Sequence record: OZ035756.1
Strand: one strand, 5' to 3'
DNA length: 64,000 nt
From: Tequatrovirus LF73P3
In this document: positions 1 to 64,000 of the stretch, one piece after another
How the letters are laid out: the number at the start of each line of letters is the position of its first letter
How positions within the stretch are numbered: the stretch's first letter is position 1
The notes under the pieces: generated by a model
What the model saw: only the letters and a program-made list of their open reading frames with translations
What the model was told of the DNA's origin: nothing
Database searches by the model: none
Program-made: the position numbers and the translations under genes

Positions 1-468
1 GAAACATACAGTGAAATTATTGAAAAGGAAAGAAATGCACGCTTTGAATCTGTCGCCCTAGAACAACTCCAGATAGTTCATATATCATCTGAGGCAGACT
101 TTAGTGCGGTGTATTCTTTCCGCCCTAAAAACTTAAACTATTTTGTTGATATTATAGCATATGAAGGAAAATTACCTTCAACAATAAGTGAAAAATCACT
201 TGGAGGATATCCTGTTGATAAAACTATGGATGAATATGCAGTTCATTTAAATGGACGTCATTATTATTCAAACTCAAAATTTGCTTTTTTACCAACTAAA
301 AAGCCTACTCCCGAAATAAATTACATGTACAGTTGTCCATATTTTAATTTGGATAATATCTATGCTGGAACAATAACCATGTACTGGTATAGAAATGATC
401 ATATAAGTAATGACCGCCTTGAATCAATATGTGCTCAGGCGGCCAGAATATTAGGAAGGGCTAAATAA
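1..468 (+). CDS. t: Holin T, 3' portion (frame is open from base 1, so the gene starts upstream of the window)
   Basis: Frame-1 translation from position 1 has no stop until 468 and ends ...CAQAARILGRAK, matching recalled T4 holin T C-terminus; only plus-strand gene in this part. Confidence 0.8.
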   Translation, partial: ETYSEIIEKERNARFESVALEQLQIVHISSEADFSAVYSFRPKNLNYFVDIIAYEGKLPSTISEKSLGGYPVDKTMDEYAVHLNGRHYYSNSKFAFLPTKKPTPEINYMYSCPYFNLDNIYAGTITMYWYRNDHISNDRLESICAQAARILGRAK

Positions 469-741
469 TTATTTGTTTGTATACATCTCTAGATATCGAT
501 ATACACCCTCAAAACCCTCGTTGAATTCGTCGATGAGGGTTTTCTTATCTTCTTGAGTTAATTCAGAAACAATTTTACGGAATGAATTCTGATTTAACTT
601 TCTACCTTCATGCGTTACTCCAATCTCATTCAGAAATGCAATAAAATTAGCACGATTCTCAACAATATCTTCTCTGGAAAATTTAATCAAAATAGACGCA
701 ACAGTAATAATTTCACGAACTGTATCAATATTTTTATTCAT
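469..741 (-). CDS. asiA: AsiA anti-sigma70 factor / MotA co-activator
   Basis: 90 aa, MNKNIDTVREIITVASILIKFSRED... matches recalled T4 AsiA in sequence and length. Confidence 0.85.
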   Translation of the reverse strand: MNKNIDTVREIITVASILIKFSREDIVENRANFIAFLNEIGVTHEGRKLNQNSFRKIVSELTQEDKKTLIDEFNEGFEGVYRYLEMYTNK

Positions 742-902
742 TAACTATACCACTCAATTAGTTGACTTTGTTATAATATCATCAGACGCTTGATTTGTAA
801 ACTGGTCTGTGGTATTTTCTTCAAAAATTTTTTCTACGAATTCCTTGAACGACTTACGTTCCTGAGCTACATTATGCTCGATTACTTTTTCAAGATTATG
901 AC

Positions 903-1181
903 TCATTCGAAATAATCTTCAATTTCATAATCAAGGACATAAATCATTATAGTTTTTAATACATCATCAATACTTTTTCCTGGAGCTGGAATTACGTAAA
1001 AATATCCCGCCTTTGAGTTATCTTTATAAGTTCCAATCAAGAAATCATTATTCCCAAGATGTAGTTCTTCAACTAATTCATTAACAATTGAGTGGTATAA
1101 ATTTGGTAGAAACTTGTATAGCTTTTCTAGAATATCAATTTTGATTGTGTATTGAACCACAGACTGAGAATCAATAATCAT
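903..1181 (-). CDS. arn: Arn-like anti-restriction protein (candidate)
   Basis: 92 aa ORF at the syntenic position next to asiA; T4 Arn is 92 aa; assigned by synteny and length only. Confidence 0.5.
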   Translation of the reverse strand: MIIDSQSVVQYTIKIDILEKLYKFLPNLYHSIVNELVEELHLGNNDFLIGTYKDNSKAGYFYVIPAPGKSIDDVLKTIMIYVLDYEIEDYFE

Positions 1182-1264
1182 AGACCTTCCCCTTATGTTT
1201 CTGTTTGCGATTAGATTCTTTAAATGCTTTCTTCTTATCTTTGTGGACAGAAGCTTTATTAAAA

Positions 1265-1483
1265 TTATGTTTTGCGACTAAATTGTTCATAGTGCTGAAT
1301 TACCTCTCTCAAACATTTGCATATGAATGAAAACTTTTTAGCTACACCACATTCAAATATATGTTCTCTTAAATCACGCGTGTCAGTATATCCTATCTCA
1401 ACAATAAAATGCCGTATTAGATTTTTATCTTTATCATTGAGAGAATTAAAATAATCGGATTTTGAATTAATTTCCCTGGCCAA
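1265..1483 (-). CDS. hypothetical protein (72 aa)
   Basis: six-frame ORF on the transcribed strand between arn and motA. Confidence 0.35.
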   Translation of the reverse strand: MAREINSKSDYFNSLNDKDKNLIRHFIVEIGYTDTRDLREHIFECGVAKKFSFICKCLREVIQHYEQFSRKT

Positions 1484-1763
1484 ATTGAATAACCTTTAGT
1501 TGACGTTTTAGTTCTTTTATCATTTCTTCGTTCATCGCAATATAAAGATCGCGTAAAGCAGGTTTTAGCATTCCATTTACTGGAGAACTAAATGGACATA
1601 CATAATCTTTTCCTACGAGCTTTTTGGTGAATTCCATATCACAGAACTGAAATGCCGGTTCATTGGCATAAATTCCCCAATTAGTTGACATCATTTTATT
1701 AGCATATTCCAGTGCCTGGATTTGATTCTTAATTCCATCAATTTGAAACTTTTTAATATTCAT
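1467..1763 (-). CDS. hypothetical protein (98 aa)
   Basis: six-frame ORF, start/stop coupled to neighbours. Confidence 0.4.
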   Translation of the reverse strand: MNIKKFQIDGIKNQIQALEYANKMMSTNWGIYANEPAFQFCDMEFTKKLVGKDYVCPFSSPVNGMLKPALRDLYIAMNEEMIKELKRQLKVIQFGQGN

Positions 1764-2224
1764 TAGTAAAGGTCCTCAGAGTAAAGTTCTTTTTCACTAC
1801 CACCACGTTCAATACGTACTTGTCCGGCGTAAGTTGCAATAATCATTGCTTCTTCGCGTGTCCAGTAATTGCTATACTGATCAATAAACCCTTGGTCATC
1901 ATCACAAACTTGCTGAGTAACTAATTGAGGTTTAACTACATCTAAAACTTCTGCCATATCTTTAGAATAATGACGAGCACCTGGAATAACAAGAGTTCGT
2001 CCATCTTTTAATTTAAAACGGTTGGCGGCACAAACAATTCGTCGTTGATACTTTTGGTTTTCATCCCAGTATGCGGTCTGCCAACAGATTTCAGGAACTT
2101 CTTTCAGAATATCTTCTTCTGTGCATTTATAACCATGTGCTTTAAATTTTTCAACAAGACTTTCTGGAGTTTCACGAGATAAAGGAACATTCAGCATTTT
2201 TAAACGATTAATAAATGGGTTCAT
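1763..2224 (-). CDS. hypothetical protein (153 aa)
   Basis: six-frame ORF with 4-nt stop/start overlaps to both neighbours. Confidence 0.5.
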
Positions 2225-2550
2225 TTAAACCATCCTTTAATACGCTGCCACAGAGTTTTCTGTTGAGCTTTGTTAACACCAATTGAGCGAATAACTGGTT
2301 GAGATTCCTGGAATTCTTTATAATCAGCAAGGTAAATTTCGTAAGCTGCATCCGTAAATGAACTTATCGCCGCCATAAAATTATTGCGAATACCTACTGG
2401 AGCATCTTTACTTTCACGAATAATCATGTATTTACCAGTCTTAATCTTTACGATAGTTCCAAGATAAGCTCCATGATACCAGATATCCCACCCCTCTTGA
2501 GTGGGTTCTGCACAACGACGAAGTTCATTAACAATTTCTAACTTGTTCAT
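2221..2550 (-). CDS. hypothetical protein (109 aa), motA-adjacent
   Basis: six-frame ORF immediately downstream of motA. Confidence 0.45.
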
Positions 2551-2560
2551 TATTTATTCC

Positions 2561-3196
2561 TCACAGTTCAGATGCTACGGTGATTACTGCTTCAATGTTT
2601 TCTGCCGAGCGTTTAATGTCAAGATACACATTACCGTTTTTAGCGATTTTACATGACATACCGATATCAGTGAATTTTTGAATATGATGTTCCATCATTT
2701 TGTATCCAAAAATTCGCATATTTCCATTGTTATTAATTTCAAAATTACGAATTCCGTGAGTGCGTTTTTCTAAAATAGCAAGATAGTTACTGCGGTAAGT
2801 TTCAACCTTTTTAAGAACAAATCCATTTTCATCTAAAAGTTTTAGCATAAGGTCTTTATCTTCTTCCATATCGGAAGTAATCTCACGAGCTTTACGAGTT
2901 ACTCGTTTTTTCAGTAGTTCAGGAGCATTTTCCTGTGCATATAAAGTTGCCGCATTTGAAATAATATCCTGAGCTTCACCAGTAATGATTAATCCATCAC
3001 CAGATTTCTCTACCAGACCTTTTTTAATCAATACCCCAATATTACTATTAACTACTGCGTTACCTAAATCTAGATGCACCTCACGAACTTCTGCAGCTGT
3101 AATGAAATCTTTCTTAGCAATGGTAATTAAAATCGCAGCAGTTTTTTCATTCAGAACATCGTTAGAAGCTTTGATGATGTAAGTTACTTTAGACAT
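2561..3196 (-). CDS. motA: MotA middle-transcription activator
   Basis: 211 aa, MSKVTYIIKASNDVLNEKTAAILITIAKKDF...; length and sequence as recalled for T4 MotA. Confidence 0.8.
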   Translation of the reverse strand: MSKVTYIIKASNDVLNEKTAAILITIAKKDFITAAEVREVHLDLGNAVVNSNIGVLIKKGLVEKSGDGLIITGEAQDIISNAATLYAQENAPELLKKRVTRKAREITSDMEEDKDLMLKLLDENGFVLKKVETYRSNYLAILEKRTHGIRNFEINNNGNMRIFGYKMMEHHIQKFTDIGMSCKIAKNGNVYLDIKRSAENIEAVITVASEL

Positions 3197-3301
3197 TTTA
3201 ATCTCCGTTTCAGTTCATTTATTTGATAGGTCTATAGTATCATGTTTAAAGCAGAAGTAAACACTTTTTTGCACTCTTTTTCAAGAGCTCTAATAAAGTA
3301 C

Positions 3302-3529
3302 TTACTTAATGTTAAGATTACGAACTTCGATTTCGTCTTCATGGGCAAAATCAAACTGTTTGAATTCTGTGTCACCTTTAAATTTAAAAATCATTGTGAA
3401 GAAAGTCAGAACACCAGGTTTTTCTTCACGAACTCCACAGATGTCATATTCAATACCATCTACAACCAGTTTGTTAGCAGTCAGAGCATTTTTAGCTTTA
3501 ACGATTTCGTTTTCGATTTTAAATTTCAT
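3302..3529 (-). CDS. hypothetical protein (75 aa), gene 52.1 position
   Basis: ORF directly downstream of an early promoter cassette; SD present. Confidence 0.5.
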   Translation of the reverse strand: MKFKIENEIVKAKNALTANKLVVDGIEYDICGVREEKPGVLTFFTMIFKFKGDTEFKQFDFAHEDEIEVRNLNIK

Positions 3530-3576
3530 TTTTTGTATCTCCGGGTTGTTTGTTTCAGTTCATTTATTTGATAGTT

Positions 3577-3608
3577 GTATAGTACCATAAAGCTTTATGC
3601 TTGTAAAC
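3577..3608 (-). promoter_or_regulatory. Early sigma70-type promoter (-35 GTTTAC, 18-bp spacer with palindrome CATAAAGCTTTATG, extended -10 TGGTACTAT)
   Basis: minus-strand reading ...cGGTTTACaagcataaagctttatggTACTATACaactatcaa; conserved cassette shared with at least 8 other sites. Confidence 0.6.
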
Positions 3609-3626
3609 CGTTTTGTGAAAAAAATT

Positions 3627-3658
3627 TGAAATAAAAAAGGGAGAGCCTCGGCTCTCCC
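3627..3658 (-). terminator. Rho-independent terminator (GGGAGAGCC-GAGG-CTCTCCC hairpin followed by U-run on minus strand)
   Basis: perfect 8-bp GC-rich stem followed by TTTTTTATTT in the minus-strand sense, downstream of gene 52. Confidence 0.7.
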
Positions 3659-3663
3659 TAAAA

Positions 3664-3813
3664 TTACTGCATGACTGTGATAACTGTCATGATAACACGT
3701 TGAATTCCGAACGCAAGAAGACCTCCTGCTACGGCAGGAACAACACCTAAACCCGCCAGTAAAATGCCACCAGATACTAATGCAGCGCTTGTAATACCTA
3801 TGAATGGACTCAT
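3664..3813 (-). CDS. small hydrophobic membrane peptide (49 aa)
   Basis: ATG overlaps gene 52 stop (ATGA), SD GAGGA 7 nt upstream; MSPFIGITSAALVSGGILLAGLGVVPAVAGG...; below track size cut-off. Confidence 0.5.
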   Translation of the reverse strand: MSPFIGITSAALVSGGILLAGLGVVPAVAGGLLAFGIQRVIMTVITVMQ

Positions 3814-5138
3814 TTGATTTCCTCTAAATCTTTGGTGTATTCTGTAACTACATCAGTAGTTTTCCAATATTCGTTTTCTTCTTTTTTAGCTTTAGCTTCT
3901 TCAGCAAGTTTCTTTGCTTCGTCGGAAGTCATATGAAAAATATTCATTCCAACTAGTTTATCAACATAAGAAGAATACATATCAATTTTAGAAAGTTCTT
4001 CGGTCAGTTCTTTGCGAGTTTTACCTTGTACAACAATTTCACCTGAAATTACTTTCTTAATGAAATGTGCCTTGGCAAAGGCTAAACGAAATGCTGATTC
4101 AGTTTCTTTGATTTTGTTATCAATTCGTTTTTGGACATAAGTTTTACGAACTTCAACGAAGTCTTTGATTAAATCAACTACGTTATCGTAAACTTGTAGT
4201 TTTCCTTTCTCATTAATAACGGTAATATTCTGGGAACGACGCTCAATCAACCCGAAGTCTTTCATAATTTTTGCATGGCGTTCTTCTTCGTTATCGCTTA
4301 AGGAATATTCTTTACGGAATTTAACTTTGAAGCCAAAACCATGCTCACCGCAAGCATCATCCCACGTAATGAAACCTTTATCTTCAAGCGGGTCTAAGAT
4401 TTTACTCACATAAGTTTCACGATCATACTTATACGGAATCTCAGTGATATGCATTTGAGTTCGTGAAGTAAACTTGTACGTTCCACGAATTTCATATTGA
4501 CCGTCAATTTCAACGACTTCACCGCGAAATTCTGGAAATTCTACCTTCGGTTTAGTTACTTTCTTTCTTTGAAGAGCTTGCAATACAGCTTTCTTGACAG
4601 AAGAAACACTATGAGGAAGAATATAAGTTGCATAACCAGTTGCAATACCGGAAACACCATTAAGAAGAACAGTAGGAATAATAGGCAAATAGAAAGCAGG
4701 CGGAATGTGTTCTTTATCTTGATGTACCGGAGCATATTCAGTATCTTTATATACGCTATAGAAATTTTTACTTACACGAGCAAAAATATAACGACTTGCC
4801 GCTGCTTTTTGAACGGTACGAGAACCAAAGTTTCCTTGACCATCTAACAGAGGAAAGTTATTATTCCAAGTATTAGCCATCAAAGCACCTGCGTCTTGTG
4901 CAGAGTTTTCACCATGATGATATCCAAGGTCTGCTACACCACCTGCAATAGAAGCGAGTTTGTGAAACTTATCTTTATTTCCTCGTGCCAAATCAAGAGC
5001 TCGAGCAATAACAAATCGTTGAACTGGCTTAAATCCATCAATCATATTTGGGATAGCACGATTTTCAACCGTGTACATAGCATAAGCCAATGCTTCGTTA
5101 TCAATGATACTTTTTAAATCGCGATTATTCAGTTGCAT
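3810..5138 (-). CDS. 52: DNA topoisomerase II medium subunit gp52
   Basis: 442 aa, GyrA-like N-terminus (PVQRFVIARALDL...), identical length to T4 gp52. Confidence 0.9.
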   Translation of the reverse strand: MQLNNRDLKSIIDNEALAYAMYTVENRAIPNMIDGFKPVQRFVIARALDLARGNKDKFHKLASIAGGVADLGYHHGENSAQDAGALMANTWNNNFPLLDGQGNFGSRTVQKAAASRYIFARVSKNFYSVYKDTEYAPVHQDKEHIPPAFYLPIIPTVLLNGVSGIATGYATYILPHSVSSVKKAVLQALQRKKVTKPKVEFPEFRGEVVEIDGQYEIRGTYKFTSRTQMHITEIPYKYDRETYVSKILDPLEDKGFITWDDACGEHGFGFKVKFRKEYSLSDNEEERHAKIMKDFGLIERRSQNITVINEKGKLQVYDNVVDLIKDFVEVRKTYVQKRIDNKIKETESAFRLAFAKAHFIKKVISGEIVVQGKTRKELTEELSKIDMYSSYVDKLVGMNIFHMTSDEAKKLAEEAKAKKEENEYWKTTDVVTEYTKDLEEIK

Positions 5139-5142
5139 AAAT

Positions 5143-5283
5143 TTACCATACTAGTGAATGTAGTGCCATAATAACATCAGAAATGAAAAGCACGACTTGA
5201 ATTAATCCGAACATTACTCCATAATATAGTGCTACCAATAAAGTAGCAAGGGCTAATGAATAGCCCAAGATTTTCTTAATCAT
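5143..5283 (-). CDS. small hydrophobic membrane peptide (46 aa)
   Basis: hand-translated [31 protein letters not shown]...; ATGA overlap with the upstream peptide gene. Confidence 0.4.
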   Translation of the reverse strand: MIKKILGYSLALATLLVALYYGVMFGLIQVVLFISDVIMALHSLVW

Positions 5284-5434
5284 TAGTAGATAACAACACA
5301 AATGTTAAATATGCACACATACCCTGAGATAAAGCTTGTGAAAACACGCTGTTAGCATCGGTGCAGATAGTTAAAACACATGCTACTATCCAACAAATCA
5401 TTGAAATAATTCCAATAATTTTCGTAATATTCAT
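5276..5434 (-). CDS. small membrane peptide, Ac-like (about 51 aa)
   Basis: hand-translated [26 protein letters not shown]...; strong SD GAGGAG; size and position fit T4 ac but assignment is tentative. Confidence 0.45.
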
Positions 5435-5530
5435 AATATTCTCCTCGATTGTTTTTAAAACCTAAAACACCGAAATTTTTAAGATTGTTACGATAGAACT
5501 GCATCACATGTTCGTTATGGAAATTACTCA

Positions 5531-5983
5531 TTAGTATACCTGCAAAACAAATTTAAAGTTATCAGCCAACATACGGTTCATTTCTTCAAGTGATTGATAC
5601 TCAGAATGATGATTACGAGTAAACGCTAAAGCTAACTGACCTTTTCCAAATCCTGTCGTCAAAGGTTTCATCTTAGAAGCAGGCAAATAAAATACTGCGT
5701 ATGGAACATTATTATTTGCAATAGTGCGCGCGAGCTGAGACCGACGTTGACGAATATGACTTAGAACTGCACTGAATCCTTGTTTAGAACGCTGATTACC
5801 TACATAAAATCGTGCAGATACGCATGAACCATATGAACCATCGAATTCACTTACTAAAAAGTAAAATCCAGGTTTAGATAAAATATCTTTGTGCGGAGTT
5901 CCCAAAAACCATTCACCGCCCTTGATTGTACCAATAACAGTAGCACCTGCATTATTCAGATCAGTAACAGTCATGTATTTCAT
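5531..5983 (-). CDS. ndd: Ndd nucleoid disruption protein
   Basis: 150 aa, [33 protein letters not shown]... matches recalled T4 Ndd. Confidence 0.75.
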
Positions 5984-6042
5984 ATTAATTTCCTCTAATT
6001 ATTTTCTACTCCAAGGCCGCATGAATACACACGGCCGATAAA

Positions 6043-6258
6043 TTAATCGTCGCAGTCGACGCTCAATTCCCAAAACTCTTCTACGGTATAAGTTTCAGTA
6101 TCATTTTCAATACAGAAACGTTCATTGCTGTTATTTGCTAAAGTAGCGTTAACTGTCATTTTCTCGCTAGTGCTCTTAAGAGGTGAAATACGAATTAACT
6201 GATCACCACTATCTAAGCAAAAAATTTCGCCAACTTTTACATCTTTAAAAATTTTCAT
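6043..6258 (-). CDS. hypothetical protein (71 aa)
   Basis: six-frame ORF in the ndd-denB interval. Confidence 0.4.
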   Translation of the reverse strand: MKIFKDVKVGEIFCLDSGDQLIRISPLKSTSEKMTVNATLANNSNERFCIENDTETYTVEEFWELSVDCDD

Positions 6259-6373
6259 AATTCACCTCAGGAAGTATAAAATCCAAATGCAGTTGTTGAC
6301 CATCCCATCCAATACGGAAAATTTGCACCGACGTAAAACATGAGAATATAAAACCAACCACTCAATAAATTCA

Positions 6374-6592
6374 TCATTTTACACCATTCCAAATTGTTTC
6401 AACCACAGATTTTAAGCCATTTTGATGAATGTCCATTCCGACAACTGCCATCAAATAAATTCCAACTACAACTGAACCTAAGGCAAAAATCAGCATGAAA
6501 ATGAATAAAGCCGGAAAAATATTATCGAAAAACCATTCAATAAATGTAAAAGCACTGCGTTTACGCTTCATATTTTCCTCACATAAATCCAA
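6374..6592 (-). CDS. hypothetical membrane protein (72 aa)
   Basis: two predicted hydrophobic helices. Confidence 0.4.
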   Translation of the reverse strand: MDLCEENMKRKRSAFTFIEWFFDNIFPALFIFMLIFALGSVVVGIYLMAVVGMDIHQNGLKSVVETIWNGVK

Positions 6593-6692
6593 AGTAAGCG
6601 TTTAATACATCAATCATTAAAACGATTGGGAATATACTCAAAACTACTAGTATTATAACTACATTCCATATAGCTTTAACAATCTTTTTCAT
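6579..6692 (-). CDS. small membrane peptide (37 aa; track ORF trimmed to first ATG after promoter)
   Basis: ATG at 6692 preceded by SD GGAGG within the conserved cassette leader; track start lies upstream of the promoter. Confidence 0.4.
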   Translation of the reverse strand: MKKIVKAIWNVVIILVVLSIFPIVLMIDVLNAYFGFM

Positions 6693-6717
6693 TTTCTGTT
6701 CCTCCGTAGTTGATAGG

Positions 6718-6750
6718 ATAATAATACCACAGAGGAACAGTCTTGTAAAC
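6718..6750 (-). promoter_or_regulatory. Early sigma70-type promoter (GTTTAC -35, TATTAT -10); near-identical copy of the cassette at 58000..58029
   Basis: minus-strand GTTTACaagactgttcctctgtggTATTATTAT. Confidence 0.55.
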
Positions 6751-6935
6751 AACTTTTTTAAAAATATTCGTAATAAATGTGAATACCAATTACTACCGCT
6801 GAAACTTGTGCAACCCACCACGCACAAGCAATAAGTACAGAATTCAAAATTTTCATAATAACCTCATTACAAAAGTAAATGTTAAACAAATTAATGGAAT
6901 ACTAATTAACCAAACAAAACACCACCACAATGAAC

Positions 6936-7208
6936 TCATAGTTCAATCTCAGCGATTTTCATTTCATTACTATTAATAGCCGCTTTAAGACTATCTGAAA
7001 GAATTACACACCAGTGGTCATTCATATGACCGTTAACTAAGCGTGTAATTTCTTCGGGAGTTGAAAAATAAGGCGTATCAGACTCCCAATGCGATAATCC
7101 CAAGCGAGTATAAATCATACCTTCATCATCGCTAGAATATTCAACTGACACAAACTCATCAGTTATTTTATGTTTAGCGTAATAAAATTTAAATTTCATT
7201 TTACTCAA
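6936..7208 (-). CDS. hypothetical protein (90 aa)
   Basis: six-frame ORF. Confidence 0.4.
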   Translation of the reverse strand: MSKMKFKFYYAKHKITDEFVSVEYSSDDEGMIYTRLGLSHWESDTPYFSTPEEITRLVNGHMNDHWCVILSDSLKAAINSNEMKIAEIEL

Positions 7209-7411
7209 TAATCTGCTAAAAGATCGACGATTGCATCACGAAGACACTTATTCGCAATACGTTTAAGAACAATTTCAGTTTCTGGAGCATTTTGAATAAT
7301 CATTGAATTCAATTCAGCCTCAGCAAACTGAAGTTCTTTAACTAATTCAGCTTTATATTTTCCTTGCCCTTTCTTAGCTTTTGCTCGTTTTAATTCAGCT
7401 GTAGTAAACAT
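7205..7411 (-). CDS. hypothetical protein (about 68 aa; trimmed to ATG downstream of promoter)
   Basis: track ORF 7205..7510 extends through the promoter cassette; first ATG with SD-like GAGA is at 7411. Confidence 0.4.
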   Translation of the reverse strand: MFTTAELKRAKAKKGQGKYKAELVKELQFAEAELNSMIIQNAPETEIVLKRIANKCLRDAIVDLLADY

Positions 7412-7447
7412 TTTATTCTCTAAATCCATATCAGTTGATAGTTGTAT

Positions 7448-7478
7448 AGTACCACAGTCCTTGTGGTATGTAAACTGT
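7448..7478 (-). promoter_or_regulatory. Early sigma70-type promoter cassette (GTTTAC, spacer with CCACA...TGTGG inverted repeat, TGGTACTAT)
   Basis: minus-strand GTTTACataccacaaggactgtggTACTATACaactatcaactgata. Confidence 0.6.
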
Positions 7479-7491
7479 TTTGTGAAATTTT

Positions 7492-8049
7492 TTAAATGGA
7501 AAGATACCATCCGCTGTAGTTGCTTTTTCTTACAACCTTACGAAGGTCTTCTCTATCACCGATGAACTTCGGAGTGTACTGGATGACACCTGGGTGAATT
7601 TCTTTAGTGTTGAATATAATTATACAGTCAGCGACCTGATGATTCAGAATGGGCCCTAGATTTATTCCAGAACCGTATGGATACTCTCCGCTGCATCCTG
7701 TTGTTACAGAAATCCAACGCGAGTCAGTTTGATGTGTCTTAACTTCTACGCGAAGCCCGCAGTATCTTGGATGCGCCAATACATCCCATGCGTATGTATA
7801 CGGGTCATTAACATCCTCTTGGCCTTTGTTAACATACCCGCTTAGCCAATCTGCTACAAAAAACTCTGCGTACACCGCGATACGACATCTTTCAATAACT
7901 TCTGCTTTATCCTGGTTCGGGTTTTGTTTTAAAGAGTATCTTGCTGTATCAGCAATTTTGACCTTCATTTCACTAGTCAAGTCACTGTTCGATAGGGTAA
8001 ATGTCGGAATCTGAAATAGTCTCTGTAAACCCGGATTCGTTTTCTGCAT
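7492..8049 (-). CDS. denB: DenB endonuclease IV (candidate)
   Basis: 185 aa at syntenic position between ndd and rIIB; T4 DenB is 185 aa. Confidence 0.6.
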   Translation of the reverse strand: MQKTNPGLQRLFQIPTFTLSNSDLTSEMKVKIADTARYSLKQNPNQDKAEVIERCRIAVYAEFFVADWLSGYVNKGQEDVNDPYTYAWDVLAHPRYCGLRVEVKTHQTDSRWISVTTGCSGEYPYGSGINLGPILNHQVADCIIIFNTKEIHPGVIQYTPKFIGDREDLRKVVRKSNYSGWYLSI

Positions 8050-8311
8050 TTAGACTTTCCTTTTTACCGCTGAGATAAGCGTTATATACTTTAAGAGTGC
8101 CGTAATAAATTCGGTCATTTTCATCTAAAGACTCACGGTCAAGTTCATCGAGTTCCTTTTTATCCATGACTATAACATCATTGCAGTAAAGAAACCCAAG
8201 TTTTTCGTGACCAAACTCAAATTTATTGCAGTACACAATATTAGCGTGATGATTTCCGTGTAGATTAATCTCTTTTATGTCGGAATCACCGATATTCATA
8301 CAATAAATCAT
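7982..8311 (-). CDS. hypothetical protein (109 aa)
   Basis: six-frame ORF; true start probably internal because of overlap with denB. Confidence 0.35.
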   Translation of the reverse strand: MIYCMNIGDSDIKEINLHGNHHANIVYCNKFEFGHEKLGFLYCNDVIVMDKKELDELDRESLDENDRIYYGTLKVYNAYLSGKKESLNAENESGFTETISDSDIYPIEQ

Positions 8312-8317
8312 AATTTT

Positions 8318-8346
8318 TCCTTAAAACAAAAGGGCCGAAGCCCCTT
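8318..8346 (-). terminator. C(UUCG)G tetraloop hairpin with U-run (terminator or RNA stabiliser)
   Basis: minus-strand AAGGGGC-UUCG-GCCCUU followed by UUUUGUUUU. Confidence 0.55.
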
Positions 8347-8349
8347 ATT

Positions 8350-8544
8350 TTATTTGAATTGTGCAATTCTTTTTTCTAAACAATCTGCGTAAGATTTCAT
8401 TGAGATGAACTGTGAAAGCAGTAATTCTTGCTCAACTTCATTAACTGATAGAAACTTTGTGCTTTCTAAAAATTTGCTCAGTGCATTAATTTTGAGCATT
8501 AATTGATCGTATTCTTCTTTTACTCGTGCTTGATAACCTAACAT
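8350..8544 (-). CDS. hypothetical protein (64 aa)
   Basis: six-frame ORF between rIIB and denB. Confidence 0.4.
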   Translation of the reverse strand: MLGYQARVKEEYDQLMLKINALSKFLESTKFLSVNEVEQELLLSQFISMKSYADCLEKRIAQFK

Positions 8545-8572
8545 AATTTTCCTTAGTTAAGGGCCGAAGCCC

Positions 8573-9511
8573 TTATTTAAATTGTTCAGTAACGTCTTCA
8601 ACTACTTCGTATTGGCAGGTACGCATTTTAGCATCGTTGTAATCAATCGGAATTGATACTACATCGCGAGGATGTACTTTAACTTTTACAACTCGGCTGG
8701 TTGAACTGCCAAAGTGACGAATATAAGATTTAGAACATACATGCAGACCACGAGAACAAGTTTGTGTATCATCGTCGTTCACACGAGTACGTGGCATTTT
8801 AACTACTTTACCGGGACTGTTATCAAAAGTATTTGAATGACAATCAAAGTAATTGCTGCGAACTACTTTCCAAGCATAGAAGTAGCCATCTTCTGTAATT
8901 TCAATATCGTTCGCTACCAAGAAATCAAAGAGTCGAGATACCGCTTTTTGGCTCGGGTTTTCCAACAGATTTTCCAAGAATGGAAAATAAAATTCAAAGT
9001 TTTCGCCTTTTTCCATCGAATCGAGAATACGATCAACTAAACCAGATCGCAATTCAATATTTTGATAGAACAAGCTTCCACCTTCAATTCGAACATCACC
9101 GGAAATATATTTTTCAACAGCGCGACGAACGTTAATTTTTTGCGCTGCTTCTTCCAATTTATCTGCAACAAGCAGATTAAGAATTTCCTGGAAGTTTGAA
9201 TGAGTATTAGGAGTTGCGTTATAAGTTACACCGTCAACAGTAATTGAAATGAATTTTTTAGATGCATTCCAAATAATGTCAGATTTAGCAACTGGAGCAA
9301 TAACTGCATCGCTATTAACTTTAACTGTAATATCACCGCTAATAGTAACTTTAGAGCGCTCAGCTTCTTCAGCATTTTTCAAAACACGACGGATTGTGTC
9401 CACTGATACACCTTGCCAATCAGCCAATTCCTGTTGGGTGTAATTACCACTTGAATACAGTTTGACGATTTCAGCTTGTTCGTTTTTGGTCAGGCATTTA
9501 ATATTGTACAT
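8573..9511 (-). CDS. rIIB: rIIB protector from prophage-induced early lysis
   Basis: 312 aa, classic MYNIKCLTKNEQAEIVK... N-terminus. Confidence 0.9.
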   Translation of the reverse strand: MYNIKCLTKNEQAEIVKLYSSGNYTQQELADWQGVSVDTIRRVLKNAEEAERSKVTISGDITVKVNSDAVIAPVAKSDIIWNASKKFISITVDGVTYNATPNTHSNFQEILNLLVADKLEEAAQKINVRRAVEKYISGDVRIEGGSLFYQNIELRSGLVDRILDSMEKGENFEFYFPFLENLLENPSQKAVSRLFDFLVANDIEITEDGYFYAWKVVRSNYFDCHSNTFDNSPGKVVKMPRTRVNDDDTQTCSRGLHVCSKSYIRHFGSSTSRVVKVKVHPRDVVSIPIDYNDAKMRTCQYEVVEDVTEQFK

Positions 9512-9522
9512 AATTTTCCTTA

Positions 9523-11700
9523 TTAGGCCGCAAGGGCCTTCATAGTTTTAGCGATTTGGGAAACTTCATCATCACTTAAAGAGTTACGATAACCGATGAA
9601 GTCGGAAACAATACGGAATTTCTTGGTAAACTCAGCAACCATTTTATCACTATTTTTTGAAGCATTATTTGATAATACATCAAAAAGATTAGTTACTGTC
9701 CAGATGTCATGGCCGATGGTACCTTTTCCACCGTTGAAATATATACCCTGTAATGAACTAACCATATTACCAAGGCGAGTATATTCTTCAGAAACTTCAT
9801 CTACACTGAAGTACTTCATCATAAAATCGAGTTCAGGATACTTGATAATTTTATCAATATATCGTTTAGCTGAACTTGAATAACCTACATACTTATCATA
9901 ATCTACAGCATCAAAAGCATCTACATATAAATCACGCAGAGTTTCAAAAATACATTGGCACTGACCGAGTTCTTTTACCTTTTTCTGTAAAAGTGGACGA
10001 ATAACATAAAATTCATTAATGCCAATAAGATTAGCCATACGAGTCAAAATACTCGTAGATGGATGACAAAGCGATGTAGTGCCATCCATAGAGAAAATAT
10101 CAGAACGATGCATGTATGCTACGTAACCAGTAATTTCATCTGCTTCTGATGTGAGCGTAAACAATTCCTCTTTTTCCCAACGCCCGTCTTTAATTTCAAA
10201 CTTAAACGCAGTAGCAGCTTTAGGACGAGGAGCTTTACTTTTAACTGCCTTCGGAATATAACTTTTAACTAAAGCTTCAATTTCTGACAAATAATGAATG
10301 TTAACTTCATCACTTTCAAACATTGCCATAATATCAGGGAGTAAATCAATCTGCGATTCTACTTCCGGATTAATAAACAGAAGACGCTCATTATGATGAA
10401 TATTCAAAGTGTTATTAAATTCACTATCATCTAACGCATGCGCTAATCCACGGACAATATTAACACGATTTTTAATATTATCAATAACGATATTAATTTT
10501 TGTTGTATTAATACCGAACAGACGATAACTTGATGCAATGGCTGAAGTTTCATGGCTTTGCTTAATGCGTTTCAGCCGAGGGTCAAGATTTACTTCATAC
10601 ACAACTCCTGCATTGCATAACTTACTGTCAGGTTCAAACATGCTTTGCATCTTCTTATATGACAGATTTTTAGTCGTAAATTTGACTGAATTACTAATCA
10701 TATAATCTCGAGCAGAATATCCCATCTTCATCAATTCACGGTATGTATGACGAGGAGATGTAGATTCTTTAAATCGTTTTACATCTTCATTGAATGCCTT
10801 CTCACTAAGCTCTTTAACACGCTCAATAATATTTTTACGAGTACGATCATCTAGTGAAAGAGCTTCGCGTGATGGAGCAATATCCAGTGAACCCATTGGA
10901 AACTTAATGTAATTCACTTCATTGCGGATGCTTAACCAGTTACGGTCTCTAATAACACCATCGATAGGATAAACAATACCACCATAGATAGCATACAATC
11001 CACCACGATCTGGCCAATATCTTTCTGGATTTACGCCGTAATAGTCATCAAAATCCGGAAAATAATCAATTTCGCGGTCAAGACCATTAATGATAGCTAA
11101 ATCTTTGAATGGTCGCATGATATAAGAAACTTCATAAGCAAAGTTTCTAAAGTCTTTTTCTTCAACTGGAACTACGATTTCAATACCAGTTTTATCATCT
11201 GGACCCATTTCTTTTACGAACGTAGGTTTAATCTGTGGACCATCACCATCCATGTAAGCTACATAACCACGAATTTCGCCTTTATGATATGAAGTAATAC
11301 TAAATGTATCAGTATAACTAAACGGAGATTTAGAACCTAAACCAAATCCACCAATGAAATCGTTAGATTCAGCCTTAGATGAACTAAAGTATGAATTATA
11401 CAACCCAGGAGAATTATCATCACCTTGAATATCAAAATCGCTCATACCCGGACCAAAATCTCGGCAAACAAATCGTGGATCTAATCGTCCTGGAACTTGA
11501 ATGATAAATTTTTCAGGATTTCCATTGAGAGCATGGGCATCAATCATGTTGGTAATCAATTCACGGACTACTGCGCGAATCTTGTTTGTATACAAATCAG
11601 ATGACAGAATTTTGAATACTTTAGGAGATGCTGTGATGCTAAATGCTTTTGATTTAGAACCATTACCAAGAATTGTTTCTTTTTCAGTGGTGATAATCAT
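9523..11700 (-). CDS. rIIA: rIIA
   Basis: 725 aa, GHKL-ATPase-like N-terminal region (ELITNMIDA...GLGSKS), same length as T4 rIIA. Confidence 0.9.
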
Positions 11701-11710
11701 AATTTCCTCA

Positions 11711-11914
11711 TTAATTCATATTGCGTTTAATAACTTCAGCAACTTCTAGTAGTTCATCTTTAGTTGCGGTGTCGGATTGAATTTTATCTCTAATATCCTT
11801 AAAGCGGTTTTTAAACTCTTCAGCTTCTCCCATATCGAAAAAGCGTTGGATGATTCTATATTCTCGATGAACTGCTTTATCAAAAAGTTCTAAATTTACT
11901 TTATATGATTTCAT
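11711..11914 (-). CDS. hypothetical protein (67 aa), rIIA.1 position
   Basis: ORF with SD GAGGA downstream of promoter at 11940..11969. Confidence 0.5.
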
Positions 11915-11939
11915 TTCAATATCCTCATTTGCCCAATTA

Positions 11940-11969
11940 ATTATACCACATCCTTGTGGTAAAGTAAAC
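11940..11969 (-). promoter_or_regulatory. Early promoter (GTTTAC, spacer CCACAAGGATGTGG, TGGTATAAT)
   Basis: minus-strand GTTTACtttaccacaaggatgtggTATAAT; -35 overlaps the gene 39 stop codon; near-identical copy at 55035..55064. Confidence 0.6.
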
Positions 11970-13789
11970 TACTGGCTCATCCATTCTTTACGAAGGTCAG
12001 CATTATCCCCCATGAGCATTTCAAAAAGCTCTTTCCAGTTCTCAGGAAGTTTAACAACATCATATACCGGATTTTGAATCATCTCACGATATTCAGATTT
12101 TTCCAAAGAGCCAAGTCCCTTAATATAACGGATGCTATGTTTAGGTAGAGCATCTTTGGCACTCTCATATTCAGCGACTGTATAAAACCATTCTTGTTTT
12201 TTACCGACCTGAGCGATGATTACGGGAGTTTTGACGAAGCGAATTCTTCCTTGTTCAAACAGTTCCGGCCAATTACTAAAAAATCCGAGCAGAGAAGGAT
12301 AAATGCTTCCTAGACCATCGTGGTCAGCATCAGTCATAATAGCAATATTATGATAATTCAAGTTTTCAGCTTTTTCACCAAGAACTAATCCAGTGATTGC
12401 GCAAATATCAAACAGTTCTTTGTTTTTAAGCATATCAGCATATGACATACCCCAACTGTTGAGAACTTTACCACGCAATGGATAACCACCGTGAAGTTCT
12501 TTATCACGAACATCAATAAGATATCCGATAGCAGAATCACCTTCAGTCAAGAAAAGAGTCGTGTCAGCATCTTTACCACAAAGATTCGCTTTAATATGTT
12601 TATGAACCTTAGCTTTAGAAGCCTTTTTAGCTGCTTTAGTTTCTGCTGCTTTTTCTGCCGCCAATTTACGAGCCAAGGCAGCTTCAATAATTGGCATTAA
12701 AATTGCTTCATTGTTTAAAATAGCGCGTGAAATCTTTTTAGCATCAAGCTGAATATGACTACGAATTTCACCAAATGGAGAAGTCAAACGCTCTTTAGTT
12801 TGAGAATCAAATCGCATGTTTTTCATATCACGAACAAACATAACGATAGTCAAGCATTCTTTAACACGTGCTTTAGTTACATCAATTTTGAACTTGCGTT
12901 TAATTTGTGGAATAAGGTCTTCACAAATATCATCCATAACGCAGTCAATGTGATGGCCGCCATTCTTAGTATGAATGTTATTGACATATGTTAATTGACG
13001 AAAACCATCTGGTGAACGACCGACTGCAATAGAACAGTTTTCCTGTTCTTGAACGATAGCATGCTCATCATATTGGCGTGCGTATTTCTTAAAATTACCC
13101 TGAACCTTTTTACCGTTAAAGGTAAATTGAATATCAGGATAAACTACTGCAAGTGTCTGGAGACGATCCAGTGTAATGTCAAGATAAACTTGAGATAGCT
13201 CATTAGTTTCAAATGACATAAAATCAGGAATGAAAGTAACACGAGTTCCTTTCCATTTTCCAGGAATAGTTTCCCATGATTTATTTTCCATGCCATTTGA
13301 ACAACGAACTACAATATTATTTTGACCGTCGCCAGTTTCACCAACAAACATTACAGAAAAAATGTTAGTTAAACTAGAACCAACACCGTTCATACCACCA
13401 GTGACGCGTTCTTTATCATCACCGAAGTTACCACCTGCTTTTGGAATAGTCCAGGCAGCAACAGGACCAGGAATTTCTTCGCCGGTAGGTGTTTTAACCA
13501 TCGCTTGTGGAATACCGCGACCGTTATCTTCAACTGTTACTTGATTGTTTTTGATAGTAACATTAATTTTATTTGCGAATTTAAACTTAGTACGAATACC
13601 TTCATCTACTGAGTTATCGATAATTTCATCAATAAGCTTAACAAGACCAGGTACATACTGAACACTTTCCCATTTACCAAACAGAAAGCGCTCATGCATT
13701 TCATTAGCGGAAGAGCCAATGTACATGCCGCTACGCTTTTTGATATGTTCAATATCGCTCAGAATTTTAATTTCATTCTTAATCATCAC
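11969..13789 (-). CDS. 39: DNA topoisomerase II large (ATPase) subunit, single fused gene 39 (covers the region split off as gene 60 in T4)
   Basis: 606 aa continuous ORF, GyrB-like; T4 gp39 is about 516 aa plus separate gp60; T2-type fused form is about 605 aa. Confidence 0.9.
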   Translation of the reverse strand: MMIKNEIKILSDIEHIKKRSGMYIGSSANEMHERFLFGKWESVQYVPGLVKLIDEIIDNSVDEGIRTKFKFANKINVTIKNNQVTVEDNGRGIPQAMVKTPTGEEIPGPVAAWTIPKAGGNFGDDKERVTGGMNGVGSSLTNIFSVMFVGETGDGQNNIVVRCSNGMENKSWETIPGKWKGTRVTFIPDFMSFETNELSQVYLDITLDRLQTLAVVYPDIQFTFNGKKVQGNFKKYARQYDEHAIVQEQENCSIAVGRSPDGFRQLTYVNNIHTKNGGHHIDCVMDDICEDLIPQIKRKFKIDVTKARVKECLTIVMFVRDMKNMRFDSQTKERLTSPFGEIRSHIQLDAKKISRAILNNEAILMPIIEAALARKLAAEKAAETKAAKKASKAKVHKHIKANLCGKDADTTLFLTEGDSAIGYLIDVRDKELHGGYPLRGKVLNSWGMSYADMLKNKELFDICAITGLVLGEKAENLNYHNIAIMTDADHDGLGSIYPSLLGFFSNWPELFEQGRIRFVKTPVIIAQVGKKQEWFYTVAEYESAKDALPKHSIRYIKGLGSLEKSEYREMIQNPVYDVVKLPENWKELFEMLMGDNADLRKEWMSQ

Positions 13790-13811
13790 TTATCCTCGTT
13801 TGGTTTCGGGA

Positions 13812-13836
13812 ATATTATACTCCGGTAATCATAAAG
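13812..13836 (-). promoter_or_regulatory. Candidate MotA-dependent middle promoter (GCTTTA box, 12 bp, TATAAT) upstream of gene 39
   Basis: minus-strand aGCTTTAtgattaccggagTATAAT; spacing fits the T4 middle promoter rule. Confidence 0.4.
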
Positions 13837-13855
13837 CTAAAGGCCCGAAGGCCTT

Positions 13856-14128
13856 TTATTTAAAACGGATAGTCGAATCCTTGAAGAATAGACCAGAACA
13901 CACGGTTCCTTCTACTTTCTGCCCAGTAGGTCCAATAGCACGAAATCCAGTATGTTGGAAATCATTTTCAGAGCAACCGAACCAGTTATATCCAGTGATT
14001 TCAATATTAGTAAAACCGCTTGAAGACAAAACTTTGGTTGCATTATCAGCATCAGTACATCCTACTAAAGATACTGCTAATACTAATGCCGCGATAGAAC
14101 GATTAACATATTTCATAATTTCACTCAA
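13856..14128 (-). CDS. putative lipoprotein (90 aa)
   Basis: signal peptide with lipobox LVGC (…AALVLAVSLVGCTD). Confidence 0.5.
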   Translation of the reverse strand: MSEIMKYVNRSIAALVLAVSLVGCTDADNATKVLSSSGFTNIEITGYNWFGCSENDFQHTGFRAIGPTGQKVEGTVCSGLFFKDSTIRFK

Positions 14129-14492
14129 ATTTAATGGCTTGAAGGAGACTAATAATTCTCAAGCGACTTCTTTCATCTTTAACTGTAAAAGAAAGAGGGT
14201 CACCAGATTTCATAGTAATAGTGCATTCAAAATCAAAATCTTCGGGAACTTCTTCGAAGAAGTCAAATTCTTCATCATATATTAGAACATTACTCTGAAA
14301 ACTGTGAAGAATTTTTCCGTCATTTCCAGATGCTGTACTAATCATTGTAACATTATTACCTTTCATATCTTCAACGATAAATTCGCTTGTAGATATTACG
14401 GCATTAATAGAACCATTCCTATAAATAGCAGAAAATAGATATTTCTTTTCTTCACCTTCGCGAATGCGATATTTCTTACCAATTTTAAACAT
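14121..14492 (-). CDS. hypothetical protein (123 aa)
   Basis: six-frame ORF. Confidence 0.45.
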   Translation of the reverse strand: MFKIGKKYRIREGEEKKYLFSAIYRNGSINAVISTSEFIVEDMKGNNVTMISTASGNDGKILHSFQSNVLIYDEEFDFFEEVPEDFDFECTITMKSGDPLSFTVKDERSRLRIISLLQAIKFE

Positions 14493-14494
14493 AA

Positions 14495-14671
14495 TTACCC
14501 TTTAAGTAAGTCGTAAAAACCACCATTCACATGCTTAGGAGCGGAAACTAACCGAATAGCAATCCGATGACAATCAGGACATACATCAGTATCCCTTTCA
14601 GAAATTTTCTTGATTTTTTCGTATTCTTTTTCGCAGTCTTTGGATTGACATTTATAATCATAAAGCGGCAT
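14495..14671 (-). CDS. small zinc-ribbon protein (58 aa)
   Basis: hand-translated MPLYDYKCQSKDCEKEYEKIKKISERDTDVCPDCHRIAIRL...; two CxxC pairs; SD AAGGAA. Confidence 0.5.
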   Translation of the reverse strand: MPLYDYKCQSKDCEKEYEKIKKISERDTDVCPDCHRIAIRLVSAPKHVNGGFYDLLKG

Positions 14672-14673
14672 AA

Positions 14674-15087
14674 TTATTCCTTAAAGTGAGCTTTCAACAT
14701 CTGATACAAAGACCATGCCTGTACATTATTTTCAATAGTAATGTTCATAACCGGGAATTCAGATGGATCAGTTATTGTTGCAGATTCTTCCTGCTCTTCA
14801 GCTGCCTGGTATGGATTTTCAACTTCATTAAAGAATTCAGCTTCATTCGATGAAAGCCAAATAAAATCTTCATCCAAAATATCTTTACCAGAAGATAGTA
14901 CTAAATTTCCAGCAAATGACATAATTTTAATAGGACGCCCAAGAGCATCCACATCTAAAATTTTAAAAGGATGCATACCTAAACGGCGTGCATAGATTCC
15001 GTTATCAGTATGGTCTTTAATAAAATTTTCTTGAGCTTGTTTATTTTTAAATTGATACCATTTATTAACTTCAAATTTAATAGCCAT
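14674..15087 (-). CDS. hypothetical acidic protein (137 aa), goF position
   Basis: six-frame ORF; position corresponds to goF/comC-alpha in T4 but not verified. Confidence 0.45.
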
Positions 15088-15302
15088 TAATAAATTTCCT
15101 TCCAGTAAGTTGTACCGTCTTCAGTGATTTCACGAAATACACCGTAAATTGGTTGTTTATCCCCAACCTTTTCATACACATAAACCGAAGTCAAGTGAGT
15201 AAACTTAGCAGTGTGTTCCTTTTGAACTACTACCAAATCTGGATCGAATAACACATCTTCAAATTCGTCATTAGTGCAGTTCTGAACAATTTTACGTTTC
15301 AT
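15087..15302 (-). CDS. hypothetical protein (71 aa), cef position
   Basis: 71 aa as T4 cef; synteny only. Confidence 0.4.
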
Positions 15303-15474
15303 TACAATTTCCTCGTTAATTGAACATTGGAGCGATGCGTTTCAGAAGAGTAGCAGCACCTTTGGCAAATTTTCCATTTTATTCTCCAAGTTATTTTCTG
15401 TATCAGTAGTTGATATTGATATAGTACCATAATCAACTACTGATGTATATAGTTTTATGAAAAAATTTTAAACT

Positions 15475-15972
15475 TTATGCATAGCGAGCTTTGCTATAGT
15501 GTTTAATCCAACTTTCAGGAATGACTTTGTATGTTCCTAAAAATACCGCGTTGTACAACTTAACGCCATCTTCTACCCATTGATCGGTAATGTATGCACA
15601 CATAGCGCGAGTACGATGTTTTTGAACAACCCCTTCCTCATCTTCAGTAAATTCAAATTCATAAGGAGCGACGAACTTAATAGCCTGACCGAGTTTCCAC
15701 TTAAAGTCTACACCTACATGCGAAGTATCAATCGTTTCAATTCCTTTAGCAGGAACAGCTTTCAAAAACGCAGATTCAAGAAATTTCGCACGAACATAAC
15801 CAAACTGAGGTTTAGACTTTCCATCTTTAGGAATGATACGCACTTTTACTTCAGAATCTTCATCTTTAACACCGTGTTTAAGCTGAATGCTTACAATTTC
15901 GACCAATTTTCCTGCTGCTTTAGAACGGGATTTATCAGATACACGAGCAATTTCACCAATATTAATAATCAT
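15475..15972 (-). CDS. MotB-like protein (165 aa), paralogue of next gene
   Basis: shares C-terminal motif (ITDQWVEDGVKLYNAVF... vs VTDQWIEDGVELLNVVH...) with 16049..16591. Confidence 0.5.
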   Translation of the reverse strand: MIINIGEIARVSDKSRSKAAGKLVEIVSIQLKHGVKDEDSEVKVRIIPKDGKSKPQFGYVRAKFLESAFLKAVPAKGIETIDTSHVGVDFKWKLGQAIKFVAPYEFEFTEDEEGVVQKHRTRAMCAYITDQWVEDGVKLYNAVFLGTYKVIPESWIKHYSKARYA

Positions 15973-16048
15973 AGTTATCTCTCACTTGTTAAAAAGATTT
16001 TATACTCCACAGGACCATTATACTCTGGTCCCAAGAGTTTGTAAACTA

Positions 16049-16591
16049 TTAATTCAAAATAGCTACCACTGCACTACGAGGTACTACACTAAAATCACCT
16101 GCATGAACAACGTTCAGAAGTTCAACGCCATCTTCAATCCACTGGTCTGTTACCCAACCGCAGACCGAAATAAATGGGGTCTTAATAGCTACAGCACGAG
16201 TTAGAAGGTCAGTAGGATCGCATTCTTGGAAGAGGATAAGCTCTGCTTCAAAGACTATAGTTTTAATTACTTCATCATTATCTAAGCGTTGTGCTCGAAT
16301 CACGTAAGCTTTATTCTTATCGTGCCAGTTACTTTTTGAAAAACTTTTAACCACAAACTCGCCTTCACCAAAAACACTAGTCAATGCTTTATAACCCAAA
16401 CTTAGTTCAGTAGTTTTAATTTCAGTTTCAACCAGTTTGTAGATTTTGCCAATTTCAATAGTCCGAGCAGTCATAGTAGGTTCCTTAATTTCCAATGGTT
16501 TAACAGGGCATACATAAGTGCTTACAACATCAAAATCAATCAGTTTAGCTACCGGATTTGGAGTGTATTCAGGATTATAATTAAATTTCAT
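16049..16591 (-). CDS. MotB-like paralogue (180 aa)
   Basis: paralogous to 15475..15972. Confidence 0.5.
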   Translation of the reverse strand: MKFNYNPEYTPNPVAKLIDFDVVSTYVCPVKPLEIKEPTMTARTIEIGKIYKLVETEIKTTELSLGYKALTSVFGEGEFVVKSFSKSNWHDKNKAYVIRAQRLDNDEVIKTIVFEAELILFQECDPTDLLTRAVAIKTPFISVCGWVTDQWIEDGVELLNVVHAGDFSVVPRSAVVAILN

Positions 16592-16593
16592 AA

Positions 16594-17094
16594 TTATCTC
16601 ATTTCAATAAAATCTACAAGTTCAGCATGGGATTTACGGAACATTACTTGGTGTCCGCCAATGATAACTTCATCTTCAGGAACTTCGTATACAGCAAGAT
16701 AAAATCCTTTAGAAGATAATTCTTCACGTTCTTCTCGTGTGAACCATCTCATCATATCATATTCACTAGCGAAAGCAAAATGATAAAGAGCTATAAACCA
16801 TCCTGGAATATGATATTCTACTCCAACATAATCTTTCTTGAACTTAGTATTAATTACTATATTAGCGTTTTTAACTAATAGTTTATCTTCGTATGGTAAA
16901 GGAATTCTTTTATTATTATCGCTATGATGCATAAAATTAGGTCTACTATAACCTACACGTAATAGCCACTCTTCGCTCCATGAATCTATTATACTCCTGT
17001 ACGGCGTTATTTGAACACAAAGATTTCGACGTATTGTTATAGCATCTTCATAATCAAGAATACTAAACGATGATTCAACACGATAAATTTTCAT
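16594..17094 (-). CDS. hypothetical protein (about 166 aa; start trimmed to ATG with SD GAGGA)
   Basis: track start 17133 lies upstream of the promoter at 17122..17151. Confidence 0.45.
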   Translation of the reverse strand: MKIYRVESSFSILDYEDAITIRRNLCVQITPYRSIIDSWSEEWLLRVGYSRPNFMHHSDNNKRIPLPYEDKLLVKNANIVINTKFKKDYVGVEYHIPGWFIALYHFAFASEYDMMRWFTREEREELSSKGFYLAVYEVPEDEVIIGGHQVMFRKSHAELVDFIEMR

Positions 17095-17121
17095 TTTATT
17101 ATCCTCAGTAGCTATGGTGTT

Positions 17122-17151
17122 ATAATACCACAACTAACCGAGGAAGTAAAC
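17122..17151 (-). promoter_or_regulatory. Early promoter (GTTTAC, TGGTATTAT)
   Basis: minus-strand GTTTACttcctcggttagttgtggTATTATAA. Confidence 0.55.
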
Positions 17152-17157
17152 AACTTT

Positions 17158-17841
17158 TTATCGTTTTGTTGGAAGAGACAGAGGATCGCACTCTTCCTCT
17201 GACGGAGCATCTTCAAGACCCATAGCATATCGCAAAGCATACTTCATCATCAGGATGTCTTTCGCACAATCATGAATAGAATCATGCGCAACGAATCCGT
17301 CTAAAGTTCCCTTTGGAAGAGGACATGTGGTCATATCACGAACAAGCAGAAGTGCTTCAATTCTGGTACGAATATCACGCTGATTCCAGAATTTACATGG
17401 TTCTAACTTAAATGTATCAAGCTCATTCTCAGAAACGCCGTTAAAACGTTGAATATCGCGAATGAGATCAACTAAAATTGGAAAATCAAACGACATTCCA
17501 CGGCACCAGCCTTGAGATTTCCAAGGATCGATGTTATGTGCATTGATGTAATCATTAAATTTTGCAATACCATCGATAGTGCTTACATCTTCATCCGATG
17601 GTGCAATATTTTTTCGAGCTTCAGGAGATTGATTTTTCCACCATTCGATAGTGCTTTTAGTAAAAAGACGATGTCCTTTTTGGCTTTTTAAATCAAACTT
17701 GATTTTAATGCCGCGTGAAACTAATTCATCAAATGTTTCAACTACTTCTGGATTAGGGTCAAAGGCAATAACAGCTAAGTCAATAACAGCTGCCTTTTCA
17801 CCGCTTCCCATTGTTTCAAAATCTATAATAAAATCAAACAT
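17158..17841 (-). CDS. dexA: DexA exonuclease A (DnaQ-like 3'-5' exonuclease)
   Basis: 227 aa from ATG at 17841 (MFDFIIDFETMGSG... Exo I motif); track start is an upstream GTG. Confidence 0.8.
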   Translation of the reverse strand: MFDFIIDFETMGSGEKAAVIDLAVIAFDPNPEVVETFDELVSRGIKIKFDLKSQKGHRLFTKSTIEWWKNQSPEARKNIAPSDEDVSTIDGIAKFNDYINAHNIDPWKSQGWCRGMSFDFPILVDLIRDIQRFNGVSENELDTFKLEPCKFWNQRDIRTRIEALLLVRDMTTCPLPKGTLDGFVAHDSIHDCAKDILMMKYALRYAMGLEDAPSEEECDPLSLPTKR

Positions 17842-18094
17842 TAATAATCGCCTTATAAAGATGGCTAATTTCACCTAAAATATAATCACTGATTGTGACA
17901 GTTTTCACTCTACCGCAAAAGAATTCTAACGCAGTCAAATCTCGTTCAATTTCTTCCAATTGAAGCATTAACTTACTAGACTCAATTTTTACAGTTTCAT
18001 AATTTTTACTATAAGATATTTCATAAATTTCGCTTACTTTATCTTGAAGAAGATAAAACTGATCTTTAGTTATTTCCACGAATAGCTTCCTCAA
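17834..18094 (-). CDS. hypothetical protein (86 aa)
   Basis: six-frame ORF. Confidence 0.4.
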   Translation of the reverse strand: MRKLFVEITKDQFYLLQDKVSEIYEISYSKNYETVKIESSKLMLQLEEIERDLTALEFFCGRVKTVTISDYILGEISHLYKAIINV

Positions 18095-18326
18095 ATTTAA
18101 TCAGCAGCTTACAGACACTTTCATCTAGCGTAATTACCGTGTCTGTATTACTATGATATGATTGTTTTTCAATTCGTTTAACTGCTAGTATAGTATCACT
18201 TATAAGATTAAGCTTATAAAGGAGCTCAGCTCCTGTTATCATAACACTGAGGTTATCTTGCTTATCAGTATGCTTCTTTATACCATCTATTAGACGATTT
18301 AAATATTTTGAATTGATGTTAATCAT
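18066..18326 (-). CDS. hypothetical protein (86 aa)
   Basis: six-frame ORF. Confidence 0.4.
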   Translation of the reverse strand: MININSKYLNRLIDGIKKHTDKQDNLSVMITGAELLYKLNLISDTILAVKRIEKQSYHSNTDTVITLDESVCKLLIKFEEAIRGNN

Positions 18327-18332
18327 ATATCC

Positions 18333-19652
18333 TCACACATAAAACACATCATAACGACCACGAGTGACACCAACATAAAGAAGCTGCTGAGCCAATTCAG
18401 CGTCTGCATAATGAATACAAGGCGTATAGATGAAAGCACGGTCTACAGACATGCCCTGAGCTTTGTGAAATGTTGATGCAGGAAGTGCTTTCACTTTACT
18501 AAACTGTGATTTAGCATCCCAAAAATCACTCCACGGAGCTTTTCCACCTTTATTCCAATTTTTATAAGTTTCTGCCGTTTTACCTAAAAATAAGTTAAAC
18601 TTATACAGCTCTTCATCAGATGAAATTATTTTAATCTTTTCACGATAATATTCATCGTCGCCGTAAGTTTCTACTGTTAAATCCCAATGACGAATTAGAT
18701 ATTCTCCAGAAACACCACGAGCTTTAACAAATGTTGATGTATACTCTGCTTCTATAATACGAACTAATTGTCCGTTATTAAAAATAATTTCTGACACAGG
18801 CTTTCCATCAATTTTATATGTTTTAATTAATGGTTCCTGCATTACAATAATTTCACCAACGATAAAATCTTTATCAGTTTCAAAAATCTTTTTGCGAATA
18901 ATGCTATTTAACTTATCAACAGATTTATTCGTAAATGCCATTACGCGATTTTCAAACAAATCGTCTAGTGATTTTACGATTGAAAAATAATTTACCATAA
19001 AATCGCGTAAAGCGGTATCACCAGTAAATCCACGTACTCCATGGCCGTCAACAACTTTATCATAAATCCACTTACCGTTGCGAACATCAGTAGCTACATC
19101 AATAATAGGAGCATTACTACGTTTAACTTCAGTGAGTTCACACTGATAAAAATCTTTATGTGTAAAGAACGGACTGATATAAGCGGTGTTTTCTCCTGGG
19201 TCAACAGGTCTAATTTGCTTATTATCGCCTATTCCAATTATAGTACACCACGGCGGGATAGTTGAAAGCAAAATTTTAAATAACTTTCTATCATACATTG
19301 ACACTTCGTCGCAGATTAATACTCTGCATTTAGCTAAATCCGGTACTTCTTTTTGTTCAAAAAGAACGTTTTCTTCATATGTTACTGGGTTAATTTTAAG
19401 AATACTGTGAATAGTACTCGCTTCTTTCCCTGACAGTTTTGAAAGAATCTTTTTAGCTGCATGAGTAGGAGCTGCTAAAATAATGCCAGTTTCGCCCGTA
19501 GATATTAAAGCTTCAATGATGAACTTAGTAAGAGTAGTCTTACCAGTACCAGCAGGTCCATTAATAGTTACATGATGTTTCTTTTCTTTAATAGCCCTCA
19601 TAACGATGTTAAAGGCATTTTTCTGGCCTTCGGTCAAATCATCAAATGTCAT
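18333..19652 (-). CDS. dda: Dda DNA helicase (SF1)
   Basis: 439 aa, Walker A GPAGTGKT, same length as T4 Dda. Confidence 0.9.
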   Translation of the reverse strand: MTFDDLTEGQKNAFNIVMRAIKEKKHHVTINGPAGTGKTTLTKFIIEALISTGETGIILAAPTHAAKKILSKLSGKEASTIHSILKINPVTYEENVLFEQKEVPDLAKCRVLICDEVSMYDRKLFKILLSTIPPWCTIIGIGDNKQIRPVDPGENTAYISPFFTHKDFYQCELTEVKRSNAPIIDVATDVRNGKWIYDKVVDGHGVRGFTGDTALRDFMVNYFSIVKSLDDLFENRVMAFTNKSVDKLNSIIRKKIFETDKDFIVGEIIVMQEPLIKTYKIDGKPVSEIIFNNGQLVRIIEAEYTSTFVKARGVSGEYLIRHWDLTVETYGDDEYYREKIKIISSDEELYKFNLFLGKTAETYKNWNKGGKAPWSDFWDAKSQFSKVKALPASTFHKAQGMSVDRAFIYTPCIHYADAELAQQLLYVGVTRGRYDVFYV

Positions 19653-19960
19653 CGTAAATTCCCTGCAATTGGTATACTAACAATACGCCCAGTATCTAAA
19701 ATTCGCCGATATAATCTTTGTGTGTCTACATCAGGCTTAACACGTTTAACTTCTATTTTATTAAACCAAAACTTGCGTGGAGTCTCAACTAATCTCGGAA
19801 TTCCCATACCTAAAGCTAGTCGATACTGCTCTTTAAGAGTAGTAAATACTTTATCAGCAATCTCCCTTTCAAAAAATACAGCAGGGCGATGTTCATCAAG
19901 CGGAACTGGCGCCGTAAATCCATCTTTATCTCTATAAACTATCGCATATACATAAAACAT
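19649..19960 (-). CDS. hypothetical protein (103 aa)
   Basis: six-frame ORF coupled to dda. Confidence 0.45.
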   Translation of the reverse strand: MFYVYAIVYRDKDGFTAPVPLDEHRPAVFFEREIADKVFTTLKEQYRLALGMGIPRLVETPRKFWFNKIEVKRVKPDVDTQRLYRRILDTGRIVSIPIAGNLR

Positions 19961-19961
19961 A

Positions 19962-20708
19962 TTATCCTCGGATAAGTTTAAAAATTGAACAATTTAGCGG
20001 GTATCCTCTTTTCAGTTTAAGTTTATCAATAAAAGACAAATTTTGATACCGCTCTACACCTTGAATAATTTTATCACACATATCATATTGCATTTCTGCT
20101 TCTGACAACCTTTTCACAGTTTTCCAATCCGAGCCTTTAAGAAGAACGTTCAATTTAACAACTTCAGCGCCTTCTGCTATACGAGAACCATCAATACGAG
20201 CTTTGAGTGCTACAATCGTTAGCTTAATGTCTGAGGTTTGTTTTGATTTAGAAAGCTGAGAAATGTGTTCAATTCGGTTTTCACGTTTTTTCTGTATAGC
20301 TTTAATTTGATTATAAGTCTTTTTGATTTTAGCCCATTTCTTTTCATCTAAATTTAGTTTATGAACTTTTTTCGCAGATGAACGACCAATTCGCAAAGCA
20401 AATAAATCACGCTTTTCAATCAACTCTTCTAAAGTATAATCAGAACGAAATGTATTGTACTTTTTCTTTACTGCAATAACATTCCCTTTAATGTATCCAA
20501 CGTTATTATCAAAACGTTCTAATGATAATTTCTCTCCTTCAATACGATTATCAAAAGGTTCTCCCGAGTAAGCGCAAACTTTCTGATCTAAAATGTTCTT
20601 AATGTAATTGAAGTCTAAGTTAAAATCTTTAGAACGTCTTTTAGCAGATGCCTGAGTGTGCTCTAGACGACGTGTAATTTTACGAATTTGATTTTTAGAC
20701 AGTTTCAT
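19962..20708 (-). CDS. Srd-like protein (248 aa; candidate)
   Basis: size and position match T4 srd between dda and modA; basic, no catalytic motif confirmed. Confidence 0.45.
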   Translation of the reverse strand: MKLSKNQIRKITRRLEHTQASAKRRSKDFNLDFNYIKNILDQKVCAYSGEPFDNRIEGEKLSLERFDNNVGYIKGNVIAVKKKYNTFRSDYTLEELIEKRDLFALRIGRSSAKKVHKLNLDEKKWAKIKKTYNQIKAIQKKRENRIEHISQLSKSKQTSDIKLTIVALKARIDGSRIAEGAEVVKLNVLLKGSDWKTVKRLSEAEMQYDMCDKIIQGVERYQNLSFIDKLKLKRGYPLNCSIFKLIRG

Positions 20709-20738
20709 ATTTTTCTCACGGACGGGTTAACTACTTAT

Positions 20739-20768
20739 ACTATAACATTTTTACTTCAGTTTGTAAAC
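20739..20768 (-). promoter_or_regulatory. Early promoter (GTTTAC, TGTTATAGT)
   Basis: minus-strand GTTTACaaactgaagtaaaaatgTTATAGT. Confidence 0.5.
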
Positions 20769-20824
20769 AACTTTATGAAAAATGCTTTAAAACTTTCGTG
20801 GTATAATGAATCTAAGTCCTTCCA

Positions 20825-21427
20825 TTATAGATTAAATCCTTCAAAATCAAGAGTATAGATAGTGTATGTTGAATACTTTTTATACTCGTATCTATCCGCA
20901 ATTCTAAATACACTTCCAGCTGGTATCATTACTTCTTGTTCATCTGAAACTAATTCCATATTACGATAACGATGGCTATCCGGAAATTTAAAACTCGGGC
21001 TATATTCTTTACAACGTAAAGCTTTTATAGCATACTCCTGGAAATTAAACACCATAGGAGCTTTGAATTCAAAAATAACTTGTGTGTTGTATTCTAATCC
21101 AGAAGCAAAATGTAGAGCTATATTTTTATCATATGAAGCTGATACTACTTTATCAAATGTAATAATATCAATTCCTTGATTTAACACCTGTTTAGTCTCA
21201 ACTGGAACACCTCTCCAAAGAGGTTTATCGTTTGGAACCAAACGAGATTTGATTATTTCATTTAACCAAGAATGATCGTCTGGCTTATTAGTAATACAAT
21301 GAATTAAAAGTTCAATTTCAGATAAATTAAATCCTTCGGAAAGTAATTCTTCACGAATAGAAGCACGCACCGATGCATCCATTGATTTGATTTTAAAATC
21401 TTTTAATTGCATTGCTGAATATTTCAT
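20825..21427 (-). CDS. modA: ModA ADP-ribosyltransferase
   Basis: 200 aa; R-S-E motifs (WRG, SAS, EQEVMIP). Confidence 0.8.
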   Translation of the reverse strand: MKYSAMQLKDFKIKSMDASVRASIREELLSEGFNLSEIELLIHCITNKPDDHSWLNEIIKSRLVPNDKPLWRGVPVETKQVLNQGIDIITFDKVVSASYDKNIALHFASGLEYNTQVIFEFKAPMVFNFQEYAIKALRCKEYSPSFKFPDSHRYRNMELVSDEQEVMIPAGSVFRIADRYEYKKYSTYTIYTLDFEGFNL

Positions 21428-22047
21428 TCAACTACCTCAATATCATACACTTTAAATGTTCCAAATGAATCGTGTAATTTTTCTTTTGAAATAGAAGTTA
21501 TTTTATACTTTCCAATTGGAATCATCCATTCTTGTTCACGCACAATCATCATTAAGTTATCAGTACGTTCTGAATCTAATCCATCAGTATCTTCATATGT
21601 ATACTTAAACTCAGTATTAGGAGAAGAAAGTATAATATCGCTGATATGGTCAGAATAATTAAAAGCTTTATCAGTTTTTAAGCGAAATATTATTTCAGTG
21701 GAATATTCAACATAAGAAAAACCACATGCTGTGTGCAAACTAGTAGTAAATGAATCTACTCTGTTCGTTGAAAACACTTCTCCGATTTGTAAATCTTTAA
21801 TGAGTTCTTTTGTCGATTTTGATATACCACGATATAGCTGATAAGGCGATTTAGTTAAATGCTTTTTAGCGATTTTATTCAACTGCTGATGAAGAGCTTC
21901 ATTCTTTTTGGCTTCCATACATTGCCAAAGAATTGACTGTTCAAAGTCAGTAAATTTTTCACAGACCTTTTTATACATATCATATTGAAAATCGACACTT
22001 TCAGCTTTTATAGATAACTGTTCAACATCTGCAAGATTAATAATCAT
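21424..22047 (-). CDS. modB: ModB ADP-ribosyltransferase
   Basis: 207 aa; R-S-E motifs (YRG, STN, EQEWMIP). Confidence 0.8.
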   Translation of the reverse strand: MIINLADVEQLSIKAESVDFQYDMYKKVCEKFTDFEQSILWQCMEAKKNEALHQQLNKIAKKHLTKSPYQLYRGISKSTKELIKDLQIGEVFSTNRVDSFTTSLHTACGFSYVEYSTEIIFRLKTDKAFNYSDHISDIILSSPNTEFKYTYEDTDGLDSERTDNLMMIVREQEWMIPIGKYKITSISKEKLHDSFGTFKVYDIEVVE

Positions 22048-22073
22048 GATAGCCTCCGTATACTTCAGAAACT

Positions 22074-22103
22074 ATCATATCATTGTTAGGAAGGAAAGTA
22101 AAC
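22074..22103 (-). promoter_or_regulatory. Early promoter (GTTTAC, TGATATGAT)
   Basis: minus-strand aaaaGTTGTTTACtttccttcctaacaatgaTATGAT. Confidence 0.5.
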
Positions 22104-22114
22104 AACTTTTTGAA

Positions 22115-22297
22115 TTATTTTGCCCAGGGAGCCCAAGGCGGAGGGTCAAGATGGTATGAAGCTAGTTCTTCTAGAAGAGCATCTGGGGCTTCAATTCCAT
22201 AATTCTGTAATACTATACGGTACTCTTTCTTATAATCACTAGAATCATTCTGGATATTCGTAGAATGATTATCTTCTAACATCTCAAATAAATCCAT
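22115..22297 (-). CDS. hypothetical protein (60 aa)
   Basis: six-frame ORF. Confidence 0.4.
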   Translation of the reverse strand: MDLFEMLEDNHSTNIQNDSSDYKKEYRIVLQNYGIEAPDALLEELASYHLDPPPWAPWAK

Positions 22298-22305
22298 ATT
22301 AATTC

Positions 22306-22776
22306 CTAGCGATAAAAACCAAAATAACGATTAGCTTCAATAATCTTTCTTTCTTCTTCGGACATTCTCCAGCGTAGTCCAACATCAAAATGAGCCCAGA
22401 CCATCTTAACAAATGCATTTATATCTTTAATATCTTCAATAATGAATGATTTACTTTTAGAAGGTTGACTCGCTAATTTAACTTTATCGTCTTCAAACAG
22501 GTCAAAAAGACCATATTCATGAGCTCTTTTATAGCCTTTAATAGTTAAAGCTTCAGAAGAAGAAAACGGTGAATCAGTATTCTGTAAAATATCTTCAGTA
22601 TGCTTTATAATTAGAATAACATTTTCTGGATATTTTCTTTCTTTTATATCTTTAATTAAAAGATCCGGATTTTCTGCTAAAGGAATAATTAATGAGCATT
22701 TTTTATCAAGTGCATTTACTGATTTACCTTCTTTAGACATAAATTCTATTGAATAATGTTTTGCTACTTCAATCAT
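22306..22776 (-). CDS. hypothetical protein (156 aa), mrh position
   Basis: six-frame ORF. Confidence 0.45.
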
Positions 22777-22929
22777 GCGATTTCCTCTTGCCTACTAATG
22801 GACCGTCAGGAATTTTGTTTTCCTGGATATATTTCTCATTTTCTTCCATCATTTTACTGCCAATTTTAAGAAGCAAATCCATTGCTTCATTTGCTTTAGC
22901 TTTAGCCTCTTCTAATGTCATATCTCTGT

Positions 22930-23133
22930 TCACAATTTATCCCCATAGATGTCTCTCATTAATTTAAGCGCTGAGCGTTCTAATTTCTTTTCTTTCTCAG
23001 CACTAATCATTGATTTCATCCATTCTTCTGATTCGTTCTGCATTTCTTTATTTACCTGTTCAACCCAACCATCGTCAATGTACATTGAGTTTGGTCTATT
23101 GAACCATTCAAGCATCTTCTTCAGAACTTTCAC
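22930..23133 (-). CDS. hypothetical protein (67 aa)
   Basis: six-frame ORF. Confidence 0.35.
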
Positions 23134-23605
23134 TTGTTTTACCTAAAACAATAGTAGGAGCATCGTCAAATTCATGAATTTTTAGCAATTTTGGATTTAA
23201 ATTATTCCATACATAATAAATGAAGTATGATAAAGCATCTTCACTCGCAATTATAAATTTATTTCCTTTATCTATTTTCCAGTCATATACTGAATCATAT
23301 GAATATAATGGCAATGGTTTATTGTTATAATATGATTCAGCAACATCAATATAGTTAGATTTAGTAAACGCTTGAATTGACATAAATGGAGAATTTCGTA
23401 CAGTTTCAATAATTCCGATCTTTTTAAGTTTTATTTCAACATCTTCTGGAACTGGCATTGAAATAAAATCTTCTACTAGATACATGTTATTATCATATCT
23501 TTTATCAATTATTACTGCTACTGTAATTGGAATATCTTTAGCAAACGCCATGCTATCACTGCTAATATACATTTCAAACAAAATTGCTTCCATAATTTTC
23601 CTCAA
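23108..23605 (-). CDS. hypothetical protein (165 aa)
   Basis: six-frame ORF. Confidence 0.45.
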
Positions 23606-23940
23606 TCACAAGATGTAGATGAACAACTAGAATCACAAGAACTTCCACATGAATCGCCCGTCCACACATGAACAGGAACATTAGTATCATATGAATCAGA
23701 ACTAGACTGTGTATTCTGCGTATTAGATGATGTAGGTGTTGACCAACGCCAAGGATTTTTATAATATTCCTGGGCTTCTTCATAAGTCATAGTAACTGCT
23801 TCTACTGTTCCATCTCCCATATAAACATATTCAACTACAGTTAAAGGAAGGTAGTCATTTGAAATAGGAACTACACCTTCTCCGGGAGCTGTAGAGAAAA
23901 AATCCGTAAAGAAACTTTTAAACCAATTAAAGATAAACAT
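23602..23940 (-). CDS. hypothetical protein with Cys/Ser-rich C-terminal tail (112 aa)
   Basis: C-terminus ...[18 protein letters not shown]. Confidence 0.45.
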
Positions 23941-24152
23941 TACAAAAAGCCTCTTTGAAATTCGACTCTTTGAAATCCACCCCAGTCAGTGTATCGCATT
24001 TCAGCATTGAACTCGACTGAACCATCTGCATGCATCATGAATGAATGCGTGACGATATCACAATCCCAGCTTTTCATACCCCATTTATCAGAGATAGCTT
24101 TATCAAGAACCTTCTGGAGGTCTTCATTTGGTTTAATCCAACGATTTAACAT
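23940..24152 (-). CDS. hypothetical protein (70 aa)
   Basis: six-frame ORF downstream of a cassette promoter. Confidence 0.4.
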   Translation of the reverse strand: MLNRWIKPNEDLQKVLDKAISDKWGMKSWDCDIVTHSFMMHADGSVEFNAEMRYTDWGGFQRVEFQRGFL

Positions 24153-24178
24153 AGTGCTCTCCTCTATAAGATAATTTT

Positions 24179-24208
24179 ATTATACCATACTCATTTTGGA
24201 AAGTAAAC
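24179..24208 (-). promoter_or_regulatory. Early promoter (GTTTAC, TGGTATAAT)
   Basis: minus-strand GTTTACtttccaaaatgagtatggTATAAT. Confidence 0.55.
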
Positions 24209-24216
24209 CGGTAAAA

Positions 24217-24243
24217 TGAAAAAAGGACTCCCGGAGGAGTCCT
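24217..24243 (-). terminator. Rho-independent terminator after soc (AGGACTCC-UCCG-GGAGUCCU plus U-run)
   Basis: 8-bp stem, tetraloop, followed by UUUUUUCAUUUU on minus strand. Confidence 0.65.
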
Positions 24244-24248
24244 TGAAT

Positions 24249-24494
24249 TTATTCACCAGTTACTTTCCACAAATCTTCGTTTGCAGTAATCCATTCAGTA
24301 CGTTGATTTTCTTCATATACTGTAGAATATGCTGCTTTTTCTGAAGGGAATATCTGATAATGAGCGCCAGAAATTTTGTGAACGTCAGAATAAAGAGGGA
24401 AAGCTACAGAAATTTCCTTTCCTTCAATTTTCTTATTTCCATCTAATTTTTGCTCAAATGTTTTAATATTAACATAACCGCGAGTACTAGCCAT
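24249..24494 (-). CDS. soc: Soc small outer capsid protein
   Basis: 81 aa, MASTRGYVNIKTFEQKLDGNKKIEGKEISVAFPLYSDVHKISGAHYQ... as recalled for T4 Soc. Confidence 0.85.
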   Translation of the reverse strand: MASTRGYVNIKTFEQKLDGNKKIEGKEISVAFPLYSDVHKISGAHYQIFPSEKAAYSTVYEENQRTEWITANEDLWKVTGE

Positions 24495-24509
24495 GTAATT
24501 CTCCTTTAT

Positions 24510-24719
24510 TTAAATTACATGACTATTTATAATAAATTCTTGCGGAACGTTAAAATACCCAATTTTAGTTAATATAACAACATCACCGTTAATAATTACC
24601 GGAGAATAATCGGCTGGAGCATTAAACTTCCAATGAGCTCTAATATTATATCCATCAGAACCAAATGCTCGACTAGCCGGTCTCCCGGCTTTTTGCCATG
24701 CATAAAAATCAAATTTCAT
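24510..24719 (-). CDS. hypothetical protein (69 aa)
   Basis: six-frame ORF where T4 carries segF. Confidence 0.4.
   Translation of the reverse strand: MKFDFYAWQKAGRPASRAFGSDGYNIRAHWKFNAPADYSPVIINGDVVILTKIGYFNVPQEFIINSHVI
24524..24531 (-). promoter_or_regulatory. Late promoter TATAAATA for soc
   Basis: exact TATAAATA on minus strand about 30 nt upstream of soc ATG. Confidence 0.6.
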
Positions 24720-24916
24720 TTTGAATGCACTATAATTAATTTTAAGGCTTCTTCATGCACCTTACCTAATTGTATATGTCCAGTTTTAATTGTGTAAGCT
24801 TTGTGGAGCTGATTAGATAAGAGCTTGTATGTGAGCTCCTTGTCATAATTTTTAAATAGCTGGTCAATACGTTTCTTGTGGGCTTTCTTAAGCTGGCGTT
24901 TATTTAAACGAGCCAT
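24716..24916 (-). CDS. hypothetical basic protein (66 aa)
   Basis: six-frame ORF. Confidence 0.4.
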   Translation of the reverse strand: MARLNKRQLKKAHKKRIDQLFKNYDKELTYKLLSNQLHKAYTIKTGHIQLGKVHEEALKLIIVHSK

Positions 24917-25434
24917 TAATAACCTCGGTCTTGACGAGCGAAGTTTTCAGCATTTTTCAGATAATAAAGTTTAAAGATTTCTTCAGCCGTAAGACCGAGG
25001 CCTTGGAACATGTTCAGAACGAAATGAAGAATATCAATCATTTCGAATTTAATTTCCAACTGGTCTTGTGGAGACAAATCAGTAATCAGAGTTTCACGTC
25101 GTTCACCATGTTGAGCTTTCCAAGGCTTCCATACAGCAGATGCATCTTTTTCACCATTGCTCATACCACCAAGAGAAGTCAGTAGTTCGCGGAATTCATC
25201 ATCAATATAATCTTTCTGATTACGCAGCCAATCAACAACTTCACCCGCAGTAGCCAAATCATCAGGATGACGGTTATATTCAGGTTTATCTTTAGCTAAA
25301 CGAACCTGTAGAGATTTCTGCATATCAAGCATAACTTGCAGAGGGTCTTTTTCATCACCGAGAATATCCCAGTATTCATTTTGAGCTTTATCAGCGCCTT
25401 CAATCAGTTGTGAACATTCGTTAAAGTATGCCAT
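24916..25434 (-). CDS. 56: gp56 dCTPase/dUTPase (MazG-like)
   Basis: 172 aa from ATG at 25434 (MAYFNECSQLIEGADKAQNEYWDIL...); track ORF is extended by 31 hydrophobic codons without SD. Confidence 0.8.
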   Translation of the reverse strand: MAYFNECSQLIEGADKAQNEYWDILGDEKDPLQVMLDMQKSLQVRLAKDKPEYNRHPDDLATAGEVVDWLRNQKDYIDDEFRELLTSLGGMSNGEKDASAVWKPWKAQHGERRETLITDLSPQDQLEIKFEMIDILHFVLNMFQGLGLTAEEIFKLYYLKNAENFARQDRGY

Positions 25435-25505
25435 TATTTTTCCTTTCAATTCATGGGTTAGTAGATTAATTATACAATAAATATATAAAGCAATAAGGAG
25501 GATAT

Positions 25506-25706
25506 ATGGTACAAAAATTAATGGCACTTGTTAATGCCATAAAAGGTAATAAAAAACGTATAGCTTTTACTATTTCTGCTATGGTAGGAATTTTACTCTG
25601 GAATTTTATTTTATCACCAATTGCTATTGCTCATGGTGTTAATATTCCAGTAATTACTCTTGATACATTCGTAGATTTAGCATTTGCTTTAGTTGGGTTA
25701 ATTTAA
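25506..25706 (+). CDS. plus-strand small membrane protein (66 aa, two predicted TM helices)
   Basis: ATG preceded by AAGGAGG SD; fills the 56-61 intergenic space; stop overlaps gene 61 stop. Confidence 0.5.
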   Translation: MVQKLMALVNAIKGNKKRIAFTISAMVGILLWNFILSPIAIAHGVNIPVITLDTFVDLAFALVGLI

Positions 25707-26731
25707 ATCTTAGCGTATTTAGATAGCCGCATTTTAGCCATCAACCCTTGGGCAATATTATTTTTCATATATTCCATAATTTGTTTAGGGGTTGCACCTT
25801 CCTTTCTAATCATATCATTAACATCTTTTGATTTCCAGGGAGATTTATCCCAAAACATAACCCTTTCTCCTGCATCAACTAATTTAGTCATTCGTTTAAT
25901 AGTGTCAGGGTGACGAGGTTCATTATCTAAAACCCACACACGTCTATCTTTAAATGGAACAATTTCTAGGTCTAATTGACCGCCCGTAATAGCTATACCA
26001 TTTTCAATAAAAAGTGAATCTATAGGTCCTTCTAGAACATATACATCACCATCTTTGACTCGTTCGACTCCATAGATTTTTGTTGCCTCAGGATAAGCTT
26101 TGATGGTGATATATTTTTGAGGAGCATCTTTCTTTAATGCACGTCCTTGAAAAGACTCGGCTTTTCCGTTAGCATTATAAATTGGAATAACAAGACGAGG
26201 CTCAGGTATTTCCTTTTTATATGTTCCTGGTGCTATACTATTAACTAATTTAGGCCATTCAGTTGTAAACCAAAGATATTTCCATTTATCCTTTGGAATA
26301 CAACGAGCTTTTACATATTTTATAATTGGATGGTCTTCCGCCAGTTTATCTAATCTAATGCATGACGGAAGAGATTTAATTATTTTCTTCTCAGGTTGTT
26401 TAGGAAGTTCTTTAGGTTTTTCTACTGGACGACTTTTACCTTTTTCCTTTCTTATTTCAAAGATATACTCACGATATAAATCAGGTTCAAACTCCTTTAA
26501 ATATATTCCGATTGGTGCATGATAGTTACAGTTATAACAATGAATATTTCCTTCATTATTATCTCCATAATACCATCCACGGGCTTTATTTTGGTCGGTT
26601 TTTGAATCTCCACAAACAGGACATCTAAACCGTAATTTAAAAGTTGAACTATTATTTACTTGTGTGAATTTAGGTAAATGAGCTAATGCACGGTATGCAA
26701 ACTCATTATCAATCCAAGGTATTGATGACAT
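25703..26731 (-). CDS. 61: gp61 DNA primase
   Basis: 342 aa, N-terminal zinc ribbon CPVCGDS...CYNC, TOPRIM-like core; same length as T4 gp61. Confidence 0.9.
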   Translation of the reverse strand: MSSIPWIDNEFAYRALAHLPKFTQVNNSSTFKLRFRCPVCGDSKTDQNKARGWYYGDNNEGNIHCYNCNYHAPIGIYLKEFEPDLYREYIFEIRKEKGKSRPVEKPKELPKQPEKKIIKSLPSCIRLDKLAEDHPIIKYVKARCIPKDKWKYLWFTTEWPKLVNSIAPGTYKKEIPEPRLVIPIYNANGKAESFQGRALKKDAPQKYITIKAYPEATKIYGVERVKDGDVYVLEGPIDSLFIENGIAITGGQLDLEIVPFKDRRVWVLDNEPRHPDTIKRMTKLVDAGERVMFWDKSPWKSKDVNDMIRKEGATPKQIMEYMKNNIAQGLMAKMRLSKYAKI

Positions 26732-26733
26732 TT

Positions 26734-26898
26734 TTACTCTTCTTTTTCTTTAGATTCCTCTTTTTTCTTTTTAGGAATCTGTTCAGGACCTTTATTTACT
26801 ACAGCACCTGACGTTGTTCCAGTGGAGATATTTTCAGGATTACCACCTGAATCTCCAGCTACCATATCTTCTTTAATAAATTCTTTATATGTTTTCAT
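26734..26898 (-). CDS. small hydrophilic protein (54 aa), 61.1 position
   Basis: hand-translated MKTYKEFIKEDMVAGDSGGNPENI...KEE. Confidence 0.4.
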   Translation of the reverse strand: MKTYKEFIKEDMVAGDSGGNPENISTGTTSGAVVNKGPEQIPKKKKEESKEKEE

Positions 26899-26899
26899 A

Positions 26900-27526
26900 T
26901 TAACCTCTATTCATAAAAGCATTAAAAATTTGGTCATCAATAGAAACATCTACTTTAGACTGTTTTTCTGATGGTAATTCATATCCACATATTACAATTT
27001 TGTGATCAATATCAAAATACACAGAAGCAATATGATTAATGATGTTTTCAGTAAAGTCTAAATCAACATCAATATCTTTTTGACCACAGCCCAAAGGATA
27101 AATAATGCGAGTAATTCGATTATCTTTAACAAAGATTCCACCGACATACTCTGTGCTGCGTTTAAAGTCTACACGCCGACGAAATGAAAAATATTCAGGC
27201 TCTTTATGAGCTCGGCTCATAGGACACAACGAGTAACTAGAATAAGAGATGTCAAATCCTACGCCTTCAATATGAGCCAAAGTATTACGATTAAACCAAT
27301 TATAATCGTACGCCAAATCCATTAGATTATAATATGTAAAAGGCACCGGATTAACATCATTAGTCACAAGCACGTAATTAGCAATTGCTATAATTTCATT
27401 GTTTTTAACGAATACAAACCGTGATTGATGTGAATGACCTGGACCTGCGTTTTCACGATTAATGATATAACACTGGGCACCTTTATATTTGTATGTATCT
27501 TTGCACTTGTGCATTTGATAGAGCAT
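26900..27526 (-). CDS. hypothetical protein (208 aa), 61.2 position
   Basis: six-frame ORF. Confidence 0.5.
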   Translation of the reverse strand: MLYQMHKCKDTYKYKGAQCYIINRENAGPGHSHQSRFVFVKNNEIIAIANYVLVTNDVNPVPFTYYNLMDLAYDYNWFNRNTLAHIEGVGFDISYSSYSLCPMSRAHKEPEYFSFRRRVDFKRSTEYVGGIFVKDNRITRIIYPLGCGQKDIDVDLDFTENIINHIASVYFDIDHKIVICGYELPSEKQSKVDVSIDDQIFNAFMNRG

Positions 27527-27819
27527 TATTCACCTACCACTTCAGCGATGATATTTTTATTATTAAAGTTTTTATCGCAATACAGAACATAATTATACTG
27601 CATTACACCACCAGACTTAAGCTGTTTTTGTACTTCAGCTTTCATTTCAGGACGGTCACGCTCAACAATATTCATAATATCTGCTTCAATTTGAGTTTCA
27701 ACTTCAGTCTGATCTGCAGTCATAGACCATTCACACAAATCTTTGTCATAACCCGCCATAGCAGGCTGAGCAGCACAAGAAGATAAAGCAAAAATTGTAG
27801 CAAAGATAAATTTTTTCAT
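27526..27819 (-). CDS. sp: Spackle-like periplasmic protein (superinfection exclusion / lysozyme inhibitor)
   Basis: 97 aa with signal peptide MKKFIFATIFALSSCAAQPAMA; T4 Sp is 97 aa. Confidence 0.65.
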   Translation of the reverse strand: MKKFIFATIFALSSCAAQPAMAGYDKDLCEWSMTADQTEVETQIEADIMNIVERDRPEMKAEVQKQLKSGGVMQYNYVLYCDKNFNNKNIIAEVVGE

Positions 27820-27879
27820 GATAATCTCCTCAGTAGTTTATGTTTATATAGTATCTCAATTTCCAATAAAAGTAAACAG

Positions 27880-28179
27880 CTATTTTAAAACTTCTGCATA
27901 ATCACATGTTACAAACTGTTTCTCTAACTTGACGATTTTACGAAAGTATCTTTTGCATTGGCGAATCTGCCGCTTTGTAGGGCGCACAGCAAACTTAATA
28001 AATTCCACTCGACCAAATGGAGAGCTTTCTTCTGCTGGAATATCTAATACCAATTCCCACGTATCTGCAATAAGTGCTTTGAATTGAGTATTTTTCCTGA
28101 CATTATACGGAGTAGGTTTAAATAAAACGATATGCATATTATCCTCGGCAATCCACTTCACATACCTTCTTGTCATCAA
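27880..28179 (-). CDS. hypothetical protein (99 aa), 61.4 position
   Basis: six-frame ORF. Confidence 0.45.
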   Translation of the reverse strand: MMTRRYVKWIAEDNMHIVLFKPTPYNVRKNTQFKALIADTWELVLDIPAEESSPFGRVEFIKFAVRPTKRQIRQCKRYFRKIVKLEKQFVTCDYAEVLK

Positions 28180-28321
28180 TGAAAGCTTTAACTAGTGCTT
28201 TATTAACTTCAGCATATTGAGTAGTAGTCCATTGAACGTCATCTTTCATCATTGTGATCTCTTTAGTAAACATGCTTTCGTTCTTAAACCACCCCATAAA
28301 AACTACCTTTACCAATTCCAT
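28139..28321 (-). CDS. dmd: Dmd antitoxin (discriminator of mRNA degradation)
   Basis: 60 aa, MELVKVVFMGWFKNESMFTKEITMMKDDVQW... Confidence 0.8.
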   Translation of the reverse strand: MELVKVVFMGWFKNESMFTKEITMMKDDVQWTTTQYAEVNKALVKAFIDDKKVCEVDCRG

Positions 28322-28350
28322 AACAATCTCCTCATTTAACCAACAAGACT

Positions 28351-28380
28351 ACTATACCATAGTCTTGTCGGCTTGTAAAC
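28351..28380 (-). promoter_or_regulatory. Early promoter (GTTTAC, TATAGT) with 8-bp inverted repeat CAAGACTA/TAGTCTTG flanking the -10
   Basis: minus-strand GTTTACaagccgacaagactatggTATAGTagtcttg. Confidence 0.5.
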
Positions 28381-29807
28381 TAAAATTTTAATTCATTTGC
28401 CAAAGCATCTAACTGAGCTCGAGCGGATTCGTTTCTTTGATAGCGATTCTGTTCAGCTTGAATCTGCTGTGAACCTGCTACTTCGTTCACTTCGGTTGGA
28501 GTAGAATCTTGTTCAATTTCTACCCATTTCTGATTTCCTTTTTGAACACCCATCAAAAACTTATTCCATTTATTCTTATCACCATATCGTGATTTGATTT
28601 GCTTAATGAGTTGTTGTTCAGCAGCTGCTAGCTCCTCGGTTTCAATGACCGCAAGCATAAAATCGGCTGTTGCTGGAAGCCCAGCAGATTCTGCAATATC
28701 GCTCATGTTAACATCAGAAGAATCCCAAGCTTGTTTACCAACCTGCGCTGCAGTCCAAAGAACAGTTTCGGTTTCAACAGCCAGAGCACGCAATTCCTCT
28801 GCGATAGCTTTAACAGTTGTGTAACTATTTTCTGAATAAACTCTAATGCGGCAAGATTTACAAATACCCAGATAGTCAACAATAATGATTGTTGGAACAA
28901 AATTCTTCTTGAGCTTCAATTCATTCAAAAGAGAACGAAATGTATTAGCGTCTGCTCCACCGGTAGGATATTGTTTAACGATTAAACGACCGAGAGTAGA
29001 TTTCTCACGCCATTTTTCCATTTTTCCTTTATACTCAGCGTAAGAAATATGCCCATCATCAATGTCATCAAGAGAAACATCAAGCATATTAGCGTCAATA
29101 CGCTTAGCACAAACTTCTTCTGCCATTTCCATGGAAATGTAAAGAACATTATGTCCGAGCTGCAAATAATCTGCTGCCAATGAACACAGACCTAATGACT
29201 TACCGACGTTAACACCAGCCATTAAAACGTTCAGTGTTCCAGTTTCAGCTCCGCCTTTAGTAATTTTATTTAGAATTTTGAGTTTAAATGGAACCTTACG
29301 AGCTTTATTCATATAAGATAGCCAACGTGCTTCGTAGTCATCCATCCAATCATGACCAACGTAACTATCAAATGAAATTGATAATGCTTGGCGCATGATG
29401 TCAGGAATAGCACCTACATCTGGCATTTTCTTATTTCGTTTTTCTGGAGGAAGCTCAGCATTAGTTTGAATTTCAATTATTTTAGACGTAGCATTAAACA
29501 TCGCCCTTTGCTGAACATATTTTTCTGTTTCTTTTACTAACCAGCTGTGGTCTTCCGGAGAATCGGCTAGTTTTGAAATAAGTGTTTTTACACCAGAATA
29601 TTCTGTTTCAGTAAATGAACTATTTTCTAATGCAACATTTAACGCATTAATAGATGGAACGCTATGGTATTCATTAACATGAGATTTAATTAATTTGAAT
29701 GTATTTTTAGCTGGACCACTTTCAAAATATTCTGAATCCATATATGGCCAAACTTTTGAAAAATAAGCTTGATCAAATATGAGATGAGAAAGAATAATTT
29801 CTACCAC
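28380..29807 (-). CDS. 41: gp41 replicative DNA helicase (DnaB family)
   Basis: 475 aa; GTG start preceded by SD AAGGAG; Walker A GVNVGKS. Confidence 0.9.
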   Translation of the reverse strand: MVEIILSHLIFDQAYFSKVWPYMDSEYFESGPAKNTFKLIKSHVNEYHSVPSINALNVALENSSFTETEYSGVKTLISKLADSPEDHSWLVKETEKYVQQRAMFNATSKIIEIQTNAELPPEKRNKKMPDVGAIPDIMRQALSISFDSYVGHDWMDDYEARWLSYMNKARKVPFKLKILNKITKGGAETGTLNVLMAGVNVGKSLGLCSLAADYLQLGHNVLYISMEMAEEVCAKRIDANMLDVSLDDIDDGHISYAEYKGKMEKWREKSTLGRLIVKQYPTGGADANTFRSLLNELKLKKNFVPTIIIVDYLGICKSCRIRVYSENSYTTVKAIAEELRALAVETETVLWTAAQVGKQAWDSSDVNMSDIAESAGLPATADFMLAVIETEELAAAEQQLIKQIKSRYGDKNKWNKFLMGVQKGNQKWVEIEQDSTPTEVNEVAGSQQIQAEQNRYQRNESARAQLDALANELKF

Positions 29808-29816
29808 ACTTACTCC

Positions 29817-30179
29817 TTAAAAGAATTTAAATTTTTTCTTTGACCTTTTATTAAATGCATCTTGTAATTGCATTGTAATACATTTTTCTACATGAGGAGC
29901 TAACTCAGCTTTTCTTTCTTGGTCAAGAACAGCAAAGTCCATTACGACTTTTCCATCAACCCAATCTAATTTTGTCACATACACAATGTGTGTAGAACCG
30001 TCTTCTAGTTTAATGACAATCTCCTGGATAACATTTTCCATGGCAGATTTAATTATCTTAAGAGATTCATTAAAAAGACGTTCTTTTCTTTCTTCTTCCC
30101 CCTCCGAAGAGGGGGATTCATCGATAATTTCTAGATCTAAATCTAAATCATCTTTATTCATTAAATTCTTCCATATCAC
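29817..30179 (-). CDS. 40: gp40-like protein (120 aa)
   Basis: position between 41 and uvsX; acidic N-terminus. Confidence 0.5.
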   Translation of the reverse strand: MIWKNLMNKDDLDLDLEIIDESPSSEGEEERKERLFNESLKIIKSAMENVIQEIVIKLEDGSTHIVYVTKLDWVDGKVVMDFAVLDQERKAELAPHVEKCITMQLQDAFNKRSKKKFKFF

Positions 30180-31335
30180 TTAACTGATCTAGGTCAGTTT
30201 CTAAATCAGCTGCTGATTTACTTTTACTTTCTGGAGATTTAAATTTTTCAACCTTTGAGTTAATCAATTCATCAACTTCAGCTTCAACAATTTCATTACT
30301 ATCAATAGCACCTAACTGATAAGCACGTTTAATAGCATCTCGGAATGGCTGATGCTTAAATAAAGGACCCCAGAATGTAGTGCAGTTGGTATCTTTTGCA
30401 CGCCAAGATTTTTCTTCTCGAATCATCTCGCCAGTTTCTTCGTCAAGAAATTCACGAGCATACCAGCCATTTTTAGGTTTTACCACAAATCCTAATTCTA
30501 GAGCCATATCTAACAATCCAGAATAAGGATCGATGCCACCGTCAAATTTAACATCAATAAAGAATTTACTTTTTTCTTTAACGGTACGAGATTTTTCTAC
30601 ATTTAGAACAAATTGATACCCCTGAAGATCAGAACCATCTTTAATCTGGCGCTTACCGATAATGAATACAGTATCAGCCGAATACATTACGCCTGTACCA
30701 CCTGTCATCACGGTTTTACTAAACATTTCAATTGTTTCAATTGTATGGTTAACCGCAACACATGGAATGTTTTTAATACTAAAATAAGGAGTAACAATAC
30801 GGAATAATGACTTCAGTGATTTAGCACGAGTCATATCTGCCACAGATTTTTCATTCAAGGCATCTTCCGTTTCTTTCTTAGAAGCCATATTACCGATTGA
30901 GTCGATGAATACAATAACTTTTTCACCGCGCTCAATAGCTTCAAGCTGATTCACCATATCAATTTTCAGCTGTTCAACTGACTGGATTGGTGTATGAATT
31001 ACTCGTTCCGGGTCAACTCCCATGGATCGCAAATAAGCTGGAGTAATACCAAATTCGCTATCATAGAATAGACAAACCGCGTCAGGATATTTGTTCAAAT
31101 ACGCCGCAACCATAGTCAAAGACATATTTGATTTAAAGTGTTTAGAAGGACCTGCAAAAATGGTTAAACCAGACTGCATACCACCATCAATCGCACCAGA
31201 AATAGCGATATTAAGCATTGGGATTTTTGTACGGATTACATCCTTTTCATTAAAGAATTTAGATGTAGTCAGTTCAGCAGTCATTTTAGAAGTGGAAGCT
31301 TTAATCAAACGGGATTTTAAATCTGCAATAGACAT
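30154..31335 (-). CDS. uvsX: UvsX recombinase (RecA/Rad51 family)
   Basis: 393 aa, near-identical to recalled T4 UvsX. Confidence 0.9.
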   Translation of the reverse strand: MSIADLKSRLIKASTSKMTAELTTSKFFNEKDVIRTKIPMLNIAISGAIDGGMQSGLTIFAGPSKHFKSNMSLTMVAAYLNKYPDAVCLFYDSEFGITPAYLRSMGVDPERVIHTPIQSVEQLKIDMVNQLEAIERGEKVIVFIDSIGNMASKKETEDALNEKSVADMTRAKSLKSLFRIVTPYFSIKNIPCVAVNHTIETIEMFSKTVMTGGTGVMYSADTVFIIGKRQIKDGSDLQGYQFVLNVEKSRTVKEKSKFFIDVKFDGGIDPYSGLLDMALELGFVVKPKNGWYAREFLDEETGEMIREEKSWRAKDTNCTTFWGPLFKHQPFRDAIKRAYQLGAIDSNEIVEAEVDELINSKVEKFKSPESKSKSAADLETDLDQLSDMEEFNE

Positions 31336-31412
31336 TCATTTTTTCCATAGGCAACATTATATTTTCCTCACTGGTTAAAGATAGAGTAATTATAACACAA
31401 TAAATTTAGGCA

Positions 31413-32261
31413 TTAATCAACTGCTATTGGATGAATAGCATTAAACTTATGAAATGCTTCTGATTTTTCTTTGCGCGAAACACACATGCGAAGAACCTTT
31501 AATGGCTCGTCTTCTTCACCCAACGATTTTCTCTTTTCGATATTCGATGTTTTCCAACGAGCTTGCTCTGGAAACTCTCTATTGATTTGCTCAAGAGCTC
31601 TATTATGTTTTGAATTACTACGAATTGAACTGCACCCGCCCGGAGCCTGTGCTTTTCCAGATACAACCAGATATTTGAACAAGGCCAAATGCGGATAACC
31701 TTGATTAATTAAATTGAGAAATGCATACATATCTTCGCATAAATCAATTTTTCCATACCCAATTTGTTCTGTTGTAAGTTTTCCAAGGTCATACCAAGTA
31801 TTCGTGAATCCATATGAATTTTCACGATAATTACCCCAAGATGAAGTAATTTTAAAAATTGGTAAACGAGCATGACCATGATAATACCCGCAATCCATGG
31901 CATCTTCAACGTATTGAATCAATTCATAGAACTGTTCACGGGTTAATTGATTAATTTTATCTACGCAGCGACGATCATCTTTCTTTCGCATTGAACTCAT
32001 ACGAATAGTAGTATCATCATCAATCATCCAAATTCGTTGACCTGCATACATTTCAGTAATTGCTTTGCGAGTGCCAGCAATTCCATTAACATCATCGGGA
32101 ATAGTTATAATTTTGGCTCTAGACCCGTAAGCATCATAATAAGCTTTTTCTTCATGTTTACGTACTACAATATGTGGTTCATAATCAGTCGGAAACATAT
32201 CAAGGGCAGAAACTGCCCCTACACGTTGATAGCTTGGAATTACGAATTGAATCATTTCCAC
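31413..32261 (-). CDS. GT-A-like glycosyltransferase with DxD motif at the beta-gt locus (candidate T2/T6-type beta-glucosyl-HMC-alpha-glucosyltransferase)
   Basis: 282 aa; IWMIDDDTTIRM motif; not similar to recalled T4 beta-gt (351 aa). Confidence 0.5.
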   Translation of the reverse strand: MEMIQFVIPSYQRVGAVSALDMFPTDYEPHIVVRKHEEKAYYDAYGSRAKIITIPDDVNGIAGTRKAITEMYAGQRIWMIDDDTTIRMSSMRKKDDRRCVDKINQLTREQFYELIQYVEDAMDCGYYHGHARLPIFKITSSWGNYRENSYGFTNTWYDLGKLTTEQIGYGKIDLCEDMYAFLNLINQGYPHLALFKYLVVSGKAQAPGGCSSIRSNSKHNRALEQINREFPEQARWKTSNIEKRKSLGEEDEPLKVLRMCVSRKEKSEAFHKFNAIHPIAVD

Positions 32262-32992
32262 TCACCATTATAATCTTTTTTCGCAATATGAGTTTCACCA
32301 GTTTTCCACCAATGGTCAACCAAATAAAAATGACGGGAATACACATGAAGGCTCCCGACATTCCATATAATGGAACCTGCTTTATACTGACGAGTTGAAT
32401 CACCTGCATTCAAGTCAGATACTAATTTATCTAGTACGTATTTTTGCCATGCATAATCATTACGGAATCCGAAGACCACGTCATTTGAACGCATGCTTAC
32501 TACTGCATTGACTTTCTTATCACGAATCAGGTATTGTACTGTATTCGTACACATGAAATCTGACATACCATCTTTATTGTAGTCAAATTGCATGGATGGA
32601 CGAGTATAAATCATGATACCGCGTCGAGAATCAGGATTTTGACCAAGTTCAGCTAAACACATATCATACTGGGCATAGTTATCTTCTGACCAGATGGCCC
32701 AACCATAATTCGAGTTAATTTCGCCTTTAGAAGATGCTACCTGTTGCCAAATCTTTGGTGTTTCACCCGGAATATCTTTAACAAACAAACTTTTAGATTT
32801 ATACCATTCAAGTTCACGCTGAATGTATTCATCATTAAGAGCGCCAAAAATAAAAGGTTCATCTGCTACAAATGATGCACCAATAATTTCAATAGTTTTA
32901 ACACCAGTTTTATCAATTACGAAATCTTTTTCCTTTAATGCAAGACCCAAATCAAGACGGATTTCTTCAACTGTCATATAATCGTTAATCAT
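32252..32992 (-). CDS. 42: gp42 dCMP hydroxymethylase
   Basis: 246 aa, thymidylate-synthase-like, near-identical to recalled T4 gp42. Confidence 0.9.
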   Translation of the reverse strand: MINDYMTVEEIRLDLGLALKEKDFVIDKTGVKTIEIIGASFVADEPFIFGALNDEYIQRELEWYKSKSLFVKDIPGETPKIWQQVASSKGEINSNYGWAIWSEDNYAQYDMCLAELGQNPDSRRGIMIYTRPSMQFDYNKDGMSDFMCTNTVQYLIRDKKVNAVVSMRSNDVVFGFRNDYAWQKYVLDKLVSDLNAGDSTRQYKAGSIIWNVGSLHVYSRHFYLVDHWWKTGETHIAKKDYNGEWK

Positions 32993-33145
32993 TTAAACCT
33001 CAATTGATGCATTCATATTTAACTTGTAACAGTAATAAACCCCAACCTATAATAAGTGTCGGAATCATAAGAGGAACTGTTACGCTATAGTATATACTTA
33101 TTATAATCATCAAGATTAAAAGCAATACTGCTAAAATTTTGCTTT

Positions 33146-33397
33146 TCATTCCTTCTCTCTGATGATAATTACTTGATTTTGCTGCACAGATTTTTTAGTT
33201 TCACCTGCAATTGACCAAATAAAGGTAATAAACCAACCAATAATTGACCAATTAAACAGTAAAGATGTGAAAAAGATTCCTACTGTCGATTTTGACCCAC
33301 GCATCAAGGCGATGAACCAAGGAAGCATGTATATAATAATAGCCAACACGCCTGAAACTAAAACCATAAAAATTGAACCTGCTACTAAAGTTTCCAT
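33146..33397 (-). CDS. imm: Imm immunity (superinfection exclusion) membrane protein
   Basis: 83 aa, two TM helices, METLVAGSIFMVLVSGVLAIIIYMLPWFIALMRG... Confidence 0.8.
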   Translation of the reverse strand: METLVAGSIFMVLVSGVLAIIIYMLPWFIALMRGSKSTVGIFFTSLLFNWSIIGWFITFIWSIAGETKKSVQQNQVIIIREKE

Positions 33398-33404
33398 GTT
33401 TTCC

Positions 33405-33785
33405 TCACTTAGTCAAATTTTTTACGCATGAATTATAAGAATTCACTACATACTCCATTGGAGCATTTTTACCAGTACGCCATTGGTAATTATTAGCCCA
33501 ATTAGCCCAAAGTTCGGCGCAGTAGTTTTCAATTTTTTCTTCGCGTGTAATTACATCCGAATTACGATATGCTTGGGCAGATTCATCTGGACGAATAGCT
33601 TCATCAAAATTCGCCTGCATTTGTTCTACTGTCTGTTTTGGAGCTTCTTTATAACACTTAACATTAGGATTATAAAATTTGCTTGAACAATTTACAATTT
33701 TTCCTGCATCGGACTGATTTATTACTGGTCCTTGAGCTACACATCCAGTAAGACCCAATGCAATAACCAAAATAGCAATTTTCAT
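33405..33785 (-). CDS. putative lipoprotein (126 aa), imm.1 position
   Basis: signal peptide with lipobox LTGC. Confidence 0.5.
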   Translation of the reverse strand: MKIAILVIALGLTGCVAQGPVINQSDAGKIVNCSSKFYNPNVKCYKEAPKQTVEQMQANFDEAIRPDESAQAYRNSDVITREEKIENYCAELWANWANNYQWRTGKNAPMEYVVNSYNSCVKNLTK

Positions 33786-33795
33786 AATAATTTCC

Positions 33796-34053
33796 TCAAA
33801 TACAAGTAGTAATTACTCCAGTAGTGCTTATACAGGTATTACCTAATTGAACACCAAGCGTTCCATTAGTATTCATATGAAGATTATCATCAATTTTTGT
33901 TGATACTTTACCATTCATGTGAATAACAGTATTAGATTCAATCACATTCTGAGTGTCATTTTCAATATCAATAAATGGAACAGATGCTAATGCAACTAGA
34001 ACAGCTGCTAATGCAACTAAACACGCTGCTAAACAACCATAAACAATTTTCAT
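33796..34053 (-). CDS. hypothetical secreted/membrane protein (85 aa; trimmed to cassette ATG)
   Basis: ATG at 34053 preceded by SD GGAG within the conserved cassette leader. Confidence 0.45.
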   Translation of the reverse strand: MKIVYGCLAACLVALAAVLVALASVPFIDIENDTQNVIESNTVIHMNGKVSTKIDDNLHMNTNGTLGVQLGNTCISTTGVITTCI

Positions 34054-34087
34054 TTCATTCTCCAAATCCGTATCAGTTGATAGTTGT

Positions 34088-34118
34088 ATAGTACCATGGA
34101 AGAACAGGGATGTAAACA
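34088..34118 (-). promoter_or_regulatory. Early promoter cassette (GTTTAC, TGGTACTAT)
   Basis: minus-strand GTTTACatccctgttcttccatggTACTATACaactatcaactgatacgg. Confidence 0.6.
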
Positions 34119-34195
34119 GTTTTGTGAAAAAATTTTTAATGAATTTACAGGACCTAGAATCATCTATTTTTCCTAAGTATAGATTTATATTACTT

Positions 34196-34221
34196 GTATG
34201 AAAAAGGGACCCGGAGGTCCC
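34196..34221 (-). terminator. Rho-independent terminator after gene 43 (GGGACC-UCCG-GGUCCC plus U-run)
   Basis: 6-bp GC stem with tetraloop followed by UUUUUCAU on minus strand. Confidence 0.7.
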
Positions 34222-34234
34222 TAGATTTATTCTA

Positions 34235-36931
34235 TCAGCCAAACAGGAAGTCTAACGAAGCTTTTTCCTCATAGTCCATACCTGCCGATTCACACATGCC
34301 CGCAAGCGGTTTAACAAACGATTTTTGGAACAAAGTTGAGTAGTCAATCCAAGACAGTACGTCAGAACGAATTTCTTTTGGAAGTTCTGTGCCTGATGGC
34401 CAAGCAATGCACTTGTCACCAAATGGATTTCCTTCACGTAATGGAAGAACCATTACCTTATTTCCATCCAAAATTGGAGCTACACCTAAACCGCTAACAG
34501 CTCGACGATAAGTTAGCACACCACGAATATGGAACGGACATTTAAATCCTGGCCAACCTTTATCATCATATTTCGCTATATCGTTCGCAGTTTTTACTTC
34601 AGCAATAACTTTATAGTCAAGTTGACGATATTCTTTCTCAAAGTTCTTGTAGTATTCTTGGACAGACTCTTCACCTTCCTGAAGAATACGACGAATACTT
34701 TCTTCGAGAGCTTCTTGTACTGCTTTTGGTGTTGAGCTCTGCTGAGTTTCCATACCCATAATTTTTAGATGCGGTTCGGCAAATCGCTTATCTTCCATAT
34801 CATAAACGTTCAGAGCATAACGTTTTTTCGCTTTCCAAAATCCACCAACACCCTTTGAACCAAGCGGAGGGCAAGAAATAGCTTCACGGTCCATATGCAT
34901 CAGATGCTCGCGGTTATTCATATAATCACATAACTCACGATATGCAACATCAATCATAGGTTCCATCTTTTTCTTACCGAACTGATTCATGAATTCAACT
35001 AAATCATTTTGTTCTTTAAAGCGGTCAAGACCTACTTTTTCAATTACTTTATCTACACAAACATATACCGAATCAGTATCACCTGCTGCGATGAAATCTT
35101 CACCATTAGTTCCACATACTTTATTCAGATATTCATTAATTTTGCGAGCAATCCATTGAATACCGACTTGACCGAAAATTGTGATAGCAGTAGCATTTCG
35201 CAAATCATAGTAGCGGAAATGAATATTACCAAGAGCACCATAAAGACTGTTAATAAGAATTTTACGGTTCAGCTGATTTGTGTTAGCAAGTGTAGCAGCT
35301 TTTTCGCATTCTTCGATCAGACTATTAAGTACAGATTCAGTGTAATTCGATAATTCGTTTAAGAAATCATCACTGAACTTAACATATCGTTCAACTTCTG
35401 GTTTAGTTGAACAAGACCCTGCACCTTTCATAATAATCTTTTTAATAGCTTCGGCATTCATTTCTTCCGCGAACATTTTCTTTTTCCAATCTTTACGCTG
35501 GAAAAATACTTTAGCGATTTCCTTTGGAATGATACCTTCTTGGTGCTTATCATACATCCATCCATTCGGAGAGCAAGAATATTCATCACTTGGCTTAGGA
35601 GCTGTTCCTGCGATATATTCATGAATTGGATGAACTTTAAACTGCCCACGAATAGTCTCAGGACTAATGTTAACCTGACGAATAATGCTAGGATACAGAG
35701 ACGTCAAGTCAAAACTCATAATGTATCGACGAGCAATCGGTTTAGGTTCAAACACAAATGCACCTGGAAAACTCTGTTTAACGTGCGAACCTTGTTGAGG
35801 AATAACCTTATGTTCACCTTTCAGTGAGTTAAAAATAATAGCATCCCAAGTTTTAATAGGACTCATTACACCAGAAAAAGGCATTTTAGCGTAATAAGAC
35901 ATACTTAAAACTAGATCGATAAACCCACGAATTTTATCAATTGCTTGAACTGATTCTACGTCAATGATGTTATAACTAATGTATCGTTGATGATTAGTCT
36001 CACGAAGTTTATTAATAGGACCATCGTACGGCAATTTACCTTTTTTGGTTTCATGTTGAGCAACTGATTCCAAAGAGAACGATGGCAAATTAGTAAATGC
36101 GAATTTCTTGTACAAATCTAAATAATCAAGAATAGATACGCCATCAATAGAATAAATTTCTTTACTACCGTACATATTTTGAATTAGTTTAGATTTTACT
36201 CGACCGATTGGAGAGAAGCGTTTCATACTACGTTCACCGAGAACCATTTTAACACGATTCATGATATACGGAACGTCAAATCCCTCAATATTCCAACCGG
36301 TAAAAATAGCAGGTCGTTTCTGTTCCCAGAGATTAATATATTCCATGAGCATATCACGCTCATTATCAAATGGCATATAAATTACTCGGTCAAGAATTTC
36401 TTGAGGAACTTCATCACCACCTTCACAGTCAAGCTTAGCAGCTAACTTTGCGTCCCATTTTGATACTGAACCGTACATTGAATTCAACAAATCAAAGACG
36501 TAAAAACGATCGTCAATTGAATCATAATGAGTGATAGCATCAATTTCATATTCTGCTTTCATTGGGTCAGGAAATTTATCACCAGTAACCTCAATGTCAC
36601 AGTTAGCTACACGAACAAATTTTCGGTCATAAACAATTTCTGAACCATATGTATCACTGATATAAGCGAGTTTAAAATCGTTCATACCGAGAGCTTCGAG
36701 ACCAATGTCTTCCATTCGTTTCATCCAGTCTCGTGCATCTTTCATTGATGGAAATTTTTGAGGAGCACAATTTTTACCATAAATGTCTTTGTATTTTGAC
36801 TCTTCCTTACAATGCCTAAACATAGTCGGAAGATATTCTACTTCACGGGTACGTTCCTTTCCGTTTTCATCAATATAACGCTCAACAATATTATTTCCGA
36901 CTGTTTCGATAGAGATATAAAATTCTTTCAT
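34235..36931 (-). CDS. 43: gp43 DNA polymerase (family B)
   Basis: 898 aa, exonuclease and polymerase motifs (DIE, YGDTDS), same length as T4 gp43. Confidence 0.95.
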   Translation of the reverse strand: MKEFYISIETVGNNIVERYIDENGKERTREVEYLPTMFRHCKEESKYKDIYGKNCAPQKFPSMKDARDWMKRMEDIGLEALGMNDFKLAYISDTYGSEIVYDRKFVRVANCDIEVTGDKFPDPMKAEYEIDAITHYDSIDDRFYVFDLLNSMYGSVSKWDAKLAAKLDCEGGDEVPQEILDRVIYMPFDNERDMLMEYINLWEQKRPAIFTGWNIEGFDVPYIMNRVKMVLGERSMKRFSPIGRVKSKLIQNMYGSKEIYSIDGVSILDYLDLYKKFAFTNLPSFSLESVAQHETKKGKLPYDGPINKLRETNHQRYISYNIIDVESVQAIDKIRGFIDLVLSMSYYAKMPFSGVMSPIKTWDAIIFNSLKGEHKVIPQQGSHVKQSFPGAFVFEPKPIARRYIMSFDLTSLYPSIIRQVNISPETIRGQFKVHPIHEYIAGTAPKPSDEYSCSPNGWMYDKHQEGIIPKEIAKVFFQRKDWKKKMFAEEMNAEAIKKIIMKGAGSCSTKPEVERYVKFSDDFLNELSNYTESVLNSLIEECEKAATLANTNQLNRKILINSLYGALGNIHFRYYDLRNATAITIFGQVGIQWIARKINEYLNKVCGTNGEDFIAAGDTDSVYVCVDKVIEKVGLDRFKEQNDLVEFMNQFGKKKMEPMIDVAYRELCDYMNNREHLMHMDREAISCPPLGSKGVGGFWKAKKRYALNVYDMEDKRFAEPHLKIMGMETQQSSTPKAVQEALEESIRRILQEGEESVQEYYKNFEKEYRQLDYKVIAEVKTANDIAKYDDKGWPGFKCPFHIRGVLTYRRAVSGLGVAPILDGNKVMVLPLREGNPFGDKCIAWPSGTELPKEIRSDVLSWIDYSTLFQKSFVKPLAGMCESAGMDYEEKASLDFLFG

Positions 36932-36968
36932 AGATATTCCTTAGTTTATAGCCCGAGTTATTAGGCTC
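36932..36968 (-). promoter_or_regulatory. gp43 translational operator (hairpin AGCC-UAAUAACUCG-GGCU immediately 5' of the SD)
   Basis: minus-strand agagccuaauaacucgggcuauaaacuaaggaauaucuAUG matches the recalled T4 gene 43 autoregulatory operator. Confidence 0.7.
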
Positions 36969-37009
36969 TTGATATATTATACTCCAAATAAGGGGCCGAA
37001 GCCCCTTGC

Positions 37010-37378
37010 TTAATTACCAATCGTATATTTTGGAACGAGTTTCCATTCATGTTTTTGTTTAAAAGAAATAACTCGGAAGTTATTAGTTAAATCTTTCATA
37101 AAAGTTCTTTGACCAGGAACGATTTCAATCAGTCCCCAATCTTCTAACAGCCACGCAATCGAATCACGACGAACTTCATCTTCTTCTGTCATTTCAACCT
37201 GACGGCCATCCATACGAAGCATTTCTTTAAAATGAACGATATAGTATAGTCCTTTTTTCTGAAGAATATGACAGGACTGATACAGAACTTTATCTTTATT
37301 ATTAGCAATTCCCATACGAGTCAAGGTTTCTTTTACTTTCAGAAAATCTTCAGGTTTTTTAAGAGTAATTTCAATCAT
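37010..37378 (-). CDS. regA: RegA translational repressor
   Basis: 122 aa, matches recalled T4 RegA. Confidence 0.9.
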   Translation of the reverse strand: MIEITLKKPEDFLKVKETLTRMGIANNKDKVLYQSCHILQKKGLYYIVHFKEMLRMDGRQVEMTEEDEVRRDSIAWLLEDWGLIEIVPGQRTFMKDLTNNFRVISFKQKHEWKLVPKYTIGN

Positions 37379-37379
37379 T

Positions 37380-37943
37380 TTACCATTCCAATGCTAGTTT
37401 TTTGAGTTGTTTCTGTTCTTTTACGTTCTTAGTCACTTCTTTCAAAAAATCATCCGTGACTAAACCTTTTAGTTCTTTTAATACTAAAGGAAGTTTTCCA
37501 TTTTTAGTAAGAATTGATTTATAGTTAATTGCATCATTTGTATTAACTTGATACCGCTTAGCAAGTAACTTAATAATCAATACTTCGGTAGAATCTTCGA
37601 CCAGTTTTGCCCATTTACCATATCTTTTACCCCGAGGAACAGCAGCCATCAGATAATTAAAATGGGCTTCATCGCTTAAACCTGATCCAATTAAATTCAT
37701 AGCATATACAGCTGGCATGCATTCAGGAAATTGTGATAATGCATTCTCAACCATGTATTTTGAATAATCTTTTTGAGCAATAGAGCATTTAGTTTTATTA
37801 TTAATAGCTCCAATTATTTCAAAAAATTCATTTTCAGCTTTTTCCTTAAAAGAATCAGCAGCAGATTGGACAGCTGTCCAATCTTTTGAATACCAAGCAA
37901 CTTGATGCTCGTTTAATTGAATATCATCTTCAAATAAGCTCAT
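37380..37943 (-). CDS. 62: gp62 clamp-loader small subunit
   Basis: 187 aa, position and length as T4 gp62. Confidence 0.85.
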
Positions 37944-37944
37944 A

Positions 37945-38904
37945 TCACTTCCACTGCATTTCGCATGCTAATTGAATGAAAAGATATGCTAAATGTAATT
38001 CCGTATTAGCCGCAATTCCATGATACTGGTTATTTTCACCAACAATTTCATACATACGAATAATACTTTGCGGAGTTACACGTGTATAGATTTCTTCGGC
38101 AAGTTTACCTACGAACCACGAATAATCAGCTGCATATTTTGGCGCTAAAGCTCTGAGCTGTTTAACATCTTTATTTTTGAGAGACTCAAGAACATCATCA
38201 ATAGCACCACGATCGTTAGTAACCAGTGATAAAATACCAGCATCCAAAACACCTTTAGATGAATAACTATCGAGCTCACCAATAGTTTTACGAAAATCAG
38301 GAAAATTCTTTTTAACCAAAGCTGCTACAACTTTCATATCAGCTATAGCAATTCCTTCATGCTTGCAGATTTCAGTCAATCGACGAATCATCTGCTTCAT
38401 CATTTCAATTTTATCTTCATCAGTCGGTTGACCGAACGTAATAACTCGGCAGCGTGACTGAAGCGGTTTAATAATACCATCAATATTGTTAGCAGTAATA
38501 ATAATACTGCAGTTTGAACTATAAGCTTCCATAAAGGAACGAAGATGTCGCTGAGACTCTGCTAACCCTGAACGGTCAAATTCATCAATAACGATTACTT
38601 TTTGACGACCATCAAATGAAGCTGCACTAGCAAAATTAGTCAAAGGACCACGAACGAAATCAATTTTACAGTCTGATCCATTCACAAACATCATATCAGC
38701 ATTTACATCATGACACAATGCTTTTGCTACAGTTGTTTTACCTGTTCCTGGAGAAGGAGAATGAAGAATAATATGTGGAATTTTACCTTTACTTGTAATA
38801 GATTTAAAGGTTTCTTTATCAAAGGCGGGAAGAATACATTCATCGATAGTAGATGGACGATATTTCTGTTCAAGAATGTGTTCTTTTTCATTTACAGTAA
38901 TCAT
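37945..38904 (-). CDS. 44: gp44 clamp-loader ATPase subunit (AAA+)
   Basis: 319 aa from [17 protein letters not shown]...; Walker [11 protein letters not shown]; track start is 5 codons upstream. Confidence 0.9.
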
Positions 38905-38953
38905 AATTTCCTCATTCAAGTTTTAGTGTAAATTTAAGGGCCGAAGCCCTTTA

Positions 38954-39640
38954 TTAAAAGTCGTGGGTAGAATCAGCTTCAAGAGCTACTACATAATTCG
39001 CGTGTTCACCTTCAAATTTAGCAGCACCCTGTTTACCTTTTGCCCAGAGCAGAAGTTTATAATTTCCTGGTTGCATTTTCATATTTGCCATGTTGATAAT
39101 GAAATTAAATGTATTTTCACCATCATAATCACCAAGAGTCAAAGAATATTTAACACGGGTCAAAGCAGAATCTTCTACTTTATTAAAACCGTTAATTACG
39201 ATTTTACCTTCTTTTACTGTGATAGCAATTGTATCAATCTGCAGACCACGAGATACACGCAATAGTTGTTGAAGGTCTTCAGCTTTAATTTCGGTAACAA
39301 CAGATGCTACCGGAAATGGAATTGGTTTATTAGGAGCAACTACTGTACTCGGATCGGCTGCTGGCCAAAAAATTGTTGAACGAGCATCAGCAATTTTAAT
39401 ATTTCCATCTTCTGACTGGGAAATTTCTGCATCATCATTAACTAGAGACAGAATACCGAGAAAACCGTTCAAATCGTAAATCGCTACATCAAAATCAATA
39501 GTGTCGGAAATATTTGCTTCCGCATAAGTTGTACCATTAACTGCGCGAGTCATAATAAATTGACCAGATTTAAGCATAATGCCAGAGTTAATAGTAGCGA
39601 AATTTTTAAGCAGAGCAGTAGTATCTTTAGACAGTTTCAT
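38954..39640 (-). CDS. 45: gp45 sliding clamp
   Basis: 228 aa, MKLSKDTTALLKNFATINSGIMLK... Confidence 0.9.
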   Translation of the reverse strand: MKLSKDTTALLKNFATINSGIMLKSGQFIMTRAVNGTTYAEANISDTIDFDVAIYDLNGFLGILSLVNDDAEISQSEDGNIKIADARSTIFWPAADPSTVVAPNKPIPFPVASVVTEIKAEDLQQLLRVSRGLQIDTIAITVKEGKIVINGFNKVEDSALTRVKYSLTLGDYDGENTFNFIINMANMKMQPGNYKLLLWAKGKQGAAKFEGEHANYVVALEADSTHDF

Positions 39641-39666
39641 GTAATTTCCTTCAATTCAAGTGAGAT

Positions 39667-39693
39667 TTAATTTTATAACTAATTTAATAAAGC
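39667..39693 (-). promoter_or_regulatory. Candidate MotA-dependent middle promoter for gene 45 (TGCTTTA box, -10 TAAAAT)
   Basis: minus-strand aatTGCTTTAttaaattagttaTAAAAT. Confidence 0.45.
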
Positions 39694-39695
39694 AA

Positions 39696-40085
39696 TTAAC
39701 GATTAAAATCGGCAGCAATTGTTTCCGCAACAAGTTGAGCAGCAACAATTAGACGTTCATCTGCATTACCGCAATAATCATCTTCAAGGCGCTCACCACA
39801 TGAAGTCATAATAAATTTAGCACCAGCATTTAAAGATTCTGTCGTATGTTTGCGCATTAGTTCAATCCATTTATTACTTACTTCACGATCGATAGCTTCA
39901 TAATACGCATGACGAGCAGGTGCAGATTTAATTTTGCTCTGAATAACTTCCATCGCGTTATCAGAAAGAGACAAAACCCATGCTCGACGAATTTTATTTT
40001 GGTTTTGTGGATTTGATTCAGAACGCACGTGTTTTGGCTGAATATCTTTTACATCAACAGTATAATTCACAGTAATTTTAGTCAT
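39696..40085 (-). CDS. rpbA: RpbA RNA polymerase-binding protein
   Basis: 129 aa, position between 46 and 45 as in T4. Confidence 0.7.
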
Positions 40086-40094
40086 AATACACCT

Positions 40095-40283
40095 TTAGTC
40101 ATAATAATCAGTAACAGTCCAAGCTTCATTTCTGTTGGACATTATTTTCGTATATTCTGATTTAAATGCATTCTTAAGCATAGATTCAGTAACTATATGC
40201 TCTTCATTAGAAAAATTATTTCTCAGAATATATCGTTTTATTTCAGGAATAGTTAATAGATGCTGTCCAGTTGAATATTCCAT
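40095..40283 (-). CDS. hypothetical protein (62 aa)
   Basis: six-frame ORF. Confidence 0.4.
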   Translation of the reverse strand: MEYSTGQHLLTIPEIKRYILRNNFSNEEHIVTESMLKNAFKSEYTKIMSNRNEAWTVTDYYD

Positions 40284-40338
40284 GTTTTTCCTCCATAGAG
40301 ATTATACTCTAATAAATTAAAGCATAATCTCTTATAAA

Positions 40339-42021
40339 TTAAACCATTACAGTAAATCGACCAACTTTCTTCATTTGAAGATGCTGACCATATTCTTGCG
40401 GGTCATGGTCTTTATGTGAAATTATAAAAACATTAGTATTTTTCATTGAATTTATAATATTAGCTACACCTTTAATACCTTCGGCATCAAATGATCCATC
40501 AAACACTTCATCAAGAATTAATGTACTAATACTAACACCAGATACGATAGAAGCAATATCACGCCAAGTAAATAAAAGAGCAATATCGATTCGTGCTTTT
40601 TCACCTTCACTAAATGAAGCATAACTAAAATCTTCACGACCGCGGGATTTAATTGTCTCATTAAATTCTTCATCTAATGTAAACACATAATCCGCTTCCA
40701 TTATTTTAAGATAATGGTTAATCTGCTTATTAAATAATGGAATGTACTTTTTAATGATAGCACCTTTAATACCAGAATCTTTGAGCATATCAGTCAAAAT
40801 TCCTCTGTGGTATTTTTCCATTACTAAATTAGTTTTTGTCTTAACAATTTTATCAAGTTCTTCTTGAAGCAGTGCTATTTCATCAGCATGGTCAATAAAC
40901 TCAGATGATGCTTTTTCTATAGCTGCTTTAACTTTTTTAGCTTTATCTACCGTCGTGATTAGAGATTGCTTTTTATTGCGAATATCATTCGCCAACGTCT
41001 GCTGGGTTTTAATATTATCTCGGTATTCATCAACGAGAACTTTTAAATTATCACGATGTGTTGAAAGCTGTTCAAACGAATGCGTGCATTCAGAAACTTT
41101 ATCTTTAATTTTAGAAACAACTTTATCACCGGAACTTAATTGTGACAAACAGGTTGGACATAATCCACCTTCGTGATACATATTAATGACTTTATTATAC
41201 GAGTCAATTTTTGATTTAATTAAAAATGCTTCTTGACCGATTTTATTAAATGCATCAGTTGGGTCTTCATCCAAAACAATATTAACTAATCTTTCATTAG
41301 CTTCTTCTATTTCCGATTTTAACGTTCTAGCTTCTTTCGCCAAATCATCATACATATTCTGCAGACGAGTAAGGTTATCACCAGTTAATTTTTTCTGACG
41401 TTCAACGTTATCATTATATATTTTAATTTGCTGGATAATACTATCTTTTTTAACATCAAGCACTTGGTTTTGTGAATTTAATTCACGTATTAGTGCTTTA
41501 TTAAGCTTATCCATTTCAGCTAATGTTCCTACCTCGAGCAGGTCTTCGACGAGTTTTCTTCTTGCAGGAGTGGATAGGCCCATAAAAGGGGTATACCCTG
41601 CTGTACCAAGGACAACAATCTGTTTGAAACTGGCATATGACATTCCGATAAGCTGTTCAAATTCTGCTTGGAAATCTTTACTGCTGGCAGATTCATTAAG
41701 ACGTGTACCGTTAACGGTGATTTCGAAAACATTCGGTTTTTGTCCTCTTTTGATATAGTACTTTTTCTCATCATATTCCATCCACAGTTCAACTAAAAGT
41801 TCTTTCTTATTTGTGCTGTTTATTAATTGACCTTTCTTTACATCACGAAATGGCTTGCCAAAAAGCCCAAATGTGATGGCTTCTAACATAGTAGACTTAC
41901 CACCGCCATTTCGTCCAGTAATAAGAGTTTTTTGAACCTTATCTAGTTGAATGTCAATAGGATTTCCACCTACTGACATTATATTTTGATACCTAACTCG
42001 GTTTAGTTTAAAATTCTTCAC
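40339..42021 (-). CDS. 46: gp46 recombination ATPase (Rad50/SbcC-like)
   Basis: 560 aa, Walker A GRNGGGKST, coiled-coil with CxxC zinc hook, signature and Walker B at C-terminus. Confidence 0.85.
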   Translation of the reverse strand: MKNFKLNRVRYQNIMSVGGNPIDIQLDKVQKTLITGRNGGGKSTMLEAITFGLFGKPFRDVKKGQLINSTNKKELLVELWMEYDEKKYYIKRGQKPNVFEITVNGTRLNESASSKDFQAEFEQLIGMSYASFKQIVVLGTAGYTPFMGLSTPARRKLVEDLLEVGTLAEMDKLNKALIRELNSQNQVLDVKKDSIIQQIKIYNDNVERQKKLTGDNLTRLQNMYDDLAKEARTLKSEIEEANERLVNIVLDEDPTDAFNKIGQEAFLIKSKIDSYNKVINMYHEGGLCPTCLSQLSSGDKVVSKIKDKVSECTHSFEQLSTHRDNLKVLVDEYRDNIKTQQTLANDIRNKKQSLITTVDKAKKVKAAIEKASSEFIDHADEIALLQEELDKIVKTKTNLVMEKYHRGILTDMLKDSGIKGAIIKKYIPLFNKQINHYLKIMEADYVFTLDEEFNETIKSRGREDFSYASFSEGEKARIDIALLFTWRDIASIVSGVSISTLILDEVFDGSFDAEGIKGVANIINSMKNTNVFIISHKDHDPQEYGQHLQMKKVGRFTVMV

Positions 42022-42233
42022 AAAAGATTCCTTTTAATGTATCTTTTAGACCATTCTATCATATCATCATAATCTAAAAAGTATTCATCAAATTCAGCCA
42101 TGCAAACAACGCCTTGTGCTGCTTTTGATGTGATATAAATTATTCCAACATATCTAGAATCTTCTTCGGTATAATCAATGTTTGCTATGAATTCATCATT
42201 AATGTCAAATGTCGAAAACTTCACAGTATGCAT
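42018..42233 (-). CDS. hypothetical protein (about 71 aa), 46.1 position
   Basis: trimmed to internal ATG to relieve overlap. Confidence 0.35.
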   Translation of the reverse strand: MHTVKFSTFDINDEFIANIDYTEEDSRYVGIIYITSKAAQGVVCMAEFDEYFLDYDDMIEWSKRYIKRNLL

Positions 42234-42468
42234 CCTTAATACAAGATACAGCCATATCTTGTAATGATTTAGGTGTGTCATTATCTAAAATGTTGAAGTT
42301 AAAAGATACTGCCCAGTCAGTGCAGACCGTAACCTTTTTAATACAATTATCTTCAACCTCTAGCGGTTCAAACCAATATTCAATAATTTCTTTATGCCCA
42401 ATATCATCTTTTACTTCGCATTCAAAATGCTGACTCATCATAACATTTTTAAATTCATCAAAAGTCAT
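42205..42468 (-). CDS. hypothetical protein (87 aa), 46.2 position
   Basis: six-frame ORF. Confidence 0.4.
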   Translation of the reverse strand: MTFDEFKNVMMSQHFECEVKDDIGHKEIIEYWFEPLEVEDNCIKKVTVCTDWAVSFNFNILDNDTPKSLQDMAVSCIKDAYCEVFDI

Positions 42469-43484
42469 TGTGTTGCCTCTACATATAACTGATTTGCATA
42501 TTGAATAAGTGCTTCGCGATCAGAATCAGTGATGTCTGGAATTGCATTAATGTATTCTTCCATCAACGTCTGAAGAGATTGAACTTCCACTTCTTCGTTA
42601 TCATCTGATTCGACAGAGTTATCAATCTTTGACACAACTCGTAATGAATGCACAACTTTTTCTAGTTCAGATTCGAACTTCGTTAGATTTTTGTCTACCT
42701 CAGTTACTATAACACGTACTGATAGATTTGTAAAATCTTTATAGTCAATTTTTCCCTTAAATGGATATTGAATTCGACGATGCCAGGTAGTGTTGTTTGG
42801 AATAAATTCCATTCGTTCTGTTTCTGTATCAAACATCCAGAACCCACGAGGGTCATTCTCGTCACCTGCAGTTAGTGTCCATGGTGTCCCAATATATCTG
42901 ACGTTAGCAGCCTCAGAGATAGTATGGAAGTGACCAGACCACACTTCTTTATAAGTCTTAAGGAAATCAGGTTCAAGACCATGAGATTTCATTCCTTTAT
43001 AAAAATAAAATCCATTCAGTTCCCAGTGACCAACACAAAAAGAAGCAGATGAAGTTTTGATGTGTTCAAGAATTTCACCAGTATTTTCTTCACACATCCA
43101 AGGAATTAAATCAATCAAACATCCGTCAAAATCTACTGTAGTAGGCTTATCATATACTTTAACATTAGGATATTTAGCCAAAAGTTCAGTAGAAGCATTT
43201 GGATGCATTACATTTTTGTAGTGGAGATCGTGATTTCCTACAATAGTATGTAATGTGATTCCAGCACCATCAAGCATTTGAACTATTTCACGGGCAAACT
43301 CCATAGTTTTATGCGTGATCGCTTTTCGTACATCAAAAATATCACCGTATTGAATCCATACCGTAATTCCATTTTTCTTAGAATATTCTATCGCTTGCTT
43401 AATTCCATCAATTTGAATACCGCGAATCCACTCATCATCAGCTTTAACGCCTAAATGCCAATCACCTAAATTTAAAATTTTCAT
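42465..43484 (-). CDS. 47: gp47 recombination nuclease (Mre11/SbcD-like)
   Basis: 339 aa, calcineurin-like phosphoesterase motifs (GDWHLG, GNHD). Confidence 0.85.
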   Translation of the reverse strand: MKILNLGDWHLGVKADDEWIRGIQIDGIKQAIEYSKKNGITVWIQYGDIFDVRKAITHKTMEFAREIVQMLDGAGITLHTIVGNHDLHYKNVMHPNASTELLAKYPNVKVYDKPTTVDFDGCLIDLIPWMCEENTGEILEHIKTSSASFCVGHWELNGFYFYKGMKSHGLEPDFLKTYKEVWSGHFHTISEAANVRYIGTPWTLTAGDENDPRGFWMFDTETERMEFIPNNTTWHRRIQYPFKGKIDYKDFTNLSVRVIVTEVDKNLTKFESELEKVVHSLRVVSKIDNSVESDDNEEVEVQSLQTLMEEYINAIPDITDSDREALIQYANQLYVEATQ

Positions 43485-43660
43485 ATATCAAGAACCGTCA
43501 TTGAAATGCAAAATAAAATTATTGAAATAAATCCATCTGGAGTGCTAAAGAACCCAATCCAACATGCTCTAGTGAATAGATAAAATGCAAGAAAAAGTAT
43601 CACATATCCAAGAAATATCATTATATCAAACTCCGTATAAAGCTAAAGGGCCGAAGCCCT

Positions 43661-44863
43661 TTATTTTGTAATAATGTCAAACTGTTCTTTAAAACAGAAG
43701 CTTGAATCTTGATGCTGATACAAAAATTCATATGCTTTTTCTCGCTCACGGTCATAAAGAGCTTGGTCAGATGACAGTTCTTTAATACGTTCAAATGTTG
43801 ATTCCATATCATTTTCATCAAACCAAACGATACCGCTATCATGCGAAATTAGCGGAGTATTATCAACACGGAATTTTAAATTTTCGCCCGTAGATTTCCA
43901 AAATACTGGAATTGTTCCACATGCACCAAGCTCGAGATGAGTATATTCTAAAGAACGTTGTAGATATTTTTTATCTAATTTACTCAGCTGATAACCAAAT
44001 CCGGATTTACTCATGCGTTCAAGCATTTCGCTATTTACATAACGATCAAGAATTTGCGTTGGCAAATTAGGAGCAATTTTAATTTGGTCTACTTGATGAA
44101 GACGATAATACTCATATGGAATTCCTTTTTCTTTAATAGGAATGAACGCAGGAGAACGTTCCAGACCTTCCATAATAGTACTTAGCCCAGCAGGTTTAAG
44201 ATGTTTTTCGTGAAAATCAAACATCTGATAAAAACCTTTCCATGTAGTCGTACGACCAATCCAGCGGTTGATATTCATGTTAATTTCAGAAACATCTTTC
44301 CAGTAGGTTGATCGAACCTTCGCGATATCCATAGGAGGCTGAAAGTTGTATACGGTCGGTGCTTCTTCAATATCATCAAACAGAGAAACAGTTTCTGGAT
44401 ACCATTCTTTCATCAGAACTTTATTAAAATCACCATTATCAGAATGACTAAAAATAACATCAGCTCGACGAACAGTTTCTTCTAATCCCAAATTTCGACG
44501 CAAAGAAAGAGAAGAATGGTCATGTTGATAAACTACAACACGAACAGAAGGTTTAATGTTATCAATAATTTTTTTATAGTTATTAATAGGGTCTTCTTCA
44601 ACCGAAGTAGCAGGAACTGAATTGATAATTAGAATATCACAATCATTTACCAGCTTAAGTGTTTTATCGTATTCTTTTGCCAATAAAACCGGAATTGAAA
44701 ATGATTTATAATCATGTGCACAGTTACGAGTAAATGATTTATCTTTAGCATAAACCAAAGTTACTTCATGACCATTTTTAATAAACCAATCACGCTGCTC
44801 GAGAGAAAATTTAGTTACGCCGCAACCTTCAAGACCTCGAGCCATAAAAATGCATACTTTCAT
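43661..44863 (-). CDS. agt: alpha-glucosyltransferase
   Basis: 400 aa, sequence as recalled for T4 alpha-gt. Confidence 0.85.
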   Translation of the reverse strand: MKVCIFMARGLEGCGVTKFSLEQRDWFIKNGHEVTLVYAKDKSFTRNCAHDYKSFSIPVLLAKEYDKTLKLVNDCDILIINSVPATSVEEDPINNYKKIIDNIKPSVRVVVYQHDHSSLSLRRNLGLEETVRRADVIFSHSDNGDFNKVLMKEWYPETVSLFDDIEEAPTVYNFQPPMDIAKVRSTYWKDVSEINMNINRWIGRTTTWKGFYQMFDFHEKHLKPAGLSTIMEGLERSPAFIPIKEKGIPYEYYRLHQVDQIKIAPNLPTQILDRYVNSEMLERMSKSGFGYQLSKLDKKYLQRSLEYTHLELGACGTIPVFWKSTGENLKFRVDNTPLISHDSGIVWFDENDMESTFERIKELSSDQALYDREREKAYEFLYQHQDSSFCFKEQFDIITK

Positions 44864-45106
44864 TTAATATCCTCATTGTTTTGGTTTATTTTACCAAAAA
44901 TTTATAAAGCAATATAGGAGCCGAAGCTCCTATCCGCATAATACACCATACAGAGGCTCATTAGAGCTTCTAAATTTTATACGCTTATATGTTATAGTTC
45001 CTTCCGCTTTAGCTTTATCATGCGCCTCTTTAAAGCGTCTCATCATTTCTACTTTAGAGGAACGAATTTTATTATAATCTATTTCAGAAGTCTGGGTGTT
45101 CATCTT

Positions 45107-45313
45107 TCACAGTTGCCACCATTTTTTGACTTGATAGGAATCAACCCACACTTTCATATTAGGGTCTGCTCTTACAATAGGAGGATTAACTTCTTTAATT
45201 GAACTATCATGGTATTCTTTTTCAGAAATTTTCACACAAAGATGCCCATTCAAAGATTCAGTAAATCCTGCATTAATTTTAAGACGCTTGAATTTTACGT
45301 GTGTAAGCATCAA
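45107..45313 (-). CDS. hypothetical protein (68 aa)
   Basis: six-frame ORF. Confidence 0.4.
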   Translation of the reverse strand: MMLTHVKFKRLKINAGFTESLNGHLCVKISEKEYHDSSIKEVNPPIVRADPNMKVWVDSYQVKKWWQL

Positions 45314-45596
45314 TCATATCCTCAATCTGCGATCTAGTAGTCTTCCAAAGAATACTAATGAGTTCATCGTTATATGGCTGTTTTAGAATATCCCGACTTT
45401 TCTTGATAGCATATTCGTATTGAGCAAAATTATTGTTTTCAGCTGCAATCTGAGCGTGCTTATAAAGACGGTTCAGTTCGCGTTTGTTTTTAGACAATAA
45501 CTTATTTGCTTTTCTTTCTGCTTCAAGACGGTTCTTTTCTTCAATAGAAGAAATAAGCTTTTCCACTTCATCATTAATTTCGGGTTTATCAGTCAT
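45279..45596 (-). CDS. hypothetical protein (105 aa)
   Basis: six-frame ORF. Confidence 0.45.
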   Translation of the reverse strand: MTDKPEINDEVEKLISSIEEKNRLEAERKANKLLSKNKRELNRLYKHAQIAAENNNFAQYEYAIKKSRDILKQPYNDELISILWKTTRSQIEDMIDAYTRKIQAS

Positions 45597-45597
45597 A

Positions 45598-45816
45598 TTA
45601 TTTCTCTAATATAAAATAAAAATCATCATCTGTTAAATGATACCGATAGTTTAATTCTACACCATTAGATTTAAAAGCGGTATCATACGGATTTTCTGGA
45701 TCAATATCAATGTCAAGAGCTAAAACTTCCCTGAGATACATTTTAAGTAAATAGGGAATAGCTTCAACTTCAGGTATTTCTTCCAAGAATCCGGAGAGGT
45801 TAATCGTTAGCCTCAT
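45598..45816 (-). CDS. hypothetical protein (72 aa)
   Basis: six-frame ORF. Confidence 0.4.
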
Positions 45817-46357
45817 ATAAAAAATCCAAACTAGGAGAATCGTCTACAACACTTTTCTTTTCAGCCCCCGGTGTTCTATAGGTTGATTCTTCGTAATGCG
45901 TCATTTTATCGTAGATGTCTTGAATAAAAGTTTCATCTACTAACGCAACCATATCGTCGTCACGACTGTCATAGACATTGTGAACGAAGTAACTATATTT
46001 CTTTGCAACTTCCTTACGTTCTTTTTTAATACGTTGGACGAATGCATTAAAACAAGCTTGAGTTATATATGCATGTGGGTTTTTATATTTCGTTTCATCA
46101 AAATTATGAAGCCCCTTAATAGAAGCTTCTATACCATCTGCAATCATTTCTTGTTTCCAGGATTGGGTGTATCCTGAAAAGTTGAAACGTTTAGATAAGC
46201 CTTCTGCAATAAGCATAATGGCTAATCCGATAGTATCATTCTGACGAACTACTTTATTTGGGTCTTTATTATTTGCTAATTCTGTTTTCCAATCAATAAT
46301 AGCTTGTAAAAGCTCTTTATTGTTTACGTAATTATATTTAGGCTTAGTTTCTGACAT
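45800..46357 (-). CDS. 55: gp55 late sigma factor
   Basis: 185 aa from ATG at 46357 with SD GAGGTG; matches T4 gp55 length. Confidence 0.85.
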
Positions 46358-46435
46358 TTTCACCTCTTAGCTCAATTCATAGATCTATTATATCATAATA
46401 TTTGAAGATCTATCTTAAAGCATAGAGGATATCAG

Positions 46436-46705
46436 TTATCTAAGTAAGCAGTATGCTTGGAACACTTTCTCCATCATCTTTTTAAATTCATGAATATCTA
46501 TGTAATGACTAGTTAAATCAGCATGATATAAAAAGTCTAAAAACTTTTCATGTGTGCTAACATATTCGCTTTCATTTAATTCAGAAACATGGCTTTCCCA
46601 ATATCCAACACCAGTCTTATTTGGGAAAAATGAAATTTTCATATATTGGTCAACATAGAAAATTCCATAATTTTCAATAGTAATAGAAATATTAATAAAT
46701 TTCAT
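46436..46705 (-). CDS. hypothetical protein (89 aa)
   Basis: six-frame ORF. Confidence 0.4.
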   Translation of the reverse strand: MKFINISITIENYGIFYVDQYMKISFFPNKTGVGYWESHVSELNESEYVSTHEKFLDFLYHADLTSHYIDIHEFKKMMEKVFQAYCLLR

Positions 46706-46917
46706 ACATTCATCAACTTAGCCGCTTCAAGAGCTGCATCTAACGAATCAAATTGGTCGACGTATTCAATCAATTCGCCGTAATTAGCGTATAACCACCA
46801 TTGACTAAATTCATACTCAAGGATGAATCCATTTCCTTCAATTTGAGTTAAACCAATGCCATTTGTATTTACTTCATATCCGGCAAGACGCAAATCGTTA
46901 ATAAGAGCTTCGTTCAT
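46702..46917 (-). CDS. hypothetical protein (71 aa)
   Basis: six-frame ORF. Confidence 0.4.
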   Translation of the reverse strand: MNEALINDLRLAGYEVNTNGIGLTQIEGNGFILEYEFSQWWLYANYGELIEYVDQFDSLDAALEAAKLMNV

Positions 46918-46919
46918 AA

Positions 46920-47246
46920 TTATGCCTTAGTAATTTTCAGGTCAGCAAATTTTTTCTTGCGTTGATTTTTCATACGACGAATAGTTTTATCAGAAATTTC
47001 ATGCTTTTGATAAGCTTTAGATTCTACGCCAAAAGCTTTAACATCAAATTCTGACAAGATATATTGAACCAACAATTCACGGACAGTATTGCGCCCAATT
47101 TTCTGATCATTTTGTTTCATCGTCTGATGAAGCTCTTTTTCCCATTTATCCAAAATTTGAGGAGTTACAATATCGCCTTTTTCTAGCAAAGAAACCACTT
47201 TATCATATGCGTAAGAATTGATGGCGTTTTTAATTTGAATAGTCAT
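46920..47246 (-). CDS. hypothetical protein (108 aa)
   Basis: six-frame ORF. Confidence 0.45.
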   Translation of the reverse strand: MTIQIKNAINSYAYDKVVSLLEKGDIVTPQILDKWEKELHQTMKQNDQKIGRNTVRELLVQYILSEFDVKAFGVESKAYQKHEISDKTIRRMKNQRKKKFADLKITKA

Positions 47247-47298
47247 ACATTATCCTCAATTGCGTTAAAATTTTATTATCCAAAAAGGGCCGAAGCCC

Positions 47299-47499
47299 TT
47301 AGCTAAACTGTTTGGCGCCCTTCCAGCCTTCGTACATCATTGCGGCTGATATTAATATTGCTCCTGAGCAACTTGAATATTTGTGATTCCAAAACCAGTT
47401 TAGAAAAACTTCGTCATCAATACCTTGGGCTATCATATTTTCAAAGAACTGACGACGAGCTTCAGCAATTCGTTGCGATAATTTAGATTCAGGATTCAT
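47299..47499 (-). CDS. hypothetical protein (66 aa)
   Basis: six-frame ORF. Confidence 0.4.
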   Translation of the reverse strand: MNPESKLSQRIAEARRQFFENMIAQGIDDEVFLNWFWNHKYSSCSGAILISAAMMYEGWKGAKQFS

Positions 47500-47715
47500 T
47501 TAAATTTTCCAGTTACCATTTTCATCAATAAATTTAATCCAGTCATTTACTGACCACTTGGTCGTATCGCCCTTTGGAGCAACATTTAAAGTGTATAATC
47601 CCTGTTTAAAAAGCATGCGTTTGATATTCATATTTTCCTCAGCTGTAACGATAGCACTCGTTTGATTTACGCTTAGCAACTCGTTGAGAAGTATTATAAT
47701 CAAAATCATCGTCAA
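47500..47715 (-). CDS. hypothetical protein (71 aa)
   Basis: six-frame ORF. Confidence 0.4.
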   Translation of the reverse strand: MTMILIIILLNELLSVNQTSAIVTAEENMNIKRMLFKQGLYTLNVAPKGDTTKWSVNDWIKFIDENGNWKI

Positions 47716-47977
47716 TGTAAACTGATTTTTTCAACTTTCTTACTTCACCACGTAATTGGCGATTTAGCTCATCTTTAACTTCTGAATCAATGCCTTTCAT
47801 TCTACGCCATTTATCAGAGCGAAAAATGTTTTCGACCATATCTTTATGACTTACACCATCAGGAGCTTTACGCTTTCCGAAATAGTCATAATCACGAACT
47901 TTCAAGTCTTTACGACGATACGTTTTACCCATGGAGTTTAATTTCCTTAGCAACTGAACTAAATACAGCACGGTCAC
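47639..47977 (-). CDS. hypothetical basic protein (112 aa; start uncertain)
   Basis: six-frame ORF, overlaps neighbour. Confidence 0.35.
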   Translation of the reverse strand: MTVLYLVQLLRKLNSMGKTYRRKDLKVRDYDYFGKRKAPDGVSHKDMVENIFRSDKWRRMKGIDSEVKDELNRQLRGEVRKLKKSVYIDDDFDYNTSQRVAKRKSNECYRYS

Positions 47978-48107
47978 AAATCATCTGTTTATGTAACTTG
48001 AGTATAAGATAATAAACTTCAAAACCGTTTACATAAGTAACACGAACAACATTACCATTAATAAAATAATATTGTCCCTTTTTAATTTCTTTATCAACCA
48101 CAACCAT
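47925..48107 (-). CDS. hypothetical protein (60 aa)
   Basis: downstream of promoter at 48138..48167. Confidence 0.4.
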   Translation of the reverse strand: MVVVDKEIKKGQYYFINGNVVRVTYVNGFEVYYLILKLHKQMICDRAVFSSVAKEIKLHG

Positions 48108-48137
48108 ATCAAATCCTCAAAGGCAATTCATGTGTTA

Positions 48138-48167
48138 ATAATACCACAGTTTGAACTTCTTGTAAAC
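48138..48167 (-). promoter_or_regulatory. Early promoter (GTTTAC, TATTAT)
   Basis: minus-strand ttGTTTACaagaagttcaaactgtggTATTATtaac. Confidence 0.5.
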
Positions 48168-48265
48168 AACTTTGTGAAAATTATTTTAGGGAATGATAAG
48201 AAGGGAACGATAGCTTAGAATGGTAATATACAGAATGTGAGAAAGAAAGGCCCAGAGGGCCCGTC

Positions 48266-48637
48266 TTAGTCTTCTATGATATCTCTATCATATCCAAGTG
48301 AAATGAGAGTTTCTTTGAAGTGTTTAATGTTCTTTTGTCTAGAATCATTAATGAAAATGACTGGATAACGAATGTTAAGAGATGTAAATCCAGCGCGTTT
48401 AGCAAGAGATACAATCAGTGGACGATCATACTCGATCTTACCATTATTTGTAAGAACTTTATAGAAAGTAAAAGGAGCATTGAGCTCCTTTAGAAGTTTT
48501 GTAACTGATTGACATCCAGGACAACGACCAACTTCATCTGGAATTCCATAGACTTCAATCTTATTCTTTAAGTTCGAGTTTTGTTCCACGAGAAATAATT
48601 CCTTGATAAGCCCAATATGGCGGGTTAACAGAATCAT
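48266..48637 (-). CDS. nrdH: NrdH-like glutaredoxin (start uncertain)
   Basis: CPGC redox motif after a beta-strand KIEVYGIP; location upstream of nrdG. Confidence 0.5.
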   Translation of the reverse strand: MILLTRHIGLIKELFLVEQNSNLKNKIEVYGIPDEVGRCPGCQSVTKLLKELNAPFTFYKVLTNNGKIEYDRPLIVSLAKRAGFTSLNIRYPVIFINDSRQKNIKHFKETLISLGYDRDIIED

Positions 48638-48872
48638 CGCCAGAATTTTCTTCAGGAAAATAAACCTGGATAACAAATCCAGATTCATCAAAGGTAAAAT
48701 AAACCGTAGGTAATTCACCTAACAATTCAGCACGATTATTAATTTCTTCGAGTTCTCGTTCACGTCCGGCCCAAAAACTAGGATTTAGACTACATTCATA
48801 GAAATAATAGTCATTACCGAACATATCAAAACCATTCCAACTCTCTACCACATACCGCTCAAAACTAATCAT
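48561..48872 (-). CDS. hypothetical protein (103 aa)
   Basis: six-frame ORF. Confidence 0.4.
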   Translation of the reverse strand: MISFERYVVESWNGFDMFGNDYYFYECSLNPSFWAGRERELEEINNRAELLGELPTVYFTFDESGFVIQVYFPEENSGDDSVNPPYWAYQGIISRGTKLELKE

Positions 48873-48874
48873 AA

Positions 48875-49090
48875 TTAAGCCTTTTTATCAAGAACAGCAT
48901 TCAGTTTGTTAGTAATTTTATCCAGACGCTCATTGAACTCGCTAGAAGACAGTCCTTTTTCTGGAGAAATCAAACTAATCACGAAAAATATAGCAATAAA
49001 AGGAATAAGGAAAATAGCTCCAACTGCCATAAACAGAAAGAATGTTACAGTTGTAAGAAAATCAGCTAAACCTTTGCGAAATTTATACAT
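48875..49090 (-). CDS. hypothetical membrane protein (71 aa)
   Basis: one long hydrophobic segment. Confidence 0.4.
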   Translation of the reverse strand: MYKFRKGLADFLTTVTFFLFMAVGAIFLIPFIAIFFVISLISPEKGLSSSEFNERLDKITNKLNAVLDKKA

Positions 49091-49205
49091 ATTTTACCCT
49101 TAATTGATTAACCAAGCATTGATAAGCACTAAACTATATTGTGAATAAAATTCTGGACCAAAATGAAAAATCATATCATTTATAGTGTCCATGATATAAT
49201 TCAAT

Positions 49206-49676
49206 TTAATCATGTTTCCACACCCCATCGGTATTTGACCAAAGTCGCTGATTATCTGATCCTCGCCACAGCTTTTTGGTCGGAAGATTTTTCTCATACT
49301 TCCCATCAATAATAACATCAACATATTTAAGCATTTCTAGTTGTTTAATATCTTCAAACTTATATCCTGTCCACACCCAAATGCTTTTATTCGGATAAAG
49401 ATTTTTTACTGTTTGAACAATGCAATGAACAACATCTCGGTTATCAGGATAAAGAGGGTCTCCTCCAGTTATAGTTAATCCTTCTATATAATCATTATTC
49501 AAACATTTAATTAATTGTTCCAGTGTTTCACCAGTGAATGGAACGCCATTTCTAGCATTCCACGTTGATTTATTATAACACCCTTCGCATTTATGCAAAC
49601 AACCTGTAACGAAAAGAACGACCCTGCATCCAGGGCCATTCACAAAATCGCAGGGATAAAATCTATCGTAATTCAT
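49206..49676 (-). CDS. nrdG: NrdG anaerobic ribonucleotide reductase activase (radical SAM)
   Basis: 156 aa, CxxxCxxC motif (CLHKCEGCYN). Confidence 0.85.
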   Translation of the reverse strand: MNYDRFYPCDFVNGPGCRVVLFVTGCLHKCEGCYNKSTWNARNGVPFTGETLEQLIKCLNNDYIEGLTITGGDPLYPDNRDVVHCIVQTVKNLYPNKSIWVWTGYKFEDIKQLEMLKYVDVIIDGKYEKNLPTKKLWRGSDNQRLWSNTDGVWKHD

Positions 49677-51490
49677 TGGTGTTTAACCCTATGCATGATT
49701 TCTTTATTTTTGCCGAGATTAAATCCGCGCTCGTTCGGATTTCCCAAATAGCCGCATGTTCTTCTTATTGTGTTCATCTTTTTAGGATCAGTTTCTCCAC
49801 AAATAGAACAAACAAATCCGTTTTCAGTAGGAGTCATTTCATGGGTACTTCCGCATGTAAAACATTTATCTACTGGCATGTTAACACCAAAATAATCTAA
49901 ATGTTGTGCGGCATAATCCCATACAGCCTCAAGACCTTTTAGGTTATTTTTCATATCAGGAAGTTCAACATAAGAAATGTGACCGCCTGTTGCAATGAAA
50001 TGATATGGTGCTTCGCGAGAAATCTTTTCAAACGGAGTAATATTTTCTTCTACTGAAACGTGGAAACTGTTAGTGTACCAGCCTTTATCAGTAACATCCT
50101 TTACACTTCCATATTTTTCGGTATCAAGTTTACAGAAGCGATAGCACAGGTTTTCAGCAGGTGTAGAATACAAACTAAAAGCAAAACCAGTTCTTTCAGT
50201 CCACTGCTTAAGACGAGCATTCATTTTAGTTAAAATTTCCTGTCCAATATCACGACCGACAAGAATATTCAATTCATGAATACCAATGTATCCTAAAGAC
50301 ACCGAACTTCTACCGTTTTTAAATAACTCAATTATGTCGTCATCAGGTTTAAGACGAACCCCGAATGCACCTTCTTGGTAAAGAATAGGAGCTACAGTTG
50401 CTTTAACTCCTTTTAAGGAACTAATTCTACACATCAAAGCTTCAAAACACAGATCCATTCGTTCATTGAACAATTCGGCAAATTTCTGTTCATTGAACTG
50501 TGTTCCAATATAAGAATCTAATGCAATGCGAGGAAGATTCAGTGTTACAACACCAAGATTATTACGTCCATCAAGAATTTCATTACCAGTCGAATCTTTC
50601 CATACACTCAAGAAACTACGACAACCCATTGGAGAAACAGGAATAGATGAACCGGTGATAGCTTTATTGTTCTTAGCCGAAATGATGTCAGGATACATTC
50701 TTTTGCTTGCACACTCTAGAGCAAGCTGCTTAATATCATAGTTTGGATCGTCTTTATAAAGATTAACACCTTCTTCAACGAACATAACAAGCTTAGGGAA
50801 AATAGGAGTTATCCCATCGCGACCAAGGCCTTTAATACGATTTTTCAGAATTGCTTTCTGAATCATTCGTTCAGTCCAGTCAGTTCCCGTACCAAACGTA
50901 ATTGTTACAAAAGGCGTTTGTCCGTTTGAACTAAAGAGAGTATTTACTTCATATTCATAAGCTTGGAATGCATCGTATACGTCTTTTTCTGTTTTAGATT
51001 GGGCATAATTCAATGCATCAGCGATTTGCCATTTTTCTGCATCCTCAATATGTTTTGCATAGGTGCGTTTAACATAAGGAGAAAGTACTTTATCTACATT
51101 CGCAAAAGTCGTTCCGCCATATTGATGGGAAGCAACCTGTGCAGTAATTTGTGCCATAATTGCAGTGGCAACGCCGATTGATTTAGGAGTTTCAATCTGT
51201 GCATTACCTAATTTAAATCCATTCTCAAGCATCCCCTTTAAATCGACTAAACAGCAATTAGTAAATGGAAGAGCAGGAGAATAATCAATATCATGCACGT
51301 GAATGATTCCGCTTTCATGCGCATTCATAATAAAAGACGGGACCATATTTTTGGCAATGTGTTTAGACACAATACCAGCCATAAGGTCCCGTTGAGTTGG
51401 AAAAACACGAGAATCTTTATTAGCATTCTCGTTTAAAAGGTCTTTATTAGTTTTATGAATCAATCCTTCAATTTCTTTTTCAATTGTCAT
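49673..51490 (-). CDS. nrdD: NrdD anaerobic ribonucleotide reductase, uninterrupted
   Basis: 605 aa continuous ORF with C-terminal glycyl-radical motif and zinc ribbon (CFTCGSTHEMT...CSICG). Confidence 0.9.
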   Translation of the reverse strand: MTIEKEIEGLIHKTNKDLLNENANKDSRVFPTQRDLMAGIVSKHIAKNMVPSFIMNAHESGIIHVHDIDYSPALPFTNCCLVDLKGMLENGFKLGNAQIETPKSIGVATAIMAQITAQVASHQYGGTTFANVDKVLSPYVKRTYAKHIEDAEKWQIADALNYAQSKTEKDVYDAFQAYEYEVNTLFSSNGQTPFVTITFGTGTDWTERMIQKAILKNRIKGLGRDGITPIFPKLVMFVEEGVNLYKDDPNYDIKQLALECASKRMYPDIISAKNNKAITGSSIPVSPMGCRSFLSVWKDSTGNEILDGRNNLGVVTLNLPRIALDSYIGTQFNEQKFAELFNERMDLCFEALMCRISSLKGVKATVAPILYQEGAFGVRLKPDDDIIELFKNGRSSVSLGYIGIHELNILVGRDIGQEILTKMNARLKQWTERTGFAFSLYSTPAENLCYRFCKLDTEKYGSVKDVTDKGWYTNSFHVSVEENITPFEKISREAPYHFIATGGHISYVELPDMKNNLKGLEAVWDYAAQHLDYFGVNMPVDKCFTCGSTHEMTPTENGFVCSICGETDPKKMNTIRRTCGYLGNPNERGFNLGKNKEIMHRVKHQ

Positions 51491-51960
51491 TTTAAACTCT
51501 TTCTAAGCTGCTTCTTAAATGAAGCTATTAATTGTGTTTTGGTGTCAGATTCATTATATTCAAATCCTCTTTGAAGCATCTCAGCCATCATTTCCTCTTT
51601 TCCTAAACGAGAAAATTCCTTTGATTTATCTCCAACGAAGTTAGGGTGAATATTATTTTGGGTGTAATCGGATTTTAAATAAGTAAGTAAATTTTCTAAC
51701 CATTCAAGATAATCAACACCTTGTCCCTTTAAGCCAGAACGATTAAATTTGTGCTTCATTTGACCTTCCGCAGCATTGCAAAGATTACAGAGCAATCCAC
51801 GTACCTTTCCTGCTTTTGGTCCATTTAATTCGTGGTCATGGTCGAGGTGATTAGCTTGAACATCAGGATTTAGTTCTCGTTGGCAAATTAAGCATTTACC
51901 ATTTTGCGCATTATAAAATTTTTGTTTTTCTTCTTTGTATAATTTGCCAGTCAATAACAT
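51487..51960 (-). CDS. 49: gp49 endonuclease VII (Holliday junction resolvase)
   Basis: 157 aa, zinc-binding CxxC pairs and HNH-like core. Confidence 0.85.
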   Translation of the reverse strand: MLLTGKLYKEEKQKFYNAQNGKCLICQRELNPDVQANHLDHDHELNGPKAGKVRGLLCNLCNAAEGQMKHKFNRSGLKGQGVDYLEWLENLLTYLKSDYTQNNIHPNFVGDKSKEFSRLGKEEMMAEMLQRGFEYNESDTKTQLIASFKKQLRKSLK

Positions 51961-52178
51961 AATAAAACCCTTACCTTAAATAGATAAGGGTATTTATTAT
52001 TTTCAAGTATTGTAAAACATTCGATGCAATCGCTTATATTGCCGAATCATCTTTTTAGTAGGTCGAACATAAGTTCCTACACAAGTGGTCATATTAGAGT
52101 CGGTAGGACTTCCTTTAATAAAAAGTTTCCAAACCTTACCACCATTTAACTTTTCAGTATAAATTAATTCGGTTTTCA

Positions 52179-52643
52179 TTAAAACGCTCGGTCAGAAAAA
52201 GAATTTTGAGTTTCAAGCCATTCAATATATTCTGCCGCAGCTTGCATTAAATTTCCTTCATAACCATCGTTATTTTCTTGTGCAGCTAATTTAGCCAATG
52301 CGTATGAAATACGTTCACCCTGAAAAGCGGCTTTAGGTTTATGAATAGCTTGATCAACTCGTTCTACAACTTCTTCAATTTCGCCATTTTCTACTGATTC
52401 AGTATTCCACAAGCACCAATACGTAATTGGCTTATCATAGATGTTAATAACCTTTCCGTCAGAAAGTTCAATTTCAATAATTCCAGTATCAGGTTCTATG
52501 TCATCTTCACATTCTTTTGCAAGTTCACGAACTTTAAATACAGTACCTGCACTAAGTTCCGGCCAGTAATTACACAGCCCTTTATCAGCACGATTAATTC
52601 TAAACCACTTATCTACTGCAATCATGTCCCATCTCCATATCAA
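52179..52643 (-). CDS. hypothetical protein (154 aa), possibly pin
   Basis: position between 49 and nrdC. Confidence 0.4.
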   Translation of the reverse strand: MIWRWDMIAVDKWFRINRADKGLCNYWPELSAGTVFKVRELAKECEDDIEPDTGIIEIELSDGKVINIYDKPITYWCLWNTESVENGEIEEVVERVDQAIHKPKAAFQGERISYALAKLAAQENNDGYEGNLMQAAAEYIEWLETQNSFSDRAF

Positions 52644-52748
52644 TTATGTCATTTATCGTTGGTTCATTATATACTGTTTCTTCATCAGTGTAAACCGGTT
52701 CTTCCGGCTCTGGCTCTACAGTTTCCCATCTAGCCGCCCACCAAGGTT

Positions 52749-53096
52749 TTATAGCGTAATCCATTCTCGTACTGTCTGAGTTACTACGCGTTCACGGGGC
52801 TCGACTAGTTCAACAGTTGGAACTGCATAATACCAGTCAGAATGGTAAGAACCTGAGCGAGTTTCATTTACAGACACATGAACGTTATGTTTTGGACTAA
52901 AATAAACACACTGACGATATTGGCATTTGCCATCTTGTACCCAATCTTCTATTTCGACAGGTTTAAGATAATCCGAAAAATCGAAATCATAATTTTCTGA
53001 AAATCCATCATGGTCTTCGATGATTTCGCTCAGAACTGCATCAACATCGTAAATCATATTTACCCCAGTTTGACCATACAATCGCCATATTTCCAT
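52749..53096 (-). CDS. hypothetical protein (115 aa)
   Basis: six-frame ORF. Confidence 0.4.
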   Translation of the reverse strand: MEIWRLYGQTGVNMIYDVDAVLSEIIEDHDGFSENYDFDFSDYLKPVEIEDWVQDGKCQYRQCVYFSPKHNVHVSVNETRSGSYHSDWYYAVPTVELVEPRERVVTQTVREWITL

Positions 53097-53275
53097 TTAG
53101 AAATAGACTTTTCACCATTAGAATAATAAACTTCGAGTTTAGCACGATTATTTTTAATTTGAATAACTTTGGCTGTCATCAAAGTTCCATACCCATAGTA
53201 AACTGCAACCTCATCACCTACATATACCGCGCTTCCGCGGTAGTCATGGATATAATCAGTTCCTTCGAGCATCAT
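53060..53275 (-). CDS. hypothetical protein (71 aa)
   Basis: six-frame ORF. Confidence 0.4.
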   Translation of the reverse strand: MMLEGTDYIHDYRGSAVYVGDEVAVYYGYGTLMTAKVIQIKNNRAKLEVYYSNGEKSISKWKYGDCMVKLG

Positions 53276-53535
53276 TTAAAGTATTCCCGCAATTGGTCAA
53301 ATCCACCAATATGACTTCCATCAGAAGCAAATACTTGTGGCATCGTCAAACCAATTTGAGTATCACGACCCAGTTTCGTTAGAAGCTCAGCGATTTTCTC
53401 ATCATCAAAAACACCTTTTTCCGGCATAATGTTGATAAATTCAAACGGCTGTTTCTTCACAGTCAAAAGACGTTTTGCATTATCACAATACACGCATTTA
53501 TGAATGTTGCTATCATAACCATATACTTTAAACAT
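53272..53535 (-). CDS. nrdC: NrdC thioredoxin
   Basis: 87 aa, active site CVYC, matches recalled T4 NrdC. Confidence 0.85.
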   Translation of the reverse strand: MFKVYGYDSNIHKCVYCDNAKRLLTVKKQPFEFINIMPEKGVFDDEKIAELLTKLGRDTQIGLTMPQVFASDGSHIGGFDQLREYFK

Positions 53536-53536
53536 A

Positions 53537-53794
53537 TTATTCCTTAATTCCTAGTACTTGTTTAAAAGTCTCGTCGTAATCAAGACTTTGGCCAGTTTGT
53601 TCTTTATGTTTGTATATAATATCACTTACTTCTGATAGCATATTTTTATATGAACGGGTTAAAGCAGATTTAAGCACGCTGTATCTATCAGGAAATTTAC
53701 CATGTTCATTATAATACGCTATTGCTAATTCACGGACTGCCTTTTCAGCAGTCTCCATATATTCTTTACGCTTTGTCATTTTCTTCTCGGTCAA
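53537..53794 (-). CDS. hypothetical protein (85 aa)
   Basis: six-frame ORF. Confidence 0.4.
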
Positions 53795-54083
53795 ATCGGT
53801 GTTTGCAATGACGGCATTTATAACGAAGATTACTAGTCTGCCAATGAATTAATTGAACCTGTTCAGTACCGCATTCAGGACAATTAGGAACGTTTTTAGA
53901 AGCCCTTTCGCGACGTTCAACCATAACCATAATAGCATCCCAGGCTGGAGGTTTAAAATCTAAATCATCACAACCATGAATCTTTCCACGCATTTCCAGA
54001 TCGTCTTCTTCACCAGCCATAATAATTTTAATTAGACTGGAATTACTTGAAGCTGCAATATCTTCTAATAGACGCTTTTTCAT
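53766..54083 (-). CDS. zinc-ribbon protein (105 aa)
   Basis: [10 protein letters not shown]...[11 protein letters not shown]4 ribbon. Confidence 0.45.
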
Positions 54084-55006
54084 TTCAGCACCTCAATAGC
54101 ATTACGTAAACCATTTGCTTTGGCGGTTAAAGCCTTAAGAACTTTAGTATGATCTTCAATCTGTTTTTCAACTTCAATTAAGCGTGTATTAAGATATTCG
54201 CGTTCTTCGCTCAGATTATCAGCCTTTTCTGCTTTAGGTTCTTTTACAACTGGCTTATATGTATTAGGGTTCTTCAGTTTAATTAGAATGCGTGAACTGT
54301 ATAACATTGAACCATTATCTTCGGTTTCGTCATACATTTCCACTACGTCCATCATCTCCACCATCGTGCAGAGTTTATAAGACAACGAACGAATAGTTTT
54401 GTTATGCTTATTAATTTCTCTAGCTGTCATGGTGCCGAGATTACGTGAGTAATAATAAGGAACCTGGATATTAATTAATACTGATGAACCACCTGGCTTG
54501 TGTGTTACTTCATCAGCAATAACCCAATCCTTAACATGAACTGTATTTGTACGGTCATCACCCGCGGTAAATAGTTTGCGAGCATGCTTAAAAAGCATAT
54601 TCACTTGGTCATTGAATTGACAAGCAAATTTATCAGCAAATTTAGTTTCAGGAATGGTAGATAACCAATCAGCCAAGTGGGTCTTTTTAACATCGTTAAC
54701 AATAGTAAATTCAACCAAATCAGTTATAGATGTCGCAGATTTAATGAAGCTCGGCTTCATAAAGTTTTCAATGTTATCACGAGCTATCACAGAAGATAGT
54801 AATCGGGAACGTTTGAACCACTCTAGCAAAGAACCAAGAGAATGTGAATATGCATTTTGTGTATCTTTACAAATATGGTTTTCCCATCCAATATAGTCTA
54901 AAAAATCACGAAGAATATTATTGATTACTTCTCTGTGTCCGATCTGATAATTGCGGTGTTTAGTAATAAGACTGTCAAAATAATCAATATAATGTTTACG
55001 AGTCAT
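54080..55006 (-). CDS. hypothetical protein with C-terminal coiled coil (about 309 aa), family member A
   Basis: ATG at 55006 with SD GAGGAG; track start lies upstream of the promoter. Confidence 0.55.
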   Translation of the reverse strand: MTRKHYIDYFDSLITKHRNYQIGHREVINNILRDFLDYIGWENHICKDTQNAYSHSLGSLLEWFKRSRLLSSVIARDNIENFMKPSFIKSATSITDLVEFTIVNDVKKTHLADWLSTIPETKFADKFACQFNDQVNMLFKHARKLFTAGDDRTNTVHVKDWVIADEVTHKPGGSSVLINIQVPYYYSRNLGTMTAREINKHNKTIRSLSYKLCTMVEMMDVVEMYDETEDNGSMLYSSRILIKLKNPNTYKPVVKEPKAEKADNLSEEREYLNTRLIEVEKQIEDHTKVLKALTAKANGLRNAIEVLK

Positions 55007-55034
55007 ATTAATCTCCTCAGTAGAAAGTAAGAAC

Positions 55035-55064
55035 ATTATACCACATCCTTGTGGCAAAGTAAAC
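55035..55064 (-). promoter_or_regulatory. Early promoter (GTTTAC, CCACAAGGATGTGG spacer, TGGTATAAT)
   Basis: near-identical to promoter at 11940..11969. Confidence 0.6.
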
Positions 55065-56083
55065 TAGTTTAGTGCATTTAGTGCATTGTTCAGTTTAGAA
55101 CGTTGCTTCGTAAGATTTTTGACTTTTTCTTGAGCTTTTTCTAGCATCTTTTCAGCTTCTAACACTTCATTAGTTGCTTTAACGAGTTCATCATCTACTG
55201 CCTTGATAGACTTCTCAATCGCATCCGCGTGCCATTTTTCAACAGGTTTAAGACTCGGATTTTCAACAGGAAGAAAATTCACTTTATTGAATTTCCATGC
55301 ATCATTATTACCTGAACTATACATCCAAAATTTAGGATCGTTTGATGAGCAATTGGATAAATTTAAGTTATCTTGCACTTCCTGCTTTTTCTCTTGCGGG
55401 ACTTCGTCCTTTCTCAAAAAATCGTATTTAAATGAAACGATCATATCAAGTTCATACGTTGTTGTATGTTCCCAATTTCGCTCAAAATGAGGTAAAATCT
55501 TAGACTGAACAGCGGCAACAACATCCATATACTTAAATGCTTCTGTCAACTGTGATTTAAGGCATTCGCAAATTGAAAGAGAATTTTTTGTATTAGGTTT
55601 AAAGCTAATTCGCGCAGTTCTGTTATTTTCTTTTAATGGTCTTACTTCCATCTGAAGAGTATAACCATCAAATTTCAGATTCTTTAAGTTAATATCAGAA
55701 CCTTTTAATCGACTCGCAATTGATAAAATTTGTTTTAATTGTTTACGGAATAGAGCAATAAATCTCCATTCAATACGATAATGATTTGGATTGAAAAATC
55801 CAGATGATAAATCGACCTTACTTTGACCAACGCCTTGAACAAATAGAGGATTTTTATAATCAATAGTTTTACAGAAATCGGTGAGCTGCTCACGAGCCGT
55901 CATTTGCGTAATATACCCTGCTTCGCTAAAATTACGCACCCATTCACTGCTATTCGTATATTTAAAATGAATATCACTATTAACTTTATCAGGGTCTAAA
56001 TTATTTTGGCATAAAAATGTCATAACATCACGAGTATAGCTGGCATTACGAACCATATCTTCAATTTGAGAACGAGTTTTCAT
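55064..56083 (-). CDS. hypothetical protein with C-terminal coiled coil (339 aa), family member B
   Basis: ATG with SD AAGGAA; shares motif L..A.RLKG.D with member C. Confidence 0.55.
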   Translation of the reverse strand: MKTRSQIEDMVRNASYTRDVMTFLCQNNLDPDKVNSDIHFKYTNSSEWVRNFSEAGYITQMTAREQLTDFCKTIDYKNPLFVQGVGQSKVDLSSGFFNPNHYRIEWRFIALFRKQLKQILSIASRLKGSDINLKNLKFDGYTLQMEVRPLKENNRTARISFKPNTKNSLSICECLKSQLTEAFKYMDVVAAVQSKILPHFERNWEHTTTYELDMIVSFKYDFLRKDEVPQEKKQEVQDNLNLSNCSSNDPKFWMYSSGNNDAWKFNKVNFLPVENPSLKPVEKWHADAIEKSIKAVDDELVKATNEVLEAEKMLEKAQEKVKNLTKQRSKLNNALNALN

Positions 56084-56091
56084 GGTATTCC

Positions 56092-56979
56092 TTAAGATTT
56101 AAGTAAATCGACAATTTTAATTAACTTTTCACGCTCAGATTTAGCTTTACTACTCAGTCCAGATAGTCTGAAAATTTCATCATCATATTGTTGAATAGAA
56201 ATATTCAGCTCTTCAATCTGTTTATTAAAATAATCAATTTGTTCAGAATGTTTTTCGTTACTACGAACTGGCACAGGTTTCGTAGGCAATGTAGTTGAAC
56301 TGGATTCATTCGGGCGATAAATTAAAATACAACTTGAACCGATAGGGCATTTTGCACCAGATGAATATTCTAATGTTCCAGCTTCTTTTAAAATTTCAAA
56401 AGCTAAACAGAGATGATGCCCCATATTGACATAATCTGTAGAGCGAGCTCTGATATAATAATCAATGCCACGAGTACTAAATTTAAAGCATTTAAGGTCT
56501 TCTGTATTATTGGTCTTAAAAATCATTTGTTTATCTAGACCTTTAGCTAATCGAGCGCCCAATGCTAATAATCGTCGTTGATTTTCCCACAAATCCGTAA
56601 TCATTTGATCGAATGATAATTTTGGCATTAGTCGACCATAAAGGTCATATCCTTTATTATAATTACGAAGGATTTCACTCGCGTTAATACGAGACAATGC
56701 TCCAATTTTATTAAGGGCTTTCATAATGCGATTAGATAAAAGCATTCCAGACCCGTTTGTTCGCTGTAAATGTTTTTCTAATCCAAATCCAATATCAACT
56801 TTAAACTTATCTAAAATTTCGGCATGAACATCTTTATCAATAACATTCAAATCCAAAGTTGGGTTAAATCTATGAAAAAATTTATCTGGCTCTCCACGAC
56901 GAAGTACAGTCCATTCGTTCGATTTTTTATTAACTAAAGATTTAATTACTGCATTGACATTATTAATTACTACTGACAT
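56092..56979 (-). CDS. hypothetical protein with C-terminal coiled coil (about 295 aa), family member C
   Basis: ATG at 56979 with SD GAGGA; track start is TTG 5 codons upstream. Confidence 0.55.
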   Translation of the reverse strand: MSVVINNVNAVIKSLVNKKSNEWTVLRRGEPDKFFHRFNPTLDLNVIDKDVHAEILDKFKVDIGFGLEKHLQRTNGSGMLLSNRIMKALNKIGALSRINASEILRNYNKGYDLYGRLMPKLSFDQMITDLWENQRRLLALGARLAKGLDKQMIFKTNNTEDLKCFKFSTRGIDYYIRARSTDYVNMGHHLCLAFEILKEAGTLEYSSGAKCPIGSSCILIYRPNESSSTTLPTKPVPVRSNEKHSEQIDYFNKQIEELNISIQQYDDEIFRLSGLSSKAKSEREKLIKIVDLLKS

Positions 56980-56986
56980 ATTTTCC

Positions 56987-57388
56987 TCACTCAATTTTAC
57001 TGATTATGCGGAATAAGATTGAACAGACTATATAAGTACCACACACAGATTGAACTAATACCATTCCAAAGAACCAAACAATATTATCAAACCATGTCTG
57101 TTTTACGTCGAAAGGACGTAAACTTACAGTAATATTATCGCCTTTTTCTATTGATGAATACATCTCTGGGGAAATATATTCACTAAATCTATAACCGTCT
57201 TTGAGTTCATATACAGCAATAAACGATAAACTAGACCCTTTTCCTTGAGTTCCTGTAAGGGTATTAACTACAGTAACATCATAATCTTTATAATGCATAT
57301 AATCATTAATTGCGTAATAACCATATGCAACTACTACACATAAACAACATATCAATAAATTCAATCTTTTAATTATCAACTGTTTCAT
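56987..57388 (-). CDS. hypothetical membrane protein (133 aa)
   Basis: N-terminal signal anchor and C-terminal TM segment. Confidence 0.45.
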   Translation of the reverse strand: MKQLIIKRLNLLICCLCVVVAYGYYAINDYMHYKDYDVTVVNTLTGTQGKGSSLSFIAVYELKDGYRFSEYISPEMYSSIEKGDNITVSLRPFDVKQTWFDNIVWFFGMVLVQSVCGTYIVCSILFRIISKIE

Positions 57389-57443
57389 AATAATCTCAAT
57401 TAAAAGGGCTTAGAACCATTATACCATCCTTGGTATAAAGCGG

Positions 57444-57971
57444 TTATGCGAGTACCGTCTTTAACCGTTCTTCAAACTTCCGAAGAGTATTTTGGCGTTC
57501 AGCTCTTTGCTTTTTGTAAGTTTCAATACGCTCTGAAATGAGAGAATATCGTTCATTTATTGATTCTTTCATAAAATCAGGAATTTCACGAGAAGCTTTA
57601 ATCTCGTCAAATTTATCAATAACAGCTTGCTCTTCAGCAATTAAGTTATCATACATTAAAATATCTTTCTTGATGAACTCAATATCTTCTTGAGTTACAC
57701 GAGATAATTTAGATGCTTTATCCTTTTTGTACTGTTCATTAGTATCACGAGACCAGTGTAATGTACGATTTTTATTCGTATTTTTGTAAATTTCTACAAT
57801 ACCGATCTCATCAATAATAACGATCCAATTCCAACGGGATTTGTAAATTTGTCCTCCATCAACAGTGATTTCACCTCCGATTGAGATGTCGTTAAAGAAC
57901 TTGCTTTGTGCTTCAGATTTAAATTTACCATCGTTGTAATTTACCAAGTTGAAAATATCTTTAGCGTTCAT
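57444..57971 (-). CDS. hypothetical protein with C-terminal coiled coil (175 aa)
   Basis: ATG within cassette leader, SD GGAGG. Confidence 0.5.
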   Translation of the reverse strand: MNAKDIFNLVNYNDGKFKSEAQSKFFNDISIGGEITVDGGQIYKSRWNWIVIIDEIGIVEIYKNTNKNRTLHWSRDTNEQYKKDKASKLSRVTQEDIEFIKKDILMYDNLIAEEQAVIDKFDEIKASREIPDFMKESINERYSLISERIETYKKQRAERQNTLRKFEERLKTVLA

Positions 57972-57999
57972 TTTCTGTTCCTCCGTAGTTGATAGTTGT

Positions 58000-58029
58000 A
58001 TAGTACCACAGAGGAACAGTCTTGTAAAC
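58000..58029 (-). promoter_or_regulatory. Early promoter cassette (GTTTAC, TGGTACTAT)
   Basis: minus-strand GTTTACaagactgttcctctgtggTACTATACaactatcaactacggaggaacagaaaATG. Confidence 0.6.
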
Positions 58030-58031
58030 CA

Positions 58032-58346
58032 CTAAAAGAAACTTCTTTCACAATTTTTTCCACTGAACCAGGCGCTCACTGCTTTCTTAGTCTCAGGAGC
58101 AGTGTTATCCATAAACCATTCAAAGGCAGCCTTTTTATGATTCTGGAGGGCTTCTCGGGCTTTAATCTGCTCACGGTCTATTAACACTAACATATGAGCC
58201 TTTCTTGTCACCATGGGCTTCTTATGATTTTTTGAATACTCCCAGTCATTTGTCCATCGCATTGTCGTTGCGAACTGAAATACTGCTTCTTTAATTTTAG
58301 TTTCGTAAATTTCACGAGCCTTTGAGTATAACATCACTACCTCCAT
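58032..58346 (-). CDS. hypothetical protein (100-104 aa)
   Basis: two candidate ATG starts, the inner one with SD GGAGG. Confidence 0.45.
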   Translation of the reverse strand: MEVVMLYSKAREIYETKIKEAVFQFATTMRWTNDWEYSKNHKKPMVTRKAHMLVLIDREQIKAREALQNHKKAAFEWFMDNTAPETKKAVSAWFSGKNCERSFF

Positions 58347-58436
58347 TCACCAGTTTAATTCTAGTCATCTTTTTGATGGCAGTCCATATAATCTATTTCT
58401 GAACTGCCTTTTTGTCTTAGAAGGCCTCTTATGAAT

Positions 58437-59405
58437 TTATTTCAGAAGAGTAACCTCAGCGATTTCTTGCCAACCGTTTTTGTCGGTCATAATAAAGTCA
58501 GCAAGATAAAGAGCAGTACGCAGTGAAACATTGCGTAAACGATTAACATTAACTTTCATCCATGATAATGCTTTATAAGTTTCTTCATCAGAAAGACCGC
58601 GCTTTTGCATCATGTCAGTTGAAAGAATAACATCTTCAACCCTGACCATAATTTCTTCATTAGTGTGAACACCCAAATCCAAATAAACCGAGCGGGACAC
58701 TAATGCTTGTAAATGTGGAGCAAGTTTAGTACCACGGTCTAATTCGCGGTCAATGTCAACGTTTGTGATAAAAACAATCGTTCCTTTAAATTCAAACTCA
58801 CGGTCAATGCCTTTTTCTTCTAAGTAAGAAGATGCAGTGCTCCAGCAGACTTTACGGGTCTCTCCAGTGTCCAGAGCAGCTTTTAGAAGATTAAGAATGT
58901 CCATATCAGAGAAAACATCCACATCATCAATCAAAAGGACAGAATTCTCTTCACGATTATTCCAAAGCTGCTCATAAAGACCAATACCAGAGATTTTACC
59001 ATTAATGCTTTTATATTCAATGTATCCGTTATCATTTGCTTTATTTAAAGCTTTATCTAAAGAATACGTTTTACCAATACCTGCTGCGCCAGAGATAATT
59101 AATGAACGAATATTTCCATTAATAATACCATTCGTCATCATTCCCATAACATTAAATCTTTTATTAATGCGGGTTTTCATATCTTCATATGATTCTTTAA
59201 CTTCTTCAACTTTTACACCATCATATGAAATATCTGATTTGTAAACCCAAACACCGCGACGTTTACCGTCAATTTCAACAAAAACTTTACCATCTCCTTG
59301 TGCATCTACCGGAGCATTATCTGGGAACCATTCGCCTAAGAGCTCAAAAGTTCCAGAGATTTCTTTACCGAAGTAGATACCCTTATTGATAGTTACAGTT
59401 TTCAT
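58437..59405 (-). CDS. AAA+-type P-loop ATPase (about 322 aa)
   Basis: Walker A GAAGIGKT, Walker B LLIDDVD, sensor-like FITNVD; ATG at 59405 with SD GGAG. Confidence 0.6.
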   Translation of the reverse strand: MKTVTINKGIYFGKEISGTFELLGEWFPDNAPVDAQGDGKVFVEIDGKRRGVWVYKSDISYDGVKVEEVKESYEDMKTRINKRFNVMGMMTNGIINGNIRSLIISGAAGIGKTYSLDKALNKANDNGYIEYKSINGKISGIGLYEQLWNNREENSVLLIDDVDVFSDMDILNLLKAALDTGETRKVCWSTASSYLEEKGIDREFEFKGTIVFITNVDIDRELDRGTKLAPHLQALVSRSVYLDLGVHTNEEIMVRVEDVILSTDMMQKRGLSDEETYKALSWMKVNVNRLRNVSLRTALYLADFIMTDKNGWQEIAEVTLLK

Positions 59406-59474
59406 TTTATTCTCCAATTTCACATTTGTTTTGATAGGGTAATAGTATCACACTACTACCCTACTGTAAACAAT

Positions 59475-59738
59475 TTATTTTAATGTTTGCCAAATTTTTA
59501 CTGCTTCGCGACGAGATACTTCTACAGCTCCAAGTTCTACGGCTTTTTGGCGTCGGCGAGCATGTAAGTCATAATGTTTAATGCGTTTATCTTGAAACCA
59601 AGAACGTTTCATTCCTATTGCTTCTGCCATTTTATGAAGCTCTTCAATATCTCCATCAGTGAACATATGACAATTTTTAGTTGGATGACCGCGAAGTTTC
59701 CATCCATGATTCATTAAAACATCTACGTAAACTGTCAT
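59475..59738 (-). CDS. small conserved protein, DUF4031-like (87 aa)
   Basis: MTVYVDVLMNHGWKLRGHP...HYDLHARRRQKAVELGA pattern. Confidence 0.5.
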   Translation of the reverse strand: MTVYVDVLMNHGWKLRGHPTKNCHMFTDGDIEELHKMAEAIGMKRSWFQDKRIKHYDLHARRRQKAVELGAVEVSRREAVKIWQTLK

Positions 59739-59884
59739 TGATTCTGCTCCAAATATGTTTCTATAATTTTCTGAGCGAGATAAACTGCGTTATCTTCAGT
59801 TGCATCTTCTAAGAAATTTTCAAAATAAGCTGAAATTTCTTCTGTGTCAATCAACTTTTTTACTTCAATTAACGTAGTTTTCAT
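59735..59884 (-). CDS. small acidic protein (49 aa; trimmed to cassette ATG)
   Basis: ATG at 59884 within conserved leader. Confidence 0.4.
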   Translation of the reverse strand: MKTTLIEVKKLIDTEEISAYFENFLEDATEDNAVYLAQKIIETYLEQNQ

Positions 59885-59919
59885 TTTATTCCCCCAAATC
59901 CGTATCAGTTGATAGTTGT

Positions 59920-59949
59920 ATAGTACCACAGTATGCTTTGGTTGTAAAC
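59920..59949 (-). promoter_or_regulatory. Early promoter cassette (GTTTAC, TGGTACTAT)
   Basis: minus-strand GTTTACaaccaaagcatactgtggTACTATACaactatcaactgatacgg. Confidence 0.6.
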
Positions 59950-59968
59950 CGTTTTGTGAAAAAAATTT

Positions 59969-60000
59969 TGAAATAAAAAAGGGGACCTTAGAGGTCCCCT
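59969..60000 (-). terminator. Rho-independent terminator (GGGGACC-loop-GGTCCCC plus U-run)
   Basis: 7-bp GC stem followed by UUUUUUAUUUC on minus strand, directly after stop at 60010. Confidence 0.7.
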
Positions 60001-60009
60001 TGCGTTAGT

Positions 60010-60495
60010 TTATACCATTTCTATTATGTGCATATTCTTTTTGCTGTCAAAATATATGCTTTTAACTGTTAACTCAGAATTAATTGGCAGTAAAAACTCT
60101 CTTTCATAATCTACCATACAAAGATTATCATAAAGTTTGTTAAGCTTATCATCATCAGTTTGACCAGATTCTTCAATTGCGATTAAATTTTCTAAAATGT
60201 CAATCATGGCAGTCGAATAGTCAAAAACGTTTGCATTTTTTAACACTACTAAAACATTAGTCATATAGCGTTCTGCAGCAAACGTTTCAGCTATATGAGA
60301 CTCACTGCTAAAGGAAGTTATTCTTTTAAATTTGATTCTCCTATTAACTTCAAACTTATAAGATAGCACTTCCTCTATTGTAAGTCCTCTAAAAAGTATG
60401 TCTTTAATCTCAAGTTTGTCTTTAATGTAATCATTAACACGCTTATGATTAAAATCATTAATTTTGTTGCCAAGGCATTGCATTAAAATATGCAT
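60010..60495 (-). CDS. putative ADP-ribosyltransferase-fold protein (R-S-E class, ModA/ModB-like), 161 aa
   Basis: motifs LFRGLT, SFSSES, YEREFLLP with spacing like ModA (WRG/SAS/EQEVMIP) and ModB; SD GAGGA. Confidence 0.5.
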   Translation of the reverse strand: MHILMQCLGNKINDFNHKRVNDYIKDKLEIKDILFRGLTIEEVLSYKFEVNRRIKFKRITSFSSESHIAETFAAERYMTNVLVVLKNANVFDYSTAMIDILENLIAIEESGQTDDDKLNKLYDNLCMVDYEREFLLPINSELTVKSIYFDSKKNMHIIEMV

Positions 60496-60542
60496 TGTAT
60501 TTTCCTCAATTTTTAAAGAACAATTAACTAACTTACAAATAT

Positions 60543-60572
60543 ATTATAATATGCTTTGCGGTAGAAGTAAAC
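60543..60572 (-). promoter_or_regulatory. Early promoter (GTTTAC, TATAAT)
   Basis: minus-strand ttGTTTACttctaccgcaaagcatATTATAATat. Confidence 0.55.
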
Positions 60573-60588
60573 AACTTTGTGAAAAAAT

Positions 60589-60620
60589 TTTGAAATAAAA
60601 AGGGAGCCCGAAGGCTCCCT
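60589..60620 (-). terminator. Rho-independent terminator (AGGGAGCC-UUCG-GGCUCCCU plus U-run)
   Basis: 8-bp stem with UUCG tetraloop followed by UUUUUAUUUC. Confidence 0.7.
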
Positions 60621-60621
60621 A

Positions 60622-61635
60622 TCATTTATAATAACTTCGATGGTTTTCAAGATAAACCCTCTCAAGGAAGTCATCCCAGAAACCCATGTCTACTTTTTGC
60701 TGCATACCGTTCTTAGAAGCTTCAATGGATGCTGCTTCTACTTGATCGACCACATCTTCCAAAAACTCTTGAACAGTTTTAAATGGATGTTTACCCAACT
60801 TCACGTCGAGAATAAATGGAGCGTCTTGAAGTGGATAGACTAAGTCACCAGTTTTGTAAATTTCCAATAGTTGGAGTCCACCACGGCAAGCATGACTCAG
60901 AGCTTTCCAGTCAATGCCCTCATTCGCTTCAGCCTTACGAGCACGTTCGCCGTATTCAGCATCAAGTTTATTCAAAGATTGCTTAAGCTCGATAAGAGAA
61001 AGCGTTGTCTGATATTTACGACCCAACACAGTGTAGAACGTTTGTGGACCTGTTTTCTCATGATTATGGAACACCCATTCACAGAATTCGTTCTCTGGAA
61101 GACGATGCTTAATATCTTCAATCTTAGTTCGACGTTGCTTAATGGAACCGTCTTCTTGATAATCAACCCACTGATCAGGGATTTGATTAACTACTTTCAA
61201 TACATCACGTAATGCGGCCAAACGAGAACCCTTAACACCGTATTTAGAAGCTTGCTTGCGAACATATCCTAAGTAGGATTTCATGTTAGTCGTATAAAAA
61301 CGAGAACGATTGTCTTGAATAAACTTCCATACATCAGGCAAATCAGATTTAACTACCAGTTCAGGTGGAGTGTGGAGCATATCCAATGCTACAGTTTCAC
61401 CATCTGCTGCTAATTTAAAGAAATACTTAAGACTGTATAGTTCATGGTCAATATCATCTTTAGTGTTTTTAGATGATGTGTTGTTAGTGTTTTTACTCAT
61501 ATGCTCTTTAACATTTCCGATAAGAATATCACGAGCAGGAGGAACAAAGATTTCTTTAAAATCTACATCAGATTCTGGAGTAGAAGTTCCATAAAGATGA
61601 CTACCAAAATAGCTTTTCATTACTGTTTTCATCAT
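60622..61635 (-). CDS. Pol-beta-superfamily nucleotidyltransferase-fold protein (337 aa)
   Basis: N-terminal YFGSHLYGTSTPESDVDF fits the G[SG]x(9-13)DxD NTase signature; helical C-terminal domain. Confidence 0.5.
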   Translation of the reverse strand: MMKTVMKSYFGSHLYGTSTPESDVDFKEIFVPPARDILIGNVKEHMSKNTNNTSSKNTKDDIDHELYSLKYFFKLAADGETVALDMLHTPPELVVKSDLPDVWKFIQDNRSRFYTTNMKSYLGYVRKQASKYGVKGSRLAALRDVLKVVNQIPDQWVDYQEDGSIKQRRTKIEDIKHRLPENEFCEWVFHNHEKTGPQTFYTVLGRKYQTTLSLIELKQSLNKLDAEYGERARKAEANEGIDWKALSHACRGGLQLLEIYKTGDLVYPLQDAPFILDVKLGKHPFKTVQEFLEDVVDQVEAASIEASKNGMQQKVDMGFWDDFLERVYLENHRSYYK

Positions 61636-62117
61636 TCAGCCTTATATTCAATAACAGGACATACTTTAGCTTTACGCGCTTTTAAAAATTCGACGATAAT
61701 AGATTTCTTGGGTTGAATAGGCTCAAGTCCATTTTTGATTCGTTCTTCGTTTTGTACAATGAGCTCAATTTCTTTATTGAGCTTTCGGTCGTTATATTTG
61801 TCTAACAACCAGGAAGGACCAATTACCGCCCCGACAGCAATAAGAACCATGACCGATAATGCTAAAATGCCTATACCAATTGAAGCTGGAATTAATGTCC
61901 ATAGACTACTAAAGACAAAGAATTTAATTAAAATTTCTTGGCCAATTATTGCAGCACCTGTTAAAGTTGCAAATCCAACAATTGAAACCGCTAATACCGG
62001 GAGAAACGTTTTCCAAAAATAAGCACATAACGTTTTTGGACGATTCCATGTGCTGTTAAATGCCGAGTAAATTTTAAAGTGCCAAGAGTTTTCATTAATA
62101 ATCATAATTATAATCAT
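61632..62117 (-). CDS. hypothetical membrane protein (161 aa, 2-3 TM helices)
   Basis: hydrophobic core FLPVLAVSIVGFATLTGAAIIG... and ILALSVMVLIAVGAVIG; 4-nt overlap with both neighbours. Confidence 0.5.
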   Translation of the reverse strand: MIIIMIINENSWHFKIYSAFNSTWNRPKTLCAYFWKTFLPVLAVSIVGFATLTGAAIIGQEILIKFFVFSSLWTLIPASIGIGILALSVMVLIAVGAVIGPSWLLDKYNDRKLNKEIELIVQNEERIKNGLEPIQPKKSIIVEFLKARKAKVCPVIEYKAE

Positions 62118-62635
62118 CCTTTCATTGAAGGTGTAACAGTTGTTAAATACTTAATCATAGCTTCAGCTTCTGATTTTGATAATGAAATTTCTCCATTGTT
62201 TTGACGAATAGAAATAAAATCCGGATGACGGTCACCACCAGCTTTTAAAACACACATATAAGTATCAGTTTCATCTTCAATATCTGAAATGATTGAAGCA
62301 GTTCCACATGAATGTGGTTTTTGATAAATCAATACAGCTTTTCTTCCACCGTTTGACTGCTCATAAACTTTTAACACATCAAACAAATCACTTCTTTTAT
62401 CAATAGCTAAGATGTTGTTTTCATCTTCAATGTTAAATCCTTCGGATACTTCATAAAGTGTCACCCATAAATCACCAATATCAATAACAGCGTTCACTTT
62501 TCCATGACTTTCAAGAGCATTACAAATTTTCTTAATTTCATCATAACTCATTTTAATAATATCATCTCCTTGAATAAAGAAGATGTCATTTTTAAATTCA
62601 ACGCGAATTAAACCACTTTCACTTGAAATAAACAT
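62114..62635 (-). CDS. hypothetical protein (173 aa), paralogue of next gene
   Basis: shared C-terminal pattern EAEAMIKYLTTVTPSM vs EAIALKTYLDSVIPTM. Confidence 0.5.
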   Translation of the reverse strand: MFISSESGLIRVEFKNDIFFIQGDDIIKMSYDEIKKICNALESHGKVNAVIDIGDLWVTLYEVSEGFNIEDENNILAIDKRSDLFDVLKVYEQSNGGRKAVLIYQKPHSCGTASIISDIEDETDTYMCVLKAGGDRHPDFISIRQNNGEISLSKSEAEAMIKYLTTVTPSMKG

Positions 62636-62641
62636 ATTTCC

Positions 62642-63199
62642 TCACTTTGAAATCATAGTTGGAATGACAGAATCAAGATAAGTCTTTAGCGCAATAGCTT
62701 CGTCTTTGGTAAATGTGACAATATATGAACGAAAATCATCAATTTGACGAATAGTTAAGACATCTCCATCTTCATAACATTTTGATACATTTAAAACAGT
62801 TTCATCATTTTGATTGCAAGCGTTAGTAATAATAGCATTGCAATTTTTGAGCCATTTTAAACTATGTTTTCTTTCATTAGAATAATAAAAATATTTAATC
62901 TTATCTATAAAACTATCCCAATGGATAACTGATAAACACATTGACTCACTTTTAATATTAAATCCTGGGCATGAAGAATAAAAATGAATTTTGTGCTCAT
63001 CATTGATGCTTACTATTTTATCAGTATAAGGATATTCTATTTGGATTAAATGAATGATTTCACTAGGCGTAAAATATAGCATATCGTCTTCTTGCGTCAA
63101 ACGATACATGTTATTTACTTTTTCTATAGCCAATTCACCAAAAAGCGGACTAACTTCTAATACTAATCGTTTCATATTGATTCTCTTCGACTCACTCAC
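62642..63199 (-). CDS. hypothetical protein (185 aa), paralogue of previous gene
   Basis: first gene of a four-gene translationally coupled operon. Confidence 0.5.
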   Translation of the reverse strand: MSESKRINMKRLVLEVSPLFGELAIEKVNNMYRLTQEDDMLYFTPSEIIHLIQIEYPYTDKIVSINDEHKIHFYSSCPGFNIKSESMCLSVIHWDSFIDKIKYFYYSNERKHSLKWLKNCNAIITNACNQNDETVLNVSKCYEDGDVLTIRQIDDFRSYIVTFTKDEAIALKTYLDSVIPTMISK

Positions 63200-63334
63200 A
63201 ATTACATACTCCTTTGAATAATATCAATAATGTTGTTCACCAGATTATAAGTAAACATTGGATAATTATATTGAATCATCACATACACAACAAACAAAAC
63301 TTTCATTCTCTTCTCCTTGGCAGTTGACAAGATT

Positions 63335-63364
63335 ACTATATCATAACCTTGCCAACTTGTAAAC
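63335..63364 (-). promoter_or_regulatory. Early promoter (GTTTAC, TGATATAGT) for the 63199-60622 operon
   Basis: minus-strand GTTTACaagttggcaaggttatgaTATAGT. Confidence 0.5.
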
Positions 63365-63529
63365 CATTAAATGACGTTTTCAATAAAATTCTGAAGCTTT
63401 GTGTGAGCATCAACCATGATTTTCATTTCTTCCTTTGCGAAAGCTGTACCTCTTTCTCGAGCAGAATACTCATAGTCAGAAACTGCATTAGCATATTCTT
63501 CAATTAGCTTCATTAAAAACATCTGCTTT

Positions 63530-63724
63530 TCAGTTTTCATTATTCCACCTAATCATTTCAAGATATTGAACTAACTTAGCTTTGGATTTATCCAAATCCT
63601 TTTTAGCTGCTTCTATACCATCGTATGAGTATCCTTCACAATGCTCAACTGCTAATTGATATGAATCTATTTCAACATCACGTGCTAATTTAATAATTTT
63701 TTCAAACTGTTCACATGTTAGCAT
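63530..63724 (-). CDS. hypothetical protein (64 aa)
   Basis: six-frame ORF. Confidence 0.4.
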   Translation of the reverse strand: MLTCEQFEKIIKLARDVEIDSYQLAVEHCEGYSYDGIEAAKKDLDKSKAKLVQYLEMIRWNNEN

Positions 63725-63726
63725 AC

Positions 63727-63966
63727 TTAAACTCTCGTATTATGATCGATAATTTCATCAAGAAACATATCTAAAGCTTCTACAGCATTATCAACTTTAG
63801 CTTCAAATTTTTCAATACCTTTATTTGCAATGCCTGCCGAAAACCAAGCAAAGTCACTAAGTTCCTCATCTGCTTTGCGAATTAAAGCTACCAATTCTTT
63901 AATTTTATCTGCTTGTTCAATTCTAGTCATTATTCCACCACATATGAAAGAGAGAATATTGCACAC
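63727..63966 (-). CDS. hypothetical protein (79 aa)
   Basis: six-frame ORF. Confidence 0.4.
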   Translation of the reverse strand: MCNILSFICGGIMTRIEQADKIKELVALIRKADEELSDFAWFSAGIANKGIEKFEAKVDNAVEALDMFLDEIIDHNTRV

Positions 63967-64000
63967 GCCATATGAGTTGCAGCTTCATCACACATATCAT

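Follow-up and report, generated by a model that had tools for sequence, protein, structure and literature searches.

Repeated promoter and leader modules in the early region of Tequatrovirus LF73P3: probable T4-type early promoters that occasionally serve as recombination sites

We identified a repeated module at 23 sites in a 64,000-nucleotide stretch of the Tequatrovirus LF73P3 genome (record OZ035756.1; hereafter the window). To judge from their sequence, the copies are very probably T4-type immediate-early promoters (Pe) with their 5' leaders, four of them with a preceding terminator, that act as occasional recombination sites. The repeat is real and lies well beyond chance, and crossover between copies is shown by junction anatomy for three accessory modules. 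Recombination is a by-product of the likeness between promoters rather than what the copies mainly do, and most indels in the window arise by routes other than the cassettes, namely homing endonucleases or microhomology. The module is already known from the promoter-early stem-loops (PeSLs) of T4/PST and RB49/phi1 and is found here in another T4 relative. Only two points are mildly new: the share of indels due to the cassettes, and the evidence that promoter cores have been exchanged between distant loci.

Genomic context

Along its whole length the window matches many T4-like coliphages of the genus Tequatrovirus, among them Killian, UGKSEcP1, L14 and PYps14T, at 95-97% identity. It comprises the early-gene region from asiA to mobD and is colinear with T4: positions 1-9511 correspond to T4 160410-168903 (t/asiA through rIIB), and positions 9512-64000 to T4 1-58604 (rIIA to mobD). 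Nearly all of the genes, as well as the promoter and leader module, are on the minus strand. Six relatives were compared with the window: T2 and T6 in the 52-64 kb interval only, and T4, Killian, PYps14T and UGKSEcP1 along all 64 kb. No family was matched in an Rfam scan of the whole window, and an exact-match cassette search in IMG/VR yielded only 7 stretches and was uninformative.

A repeated early promoter

The core pattern GTTTAC-N18-TANNAT has 19 exact matches in the window, all on the minus strand, compared with 0.32 +/- 0.55 in dinucleotide shuffles. When a 17-nt gap and TAnnGT are also allowed the number rises to 23 sites, all on the gene strand. For TGGTACTATACAACTATCAAC, the extended -10 and start region, there are six matches with up to three mismatches (0 expected), and the UP tract TTTATTTCAAAATTTTTTCACAAA is matched twice (3635 and 60599; 0 expected), with a third copy at 59949 that differs by a 1-nt indel. 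A scan of positions 1-20000 with a generic sigma-70 consensus yielded 73 sites where 80.4 were expected and therefore had no power here, and because this shows no enrichment the signal is specific to the phage pattern. A repeat search recovered families of 77 nt (6 copies), 67 nt (5 copies) and 46 nt. The 6750 and 58029 copies of the 67-nt family are 91% identical, and those of the 46-nt family (7409/34051/59883) are 83-93% identical.

The first-pass annotation had described a conserved recurring module at ten positions. All ten hold the described sequence when read on the minus strand, and both the excess of core matches and the 46-77 nt of identity within sub-families bear out the recurrence. 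Its list of copies was incomplete, with about 13 missed (-35 elements at 802, 3262, 16046, 17151, 20768, 22103, 27877, 28380, 47722, 48167, 52695, 59471 and 63364). Copies are referred to below by a single coordinate, such as 3608, where the -35 spans 3608-3603. The 23 probable promoters with their leaders, all on the minus strand, and a degenerate copy are as follows.

739..862, minus strand: early promoter and leader of asiA; -35 at 802, inside the asiA.1 coding region
3194..3322, minus strand: promoter and leader of motA; -35 at 3262, 17-nt spacer, no terminator
3527..3668, minus strand: full composite cassette; -35 GTTTAC at 3608-3603, with terminator, UP tract, spacer AAGCATAAAGCTTTATGG, TACTAT, leader and the ORF75 ATG
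6690..6810, minus strand: promoter and leader of ndd.4 (6750 copy); paralogue of the 58029 copy (91% over 67 nt)
7409..7535, minus strand: promoter and full conserved leader (7475 copy); spacer with the CCACA..TGTGG repeat
11912..12029, minus strand: early promoter of rIIA.1; spacer TTTACCACAAGGATGTGG, 97% identical to the 55064 copy
near 15410-15486: degenerate cassette copy, missed by the first reading
15970..16106, minus strand: early promoter of motB; -35 at 16046
17092..17211, minus strand: early promoter of motB.2; -35 at 17151, spacer-leader complementarity z = -5.3
20706..20828, minus strand: early promoter of srd; -35 at 20768
22045..22163, minus strand: early promoter of modB/modA; -35 at 22103
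24150..24268, minus strand: composite cassette that drives mrh.2; -35 at 24208
27817..27937, minus strand: early promoter of sp; -35 at 27877
28319..28440, minus strand: early promoter of dmd; -35 at 28380, inverted repeat around the -10
34051..34177, minus strand: promoter and full conserved leader (34117 copy); gene 43 terminator hairpin (34205-34221) 88 nt upstream
47629..47782, minus strand: pattern match inside the 55.5 coding region; -35 at 47722, weaker candidate
48105..48227, minus strand: early promoter of 55.6; -35 at 48167, hairpin 80 nt upstream
52623..52755, minus strand: pattern match inside 49.1, upstream of pin; -35 at 52695, weak candidate
55003..55124, minus strand: early promoter that drives nrdC.4 in relatives (55064 copy); here nrdC.4 is deleted and the cassette fused to nrdC.3
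57969..58089, minus strand: promoter and leader of nrdC.8 (58029 copy)
59403..59531, minus strand: promoter and leader of nrdC.10; -35 at 59471, leader ending in GGAGAATAAAATGAAAACT
59882..60009, minus strand: full composite cassette (59949 copy) with terminator, UP tract, -35, spacer AACCAAAGCATACTGTGG and full conserved leader
60493..60632, minus strand: full composite cassette (60572 copy) with terminator, UP tract, -35, TATAAT and a longer leader
63304..63424, minus strand: early promoter of a mobD.2-like ORF; -35 at 63364

The consensus of the 19 exact copies is aAaaAatTTTcA.AAA.t.GTTTACAt..c......a.TgTGGTATtATA.aacTATcAA. Its UP portion, aAaaAatTTTcA.AAA, lies upstream of the -35, with an information content that exceeds background from -20 to -3, counted from the start of the -35. 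The UP tract is clearest at 3608, 59949, 60572, 34117, 7475 and 48167. TGTGG is conserved just upstream of the -10. The CCACA...TGTGG inverted repeat, which the spacer was initially said to hold often, is present in 3 of the 23 copies. An ATG is found 55-91 nt from the -35 in every one of the 23, and the leader and Shine-Dalgarno (SD) sequence are conserved within sub-families. The matches at 47722, 52695 and 802 fall in coding sequence, the first two having no clear UP tract.

The motif is also found at orthologous positions in T4, Killian, PYps14T and UGKSEcP1. The sites map upstream of T4 asiA, motA, ndd.4, ndd.6, rIIA.1, motB, motB.2, srd, modB and mrh.2, and further sites upstream of sp, dmd, imm.1, 55.6, pin and nrdC.4, nrdC.8 and nrdC.10. 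The 7475 cassette, which precedes ndd.6 in T4, drives an extra 68-amino-acid ORF here, and the 34117 cassette, which precedes imm.1 in T4, drives an extra 85-amino-acid ORF (33796-34053). T4 early promoters have reportedly been compiled by Liebig and Rueger in 1989, Wilkens and Rueger in 1996 and Miller et al. in 2003. They are of the 'uber' UP/-35/TGn/-10 type with extra consensus regions (Hinton, PMC2988021), and Nolan et al. place GTTTAC at -36 to -31, with an A-rich tract that resembles a UP element at -40 to -44 (PMC1524935). The copies in the window share with the T4 early promoters the UP/GTTTAC/TGn/-10 architecture and the extra conserved positions, and no difference was found; they are orthologues matched by position and sequence only. 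The repeated module reads as a T4 early promoter (UP, -35, TGn, -10) plus a leader.

Predicted terminator hairpins upstream of the promoters

A hairpin followed by a T-run is found 16-31 nt upstream of the -35 in 4 of the 23 promoters (3608, 24208, 59949 and 60572). The predicted stability of these tight hairpins is -11 to -15.5 kcal/mol; each precedes five or six T residues, and the T-run leads straight into the UP tract. They are predicted to close the motA.1/52, soc, ORF161 and nrdC.11 units, and their sequences differ from one another. The hairpin at 3659-3638 ranked first in terminator prediction.

3638-3658, minus strand: terminator hairpin GGGAGAGCCGAGGCTCTCCC and T6, predicted to end the 52/motA.1 transcript
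24224-24242, minus strand: soc terminator hairpin GGACTCCTCCGGGAGTCC and T6, 16 nt upstream of the 24208 -35
59980-59999, minus strand: terminator GGGGACCTCTAAGGTCCCC and T6, part of the 59949 cassette
60601-60619, minus strand: nrdC.11 terminator GGGAGCCTTCGGGCTCCC and T5, part of the 60572 cassette

Two further promoters (34117 and 48167) have a loose upstream hairpin at 80-88 nt. The GC hairpin and U-run that had been taken as part of the module is therefore present in tight form at four copies and loosely at these two, but the rest are without it.

Leaders and candidate RegB sites

The full 35-nt leader, AACTATCAACTGATACGGATTTGGAGAATAAAATG, is present in three copies (7475, 34117 and 59949) and partially in about five more. 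The conserved leader of the first-pass annotation is thus genuine, but it does not occur in all copies. The 3262 copy of motA and the 3608 copy have the leader ACTATCAAATAAATGAACTGAAAC in common. GGAG occurs within 13 nt of the ATG in 13 of the 23 cassette-driven genes compared with 7 of 103 others (Fisher p=3e-7).

The consensus of a strong RegB/S1 cleavage site is GG*AGRAYARAA (Uzan and Miller 2010, PMC3014915), and in the most conserved sub-family the 3' end of the leader, GGAGAATAAAATG, is an exact match to it. Two leaders (start codons 59405 and near 15377) contain GGAGAATAAAA, an exact fit to GGAGRAYARAA, and a site of this type with one mismatch is found at seven further leaders. With up to one mismatch allowed the consensus has 18 matches, of which 9 abut the start codons of cassette genes. 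These predicted sites resemble the RegB/S1 sites in the translation initiation regions of early genes in having a GGAG SD followed by an A-rich tract, and we infer that the cassette leaders carry candidate RegB targets.

The features of a complete cassette suggest how it would operate. The GC hairpin and U-run would stop the upstream early transcript, as predicted here, and the A/T-tract UP element would serve the alpha-CTDs of RNA polymerase, followed by GTTTAC, the 18-nt gap, TGn/TGTGG and TAnnAT. The UP/-35/TGn/-10 combination would capture host sigma-70 polymerase at once, as is established for T4 and as sequence identity and orthologous position suggest here. A leader of 25-45 nt with a GGAG or GAGG SD would give immediate translation, and the RegB nuclease would later inactivate the message at GGAGAATAAAATG.

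Three accessory modules bracketed by cassettes

The cassettes were initially said to bracket the accessory genes. This holds for three modules (ORF75; ORF87 and ORF49; ORF161), but conserved T4 early genes are what most cassettes precede.

3302..3529, minus strand: module 1, ORF75 (phrog_10955), between the 3608 and 3262 cassettes; absent from T4
59475..59884, minus strand: module 2, ORF49 and ORF87 (DUF4031), between the 59949 and 59471 cassettes; absent from T4, T2 and T6
60010..60495, minus strand: module 3, ORF161, between the 60572 and 59949 cassettes

ORF161 is a ModA/ModB-like ADP-ribosyltransferase, a paralogue 28-29% identical to ModA/ModB. It is absent from T4, T6, Killian, PYps14T, UGKSEcP1 and L14 and is present in 43 phage records, T2 included.

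At each of the three modules the relatives without it have a single cassette. For ORF75 (event 3242/3565) T4 has one cassette, the flanking repeat is 23 nt, and the crossover lies in the -10/leader region. For ORF49 and ORF87 (event 59417/59876) T4, T2 and T6 have one hybrid cassette, with the crossover in GGAGAATAAAATGAAAACT and a 21-nt repeat at the SD-ATG. For ORF161 (event 59983/60567) the single hybrid cassette of five relatives joins the nrdC.11 hairpin to the downstream promoter through the shared UP tract, and the crossover falls within the 39-41 nt of the shared UP tract. The crossover zone therefore varies by event: the UP tract at 59983/60567, the SD-ATG at 59417/59876 and the -10/leader at 3242/3565. 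Each zone is the longest stretch of identity, as general homologous recombination predicts.

Modules 2 and 3 also vary in their distribution. T4 and T6 have neither, T2 has module 3 only, Killian, PYps14T, UGKSEcP1 and L14 have module 2 only, and the window has both. The occurrence of all four combinations of presence and absence indicates modular reassortment at the cassettes.

Recombination in T4 needs less than 50 bp of homology (cited in PMC2839356). The efficient homologous recombination of T4 would occasionally cross over between copies because they have stretches of 20-40 nt of identity in common. Such crossovers would delete, insert and reassort small gene modules between copies and would exchange promoter cores across distant loci.

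Exchange of spacers between loci

At most loci a locus-specific spacer is kept across five genomes. The 3608 and 59949 loci depart from this pattern. At 3608 the window has the spacer AAGCATAAAGCTTTATGG where four relatives have AACCAAAGCATACTGTGG, and at 59949 the arrangement is reversed, with AACCAAAGCATACTGTGG in the window and AAGCATAAAGCTTTATGG in the relatives. In L14 and VIPECOOM01, two of the records with the window's arrangement at 3608, both loci hold this one spacer, a sign of ectopic conversion. The 18-nt spacers are outside the consensus constraint, and they have moved between loci that lie tens of kilobases from each other. Leaders at one locus also vary between genomes, as at 7475 and 59949 in PYps14T.

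The arrangement at 3608 is common to about 23 records at 95% identity or more, and an assembly artefact is an unlikely source of the swap at this locus because these records are independent. The spacer that the window has at 59949 was not seen at that locus in the eight genomes examined, and there an assembly artefact is a possible explanation.

A broader reading of these exchanges, which we offer tentatively and would not yet favor, is that the promoter cores (the spacer with its -35 and -10) are mobile and that the early promoters evolve in concert by frequent ectopic conversion, regardless of the genes that they drive. In the same reading a hairpin between spacer and SD at 6750/58029, and perhaps at 17151, would tie translation to the promoter of the gene itself.

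Spacer-leader pairing and translation

A further possibility is that the functional core of the cassette is its inverted repeats, located within and around the spacer. Read-through RNA would fold and block translation unless the gene's own promoter is used, and the cassette would be a translational insulator. The 6750 and 58029 copies fit this proposal best. At 6750 the spacer arm CTGTTCCTCTGTGG is complementary to the SD-containing leader CTACGGAGGAACAG, and in both copies a 14-bp helix pairs the spacer with the SD, with a predicted duplex stability of -26 kcal/mol and a z of about -8. The predicted accessibility of the SD is 0.00 in read-through RNA compared with about 0.8 in the primary transcript; at 58029 (nrdC.8) the hairpin is thus predicted to hide the SD fully. 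The differences between T4 and the window at locus 6750 retain pairing through G-U wobble, whereas at locus 58029 two mismatches in T4, located where the helix ends, are left uncompensated. The 17151 copy also shows spacer-leader complementarity (z = -5.3).

As a general feature, however, sequestration of the SD was rejected. A first test gave 0.37 against 0.58 (p=0.002), but the difference vanished in a swap control in which each leader was joined to the upstream regions of other cassettes: the SD was masked alike, at 0.40 compared with 0.37 for its own upstream region (p=0.62). Complementarity between spacer and leader is significant in only 5 of the 23 copies and strong only at 6750/58029 and 17151. 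Masking of the SD, a feature of predicted folds, is retained for these copies only, and we regard an insulator as the core function of the cassettes as rather unlikely.

Indels relative to other phages

Indels were called from chained blastn blocks of the window against each relative, which were then merged. This gave 41 indel or replacement events against the six relatives. A cassette interval was defined as the sequence bounded by the ATG and by a point 60 nt upstream of the -35; together the intervals cover 4.6% of the window. At least one boundary falls in a cassette in 7 of the 41 events, where random placement predicts 3.15 +/- 1.73 (P=0.038). Enrichment at cassettes was not supported against a null of gene junctions, for which 10.1 +/- 2.7 events are expected (P=0.92), so that cassettes are not preferred breakpoints relative to other gene junctions. 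The copies have extended identity, but only a minority of them coincide with breakpoints, which leaves the role in genome shuffling put forward by the first-pass annotation half standing.

Seven events have a flanking direct repeat of at least 17 nt, and four of these are at cassettes. Inspection at the level of residues identified 3 of the 41 as clean cassette-by-cassette events with flanking repeats of 21-41 nt, these being the three modules described above. Events 6968/7409 and 33785/34046 have 8-9 nt of start-codon homology, AAATGAAAAT, with one partner only in a cassette. The second of these is an eighth event that narrowly misses a cassette, as it ends 5 nt beyond the start codon at 34051-34053 and 10 nt outside the cassette interval. 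In event 7202/7433 only the right boundary lies in the 7475 cassette, and in the replacement 52749/53039 the left boundary meets the weak 52695 candidate; both are without a flanking repeat. Among the remaining events at least nine are homing-endonuclease, intron, dam or glucosyltransferase differences.

Two candidates were rejected. The 54987/55003 deletion, counted among the seven that touch a cassette, is not a cassette event, since in the alignment the paralogues nrdC.3 and nrdC.4 have crossed over at their 5' ends. A 324-bp insertion at 48566-48889 that appeared window-specific is a common polymorphism in 419 records and has no link to a cassette.

It might be supposed that the copies are promoters only, similar to one another through selection for strength and the ancestry of duplicated upstream regions, with no special role in plasticity. 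Most copies do lie ahead of conserved early genes, with a spacer particular to the locus that is kept in five genomes, the lack of enrichment over other gene junctions (P=0.92) is as this account would have it, and swaps of homing-endonuclease or modification genes make up at least 9 of the 41 events. We nevertheless consider it improbable. Three indels have both junctions in cassettes, direct repeats of 21-41 nt and hybrid cassettes in relatives, four of the seven long-repeat indels lie in the 4.6% of the sequence that is cassette, and non-consensus spacers travel between distant loci.

Relationship to known PeSLs

The name PeSL (promoter-early stem-loop) comes from Krisch's group, and the element was defined in RB49/phi1 by Arbiol et al. 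(2010, Genome Biol Evol 2:140; PMC2839356). In T4/PST the PeSLs consist of an AT-rich tract, TTTACW-N17-TAYWAT, and an SD and ATG at the 3' end, with a stem-loop just upstream (Comeau, Arbiol and Krisch 2014, Genome Biol Evol 6:1611; PMC4122927). They are found preferentially in hyperplastic regions and near indels, including the ndd.4/.5 exchange, and the role claimed for them is 'contributory' and not exclusive (PMC4122927). The first-pass annotation had likened its terminator, early promoter and leader to a PeSL, and the match to this published description confirms the identity. The phage group (T-even/Tequatrovirus), the anatomy, the loci, including the ndd.4/.5 region, and the proposed role in indels are all the same. 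There is no essential difference, and the window adds counts (4 of 23 copies with tight stem-loops, 3 of 41 clean events) and the exchange of spacer cores.

The RB49/phi1 PeSLs likewise have a terminator stem-loop, a strong early promoter, an SD and an ATG and flank ORFans, and their crossovers are in the same zones, the AT-rich region and between the -10 and the ATG (PMC2839356). However, the RB49 elements have near-perfect TTGACA/TATAAT and GGGG..CCCC stems, whereas the copies in the window have a GTTTAC -35 and variable stems. Termination at the RB49 stem-loops was demonstrated experimentally, and mini-circles were detected (PMC2839356).

Arbiol et al. raised as a speculation that a stem-loop might be a site for site-specific recombination (PMC2839356). 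A dedicated system of this kind, with a protein that recognizes the stem-loop as at integron attC sites, could draw on the conserved GC hairpins beside some copies, the PeSL mini-circles of RB49 (PMC2839356) and the resemblance of the modules to gene cassettes, each with its own promoter and terminator, but it is highly improbable here: the crossover zones vary by event and each is at the longest stretch of identity, a tight upstream hairpin is found in only 4 of 23 copies with differing sequences, no recombinase gene is linked to the cassettes, and T4 recombination already works with less than 50 bp of homology (cited in PMC2839356).

Implications for T4-type phages

Current understanding of T4 biology is unchanged by these findings. 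Cassette-mediated recombination is real, yet it accounts for roughly 3 to 8 of the 41 indels, and homing endonucleases and short start-codon homologies explain more of them than the cassettes do. The regulatory layout of a T4-type early region can be recovered from sequence alone; for LF73P3 this gives a usable map, with 23 probable immediate-early promoters and four junctions of terminator and promoter.

Spacer exchange and a degenerate cassette

Two early promoter cassettes lying 56 kb apart on the minus strand (3579-3608 and 59920-59949) show a reciprocal swap of their 18-nt promoter spacers when compared with T4, Killian, PYps14T and UGKSEcP1. The spacer state of the window at 3579-3608 is common to approximately 23 phages in the database. 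Its state at 59920-59949 was found in none of the eight genomes checked, and phages L14 and VIPECOOM01 carry one and the same spacer at both loci.

A degenerate copy of the cassette was also identified upstream of cef.

15374-15490, minus strand: degenerate cassette copy, with a -35 element of TATACA instead of GTTTAC

The TATACA element is followed by TGGTACTATATCAATATCAAC and then by an exact GGAGAATAAAATG. In PYps14T, 59 bp are missing directly downstream of this copy, and the flanking repeat is 16 nt long.

Accessory genes and indels

The accessory module ORF161, which is equipped with a predicted promoter and a predicted terminator of its own, codes for a protein that matches phrog_832.

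60010-60495, minus strand: Mod-like gene (ORF161), product of 161 aa

The product is 28-29% identical to the ADP-ribosyltransferases ModA and ModB encoded in the same window, and by sequence ORF161 is a third Mod-like gene. T4 lacks it; among 50,697 phage records only 43 carry it, T2 and HY01 being two of these.

The large subunit of topoisomerase II is encoded by a single ORF, without the 1.1-kb insertion that in T4 carries 60.1, mobA and the bypass segment of gene 60 and separates gp39 from gp60.

11969-13789, minus strand: large topoisomerase II subunit, unbroken ORF of 606 aa

The junction at 25474-25495 is without the T4 dam methyltransferase gene (~900 bp); its PYps14T counterpart holds a dam methyltransferase and a neighbouring gene (~1450 bp). 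The T4 genes segF, segA/beta-gt, mobB, mobC, I-TevII and mobD are each missing or replaced.

At 17831-17887, the window lacks a segment, the dexA.1 gene, that adds 187 bp in Killian, PYps14T and UGKSEcP1 and 228 bp in T4. The extra segment is bordered in these relatives by a 57-nt direct repeat, the longest flanking repeat among the indels of the window, and this indel is unrelated to the promoter cassettes. Between 55.8 and nrdH, a 324-bp segment (48566-48889) encoding an ORF of ~100 aa is missing in T4, Killian, PYps14T and UGKSEcP1; it occurs in 419 records of the database, and the copies in phages KNP1, KNP5 and EC121 are 100% identical to it.

A separate hairpin family

A second repeat family in the window consists of short intergenic hairpins that read GGGCUUCGGCCC on the transcribed strand and are capped by a UUCG tetraloop.

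8329-8346, 8558-8575, 13831-13861, 36973-37010, 38918-38955, 43628-43665 and 47267-47304: intergenic copies of the hairpin

Because most of these hairpins do not adjoin an early promoter, the promoters and the terminator-like hairpins are separable modules.

Follow-up and report, generated by a model that had tools for sequence, protein, structure and literature searches.

Here we report the analysis of a short open reading frame (ORF) on the plus strand of Tequatrovirus LF73P3 DNA (sequence record OZ035756.1), located between the genes for dCTPase and DNA primase. The whole stretch of DNA that was analysed, referred to below as the window, is 64,000 nucleotides long; it belongs to a Tequatrovirus, and over 12 kb it is most similar to phage UGKSEcP2 (98.5% identity). 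The interval contains the following genes and signals.

24916..25434, minus strand: gene 56 (dCTPase), the left neighbour of the ORF, with its ATG at 25434
25495..25501, plus strand: Shine-Dalgarno (SD) sequence AAGGAGG, 4 nt upstream of the ATG of the 66-codon ORF
25506..25706, plus strand: the 66-codon ORF, with ATG at 25506, stop codon TAA at 25704-25706, and a product of 66 aa
25703..26731, minus strand: gene 61 (DNA primase), the right neighbour, convergent with the ORF
25703..25706, both strands: palindrome TTAA, common to the TAA of the ORF (plus) and the TAA of gene 61 (minus)

The gap between genes 56 and 61 is 268 nt in the window, and the product of the ORF has the sequence MVQKLMALVNAIKGNKKRIAFTISAMVGILLWNFILSPIAIAHGVNIPVITLDTFVDLAFALVGLI. 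The peptide IAFTISAMVGILLWNF... of this product is very hydrophobic. All real genes adjoining the 66-codon ORF are encoded on the minus strand. Reading of the ORF and of the surrounding sequence confirms two observations of the first-pass annotation of this DNA, namely that a plus-strand ORF with a strong AAGGAGG SD sequence lies among minus-strand neighbours, and that its stop codon overlaps that of the convergent gene 61, the overlap being the TTAA palindrome. In the first 50 kb of T4, each annotated gene is located on the strand opposite to the ORF, and the 66-codon ORF alone reads the other way across more than 50 kb of genes that run counter-clockwise on the T4 map. The ORF listing of the window includes many chance ORFs of 25-97 aa, so that ORF length alone is weak evidence for a gene; it is conservation across phages that lifts the 66-codon ORF above chance.

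In T4 (NC_000866), the dam gene occupies positions 16846..17625 between genes 56 and 61, where the first-pass annotation had placed it, and the 309-bp gap between dam and gene 61 holds the counterpart of the ORF, at 17738..17938 on the plus strand. This counterpart is equal in length to the window ORF and has an identical SD sequence and an identical TTAA stop overlap, and the two proteins differ at 3 of 66 residues. It is unannotated in NC_000866 and AF158101, and is annotated in the independently sequenced T4T record as dam.1, a hypothetical protein (ADJ39749.1). In RB32, the gene is named RB32ORF030w and described as 'similar to RB69ORF029w', the latter being its name in RB69. All these names refer to the same gene, which encodes a protein of 65-66 aa on the plus strand and converges on gene 61. 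Nothing of substance sets the window gene apart from dam.1 of T4; since the window lacks the dam cassette, its gene lies directly against the gene 56 promoter. The earlier idea that the ORF stands in the place of T4's dam was not upheld: T4 carries the two genes next to each other, and the ORF is therefore not a dam replacement.

The absence of a methyltransferase-sized ORF, also noted previously, holds within the 64-kb window. A tblastn search for dam in the window gave no match better than E 0.76, no DPPY motif or dam-like ORF of methyltransferase size (~260 aa) was found within it, and its sole [DNS]PP[YFW] motif is located in a 107-codon frame. The dam-less junction of the window type is present in 322 of 502 matching records, and the T4 junction with dam in 180 of 503. 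A Dam protein at least 90% identical to that of T4 was found in only 182 records, and dam is carried by about 36% of Tequatrovirus records. Records with a T4-type Dam (182) are about as many as those with dam beside the ORF (180), which suggests that phages lacking dam at this junction do not have it elsewhere in their genomes. Relocation of dam was rejected on the agreement of these counts and on its absence from the window. The dam gene is an accessory cassette that was inserted or lost upstream of the ORF, and its absence here is unrelated to the ORF.

A tblastn search with the ORF protein matched 692 phage records, one of them with 100% identity, and in 686 of the 692 the match extended over at least 80% of the length (scored as intact). 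Of the matched records, 190 are less than 60% identical and still syntenic, the tblastn identities in Mosigvirus and Gaprivervirus being ~46-54%. Identity of the protein is 95-100% within Tequatrovirus and ~52% to RB69; between Tequatrovirus and Mosigvirus it is 52%, compared to 74-84% for gp61 and gp56. The location of the ORF is constant in about ten Tevenvirinae genera, the groups in which it was found to face gene 61 from the plus strand being Tequatrovirus, Mosigvirus, Gaprivervirus, Dhakavirus, Kanagawavirus, Gelderlandvirus, Moonvirus, and Marfa-type Klebsiella phages. In each lineage examined, it is encoded on the strand opposite to all of its neighbours and ends at the gene 61 stop codon or a few bases from it. 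The upstream neighbour varies and can be gene 56, dam, or unrelated small genes, while the adjacency to gene 61 stays. The 4-nt stop overlap is also present in T4, RB32, RB69, the VR26 paralogue, Marfa, JS98, CIP9, and CF1, and a GGAG(G) SD sequence with equal spacing precedes the ORF in all lineages examined. In-frame conservation among related phages, on which the first-pass annotation had made its reading depend, was thus found.

By the Nei-Gojobori method, dN/dS is 0.05-0.2 in comparisons inside Tequatrovirus and inside Mosigvirus; comparisons between genera have saturated dS. Variable sites number 26, 7, and 38 at codon positions 1, 2, and 3, respectively. The ORF protein matches the profile phrog_2024, labelled 'unknown function', with an E-value of 3.5e-31 (residues 2-66 on profile positions 1-65 of 65). 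A second subfamily, designated type B and ~22% identical, was identified by profile search. Type B is represented by a tandem second copy in Gaprivervirus and by the only copy in Dhakavirus (JS98), Kanagawavirus, Gelderlandvirus, and Klebsiella phages such as Marfa; its matches in Moonvirus are weaker. Constraint on the gene is relaxed in Gaprivervirus, where the paralogue lies alongside (dN/dS 0.35-0.68), the second copy in TH40 is partly deleted and appears to be decaying, and truncated or frameshifted alleles occur occasionally (P0025-P0029 and ERS-1). Because of these occasional broken alleles and the relaxed constraint in Gaprivervirus, the ORF is probably dispensable in the laboratory. 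On comparative grounds, we regard the ORF as a true coding gene that is orthologous to T4T dam.1, RB32ORF030w, and RB69ORF029w, belongs to PHROG 2024, and is kept beside the primase 3' end across the enterobacterial T-even phages; we consider a chance ORF or a purely non-coding element to be excluded. Hundreds of T-even genomes already carry an annotation of this gene as a hypothetical protein.

The early and middle transcripts of T4 are of one polarity, which is that of the minus strand here, and the late ones use either strand (Geiduschek and Kassavetis, PMC2988020). With early and middle transcription confined to the other strand, the ORF would be transcribed late, and a putative late promoter was identified upstream of it.

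25476..25483, plus strand: AATAAATA, which differs from the T4 late-promoter box TATAAATA by A at -13 and precedes the ATG of the ORF by 23 nt (inferred)

Late, gp55-dependent promoters have a TATAAATA-type box at about -13 to -6 and need no -35 element. Among the 50 T4 late sites listed in the same review (PMC2988020), 32 have the perfect TATAAATA box and nine have A at -13, which is the commonest variant. Such boxes are scarce in the window: the AATAAATA at 25476-25483 is one of only four occurrences of VATAAATA in 128 kb of strand, compared to 29 expected, the perfect TATAAATA occurs twice (9.3 expected), and NATAAATA is depleted ~6-fold. One of the two perfect boxes, at 24524-24531 on the minus strand, is the expected late promoter of soc, a late gene among early genes at a distance of 1 kb from the ORF. 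In the T4 late genes 49, inh, and I-TevI, AATAAATA is likewise located 23-29 nt before the start codon, with a short leader carrying the SD sequence. These three genes and soc have mapped transcripts or known late products, whereas the ORF is known from its sequence.

A TATAAATA-like box was found 16-23 nt before the ATG in 11 of the 12 lineages examined, within flanks that are unalignable, and its variants are distributed as follows.

Perfect TATAAATA: Marfa, ZX14, and CIP9
AATAAATA: the window/RB32 type, Mosigvirus, and JS98
GATAAATA: the T4 type
CATAAATA: Gaprivervirus
ATTAAATA: CGG4-1 and CF1

The twelfth lineage, metagenomic lineage L019, has no recognisable box before the ORF. T4's own box has G at -13, which is a rarer deviation than A(-13). 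No late promoter was predicted upstream of RB69ORF029w by Nolan et al. (2006). In a scan for sigma-70 promoters upstream of the ORF, none passed; the best candidate, TTCATG-17-TACAAT, was rejected for its poor -35 hexamer. Another rejected candidate is a MotA-like box within the ORF (TTTGCTTTA, 25683-25691, plus strand), which has no TAnnnT 11-13 nt downstream and was attributed to codon content. We consider it likely that transcription of the ORF is late and gp55-dependent. The gp55-RNA polymerase would use AATAAATA and start ~6 nt downstream of the box, and the resulting short leader, of ~17 nt, would carry the AAGGAGG sequence. The proposal of the first-pass annotation that the locus encodes a late-expressed small membrane protein is the best-supported reading of it; the late timing, as derived from the promoter box, stands as likely.

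Two further signals, both on the minus strand, overlap the region of the ORF.

25469..25494, minus strand: middle-promoter-like element for gene 56, with a MotA box tATTGCTTTA (25494->25486), an 11-nt spacer, and a -10 element TATAAT (25474->25469)
25511..25540, minus strand: hairpin ATGGCATTAACAAGTGCCAT (25540..25521) followed by a T-run; it falls within ORF codons 6-12, ~165 nt past the stop codon of gene 61

The element agrees with the middle-promoter consensus, (a/t)(a/t)(a/t)TGCTTtA at a distance of 12+/-1 bp from TAtaaT (PMC2988021), and the T4 record X01416 annotates an equivalent P(M)16.53 mot-box upstream of genes 56/69, at oriA. In the window, as in other dam-less Tequatroviruses, the spacer of this promoter contains the plus-strand AATAAATA; local conservation of the box in these phages could thus partly serve the gene 56 promoter. 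In T4, Mosigvirus, and Marfa, the late box and the gene 56 promoter are not nested, which indicates that conservation of the box tracks the plus-strand gene and not the minus-strand promoter. A change of AATAAATA to AACAAATA, which falls in the spacer of the dam-less gene 56 middle promoter, should spare that promoter.

The hairpin ATGGCATTAACAAGTGCCAT is the sole terminator-like site in the region 24800-26800 and is a possible attenuator or terminator of gene 61 transcripts. Both the window and T4 carry it, but it is not conserved in Mosigvirus, Gaprivervirus, or Marfa; being limited to Tequatrovirus, it was rejected as a conserved element. On the plus strand, no terminator was found within 1 kb downstream of the ORF, and between the ORF and gene 61 there is neither intergenic space nor a terminator. 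With nothing to stop it ahead of gene 61, late transcription must continue into the primase gene, antisense to its mRNA, probably as a by-product and at most as a secondary shut-off device; as a secondary effect, it could add to the late shut-off of genes 61 and 56. The RNA structure of the region is unremarkable, with folding z-scores of -0.98 and -0.94, and a search of Rfam gave no match.

Residues ~19-41 are the sole segment of the ORF protein that scores as transmembrane (Wimley-White octanol scale, -10.7 kcal/mol). For residues 46-64, which include D53 and D57, the octanol dG is ~0. The AlphaFold model (37-sequence alignment, pLDDT 79) has helices at residues 2-11, 15-42, and 52-63 and a loop at 43-51, and a single transmembrane helix, 21-41, was predicted by TMHMM for RB69ORF029w (Nolan et al., PMC1524935 supplement 2). 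Only one transmembrane helix, at ~19-41, is well supported by these data; the second of the two helices predicted in the first-pass annotation gains no support from the octanol scores, from helix 52-63 of the AlphaFold model, which has just 12 residues, or from the TMHMM result on RB69. The N-terminus has a net charge of +5 (KGNKKR) and the C-terminal part a net charge of -2, which favours an N-in/C-out orientation, with the N-terminus probably in the cytoplasm. No basic residue is found after position 18, and the C-terminus is hydrophobic (...DLAFALVGLI).

Across 37 diverse homologues from both subfamilies, W32, N33, P38, and G44 are invariant, L31, A40, P48, and G64 are at least 90% conserved, and position 53 is usually acidic. 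The core L-W-N-x4-P-x-A-x3-G-x3-P-x-V is matched by the ORF protein and is also present in CIP9 and CF1. With moderate confidence, we propose that the protein crosses the inner membrane once. Its N-terminal helix, basic and amphipathic, would lie on the cytoplasmic face, the transmembrane helix at ~19-41 would hold the invariant Trp32-Asn33 and Pro38, and a periplasmic tail of ~25 residues would contain the conserved G-x3-P-x-V-x-h-(D/E) motif and a short amphipathic helix. Taken as a whole, the explanation that the ORF is a T-even coding gene, transcribed late and specifying a single-pass membrane protein, seems to us on balance probable.

Searches for relatives of known function were made at the levels of sequence, profile, and fold. 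The ORF and its product gave no matches in Pfam, NCBIfam, PADLOC, PDB sequence profiles, or Rfam, and the BFVD folds likewise yielded no homology to a characterised protein. A phmmer search against 1.84 billion representatives retrieved T-even homologues only, plus three large repeat proteins (P0032, P0036, and P0037, with SH3, PQQ, or PKD repeats), which were rejected as spurious since their scores sum many weak stretches. Foldseek against viral models recovered only members of the ORF's own family. In the literature, no mention was found under the names of the gene or the peptide sequence, nor were T4 Ribo-seq or unannotated-ORF studies covering the locus. As a speculative function, the buried Asn and the periplasmic motif might bind another membrane protein of the envelope, or the protein might self-associate; the single basis of this proposal is the buried Asn beside Trp, of the type that drives helix-helix association. 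Equally speculatively, binding of a partner might modulate a late envelope event, such as the timing or inhibition of lysis, superinfection exclusion, or membrane-bound prohead initiation.

Other explanations of the locus differ in whether they give weight to the protein or to the DNA and RNA. The first-pass annotation had offered an antisense regulatory element as its second reading, and we consider it unlikely that the main role of the locus is late antisense transcription or promoter interference, in which transcription from AATAAATA would begin within the gene 56 middle promoter, proceed into gene 61, and late in infection silence primase mRNA and origin/56 transcription, the ORF being incidental or secondary. 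Such a role would be consistent with the overlapping convergent stop codons, which are kept in most lineages with no terminator between them, with the lack of a plus-strand terminator within 1 kb downstream, with the position of the window late box inside the spacer of the minus-strand MotA-box promoter, and with the fact that T4 transcribes both strands at several sites at different times (PMC2988020). However, the box is outside the gene 56 promoter in T4, Mosigvirus, and Marfa, lineage L019 has a hairpin terminator between the ORF and gene 61, and both the SD sequence and the ATG persist between genera whose dS is saturated. The purifying selection at the protein level, the ordinary RNA folding (z ~-1), and the lack of an Rfam match contradict a role that is only antisense or non-coding, although an antisense effect could coexist with coding. 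A combination of the two roles is a long shot: a bifunctional late switch would have its gp55 promoter back-to-back with a MotA-dependent gene 56/oriA-type promoter (in dam-less phages, inside it) and aimed at the primase gene, so as to yield a late membrane micro-protein of a new class, controlling an envelope step such as the timing or inhibition of lysis via its invariant intramembrane Trp-Asn motif, and, by promoter occlusion and antisense pairing, to shut off origin-primer and primase transcripts. At the other extreme, the ORF could be a product of chance in AT-rich intergenic DNA, conserved through the minus-strand signals of its neighbours (the gene 61 terminator and the gene 56/dam promoters), as might be suggested by the many chance ORFs of similar length nearby and by the minus-strand promoter-like and terminator-like sites in the interval. 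This explanation is effectively refuted by the comparative data, since the frame is open across at least eight genera with unalignable flanks, variation falls mostly on third positions with dN/dS far below 1, the minus-strand hairpin is confined to Tequatrovirus, and the ORF stays with gene 61 whatever lies upstream (gene 56, dam, or small genes).

Among the explanations that assign a function to the protein, a holin/pinholin-like or hok-like toxin that depolarises or permeabilises the inner membrane at the end of infection appears improbable. The ORF product is small, hydrophobic, and probably late, and the polar Asn in its helix could drive oligomerisation. The holin T, antiholin RI, Imm, Sp, and spanin PseT.3 proteins of T4 are likewise small proteins, anchored in the inner membrane or exported across it, that act on the envelope. 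The N-in/C-out single-pass topology predicted for the ORF product is that of holin T and the i-spanin. No sequence or fold similarity between these envelope proteins and the ORF product is detectable, and its periplasmic part is much shorter (~25 aa). Against a holin-like toxin, it has one confident transmembrane helix only, and the charged hydrophilic C-terminal tail of holins is replaced by the ...AFALVGLI terminus in a part of net charge -2. T-even phages already have a holin, T. The ORF is outside any lysis or exclusion cluster: it neighbours genes 56/61 and not the endolysin, holin t, or spanin genes, of which the T4 spanin genes are located at about 135 kb, far from the ORF, and holin t and endolysin e are also elsewhere in the T4 genome. 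A homologue with 89% identity is labelled 'Holin' in one UniProt entry, a label that has no evidence behind it. The antisense transcript overlapping a short hydrophobic peptide gene also recalls hok/sok-like type I toxin-antitoxin loci, from which the ORF differs in that the antisense partner would be the 3' end of the gene 61 mRNA, produced by read-through, and not a dedicated sRNA, none having been found in the Rfam search. We assign a similarly low probability to a late superinfection-exclusion or anti-defence membrane factor that blocks DNA entry of secondary phages or neutralises a membrane-bound abortive-infection effector. In its favour, the membrane protein diverges faster than its neighbours (52% identity compared to 74-84% for gp61 and gp56), paralogues have been duplicated and lost, and sp and dmd are ~2 kb away from the ORF, among many other host-interaction genes; however, the known exclusion genes of T4, imm and sp, are early genes, and neither PADLOC nor any other family search gave a match.

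The value of the gene for annotation is small, since the hypothetical protein is already annotated and is named dam.1 in T4T, although the canonical T4 reference (NC_000866/AF158101) omits this conserved gene, which is under purifying selection. If the protein does control a lysis or envelope event, it would be a new component of a phage system that is among the best studied. The gene is independent of dam, which is itself found in about a third of Tequatrovirus records, and it is the only one of opposite polarity in at least the first 50 kb of the T4 map, preceded by a conserved late-promoter box.

The core of the T4 late-promoter box is strongly avoided across the whole window on both strands. 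Two copies of TATAAATA were observed against 9.3 expected, and four copies of the variant core VATAAATA against 29.1 expected (both strands, whole window in each case), and all 100 shuffles gave a count of the late-promoter core equal to or above that observed. This avoidance is consistent with selection against stray gp55-dependent promoters in an early region. Late-type boxes on the plus strand, in addition to that upstream of the peptide gene, include the following:

14420-14427, plus strand: perfect TATAAATA, the sole perfect plus-strand copy in the window
27097-27104, plus strand: GATAAATA, inside gene 61.2 and antisense to it

The former lies within, and antisense to, the minus-strand gene 14121..14492, is followed by no ORF, and may represent a late antisense promoter. 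No plus-strand TATAAATA occurs within the first 50 kb of T4, and the 14420-14427 site is therefore not common to T4. The box in gene 61.2, which also has no ORF after it, is kept at the equivalent T4 position (19329, plus strand), and could reflect either chance or a further late antisense start.

Gene content varies on both sides of gene 56. In Klebsiella phage Marfa, two minus-strand genes of 252 and 93 aa (L017, the Marfa locus, 1871..2972) separate gene 56 from the peptide gene; neither has a Pfam match on record, and the 252-aa product is Dam-like in size. This arrangement confirms a variable cassette site upstream of the peptide gene. The interval between soc and gene 56 contains the following features in the window:

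24510..24719, minus strand: 69-aa ORF
24716..24916, minus strand: 66-aa ORF
24524-24531, minus strand: soc late promoter TATAAATA, falling within the 69-aa ORF

Where the window has these two small ORFs, T4 carries the homing endonuclease gene segF, whereas the interval is empty in RB32, and the comparison marks it as a further indel hotspot adjoining gene 56.

The peptide gene itself varies in copy number and type. Two paralogues are arranged in tandem in Gaprivervirus VR26 and VR25 (1701..1901, plus strand, in loci L012/L013) and are apparently translationally coupled, and in TH40 only about 119 nt of the second copy remain, with a frameshift (L005, 2693-2811). Marfa-type Klebsiella phages, Dhakavirus (JS98), Kanagawavirus ZX14, and Gelderlandvirus each have a single copy, which belongs to the second subfamily, type B. 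The product of the peptide ORF is misleadingly labelled in AP018813.1 (T2), OR125554.1 (BW-1), KU867307.1 (CGG4-1), and UniProt A0A482MZV5. The labels used across these records are 'Holin', 'dCTP pyrophosphatase', and 'putative head morphogenesis protein', for which no supporting evidence was found in this analysis.

In the metagenomic T4-like contig L019, no TATAAATA-like box is recognizable upstream of the peptide ORF, which does not overlap gene 61. Between the two lies a likely bidirectional terminator:

L019 3198-3208: hairpin CTAGGGcttgtCCCTAG followed by a T-run

Follow-up and report, generated by a model that had tools for sequence, protein, structure and literature searches.

A very probable T2/T6-type β-glucosyl-HMC-α-glucosyltransferase gene between uvsX and gene 42 of Tequatrovirus LF73P3

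The gene between uvsX and gene 42 in the DNA of Tequatrovirus LF73P3 (record OZ035756.1), of which we analysed a stretch of 64,000 nucleotides (hereafter the window), very probably encodes a β-glucosyl-HMC-α-glucosyltransferase of the T2/T6 type (βα-gt, also termed ggt or TAGT). The homology points to a DxD-bearing, inverting enzyme of the GT-A fold, which together with α-gt would make gentiobiosyl-hmC. Published work already covers the gene and its product, fold, distribution and role in defence evasion, and the finding is the correct annotation of a known gene. We describe here its identity, fold, conserved motifs and neighbours, as well as the absence of a β-gt from the window. The kind and extent of the sugar on hmC decide which attackers act on a T-even phage, among them type IV enzymes (GmrSD/BrxU type), glycosylases (Brig1) and CRISPR nucleases; the sugar also decides which laboratory enzymes cut the phage DNA. 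A gene set of α-gt plus βα-gt predicts T6-like and not T4-like behaviour, which is useful for annotation and for the choice of phages in therapy or engineering.

The coding sequence (31413..32255, minus strand; 280 aa plus a TAA stop) was assigned on the basis of PHROG 842, Pfam PF20691, the RefSeq annotation and its identity to the T2, T6 and KIT03 proteins. For T2 and T6, the gene between uvsX and gene 42 in their genome records served as reference and was aligned to that of the window. The encoded protein shares 98% identity with the T2 βα-gt over the full length of 280 aa, 97% with the T6 βα-gt, likewise over the full length, and 99% with the RefSeq protein of KIT03, which is named βα-gt there. 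A comparison with the T2/T6 enzymes had been proposed in the initial annotation and returned full-length matches to both. The T2/T6-type gentiobiosyl pattern, which that annotation had offered as an example, is supported at the sequence level by these identities, by the presence of α-gt and by the lack of resemblance to β-gt. The match to PHROG 842 'beta-glucosyl-HMC-alpha-glucosyltransferase' (E = 6e-89) covers residues 2-277 of the protein and positions 3-269 of 270 in the profile. The TET-associated glycosyltransferase (TAGT) family PF20691, whose annotation is precomputed for homologues of the window protein, was matched at profile positions 2-205 of 205 with 39 bits against a gathering cutoff of 27.5; given this modest score, the T-even enzymes are taken to be divergent members of the family. 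PF20691 enzymes have the GT-A fold and form a sister group to GT2. The window enzyme differs from them in that it adjoins no TET/JBP dioxygenase, as gp42 already supplies hmC at the nucleotide level.

The window gene and that of T2 differ synonymously at 40 codons and non-synonymously at 6, and by this ratio βα-gt is under purifying selection. A pseudogene or inactive gene was rejected, as the frame is intact and the family-invariant residues are all kept, in addition to the 40:6 ratio. Three residues of the window protein, K33, E68 and K92, are absent from the six close relatives compared, and none of them lies at a family-invariant position. With the T2/T6 enzymes the window protein shares its length, the uvsX/gene 42 position, the ATGA overlap with gene 42 and the partner α-gt, differing in 6-7 amino acids and in having Arg11 where T2 has His. 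The Durham phages Solly and CP have their genes from 56 to α-gt in the order seen in the window and likewise lack dam; the window enzyme differs by a few conservative substitutions (K33, E68, K92 and I101).

The open reading frame in the 64-kb window spans 31413..32261 (minus strand) and counts 282 aa from a GTG codon. Two codons downstream of the GTG lies an ATG (32255..32253), which forms an ATGA overlap with the TGA that ends gene 42 (32254..32252). The 843-nt, 280-aa coding sequence from this ATG is the one annotated in every annotated relative (RefSeq KIT03, T2, Geo, Solly and CP). In view of the overlap and this uniform annotation, the GTG at 32261 was rejected as the start, and the ATG at 32255 is taken as the likely one. 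Accordingly, the open reading frame of the initial annotation stands, but its protein of 282 aa is more plausibly one of 280 aa.

The location between uvsX and gene 42, also given in that annotation, was confirmed from both sides: the downstream neighbour uvsX (30154..31335) matches PHROG 97, and the upstream neighbour gene 42, coding for dCMP hydroxymethylase (32252..32992, minus strand), matches the T4 crystal structures PDB 1B49/1B5E at E = 7e-164 as well as PHROG 160. The same slot holds βα-gt in T2, T6, KIT03, Geo, Solly and CP. With a G+C content of ~0.36, the gene does not differ from its surroundings, and over the 24 kb around it the window shares 98.1% identity with Escherichia phage UGKSEcP2 and 96-97% with many other Tequatroviruses. 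In T4, the homing endonuclease gene segA lies between uvsX and β-gt; the window has no segA there. The spacer between βα-gt and uvsX (31336..31412, 77 bp) holds TGTTATAAT, an extended −10-like sequence. A promoter/terminator scan of 31000-34400 gave 17 promoter-like sites against 14.5 ± 3.3 expected, i.e. no enrichment.

The product of this gene is clearly distinct from T4 β-gt. BLASTP of the T4 enzyme (from NC_000866) against the window protein gave chance matches only (E > 3), and tblastn over the 64-kb window, out of a genome of ~167 kb, found no homologue of T4 β-gt (best E 0.12). In a PDB sequence search with βα-gt, no β-gt or α-gt chain appeared at E ≤ 10 (best E = 0.73), the PDB holding both T4 glucosyltransferases. 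An identity with T4 β-gt was discarded on these three results. The initial annotation, which had seen no resemblance to T4 β-gt, was right on this point, and the full-length alignment to T4 β-gt that would have spoken against its proposal was looked for and not found. T4 β-gt (PDB 1JG7) and the window enzyme have in common the chromosomal slot and, as predicted for the window enzyme, the UDP-glucose donor and a β linkage on phage hmC DNA; they differ in fold, GT-B versus GT-A (PMC13216743), and share no sequence similarity. The two-domain GT-B architecture of T4 β-gt was not found in the window protein. By analogy, their acceptors would also differ, bare hmC for T4 β-gt and α-glucosyl-hmC for βα-gt.

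Among sequence records, βα-gt is the commonest gene at the uvsX/gene 42 locus in Tequatrovirus, and T4 β-gt is a rarity. Compared as nucleotides, βα-gt occurs in 485 phage records, 474 of them full-length at ≥90% nucleotide identity and many of them so named. At the protein level, homologues of βα-gt/TAGT occur in 689 phage records (472 at ≥90% identity) and those of T4-type β-gt in 126, only 29 of which reach ≥90% identity. In a survey from 2026, α-GT and β-GT occurred together in only six phages, the vast majority having α-GT or β-GT plus TAGT (PMC13216743), and a syntenic swap of β-GT for TAGT has been described (PMC13390438). The initial annotation had presented the gene as a departure from T4; with TAGT in 689 records versus T4-type β-gt in 126, it is T4 that is the outlier (PMC13216743).

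Since no solved structure was matched meaningfully by sequence (best E = 0.73), the fold was modelled. A search of a large protein database for homologues gave 11 clusters only, so that the alignment of nine homologues, with 31-77% identity to the window protein, is shallow and the model only moderately confident. The AlphaFold2 model has a mean pLDDT of 72.5 and a pTM of 0.73, with low confidence in loops 131-140 and 193-210. It shows a GT-A fold, i.e. a single Rossmann-like nucleotide-diphospho-sugar transferase. The acidic DxD motif expected where the fourth β-strand ends is present as D79-D81, following strand 74-77. It lies within the motif IWMIDDDTTIRM at 31998..32033 (minus strand); the codons of DDD occupy 32013..32021 (minus strand), directly after the modelled β-strand IWMI (74-77), and D79, D80 and D81 are invariant in the nine homologues down to 31% identity. 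The GT-A-type DxD motif named in the initial annotation is thereby located and found to be invariant. DxD motifs are known to act in GT-A catalysis, and DDD 79-81 would by analogy bind the metal and UDP. At the N-terminus, IPSYQR (residues 6-11; 32223..32240, minus strand) lies at the end of β1 (strand 3-7 in the model), with I6, P7, S8, Y9 and R11 invariant, and would form part of the nucleotide-sugar pocket. Formation of a β linkage from UDP-α-glucose requires an inverting mechanism, and GT2 enzymes carry an 'ED' base motif, with an Asp/Glu at a helix start in the acceptor half. In the window protein, E174-D175 (31731..31736, minus strand) is placed by the model at the N-terminus of helix 174-184, and D175 is invariant; by analogy, the pair is a candidate for the base in an inverting GT-A mechanism, with D175 as the likely catalytic residue.

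The window encodes, along with βα-gt, the α-gt and the hmC pathway genes for gp42 and gp56. The DNA α-glucosyltransferase gene α-gt (43661..44863, minus strand; 400 aa) lies between genes 47 and 55 and matches T4 α-gt (PDB 1XV5) over its full length at E = 1e-255 and PHROG 2888 at E = 6e-221; it thus sits at its normal position, in agreement with the initial annotation. Gene 56, for the dCTPase/dUTPase (24916..25434, minus strand), matches PHROG 173 at E = 2e-46 and is given here in the 172-aa form annotated in the closest relative. We infer the reaction and the DNA chemistry of the window phage by analogy with the 97-99% identical enzymes of other phages. In this putative pathway, gp56 would clear dCTP so that only hm-dCTP goes in, and gp42 would make hm-dCMP, the precursor of hmC DNA; the two would together swap the dCTP pool for hm-dCTP, from which the polymerase would build hmC DNA. 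Subsequently, α-gt would attach glucose in α linkage to most hmC residues, and βα-gt, with UDP-glucose, would add a second glucose β-1,6 onto the first to yield gentiobiosyl-hmC. The phage DNA would then be expected to contain hmC, α-glucosyl-hmC and gentiobiosyl-hmC, with β-glucosyl-hmC absent. The second sugar would alter which host defences act on the DNA, for example by blocking Brig1 excision, as seen in vitro.

The β-1,6 transfer of glucose by the T6 enzyme is also known from classical biochemistry. The T2/T6 enzyme adds the second glucose, in β-1,6 linkage, to α-glucosyl-hmC to give gentiobiosyl-hmC (PMC6024577, PMC13216743). DNA of T6 Δba-gt (Δg-gt) has lost gentiobiosyl-hmC and kept α-glucosyl-hmC, and the deletion alters the sensitivity of T6 to the glycosylase Brig1 and to BapA (PMC11078745; bioRxiv 10.64898/2026.02.25.707755). 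Furthermore, HPLC/MS of ten environmental Tequatroviruses with α-GT and TAGT but no β-GT detected hmC, α-glucosyl-hmC and gentiobiosyl-hmC, and no β-glucosyl-hmC (PMC13390438). A further glycosyltransferase elsewhere in the ~167-kb genome, outside the 64-kb window, is possible; phages with all three GT types accounted for 1/753 of those surveyed (PMC13216743).

Two other assignments of the reaction were weighed. The enzyme might act directly on hmC as a primary glucosyltransferase that substitutes for T4 β-gt and leaves a monoglucosyl pattern. It does fill the chromosomal slot of T4 β-gt, and some phages have distant TAGT homologues without α-GT or β-GT (PMC13216743), so the TAGT family need not depend on a first sugar. 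However, T2, T6 and the measured Durham Tequatroviruses retain about 25-33% bare hmC despite expressing the enzyme (PMC11078745, PMC13390438), its deletion from T6 turns gentiobiosyl-hmC into α-glucosyl-hmC and not into hmC (PMC11078745, bioRxiv 10.64898/2026.02.25.707755), and the window protein is 97-99% identical to these T2, T6 and Durham enzymes, which makes a primary transferase highly improbable. It is also highly improbable that the enzyme transfers a different sugar, not glucose, or forms a linkage that is not β-1,6, giving a disaccharide not yet described on DNA. Donor and linkage are unreadable from sequence, and the TAGT proteins of Klebsiella, Enterobacter and Serratia phages, at 48-66% identity, are paired with β-gt, not α-gt, and must accept a different substrate; yet chemical analysis identified gentiobiosyl-hmC as the product of enzymes that share 97-99% identity with the window protein (PMC13390438), and the substitutions specific to the window fall outside the invariant positions. 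That the K33/E68/K92 allele, combined with a Solly/CP-type α-gt, uses a different donor or linkage, leaving DNA that is not gentiobiosyl-hmC, is similarly very unlikely.

Within the preferred reading of a gentiobiosyl-forming βα-gt, the extent of the modification is a separate question. The gentiobiosyl-hmC content is about 5% in T2 (PMC6024577, PMC11078745) and about 72% in T6. As the T2 and T6 enzymes are ~98% identical and the phages differ 14-fold in gentiobiosyl content, identity is a guide to the kind of modification, but not a safe one to its extent. The DNA of Solly and CP carries about 2/3 gentiobiosyl-hmC and about 1/3 hmC with a trace of α-glucosyl-hmC, and the Durham phages Geo, EL and BGP display an intermediate 1:2:2 pattern (PMC13390438). 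For βα-gt, the window protein shares 99% identity with Solly, 98% with CP and 97% with Geo; for α-gt, it shares 99% with both Solly and CP and only 91% with Geo and T6. In T2, T4 and Geo, dam is present at the position after gene 56, and it is absent from the window, T6, Solly and CP: at 24916..26731 (minus strand) of the window, gene 56 is followed by a small plus-strand open reading frame and gene 61, as in T6, Solly and CP, and tblastn with T2 Dam found no dam in the 64-kb window (best E 5.6). In the Durham data, lack of dam goes together with membership of the high-gentiobiosyl group. Residue 11 (window codon 32223..32225, minus strand) is His in both T2 records, AP018813 (L003:7283-8125 (-)) and MH751506 (L010:2286-3128 (-)), and Arg in the window, T6, KIT03, Geo, Solly and CP; Arg11 is also kept in all nine aligned family members, down to 31% identity.

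Given that both transferases are closest to those of Solly and CP, that dam is absent and that Arg11 is kept, all of which are correlative, we favour with modest confidence a T6-like ratio, in which most hmC would be gentiobiosylated and about one third would stay bare, over a T2-like one. A contribution as minor as in T2 (about 5% gentiobiosyl), with an intact gene and DNA that is essentially α-monoglucosylated, appears rather unlikely, though to be taken seriously: the T2 gene is 98% identical and yet gives only about 5% gentiobiosyl-hmC (PMC6024577, PMC11078745), and EL, BGP and Geo are intermediate at 1:2:2 (PMC13390438). Against it stand correlations, namely that the window keeps Arg11 where both T2 records have His, that its βα-gt lacks the Geo-specific changes, that both its transferases are closest to those of the high-gentiobiosyl phages Solly and CP, and that it has no dam, like T6 and the high-gentiobiosyl group. 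From the sequence comparison, R11H is a candidate cause of the low second-glucosylation of T2 (about 5%). If single-residue variation in βα-gt such as R11H does set the extent of double glucosylation, the defence-evasion phenotype of a Tequatrovirus would be readable from βα-gt alone.

The two T6 records differ from each other, as well as from the window, within βα-gt. AP018814 (L004:7135-7974 (-)) has an in-frame GAT deletion that reduces DDD to DD, whereas the window keeps the full DDD; in MH550421 (L005:7138-7980 (-)), codon 10 has changed from CAG to TAG and the annotated protein starts at Met20 (261 aa), whereas the window has no stop at codon 10. These differences are either lesions of laboratory stocks or sequencing errors, and they matter for the use of a 'wild-type T6' sequence as reference.

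Several further features of the window were observed. Gene 39, for the topoisomerase large subunit (11969..13789, minus strand), is a single open reading frame of about 605 aa, compared with gene 39 plus gene 60 in T4; the gene being unsplit, the translational-bypass arrangement of gene 60 is absent. Directly 3' of the stop of gene 43 (DNA polymerase) lies a terminator-like, G+C-rich hairpin, AGGGACCTCCGGGTCCCT, followed by a T run (34205..34222, minus strand). A 148-aa open reading frame with a TTG start (33796..34242) spans this hairpin and is probably an over-call of the ~78-aa open reading frame annotated in relatives. Scans of the 64-kb window for tRNA genes and Rfam families found nothing.

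Other phages show different arrangements of these transferase genes. In the Escherichia Tequatroviruses G3F6, G3G6, PM123 and G2540 (MZ234034, MZ234039, MZ234043 and MK327936), the β-gt homologue is only 55% identical to that of T4 and adjoins a gene annotated 'glucosyl transferase', which the window does not have; these four phages may have three types of glucosyltransferase. In phages of Enterobacter, Citrobacter, Salmonella and Serratia (e.g. NC_055739 23578-25478), a TAGT homologue with 48-66% identity to the window protein lies directly beside a β-gt homologue with about 49-53% identity to T4 β-gt. The pairing in these four phage groups implies that the second sugar is placed onto β-glucosyl-hmC and not onto α-glucosyl-hmC.

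Follow-up and report, generated by a model that had tools for sequence, protein, structure and literature searches.

The 64,000-nucleotide stretch of DNA analysed here (the window) is a Tequatrovirus (T4-like) genome, and identity and synteny place the region of interest in its nrdC.3-nrdC.8 segment. Gene A is nrdC.3 (54080..55006, 308 aa), gene B is nrdC.5 (55064..56083, 339 aa) and gene C is nrdC.6 (56092..56979, 295 aa), followed by nrdC.7 (56987..57388, 133 aa, phrog_2547) and nrdC.8 (57444..57971, 175 aa); all lie on the minus strand, and the coordinates and reading frames given for them in the initial annotation are correct. The gene order, nrdC.8-.7-.6-.5-(.4)-.3-.2-.1-nrdC, matches that of T4 and its relatives, with nrdC.4 as the member missing here. 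NrdC.7 is the small membrane protein that had been noticed upstream of A, B and C: Kyte-Doolittle analysis gives it two hydrophobic segments (residues about 4-27 and 103-129), as expected of a two-TM protein, and the T4 annotation also lists it as a predicted membrane protein. The genes nrdC.3, nrdC.5, nrdC.6, nrdC.7 and nrdC.8 are themselves known T4-type phage genes.

Gene A was assigned by a full-length profile match to phrog_1435 (E = 1.8e-115, residues 1-308); all its homologues carry PF26897, and their lengths of 308-309 aa back the ATG at 55006 as its start. It belongs to the T4 NrdC.3/NrdC.4 family, with NrdC.4 of relatives in the same PHROG, but the window allele differs from that of T4, with 64% identity to T4 NrdC.3 and a divergent, mosaic cassette in the middle of the gene; identity to T4 NrdC.4 is 24% (BLASTP E = 4.7e-8). 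Gene B matches the Pfam HMM of DUF7235 (PF23882; phrog_2351) from end to end, with 417.1 bits and E = 6.3e-125 against a gathering score of 30 bits (residues 1-339, profile positions 1-307 of 307), and is 92.6% identical to T4 NrdC.5 over 340 columns (full length) and 96% identical to NrdC.5 of SA21RB. Judged by this identity and by its conserved position between nrdC.6 and nrdC.4/nrdC.3, B is the orthologue of T4 nrdC.5. A stays below the DUF7235 threshold (15.2 bits against the cut-off of 30, E = 0.015, residues 133-308 only), and C has no match to DUF7235 at E <= 0.1. The profile match of C is to phrog_2257 (E = 5e-150, residues 1-295, full length), its homologues carry PF26899, and it is 96.5% identical to T4 NrdC.6 over residues 1-258, the T4 reference nrdC.6 being frameshifted and without the coiled coil. 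An AlphaFold2 model of C (pLDDT 77, pTM 0.66) accompanies this assignment.

C-terminal coiled coils had been proposed for A, B, C and the 175-aa protein, and all four have them. An ad hoc heptad score with a 28-residue window was taken over the C-terminal ~53 residues of the 66 minus-strand ORFs that reach 100 aa; the top four, in descending order, are B, NrdC.8, A and C, with scores of 7.0-7.65, against a median of 1.95, a 90th percentile of 4.45 and a next best of 5.15 among the other ORFs. When the last 60 residues of each protein were shuffled 500 times, the observed score was matched in 0-3 of the shuffles. The regions concerned are about residues 262-308 of A (54083..54223; score 7.0, 1/500 shuffles), residues 280-339 of B (55067..55246; 7.65, 0/500) and residues 241-295 of C (56095..56259; 7.0, 1/500), again on the minus strand, and NrdC.8 has its best window at residues 146-173 (7.1, 3/500). 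AlphaFold2 builds a single helix at residues 280-338 of B (block pLDDT 69-91, rising to about 90) and two helices in C, at residues 241-271 and 277-294. The families end alike, A included, in L-x-x-A-[IL]-x-x-L-K. For NrdC.8, neither hhalign with every family profile (E >= 0.04) nor the superfamily HMM (E = 0.44) detects a relationship to A, B or C.

The internal motif that had been seen in B and C is real, and the family alignment identifies it as a signature that A has too: it reads MLFKHARKLFTAGDD in A (residues 137-151, 54554..54598), ILSIASRLKGSD in B (residues 119-130, 55694..55729) and LLALGARLAKGLD in C (residues 137-149, 56533..56571, within invariant columns 133-152), all on the minus strand. 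It recurs as QILKSASKLCYGD in NrdC.4 and also in related families, and the motif of C aligns to NWRMILALGSRLCVGSS of a Kanagawavirus protein and to NRLIAQGARLCSGND of fHe-Yen9-01 gp94. An alignment of 14 sequences is collinear, with the motifs and the C-terminal ending in common; together with the heptad scores and maps of the loci, it gives NrdC.3, NrdC.4, NrdC.5 and NrdC.6 a similar length, a syntenic position, a central motif and a C-terminal coiled coil. The members probably have a common build: the N-terminal helical region is variable, the helix-turn motif after it is conserved and reads roughly [IL]-L-x-x-[AG]-[SA]-[RK]-L-x-x-G-x-D, and a small alpha/beta domain then leads through a linker with proline to a 45-60-residue C-terminal coiled coil that closes on the shared ending.

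Whether such a build reflects common descent depends on remote homology. Direct pairwise alignment did not bear out the tandem family that the initial annotation had described: BLASTP gives no significant similarity between any two of A, B and C (A-B E = 0.14, B-C 0.32, and A-C 0.003 over the C-terminal 100 residues only). Profile comparison reaches further. NrdC.3 and NrdC.4 are plainly paralogous (E = 1.7e-13 by hhalign, or 5.8e-14 without the last 65 residues; BLASTP E = 7e-11), and the alignment of NrdC.4 with NrdC.5 covers almost their whole length (E = 1.1e-5, or 1.8e-4 once the last 65 residues are cut). With the last 65 residues removed, links through families of other genera persist as well (NrdC.4-Kp324 6e-5, NrdC.4-K338 8e-4, K338-Kp324 2.6e-5, NrdC.6-K338 1.6e-4, NrdC.6-Y292 7.8e-4); the NrdC.10 controls in that run all gave E >= 0.083, and the NrdC.8 and NrdC.10 controls with full-length profiles gave E >= 0.04. 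Links other than NrdC.3-NrdC.4 have hhalign probabilities of 25-82%, from shallow profile alignments (Neff about 1.5-2.4), and are transitive. PHROG cross-matches, corrected for the library, join K338 to NrdC.5 (8.4e-6), to NrdC.6 (4.2e-5) and to NrdC.4 (1.1e-3), and when the family HMMs were run against 617 ORFs the top matches were almost only syntenic proteins of 290-345 aa.

The weakest link of this superfamily is NrdC.6, which connects only via bridging families. One might argue that only NrdC.3 and NrdC.4, and perhaps NrdC.5, are true paralogues, and that neither NrdC.6 nor the proteins from other genera are related to them, having acquired a coiled coil independently and a short motif by chance, in a cluster of unrelated accessory genes. 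The BLASTP results fit such a reading, as do the direct comparisons of NrdC.6 with NrdC.3, NrdC.4 and NrdC.5 (hhalign E = 0.003-0.09, near the controls), the three separate families held by Pfam, and the behaviour of Apo343, which loses every link once the coiled coil is removed. But the bridging links of NrdC.6 survive that removal, the NrdC.6-K338 HMM alignment covers residues 106-278 with the motif included, the PHROG cross-match between K338 and NrdC.6 (4.2e-5) spans K338 residues 148-336, and NrdC.8 has a coiled coil yet yields no such matches. The model of NrdC.6 also matches proteins of ~300-335 aa from other T4-like phages at a Foldseek probability of 1.0 (11-17% identity, TM 0.4-0.5), where the genus of the phage and the length of the protein are the sole basis for assigning each BFVD match to a family; for B, AlphaFold2 yields a poor model (pLDDT 43), so this fold comparison does not extend to B directly. 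Since order, length, synteny and C-terminal ending are all alike too, we regard unrelated origins as unlikely. We favour, with reasonable but not high confidence, the view that NrdC.3, NrdC.4, NrdC.5 and NrdC.6 are ancient paralogues, far diverged from one another, within a single superfamily confined to Tevenvirinae, and counter-defence accessory genes remodelled by recombination. The tandem family thus stands as remote homology seen by profiles, bridging families and Foldseek, but not as recent local duplication, as the paralogues are old and below about 25% identity.

Copy number, whose comparison had been proposed as a check, varies across related phages. Most Tequatrovirus genomes have four copies and others 3, 2, 1 or 0, with a single copy in Kanagawavirus, Jiaodavirus and Lazarusvirus, split copies at two loci (L006 and L025), and no copy in Aeromonas, Cronobacter and Vibrio phages that keep NrdC.10. 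The window has three, because nrdC.4 recombined with nrdC.3 at their 5' ends and was lost. The segment 55007..55063 (minus strand), aligned with SA21RB and ECO07P1, contains a T4-type early promoter (TTTACT-17-TATAAT with TG; promoter-like site 55063-55035), an RBS and a start codon. Relatives have this sequence in front of nrdC.4, and in SA21RB an early promoter is annotated upstream of nrdC.4. Here it is joined to the body of nrdC.3, and therefore marks the nrdC.4 deletion junction, with the first codons of A derived from nrdC.4. The same junction occurs in 26 of 500 records, the window and 25 others, all without nrdC.4. A crossover within the 5' sequence common to the two genes deleted nrdC.4 and left nrdC.3 under nrdC.4's early promoter. 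The family had also been called diversifying and under selection. The dN/dS of nrdC.3, nrdC.5, nrdC.6 and nrdC.7 is indeed raised, at 0.09-0.24, with 0.38-0.42 when the divergent allele of nrdC.3 is taken, relative to 0.00-0.13 in neighbouring genes, yet it is below 1 throughout, which is purifying selection; diversity arises mainly from gene gain and loss and from the mosaic central cassette of nrdC.3.

What the family does is best approached through B. T4 NrdC.5 neutralises Dsr1, a host SIR2 NADase defence (PMC9391042). The gene falls in non-essential DNA missing from a viable T4 clone, and T4 nrdC.5 restores plating of this deletion mutant on Dsr1-carrying cells, specifically on these and when expressed alone from a plasmid (Srikant, Guegler and Laub 2022, PMC9391042). 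Given its identity, position and full-length DUF7235 match, B is predicted to counter Dsr1 in the same way, whereas A and C are related to NrdC.5 at the superfamily level only. What the TPR sensor of Dsr1 recognises is the major capsid protein, a late product (PMC12803255). For a mode of action, three reports describe DSAD1, an inhibitor from an SPbeta-group phage, as counteracting DSR2 (PMC10973363, PMC10981675, PMC11087589). Like NrdC.5, DSAD1 is a phage protein that acts against a defence-associated sirtuin NADase, and it therefore serves as a working analogy, in function alone, for NrdC.5; its target is different (DSR2 with a tail-tube sensor, in Bacillus phages, versus Dsr1 with a TPR sensor of capsid protein). 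DSAD1 reportedly binds DSR2 directly. By analogy B, as an oligomer, probably binds Dsr1 ahead of the late capsid trigger, and such binding would probably block either Dsr1 sensing or NADase activation. PDB-wide sequence searches and fold searches returned no DSAD1 or DSR2-complex chain and no similarity to a solved structure or cellular protein that would give a mechanistic handle.

It is also conceivable, though improbable in our estimation, that the family is real but has another primary role, its members being host-takeover or replication/membrane accessory factors that work with NrdC.7, NrdC.8, NrdC.10 (AAA ATPase) and NrdC.11 (nucleotidyltransferase), and that the effect of NrdC.5 on Dsr1 is indirect, for example through changed late-protein timing or NAD+ economy. 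Two lineages keep a small two-TM protein beside the family (in Tequatrovirus NrdC.7, and at loci L008 and L011 a 71-aa ORF between nrdC.6 and nrdC.5), NrdC.8 to NrdC.10 are conserved under strong purifying selection, NrdC.10 is present in 1311 phage records, and the published support for NrdC.5 is genetic rescue only. However, family members are dispensable and often lost or split, they are missing from phages in which NrdC.10 persists, NrdC.5 by itself rescues specifically on Dsr1 cells, and neighbouring genes are bona fide anti-defence factors. That the paralogues hetero-oligomerise through their C-terminal coiled coils, possibly joined by NrdC.8, and serve one function as a single complex is very improbable, because, although the ending is conserved across paralogues of one genome and the genes are adjacent and some probably co-transcribed, many phages have a single copy, the junction-bearing records lack nrdC.4, the frameshifted T4 nrdC.6 lacks its coiled coil, and plasmid-borne nrdC.5 alone rescues the T4 clone, which may nevertheless keep other paralogues.

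A counter-defence role agrees with the neighbourhood. The window encodes gp49.2, an anti-OLD factor (PMC13096335), and its NrdC.1 is 100% identical to T4 NrdC.1, an anti-Septu factor (bioRxiv 10.1101/2025.11.20.689424). These and the dmd-tifA-adfA anti-TA island share neighbourhood and logic with nrdC.3, nrdC.5 and nrdC.6, in that all are small to medium early accessory genes, lab-dispensable, host-range-deciding and prone to amplification or deletion; but their proteins are unrelated in sequence to NrdC.3, NrdC.5 and NrdC.6, and none is multi-copy and paralogous with a conserved, putative oligomerisation helix. The anti-defence function that the initial annotation had suggested for the group is supported for one member, NrdC.5, and because that protein is known to defeat Dsr1, A and C remain candidates. 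Both the superfamily link and this candidate status are modestly new. The family would comprise early or middle accessory genes within a counter-defence-rich stretch of the genome, in which A and C may turn the oligomeric scaffold of B, fitted with variable regions of their own, against other host targets.

Judged by its matches, the window comes from the genome of a T4-like phage: by megablast, positions 53500-58500 hit 745 phage records, most of them from Tequatrovirus of Escherichia and Shigella, with identities of 90-96%, and gene names could be taken from the annotated relatives SA21RB and T4. Every element described in the initial annotation is present on the minus strand, where A, B and C correspond to nrdC.3 (54080-55006; PF26897), nrdC.5 (55064-56083; PF23882, or DUF7235) and nrdC.6 (56092-56979; PF26899), followed by nrdC.7 (56987-57388), nrdC.8 (57444-57971) and, beyond it, nrdC.9 (DUF7203) and nrdC.10 (an AAA-type ATPase). 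Homologues of 308-309, 335-342 and 295-296 aa bear out the frames and chosen ATGs of A, B and C. B matches DUF7235 over its full length in Pfam (E = 6.3e-125), and identity to the T4 orthologues is 92.6% for B, 96.5% for C over residues 1-258, and only 64% for A. The neighbouring membrane protein is NrdC.7, with two hydrophobic segments (residues 4-27 and 103-129). In two phage loci whose NrdC.6 is divergent and which lack nrdC.7, the space between nrdC.6 and the nrdC.5-like gene is taken by an ORF of 71 aa with two hydrophobic segments (L008:8771-8986 and L011:8669-8884). Both lineages thus have a small membrane protein next to the family, though not in the same place.

Some observations concern the flanks of the cluster. 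The homologue of pin, which encodes a Lon protease inhibitor, seems to be split (52006-52625), with T4 Pin residues 1-146 matching 52188-52625 and residues 139-161 matching 52006-52074, inside a separate 58-aa ORF; T4 gp49.3 has no match in the window, and a 71-aa ORF (53060-53275) lies in its place. NrdC.2 (53766-54083) is a small zinc-ribbon protein, with weak DUF7129 and Zn-ribbon matches; it falls into divergent allele classes among Tequatrovirus (67-97% identity, dN/dS up to 0.42), and its allele co-varies with that of the adjoining nrdC.3 in one relative's locus (L004) but not in another (L005). The interval from nrdC.10 to nrdC.11 contains genes for a DUF4031 protein (59475-59738; E = 1.6e-21) and a 161-aa ORF (60010-60495) that has no Pfam match and whose counterpart in the relative ECO07P1 is annotated as a modA-like NAD-protein ADP-ribosyltransferase. 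NrdC.11 (60622-61635) matches the RlaP nucleotidyltransferase family (E = 3.4e-11).

The proposal that A, B and C form one family gains nothing from pairwise BLASTP, where no comparison was significant (E = 0.14, 0.32 and 0.003), but profile, bridging-family and Foldseek evidence points to an ancient one. Precomputed labels assign the three proteins to separate Pfam families, and first-pass hhalign on shallow alignments was weak too, usable links coming only from richer alignments and bridging families. The first of these links runs through nrdC.4, which sits between nrdC.3 and nrdC.5 in most relatives. Sequence comparison shows NrdC.3 and NrdC.4 to be plainly paralogous: hhalign joins them over residues 1-231 (probability 98%, E = 1.7e-13), BLASTP of divergent members gives E = 7e-11, A matches T4 NrdC.4 at E = 4.7e-8, and in PHROGs a single family (phrog_1435) holds both. 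NrdC.4 in turn aligns with NrdC.5 over nearly its full length (hhalign E = 1.1e-5, probability 82%).

Further links come from proteins of 292-338 aa that occupy the same slot, just upstream of nrdC.2 or nrdC, in other Tevenvirinae genera: K338 in Kanagawavirus (Entb_45, PEi26), Kp324 in Jiaodavirus (311F), and Y292 in Tegunavirus (fHe-Yen9-01), which also carries Y313 at another site, between nrdC.11 and nrdC.10. A 343-aa protein of Acinetobacter phage Apostate (Lazarusvirus, subfamily Twarogvirinae), Apo343, is also encoded upstream of a glutaredoxin gene, and all five have a C-terminal coiled coil. Among 617 ORFs (100 aa or longer) from the window and the comparison loci retrieved by that stage, the best non-self matches of each family HMM were almost only these syntenic proteins. 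The NrdC.6 HMM aligns with K338 over residues 106-278, including NQRRLLALGARLAKGLDKQM against NWRMILALGSRLCVGSSREL. Against the whole PHROG library, K338 retrieves the NrdC.5 family at 8.4e-6 and the NrdC.6 family at 4.2e-5 (residues 148-336), NrdC.4 matches the K338 family at 1.1e-3, and Kp324 matches both the K338 and NrdC.3/4 families. The profiles of the bridging families are thin because few relatives of them were found.

To rule out the coiled coils as the source of this similarity, we repeated hhalign without the last 65 residues. The graph stayed connected through NrdC.3-NrdC.4 (5.8e-14), NrdC.4-NrdC.5 (1.8e-4), NrdC.4-Kp324 (6e-5) and NrdC.4-K338 (8e-4), with further links between K338 and Kp324 (2.6e-5) and from NrdC.6 to K338 (1.6e-4) and Y292 (7.8e-4), and all comparisons with NrdC.10 gave at least 0.083. 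Apo343 lost its links in this analysis and is therefore retained only as a protein that may belong. NrdC.8 was rejected as a fifth member despite its own coiled coil (hhalign E at least 0.04, superfamily HMM E = 0.44), as were the proteins of about 256-263 aa adjoining the family in fHe-Yen9-01, 311F and Entb_45, which have neither a coiled coil nor profile matches.

The coiled coils are themselves supported by prediction. Heptad periodicity was scored in 28-residue windows over the C-terminal ~53 residues of all 66 ORFs on the minus strand with 100 aa or more, and B, NrdC.8 (175 aa), A and C took the top four places (7.0-7.65; next best 5.15, median 1.95), scores that were matched in 0-3 of 500 shuffles of the last 60 residues. 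AlphaFold2 places a confident helix at residues 280-338 of B and helices at 241-271 and 277-294 of C. The coiled-coil endings described initially for all four proteins are thus present. Since the B model is unusable beyond its terminal helix (pLDDT 43), fold searches were run with the C model alone (pLDDT 77, pTM 0.66). It matched, at Foldseek probability 1.0, uncharacterised proteins of ~300-335 aa and 11-17% identity from the T4-like phages IME523, PM2, Acj9, Acj61, fHyAci03, Mineola and fHe-Yen9-01, whose genera and lengths suggest that they belong to the bridging families. Y313 (fHe-Yen9-01 gp111, 313 aa; L016:7961-8902) is probably the 313-aa BFVD match of this model, and by sequence it is only weakly tied to the family (E = 4.4e-4 with the NrdC.5 HMM when 11 sequences were searched).

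An alignment of 14 sequences representing all groups is collinear. It contains a first motif, S/G-R/K-φ-φ-S/T-x-x-x-A-x-x-x-L-x-x-F, then the motif noticed initially in B and C, which across the groups reads [IL]-L-x-x-[AG]-[SA]-[RK]-L-x-x-G-x-D, a conserved linker proline and, at the extreme C-terminus, a common ending, L-x-x-A-[IL]-x-x-L-K. In our judgement the family exists and is ancient, with NrdC.6 as its least certain link, and a superfamily uniting NrdC.3, NrdC.4, NrdC.5 and NrdC.6 is quite probably genuine.

Copy number varies among relatives. We counted copies with a superfamily HMM that splits members (E ≤ 1e-12) from all else (E ≥ 0.03); every group contributed members to this HMM, so that it cannot serve as an independent test of the family. 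It finds four copies in most Tequatrovirus, three in the window and ECO07P1, two in fHe-Yen9-01, one each in Kanagawavirus, Jiaodavirus and Lazarusvirus, and none in the regions retrieved from Aeromonas, Cronobacter and Vibrio phages. Nine IMG/VR phage contigs (L007-L015, of which L008 is Escherichia phage vB_EcoM_VR20) also have three, namely NrdC.4, an NrdC.5-like protein and an NrdC.6 only 46-52% identical to C. In tblastn against 50,697 phage records, 653 matched NrdC.3, 554 NrdC.4, 581 NrdC.5, 741 NrdC.6 and 1311 NrdC.10.

The absence of nrdC.4 from the window has, as read from its sequence, a clear origin in a crossover within a short shared 5' stretch. The first codons of A, together with the 57 bases that precede them (a GTTTAC...TATAAT early promoter, the RBS and ATGACTCGTAA), are the pre-nrdC.4 sequence of SA21RB, past which the window runs on as nrdC.3. 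Both genes start M-(K)-T-R; a crossover there would therefore have deleted nrdC.4 and left nrdC.3 under the nrdC.4 promoter, and 26 of 500 matching records share the junction. nrdC.3 is also mosaic relative to T4, with 90-100% identity at residues 1-60 and 271-308 and 23-70% at 76-260, and in tblastn its identities form two peaks (345 records at 90-99%, 292 at 60-80%). The idea that the family diversifies under selection holds in part: against six Tequatrovirus loci, nrdC.3/5/6/7 had dN/dS values of 0.09-0.24 and the divergent nrdC.3 allele 0.38-0.42, compared with 0.00-0.13 for neighbours, a relaxed constraint, but dN/dS stayed below 1 everywhere, giving no sign of gene-wide positive selection.

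Several individual genes are rearranged. P0033, a 299-aa protein on contigs of up to 167 kb, joins NrdC.5 145-271 to NrdC.3 128-308, with its junction between ...WKFNKVN and MLFKHARK; a homologous nrdC.3/nrdC.5 exchange would be in register and this fusion is not, which makes it a natural deletion of nrdC.4 and parts of both neighbours. P0092 (Shigella phage Sf25 gp220, 378 aa) is an NrdC.6 with an internal tandem duplication of ~83 residues at ~167-258, covering the beta domain, linker and coiled-coil start. nrdC.4 is split into two ORFs in one Tequatrovirus contig (L006:9950-10982), as is the gene of the Kp324 family in a Jiaodavirus contig (L025:3001-3974), both apparent frameshifts or pseudogenes that fit frequent member loss. 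The T4 reference nrdC.6 (L036, AF158101.6, 2523-3350; counterpart of 56092-56979) is annotated as 275 aa; it shifts frame past ...NKQIEEL and ends in IFLFNNMMMKFSDYLD, with ISIQQYDDEIFRLSGL...LLKS, the sequence of the coiled coil, still present further downstream in a different frame, reflecting either a laboratory-T4 frameshift that removed the coiled coil or an error in the reference.

What might these proteins do? A T4 clone with a deletion fails to plate on ECOR17, or on MG1655 with ECOR17 dsr1, and T4 nrdC.5 expressed alone restores plating (Srikant, Guegler, Laub; PMC9391042). The anti-defence role proposed initially is thus supported for B, whose T4 orthologue overcomes Dsr1, a host SIR2 NADase defence, in genetic tests; A and C are candidates only. 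The early region is rich in counter-defence genes: gp49.2, an OLD inhibitor (PMC13096335), is present in the window at 95% identity, and the window's NrdC.1 is 100% identical to the Septu inhibitor (bioRxiv 10.1101/2025.11.20.689424). B is very probably a functional anti-Dsr1 gene, and whether A and C are anti-defence proteins is at best finely balanced. Our literature search found no publication on NrdC.3, NrdC.4, NrdC.6 or DUF7235. The NrdC.5 profile found 13 proteins and no cellular homologue among 1.84 billion representatives, and in a word-index search with B all named matches were T4-like phages or assemblies labelled E. coli, Shigella, Salmonella or Enterococcus. No relatives were found among solved structures, by sequence or by fold. 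Together these searches reveal neither an enzymatic signature nor any sign of host mimicry.

A 2026 preprint (PMC12803255) reports that Dsr1 uses its TPR sensor to recognise major capsid proteins of phages, a capsid-sensing domain that Dsr1 shares with Avs7 and thousands of further defence proteins. The mechanism we consider most likely is that B would oligomerise through its long C-terminal helix with heptad periodicity and bind Dsr1 ahead of late synthesis of the capsid trigger, blocking sensing or NADase activation. Direct binding is suggested by analogy with DSAD1, the phage inhibitor of DSR2, and remains tentative, the balance tipping somewhat against it. A and C, with the same conserved core and helix and different variable regions, might target other host factors. 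An improbable extension is that the superfamily is a modular inhibitor scaffold oligomerised by coiled coils, its N-terminal and central regions diversified so that each paralogue blocks a different host immune sensor (for example different clades of the TPR capsid-sensing domain), with 1-4 copies forming a host-range 'key ring' reshuffled by inter-paralogue recombination.

The genes have long been annotated in T4, and the anti-defence context and the role of NrdC.5 are published. We found no description of the unification of NrdC.3/4/5/6 with single-copy proteins of other T4-like genera, of the family's signature motif and C-terminal ending, or of the recombination origin of the nrdC.4-less genotype. 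These findings leave concepts unchanged and add A and C as new candidate accessory proteins of phage counter-defence, not a new kind of system. NrdC.5 is the cluster's only member with a known role, and its architecture is common to NrdC.3, NrdC.4, NrdC.6 and single-copy relatives in T4-like phages of Klebsiella, Enterobacter, Edwardsiella and Yersinia, which yields a short list of candidates for anti-defence roles within the best-studied group of phages. It also offers a guide for mutagenesis, with the central motif and C-terminal coiled coil conserved and the N-terminus and the central cassette of nrdC.3 variable. The shared architecture explains the natural variation in copy number, a variation that may add to host-range differences among therapeutic T4-like phages.
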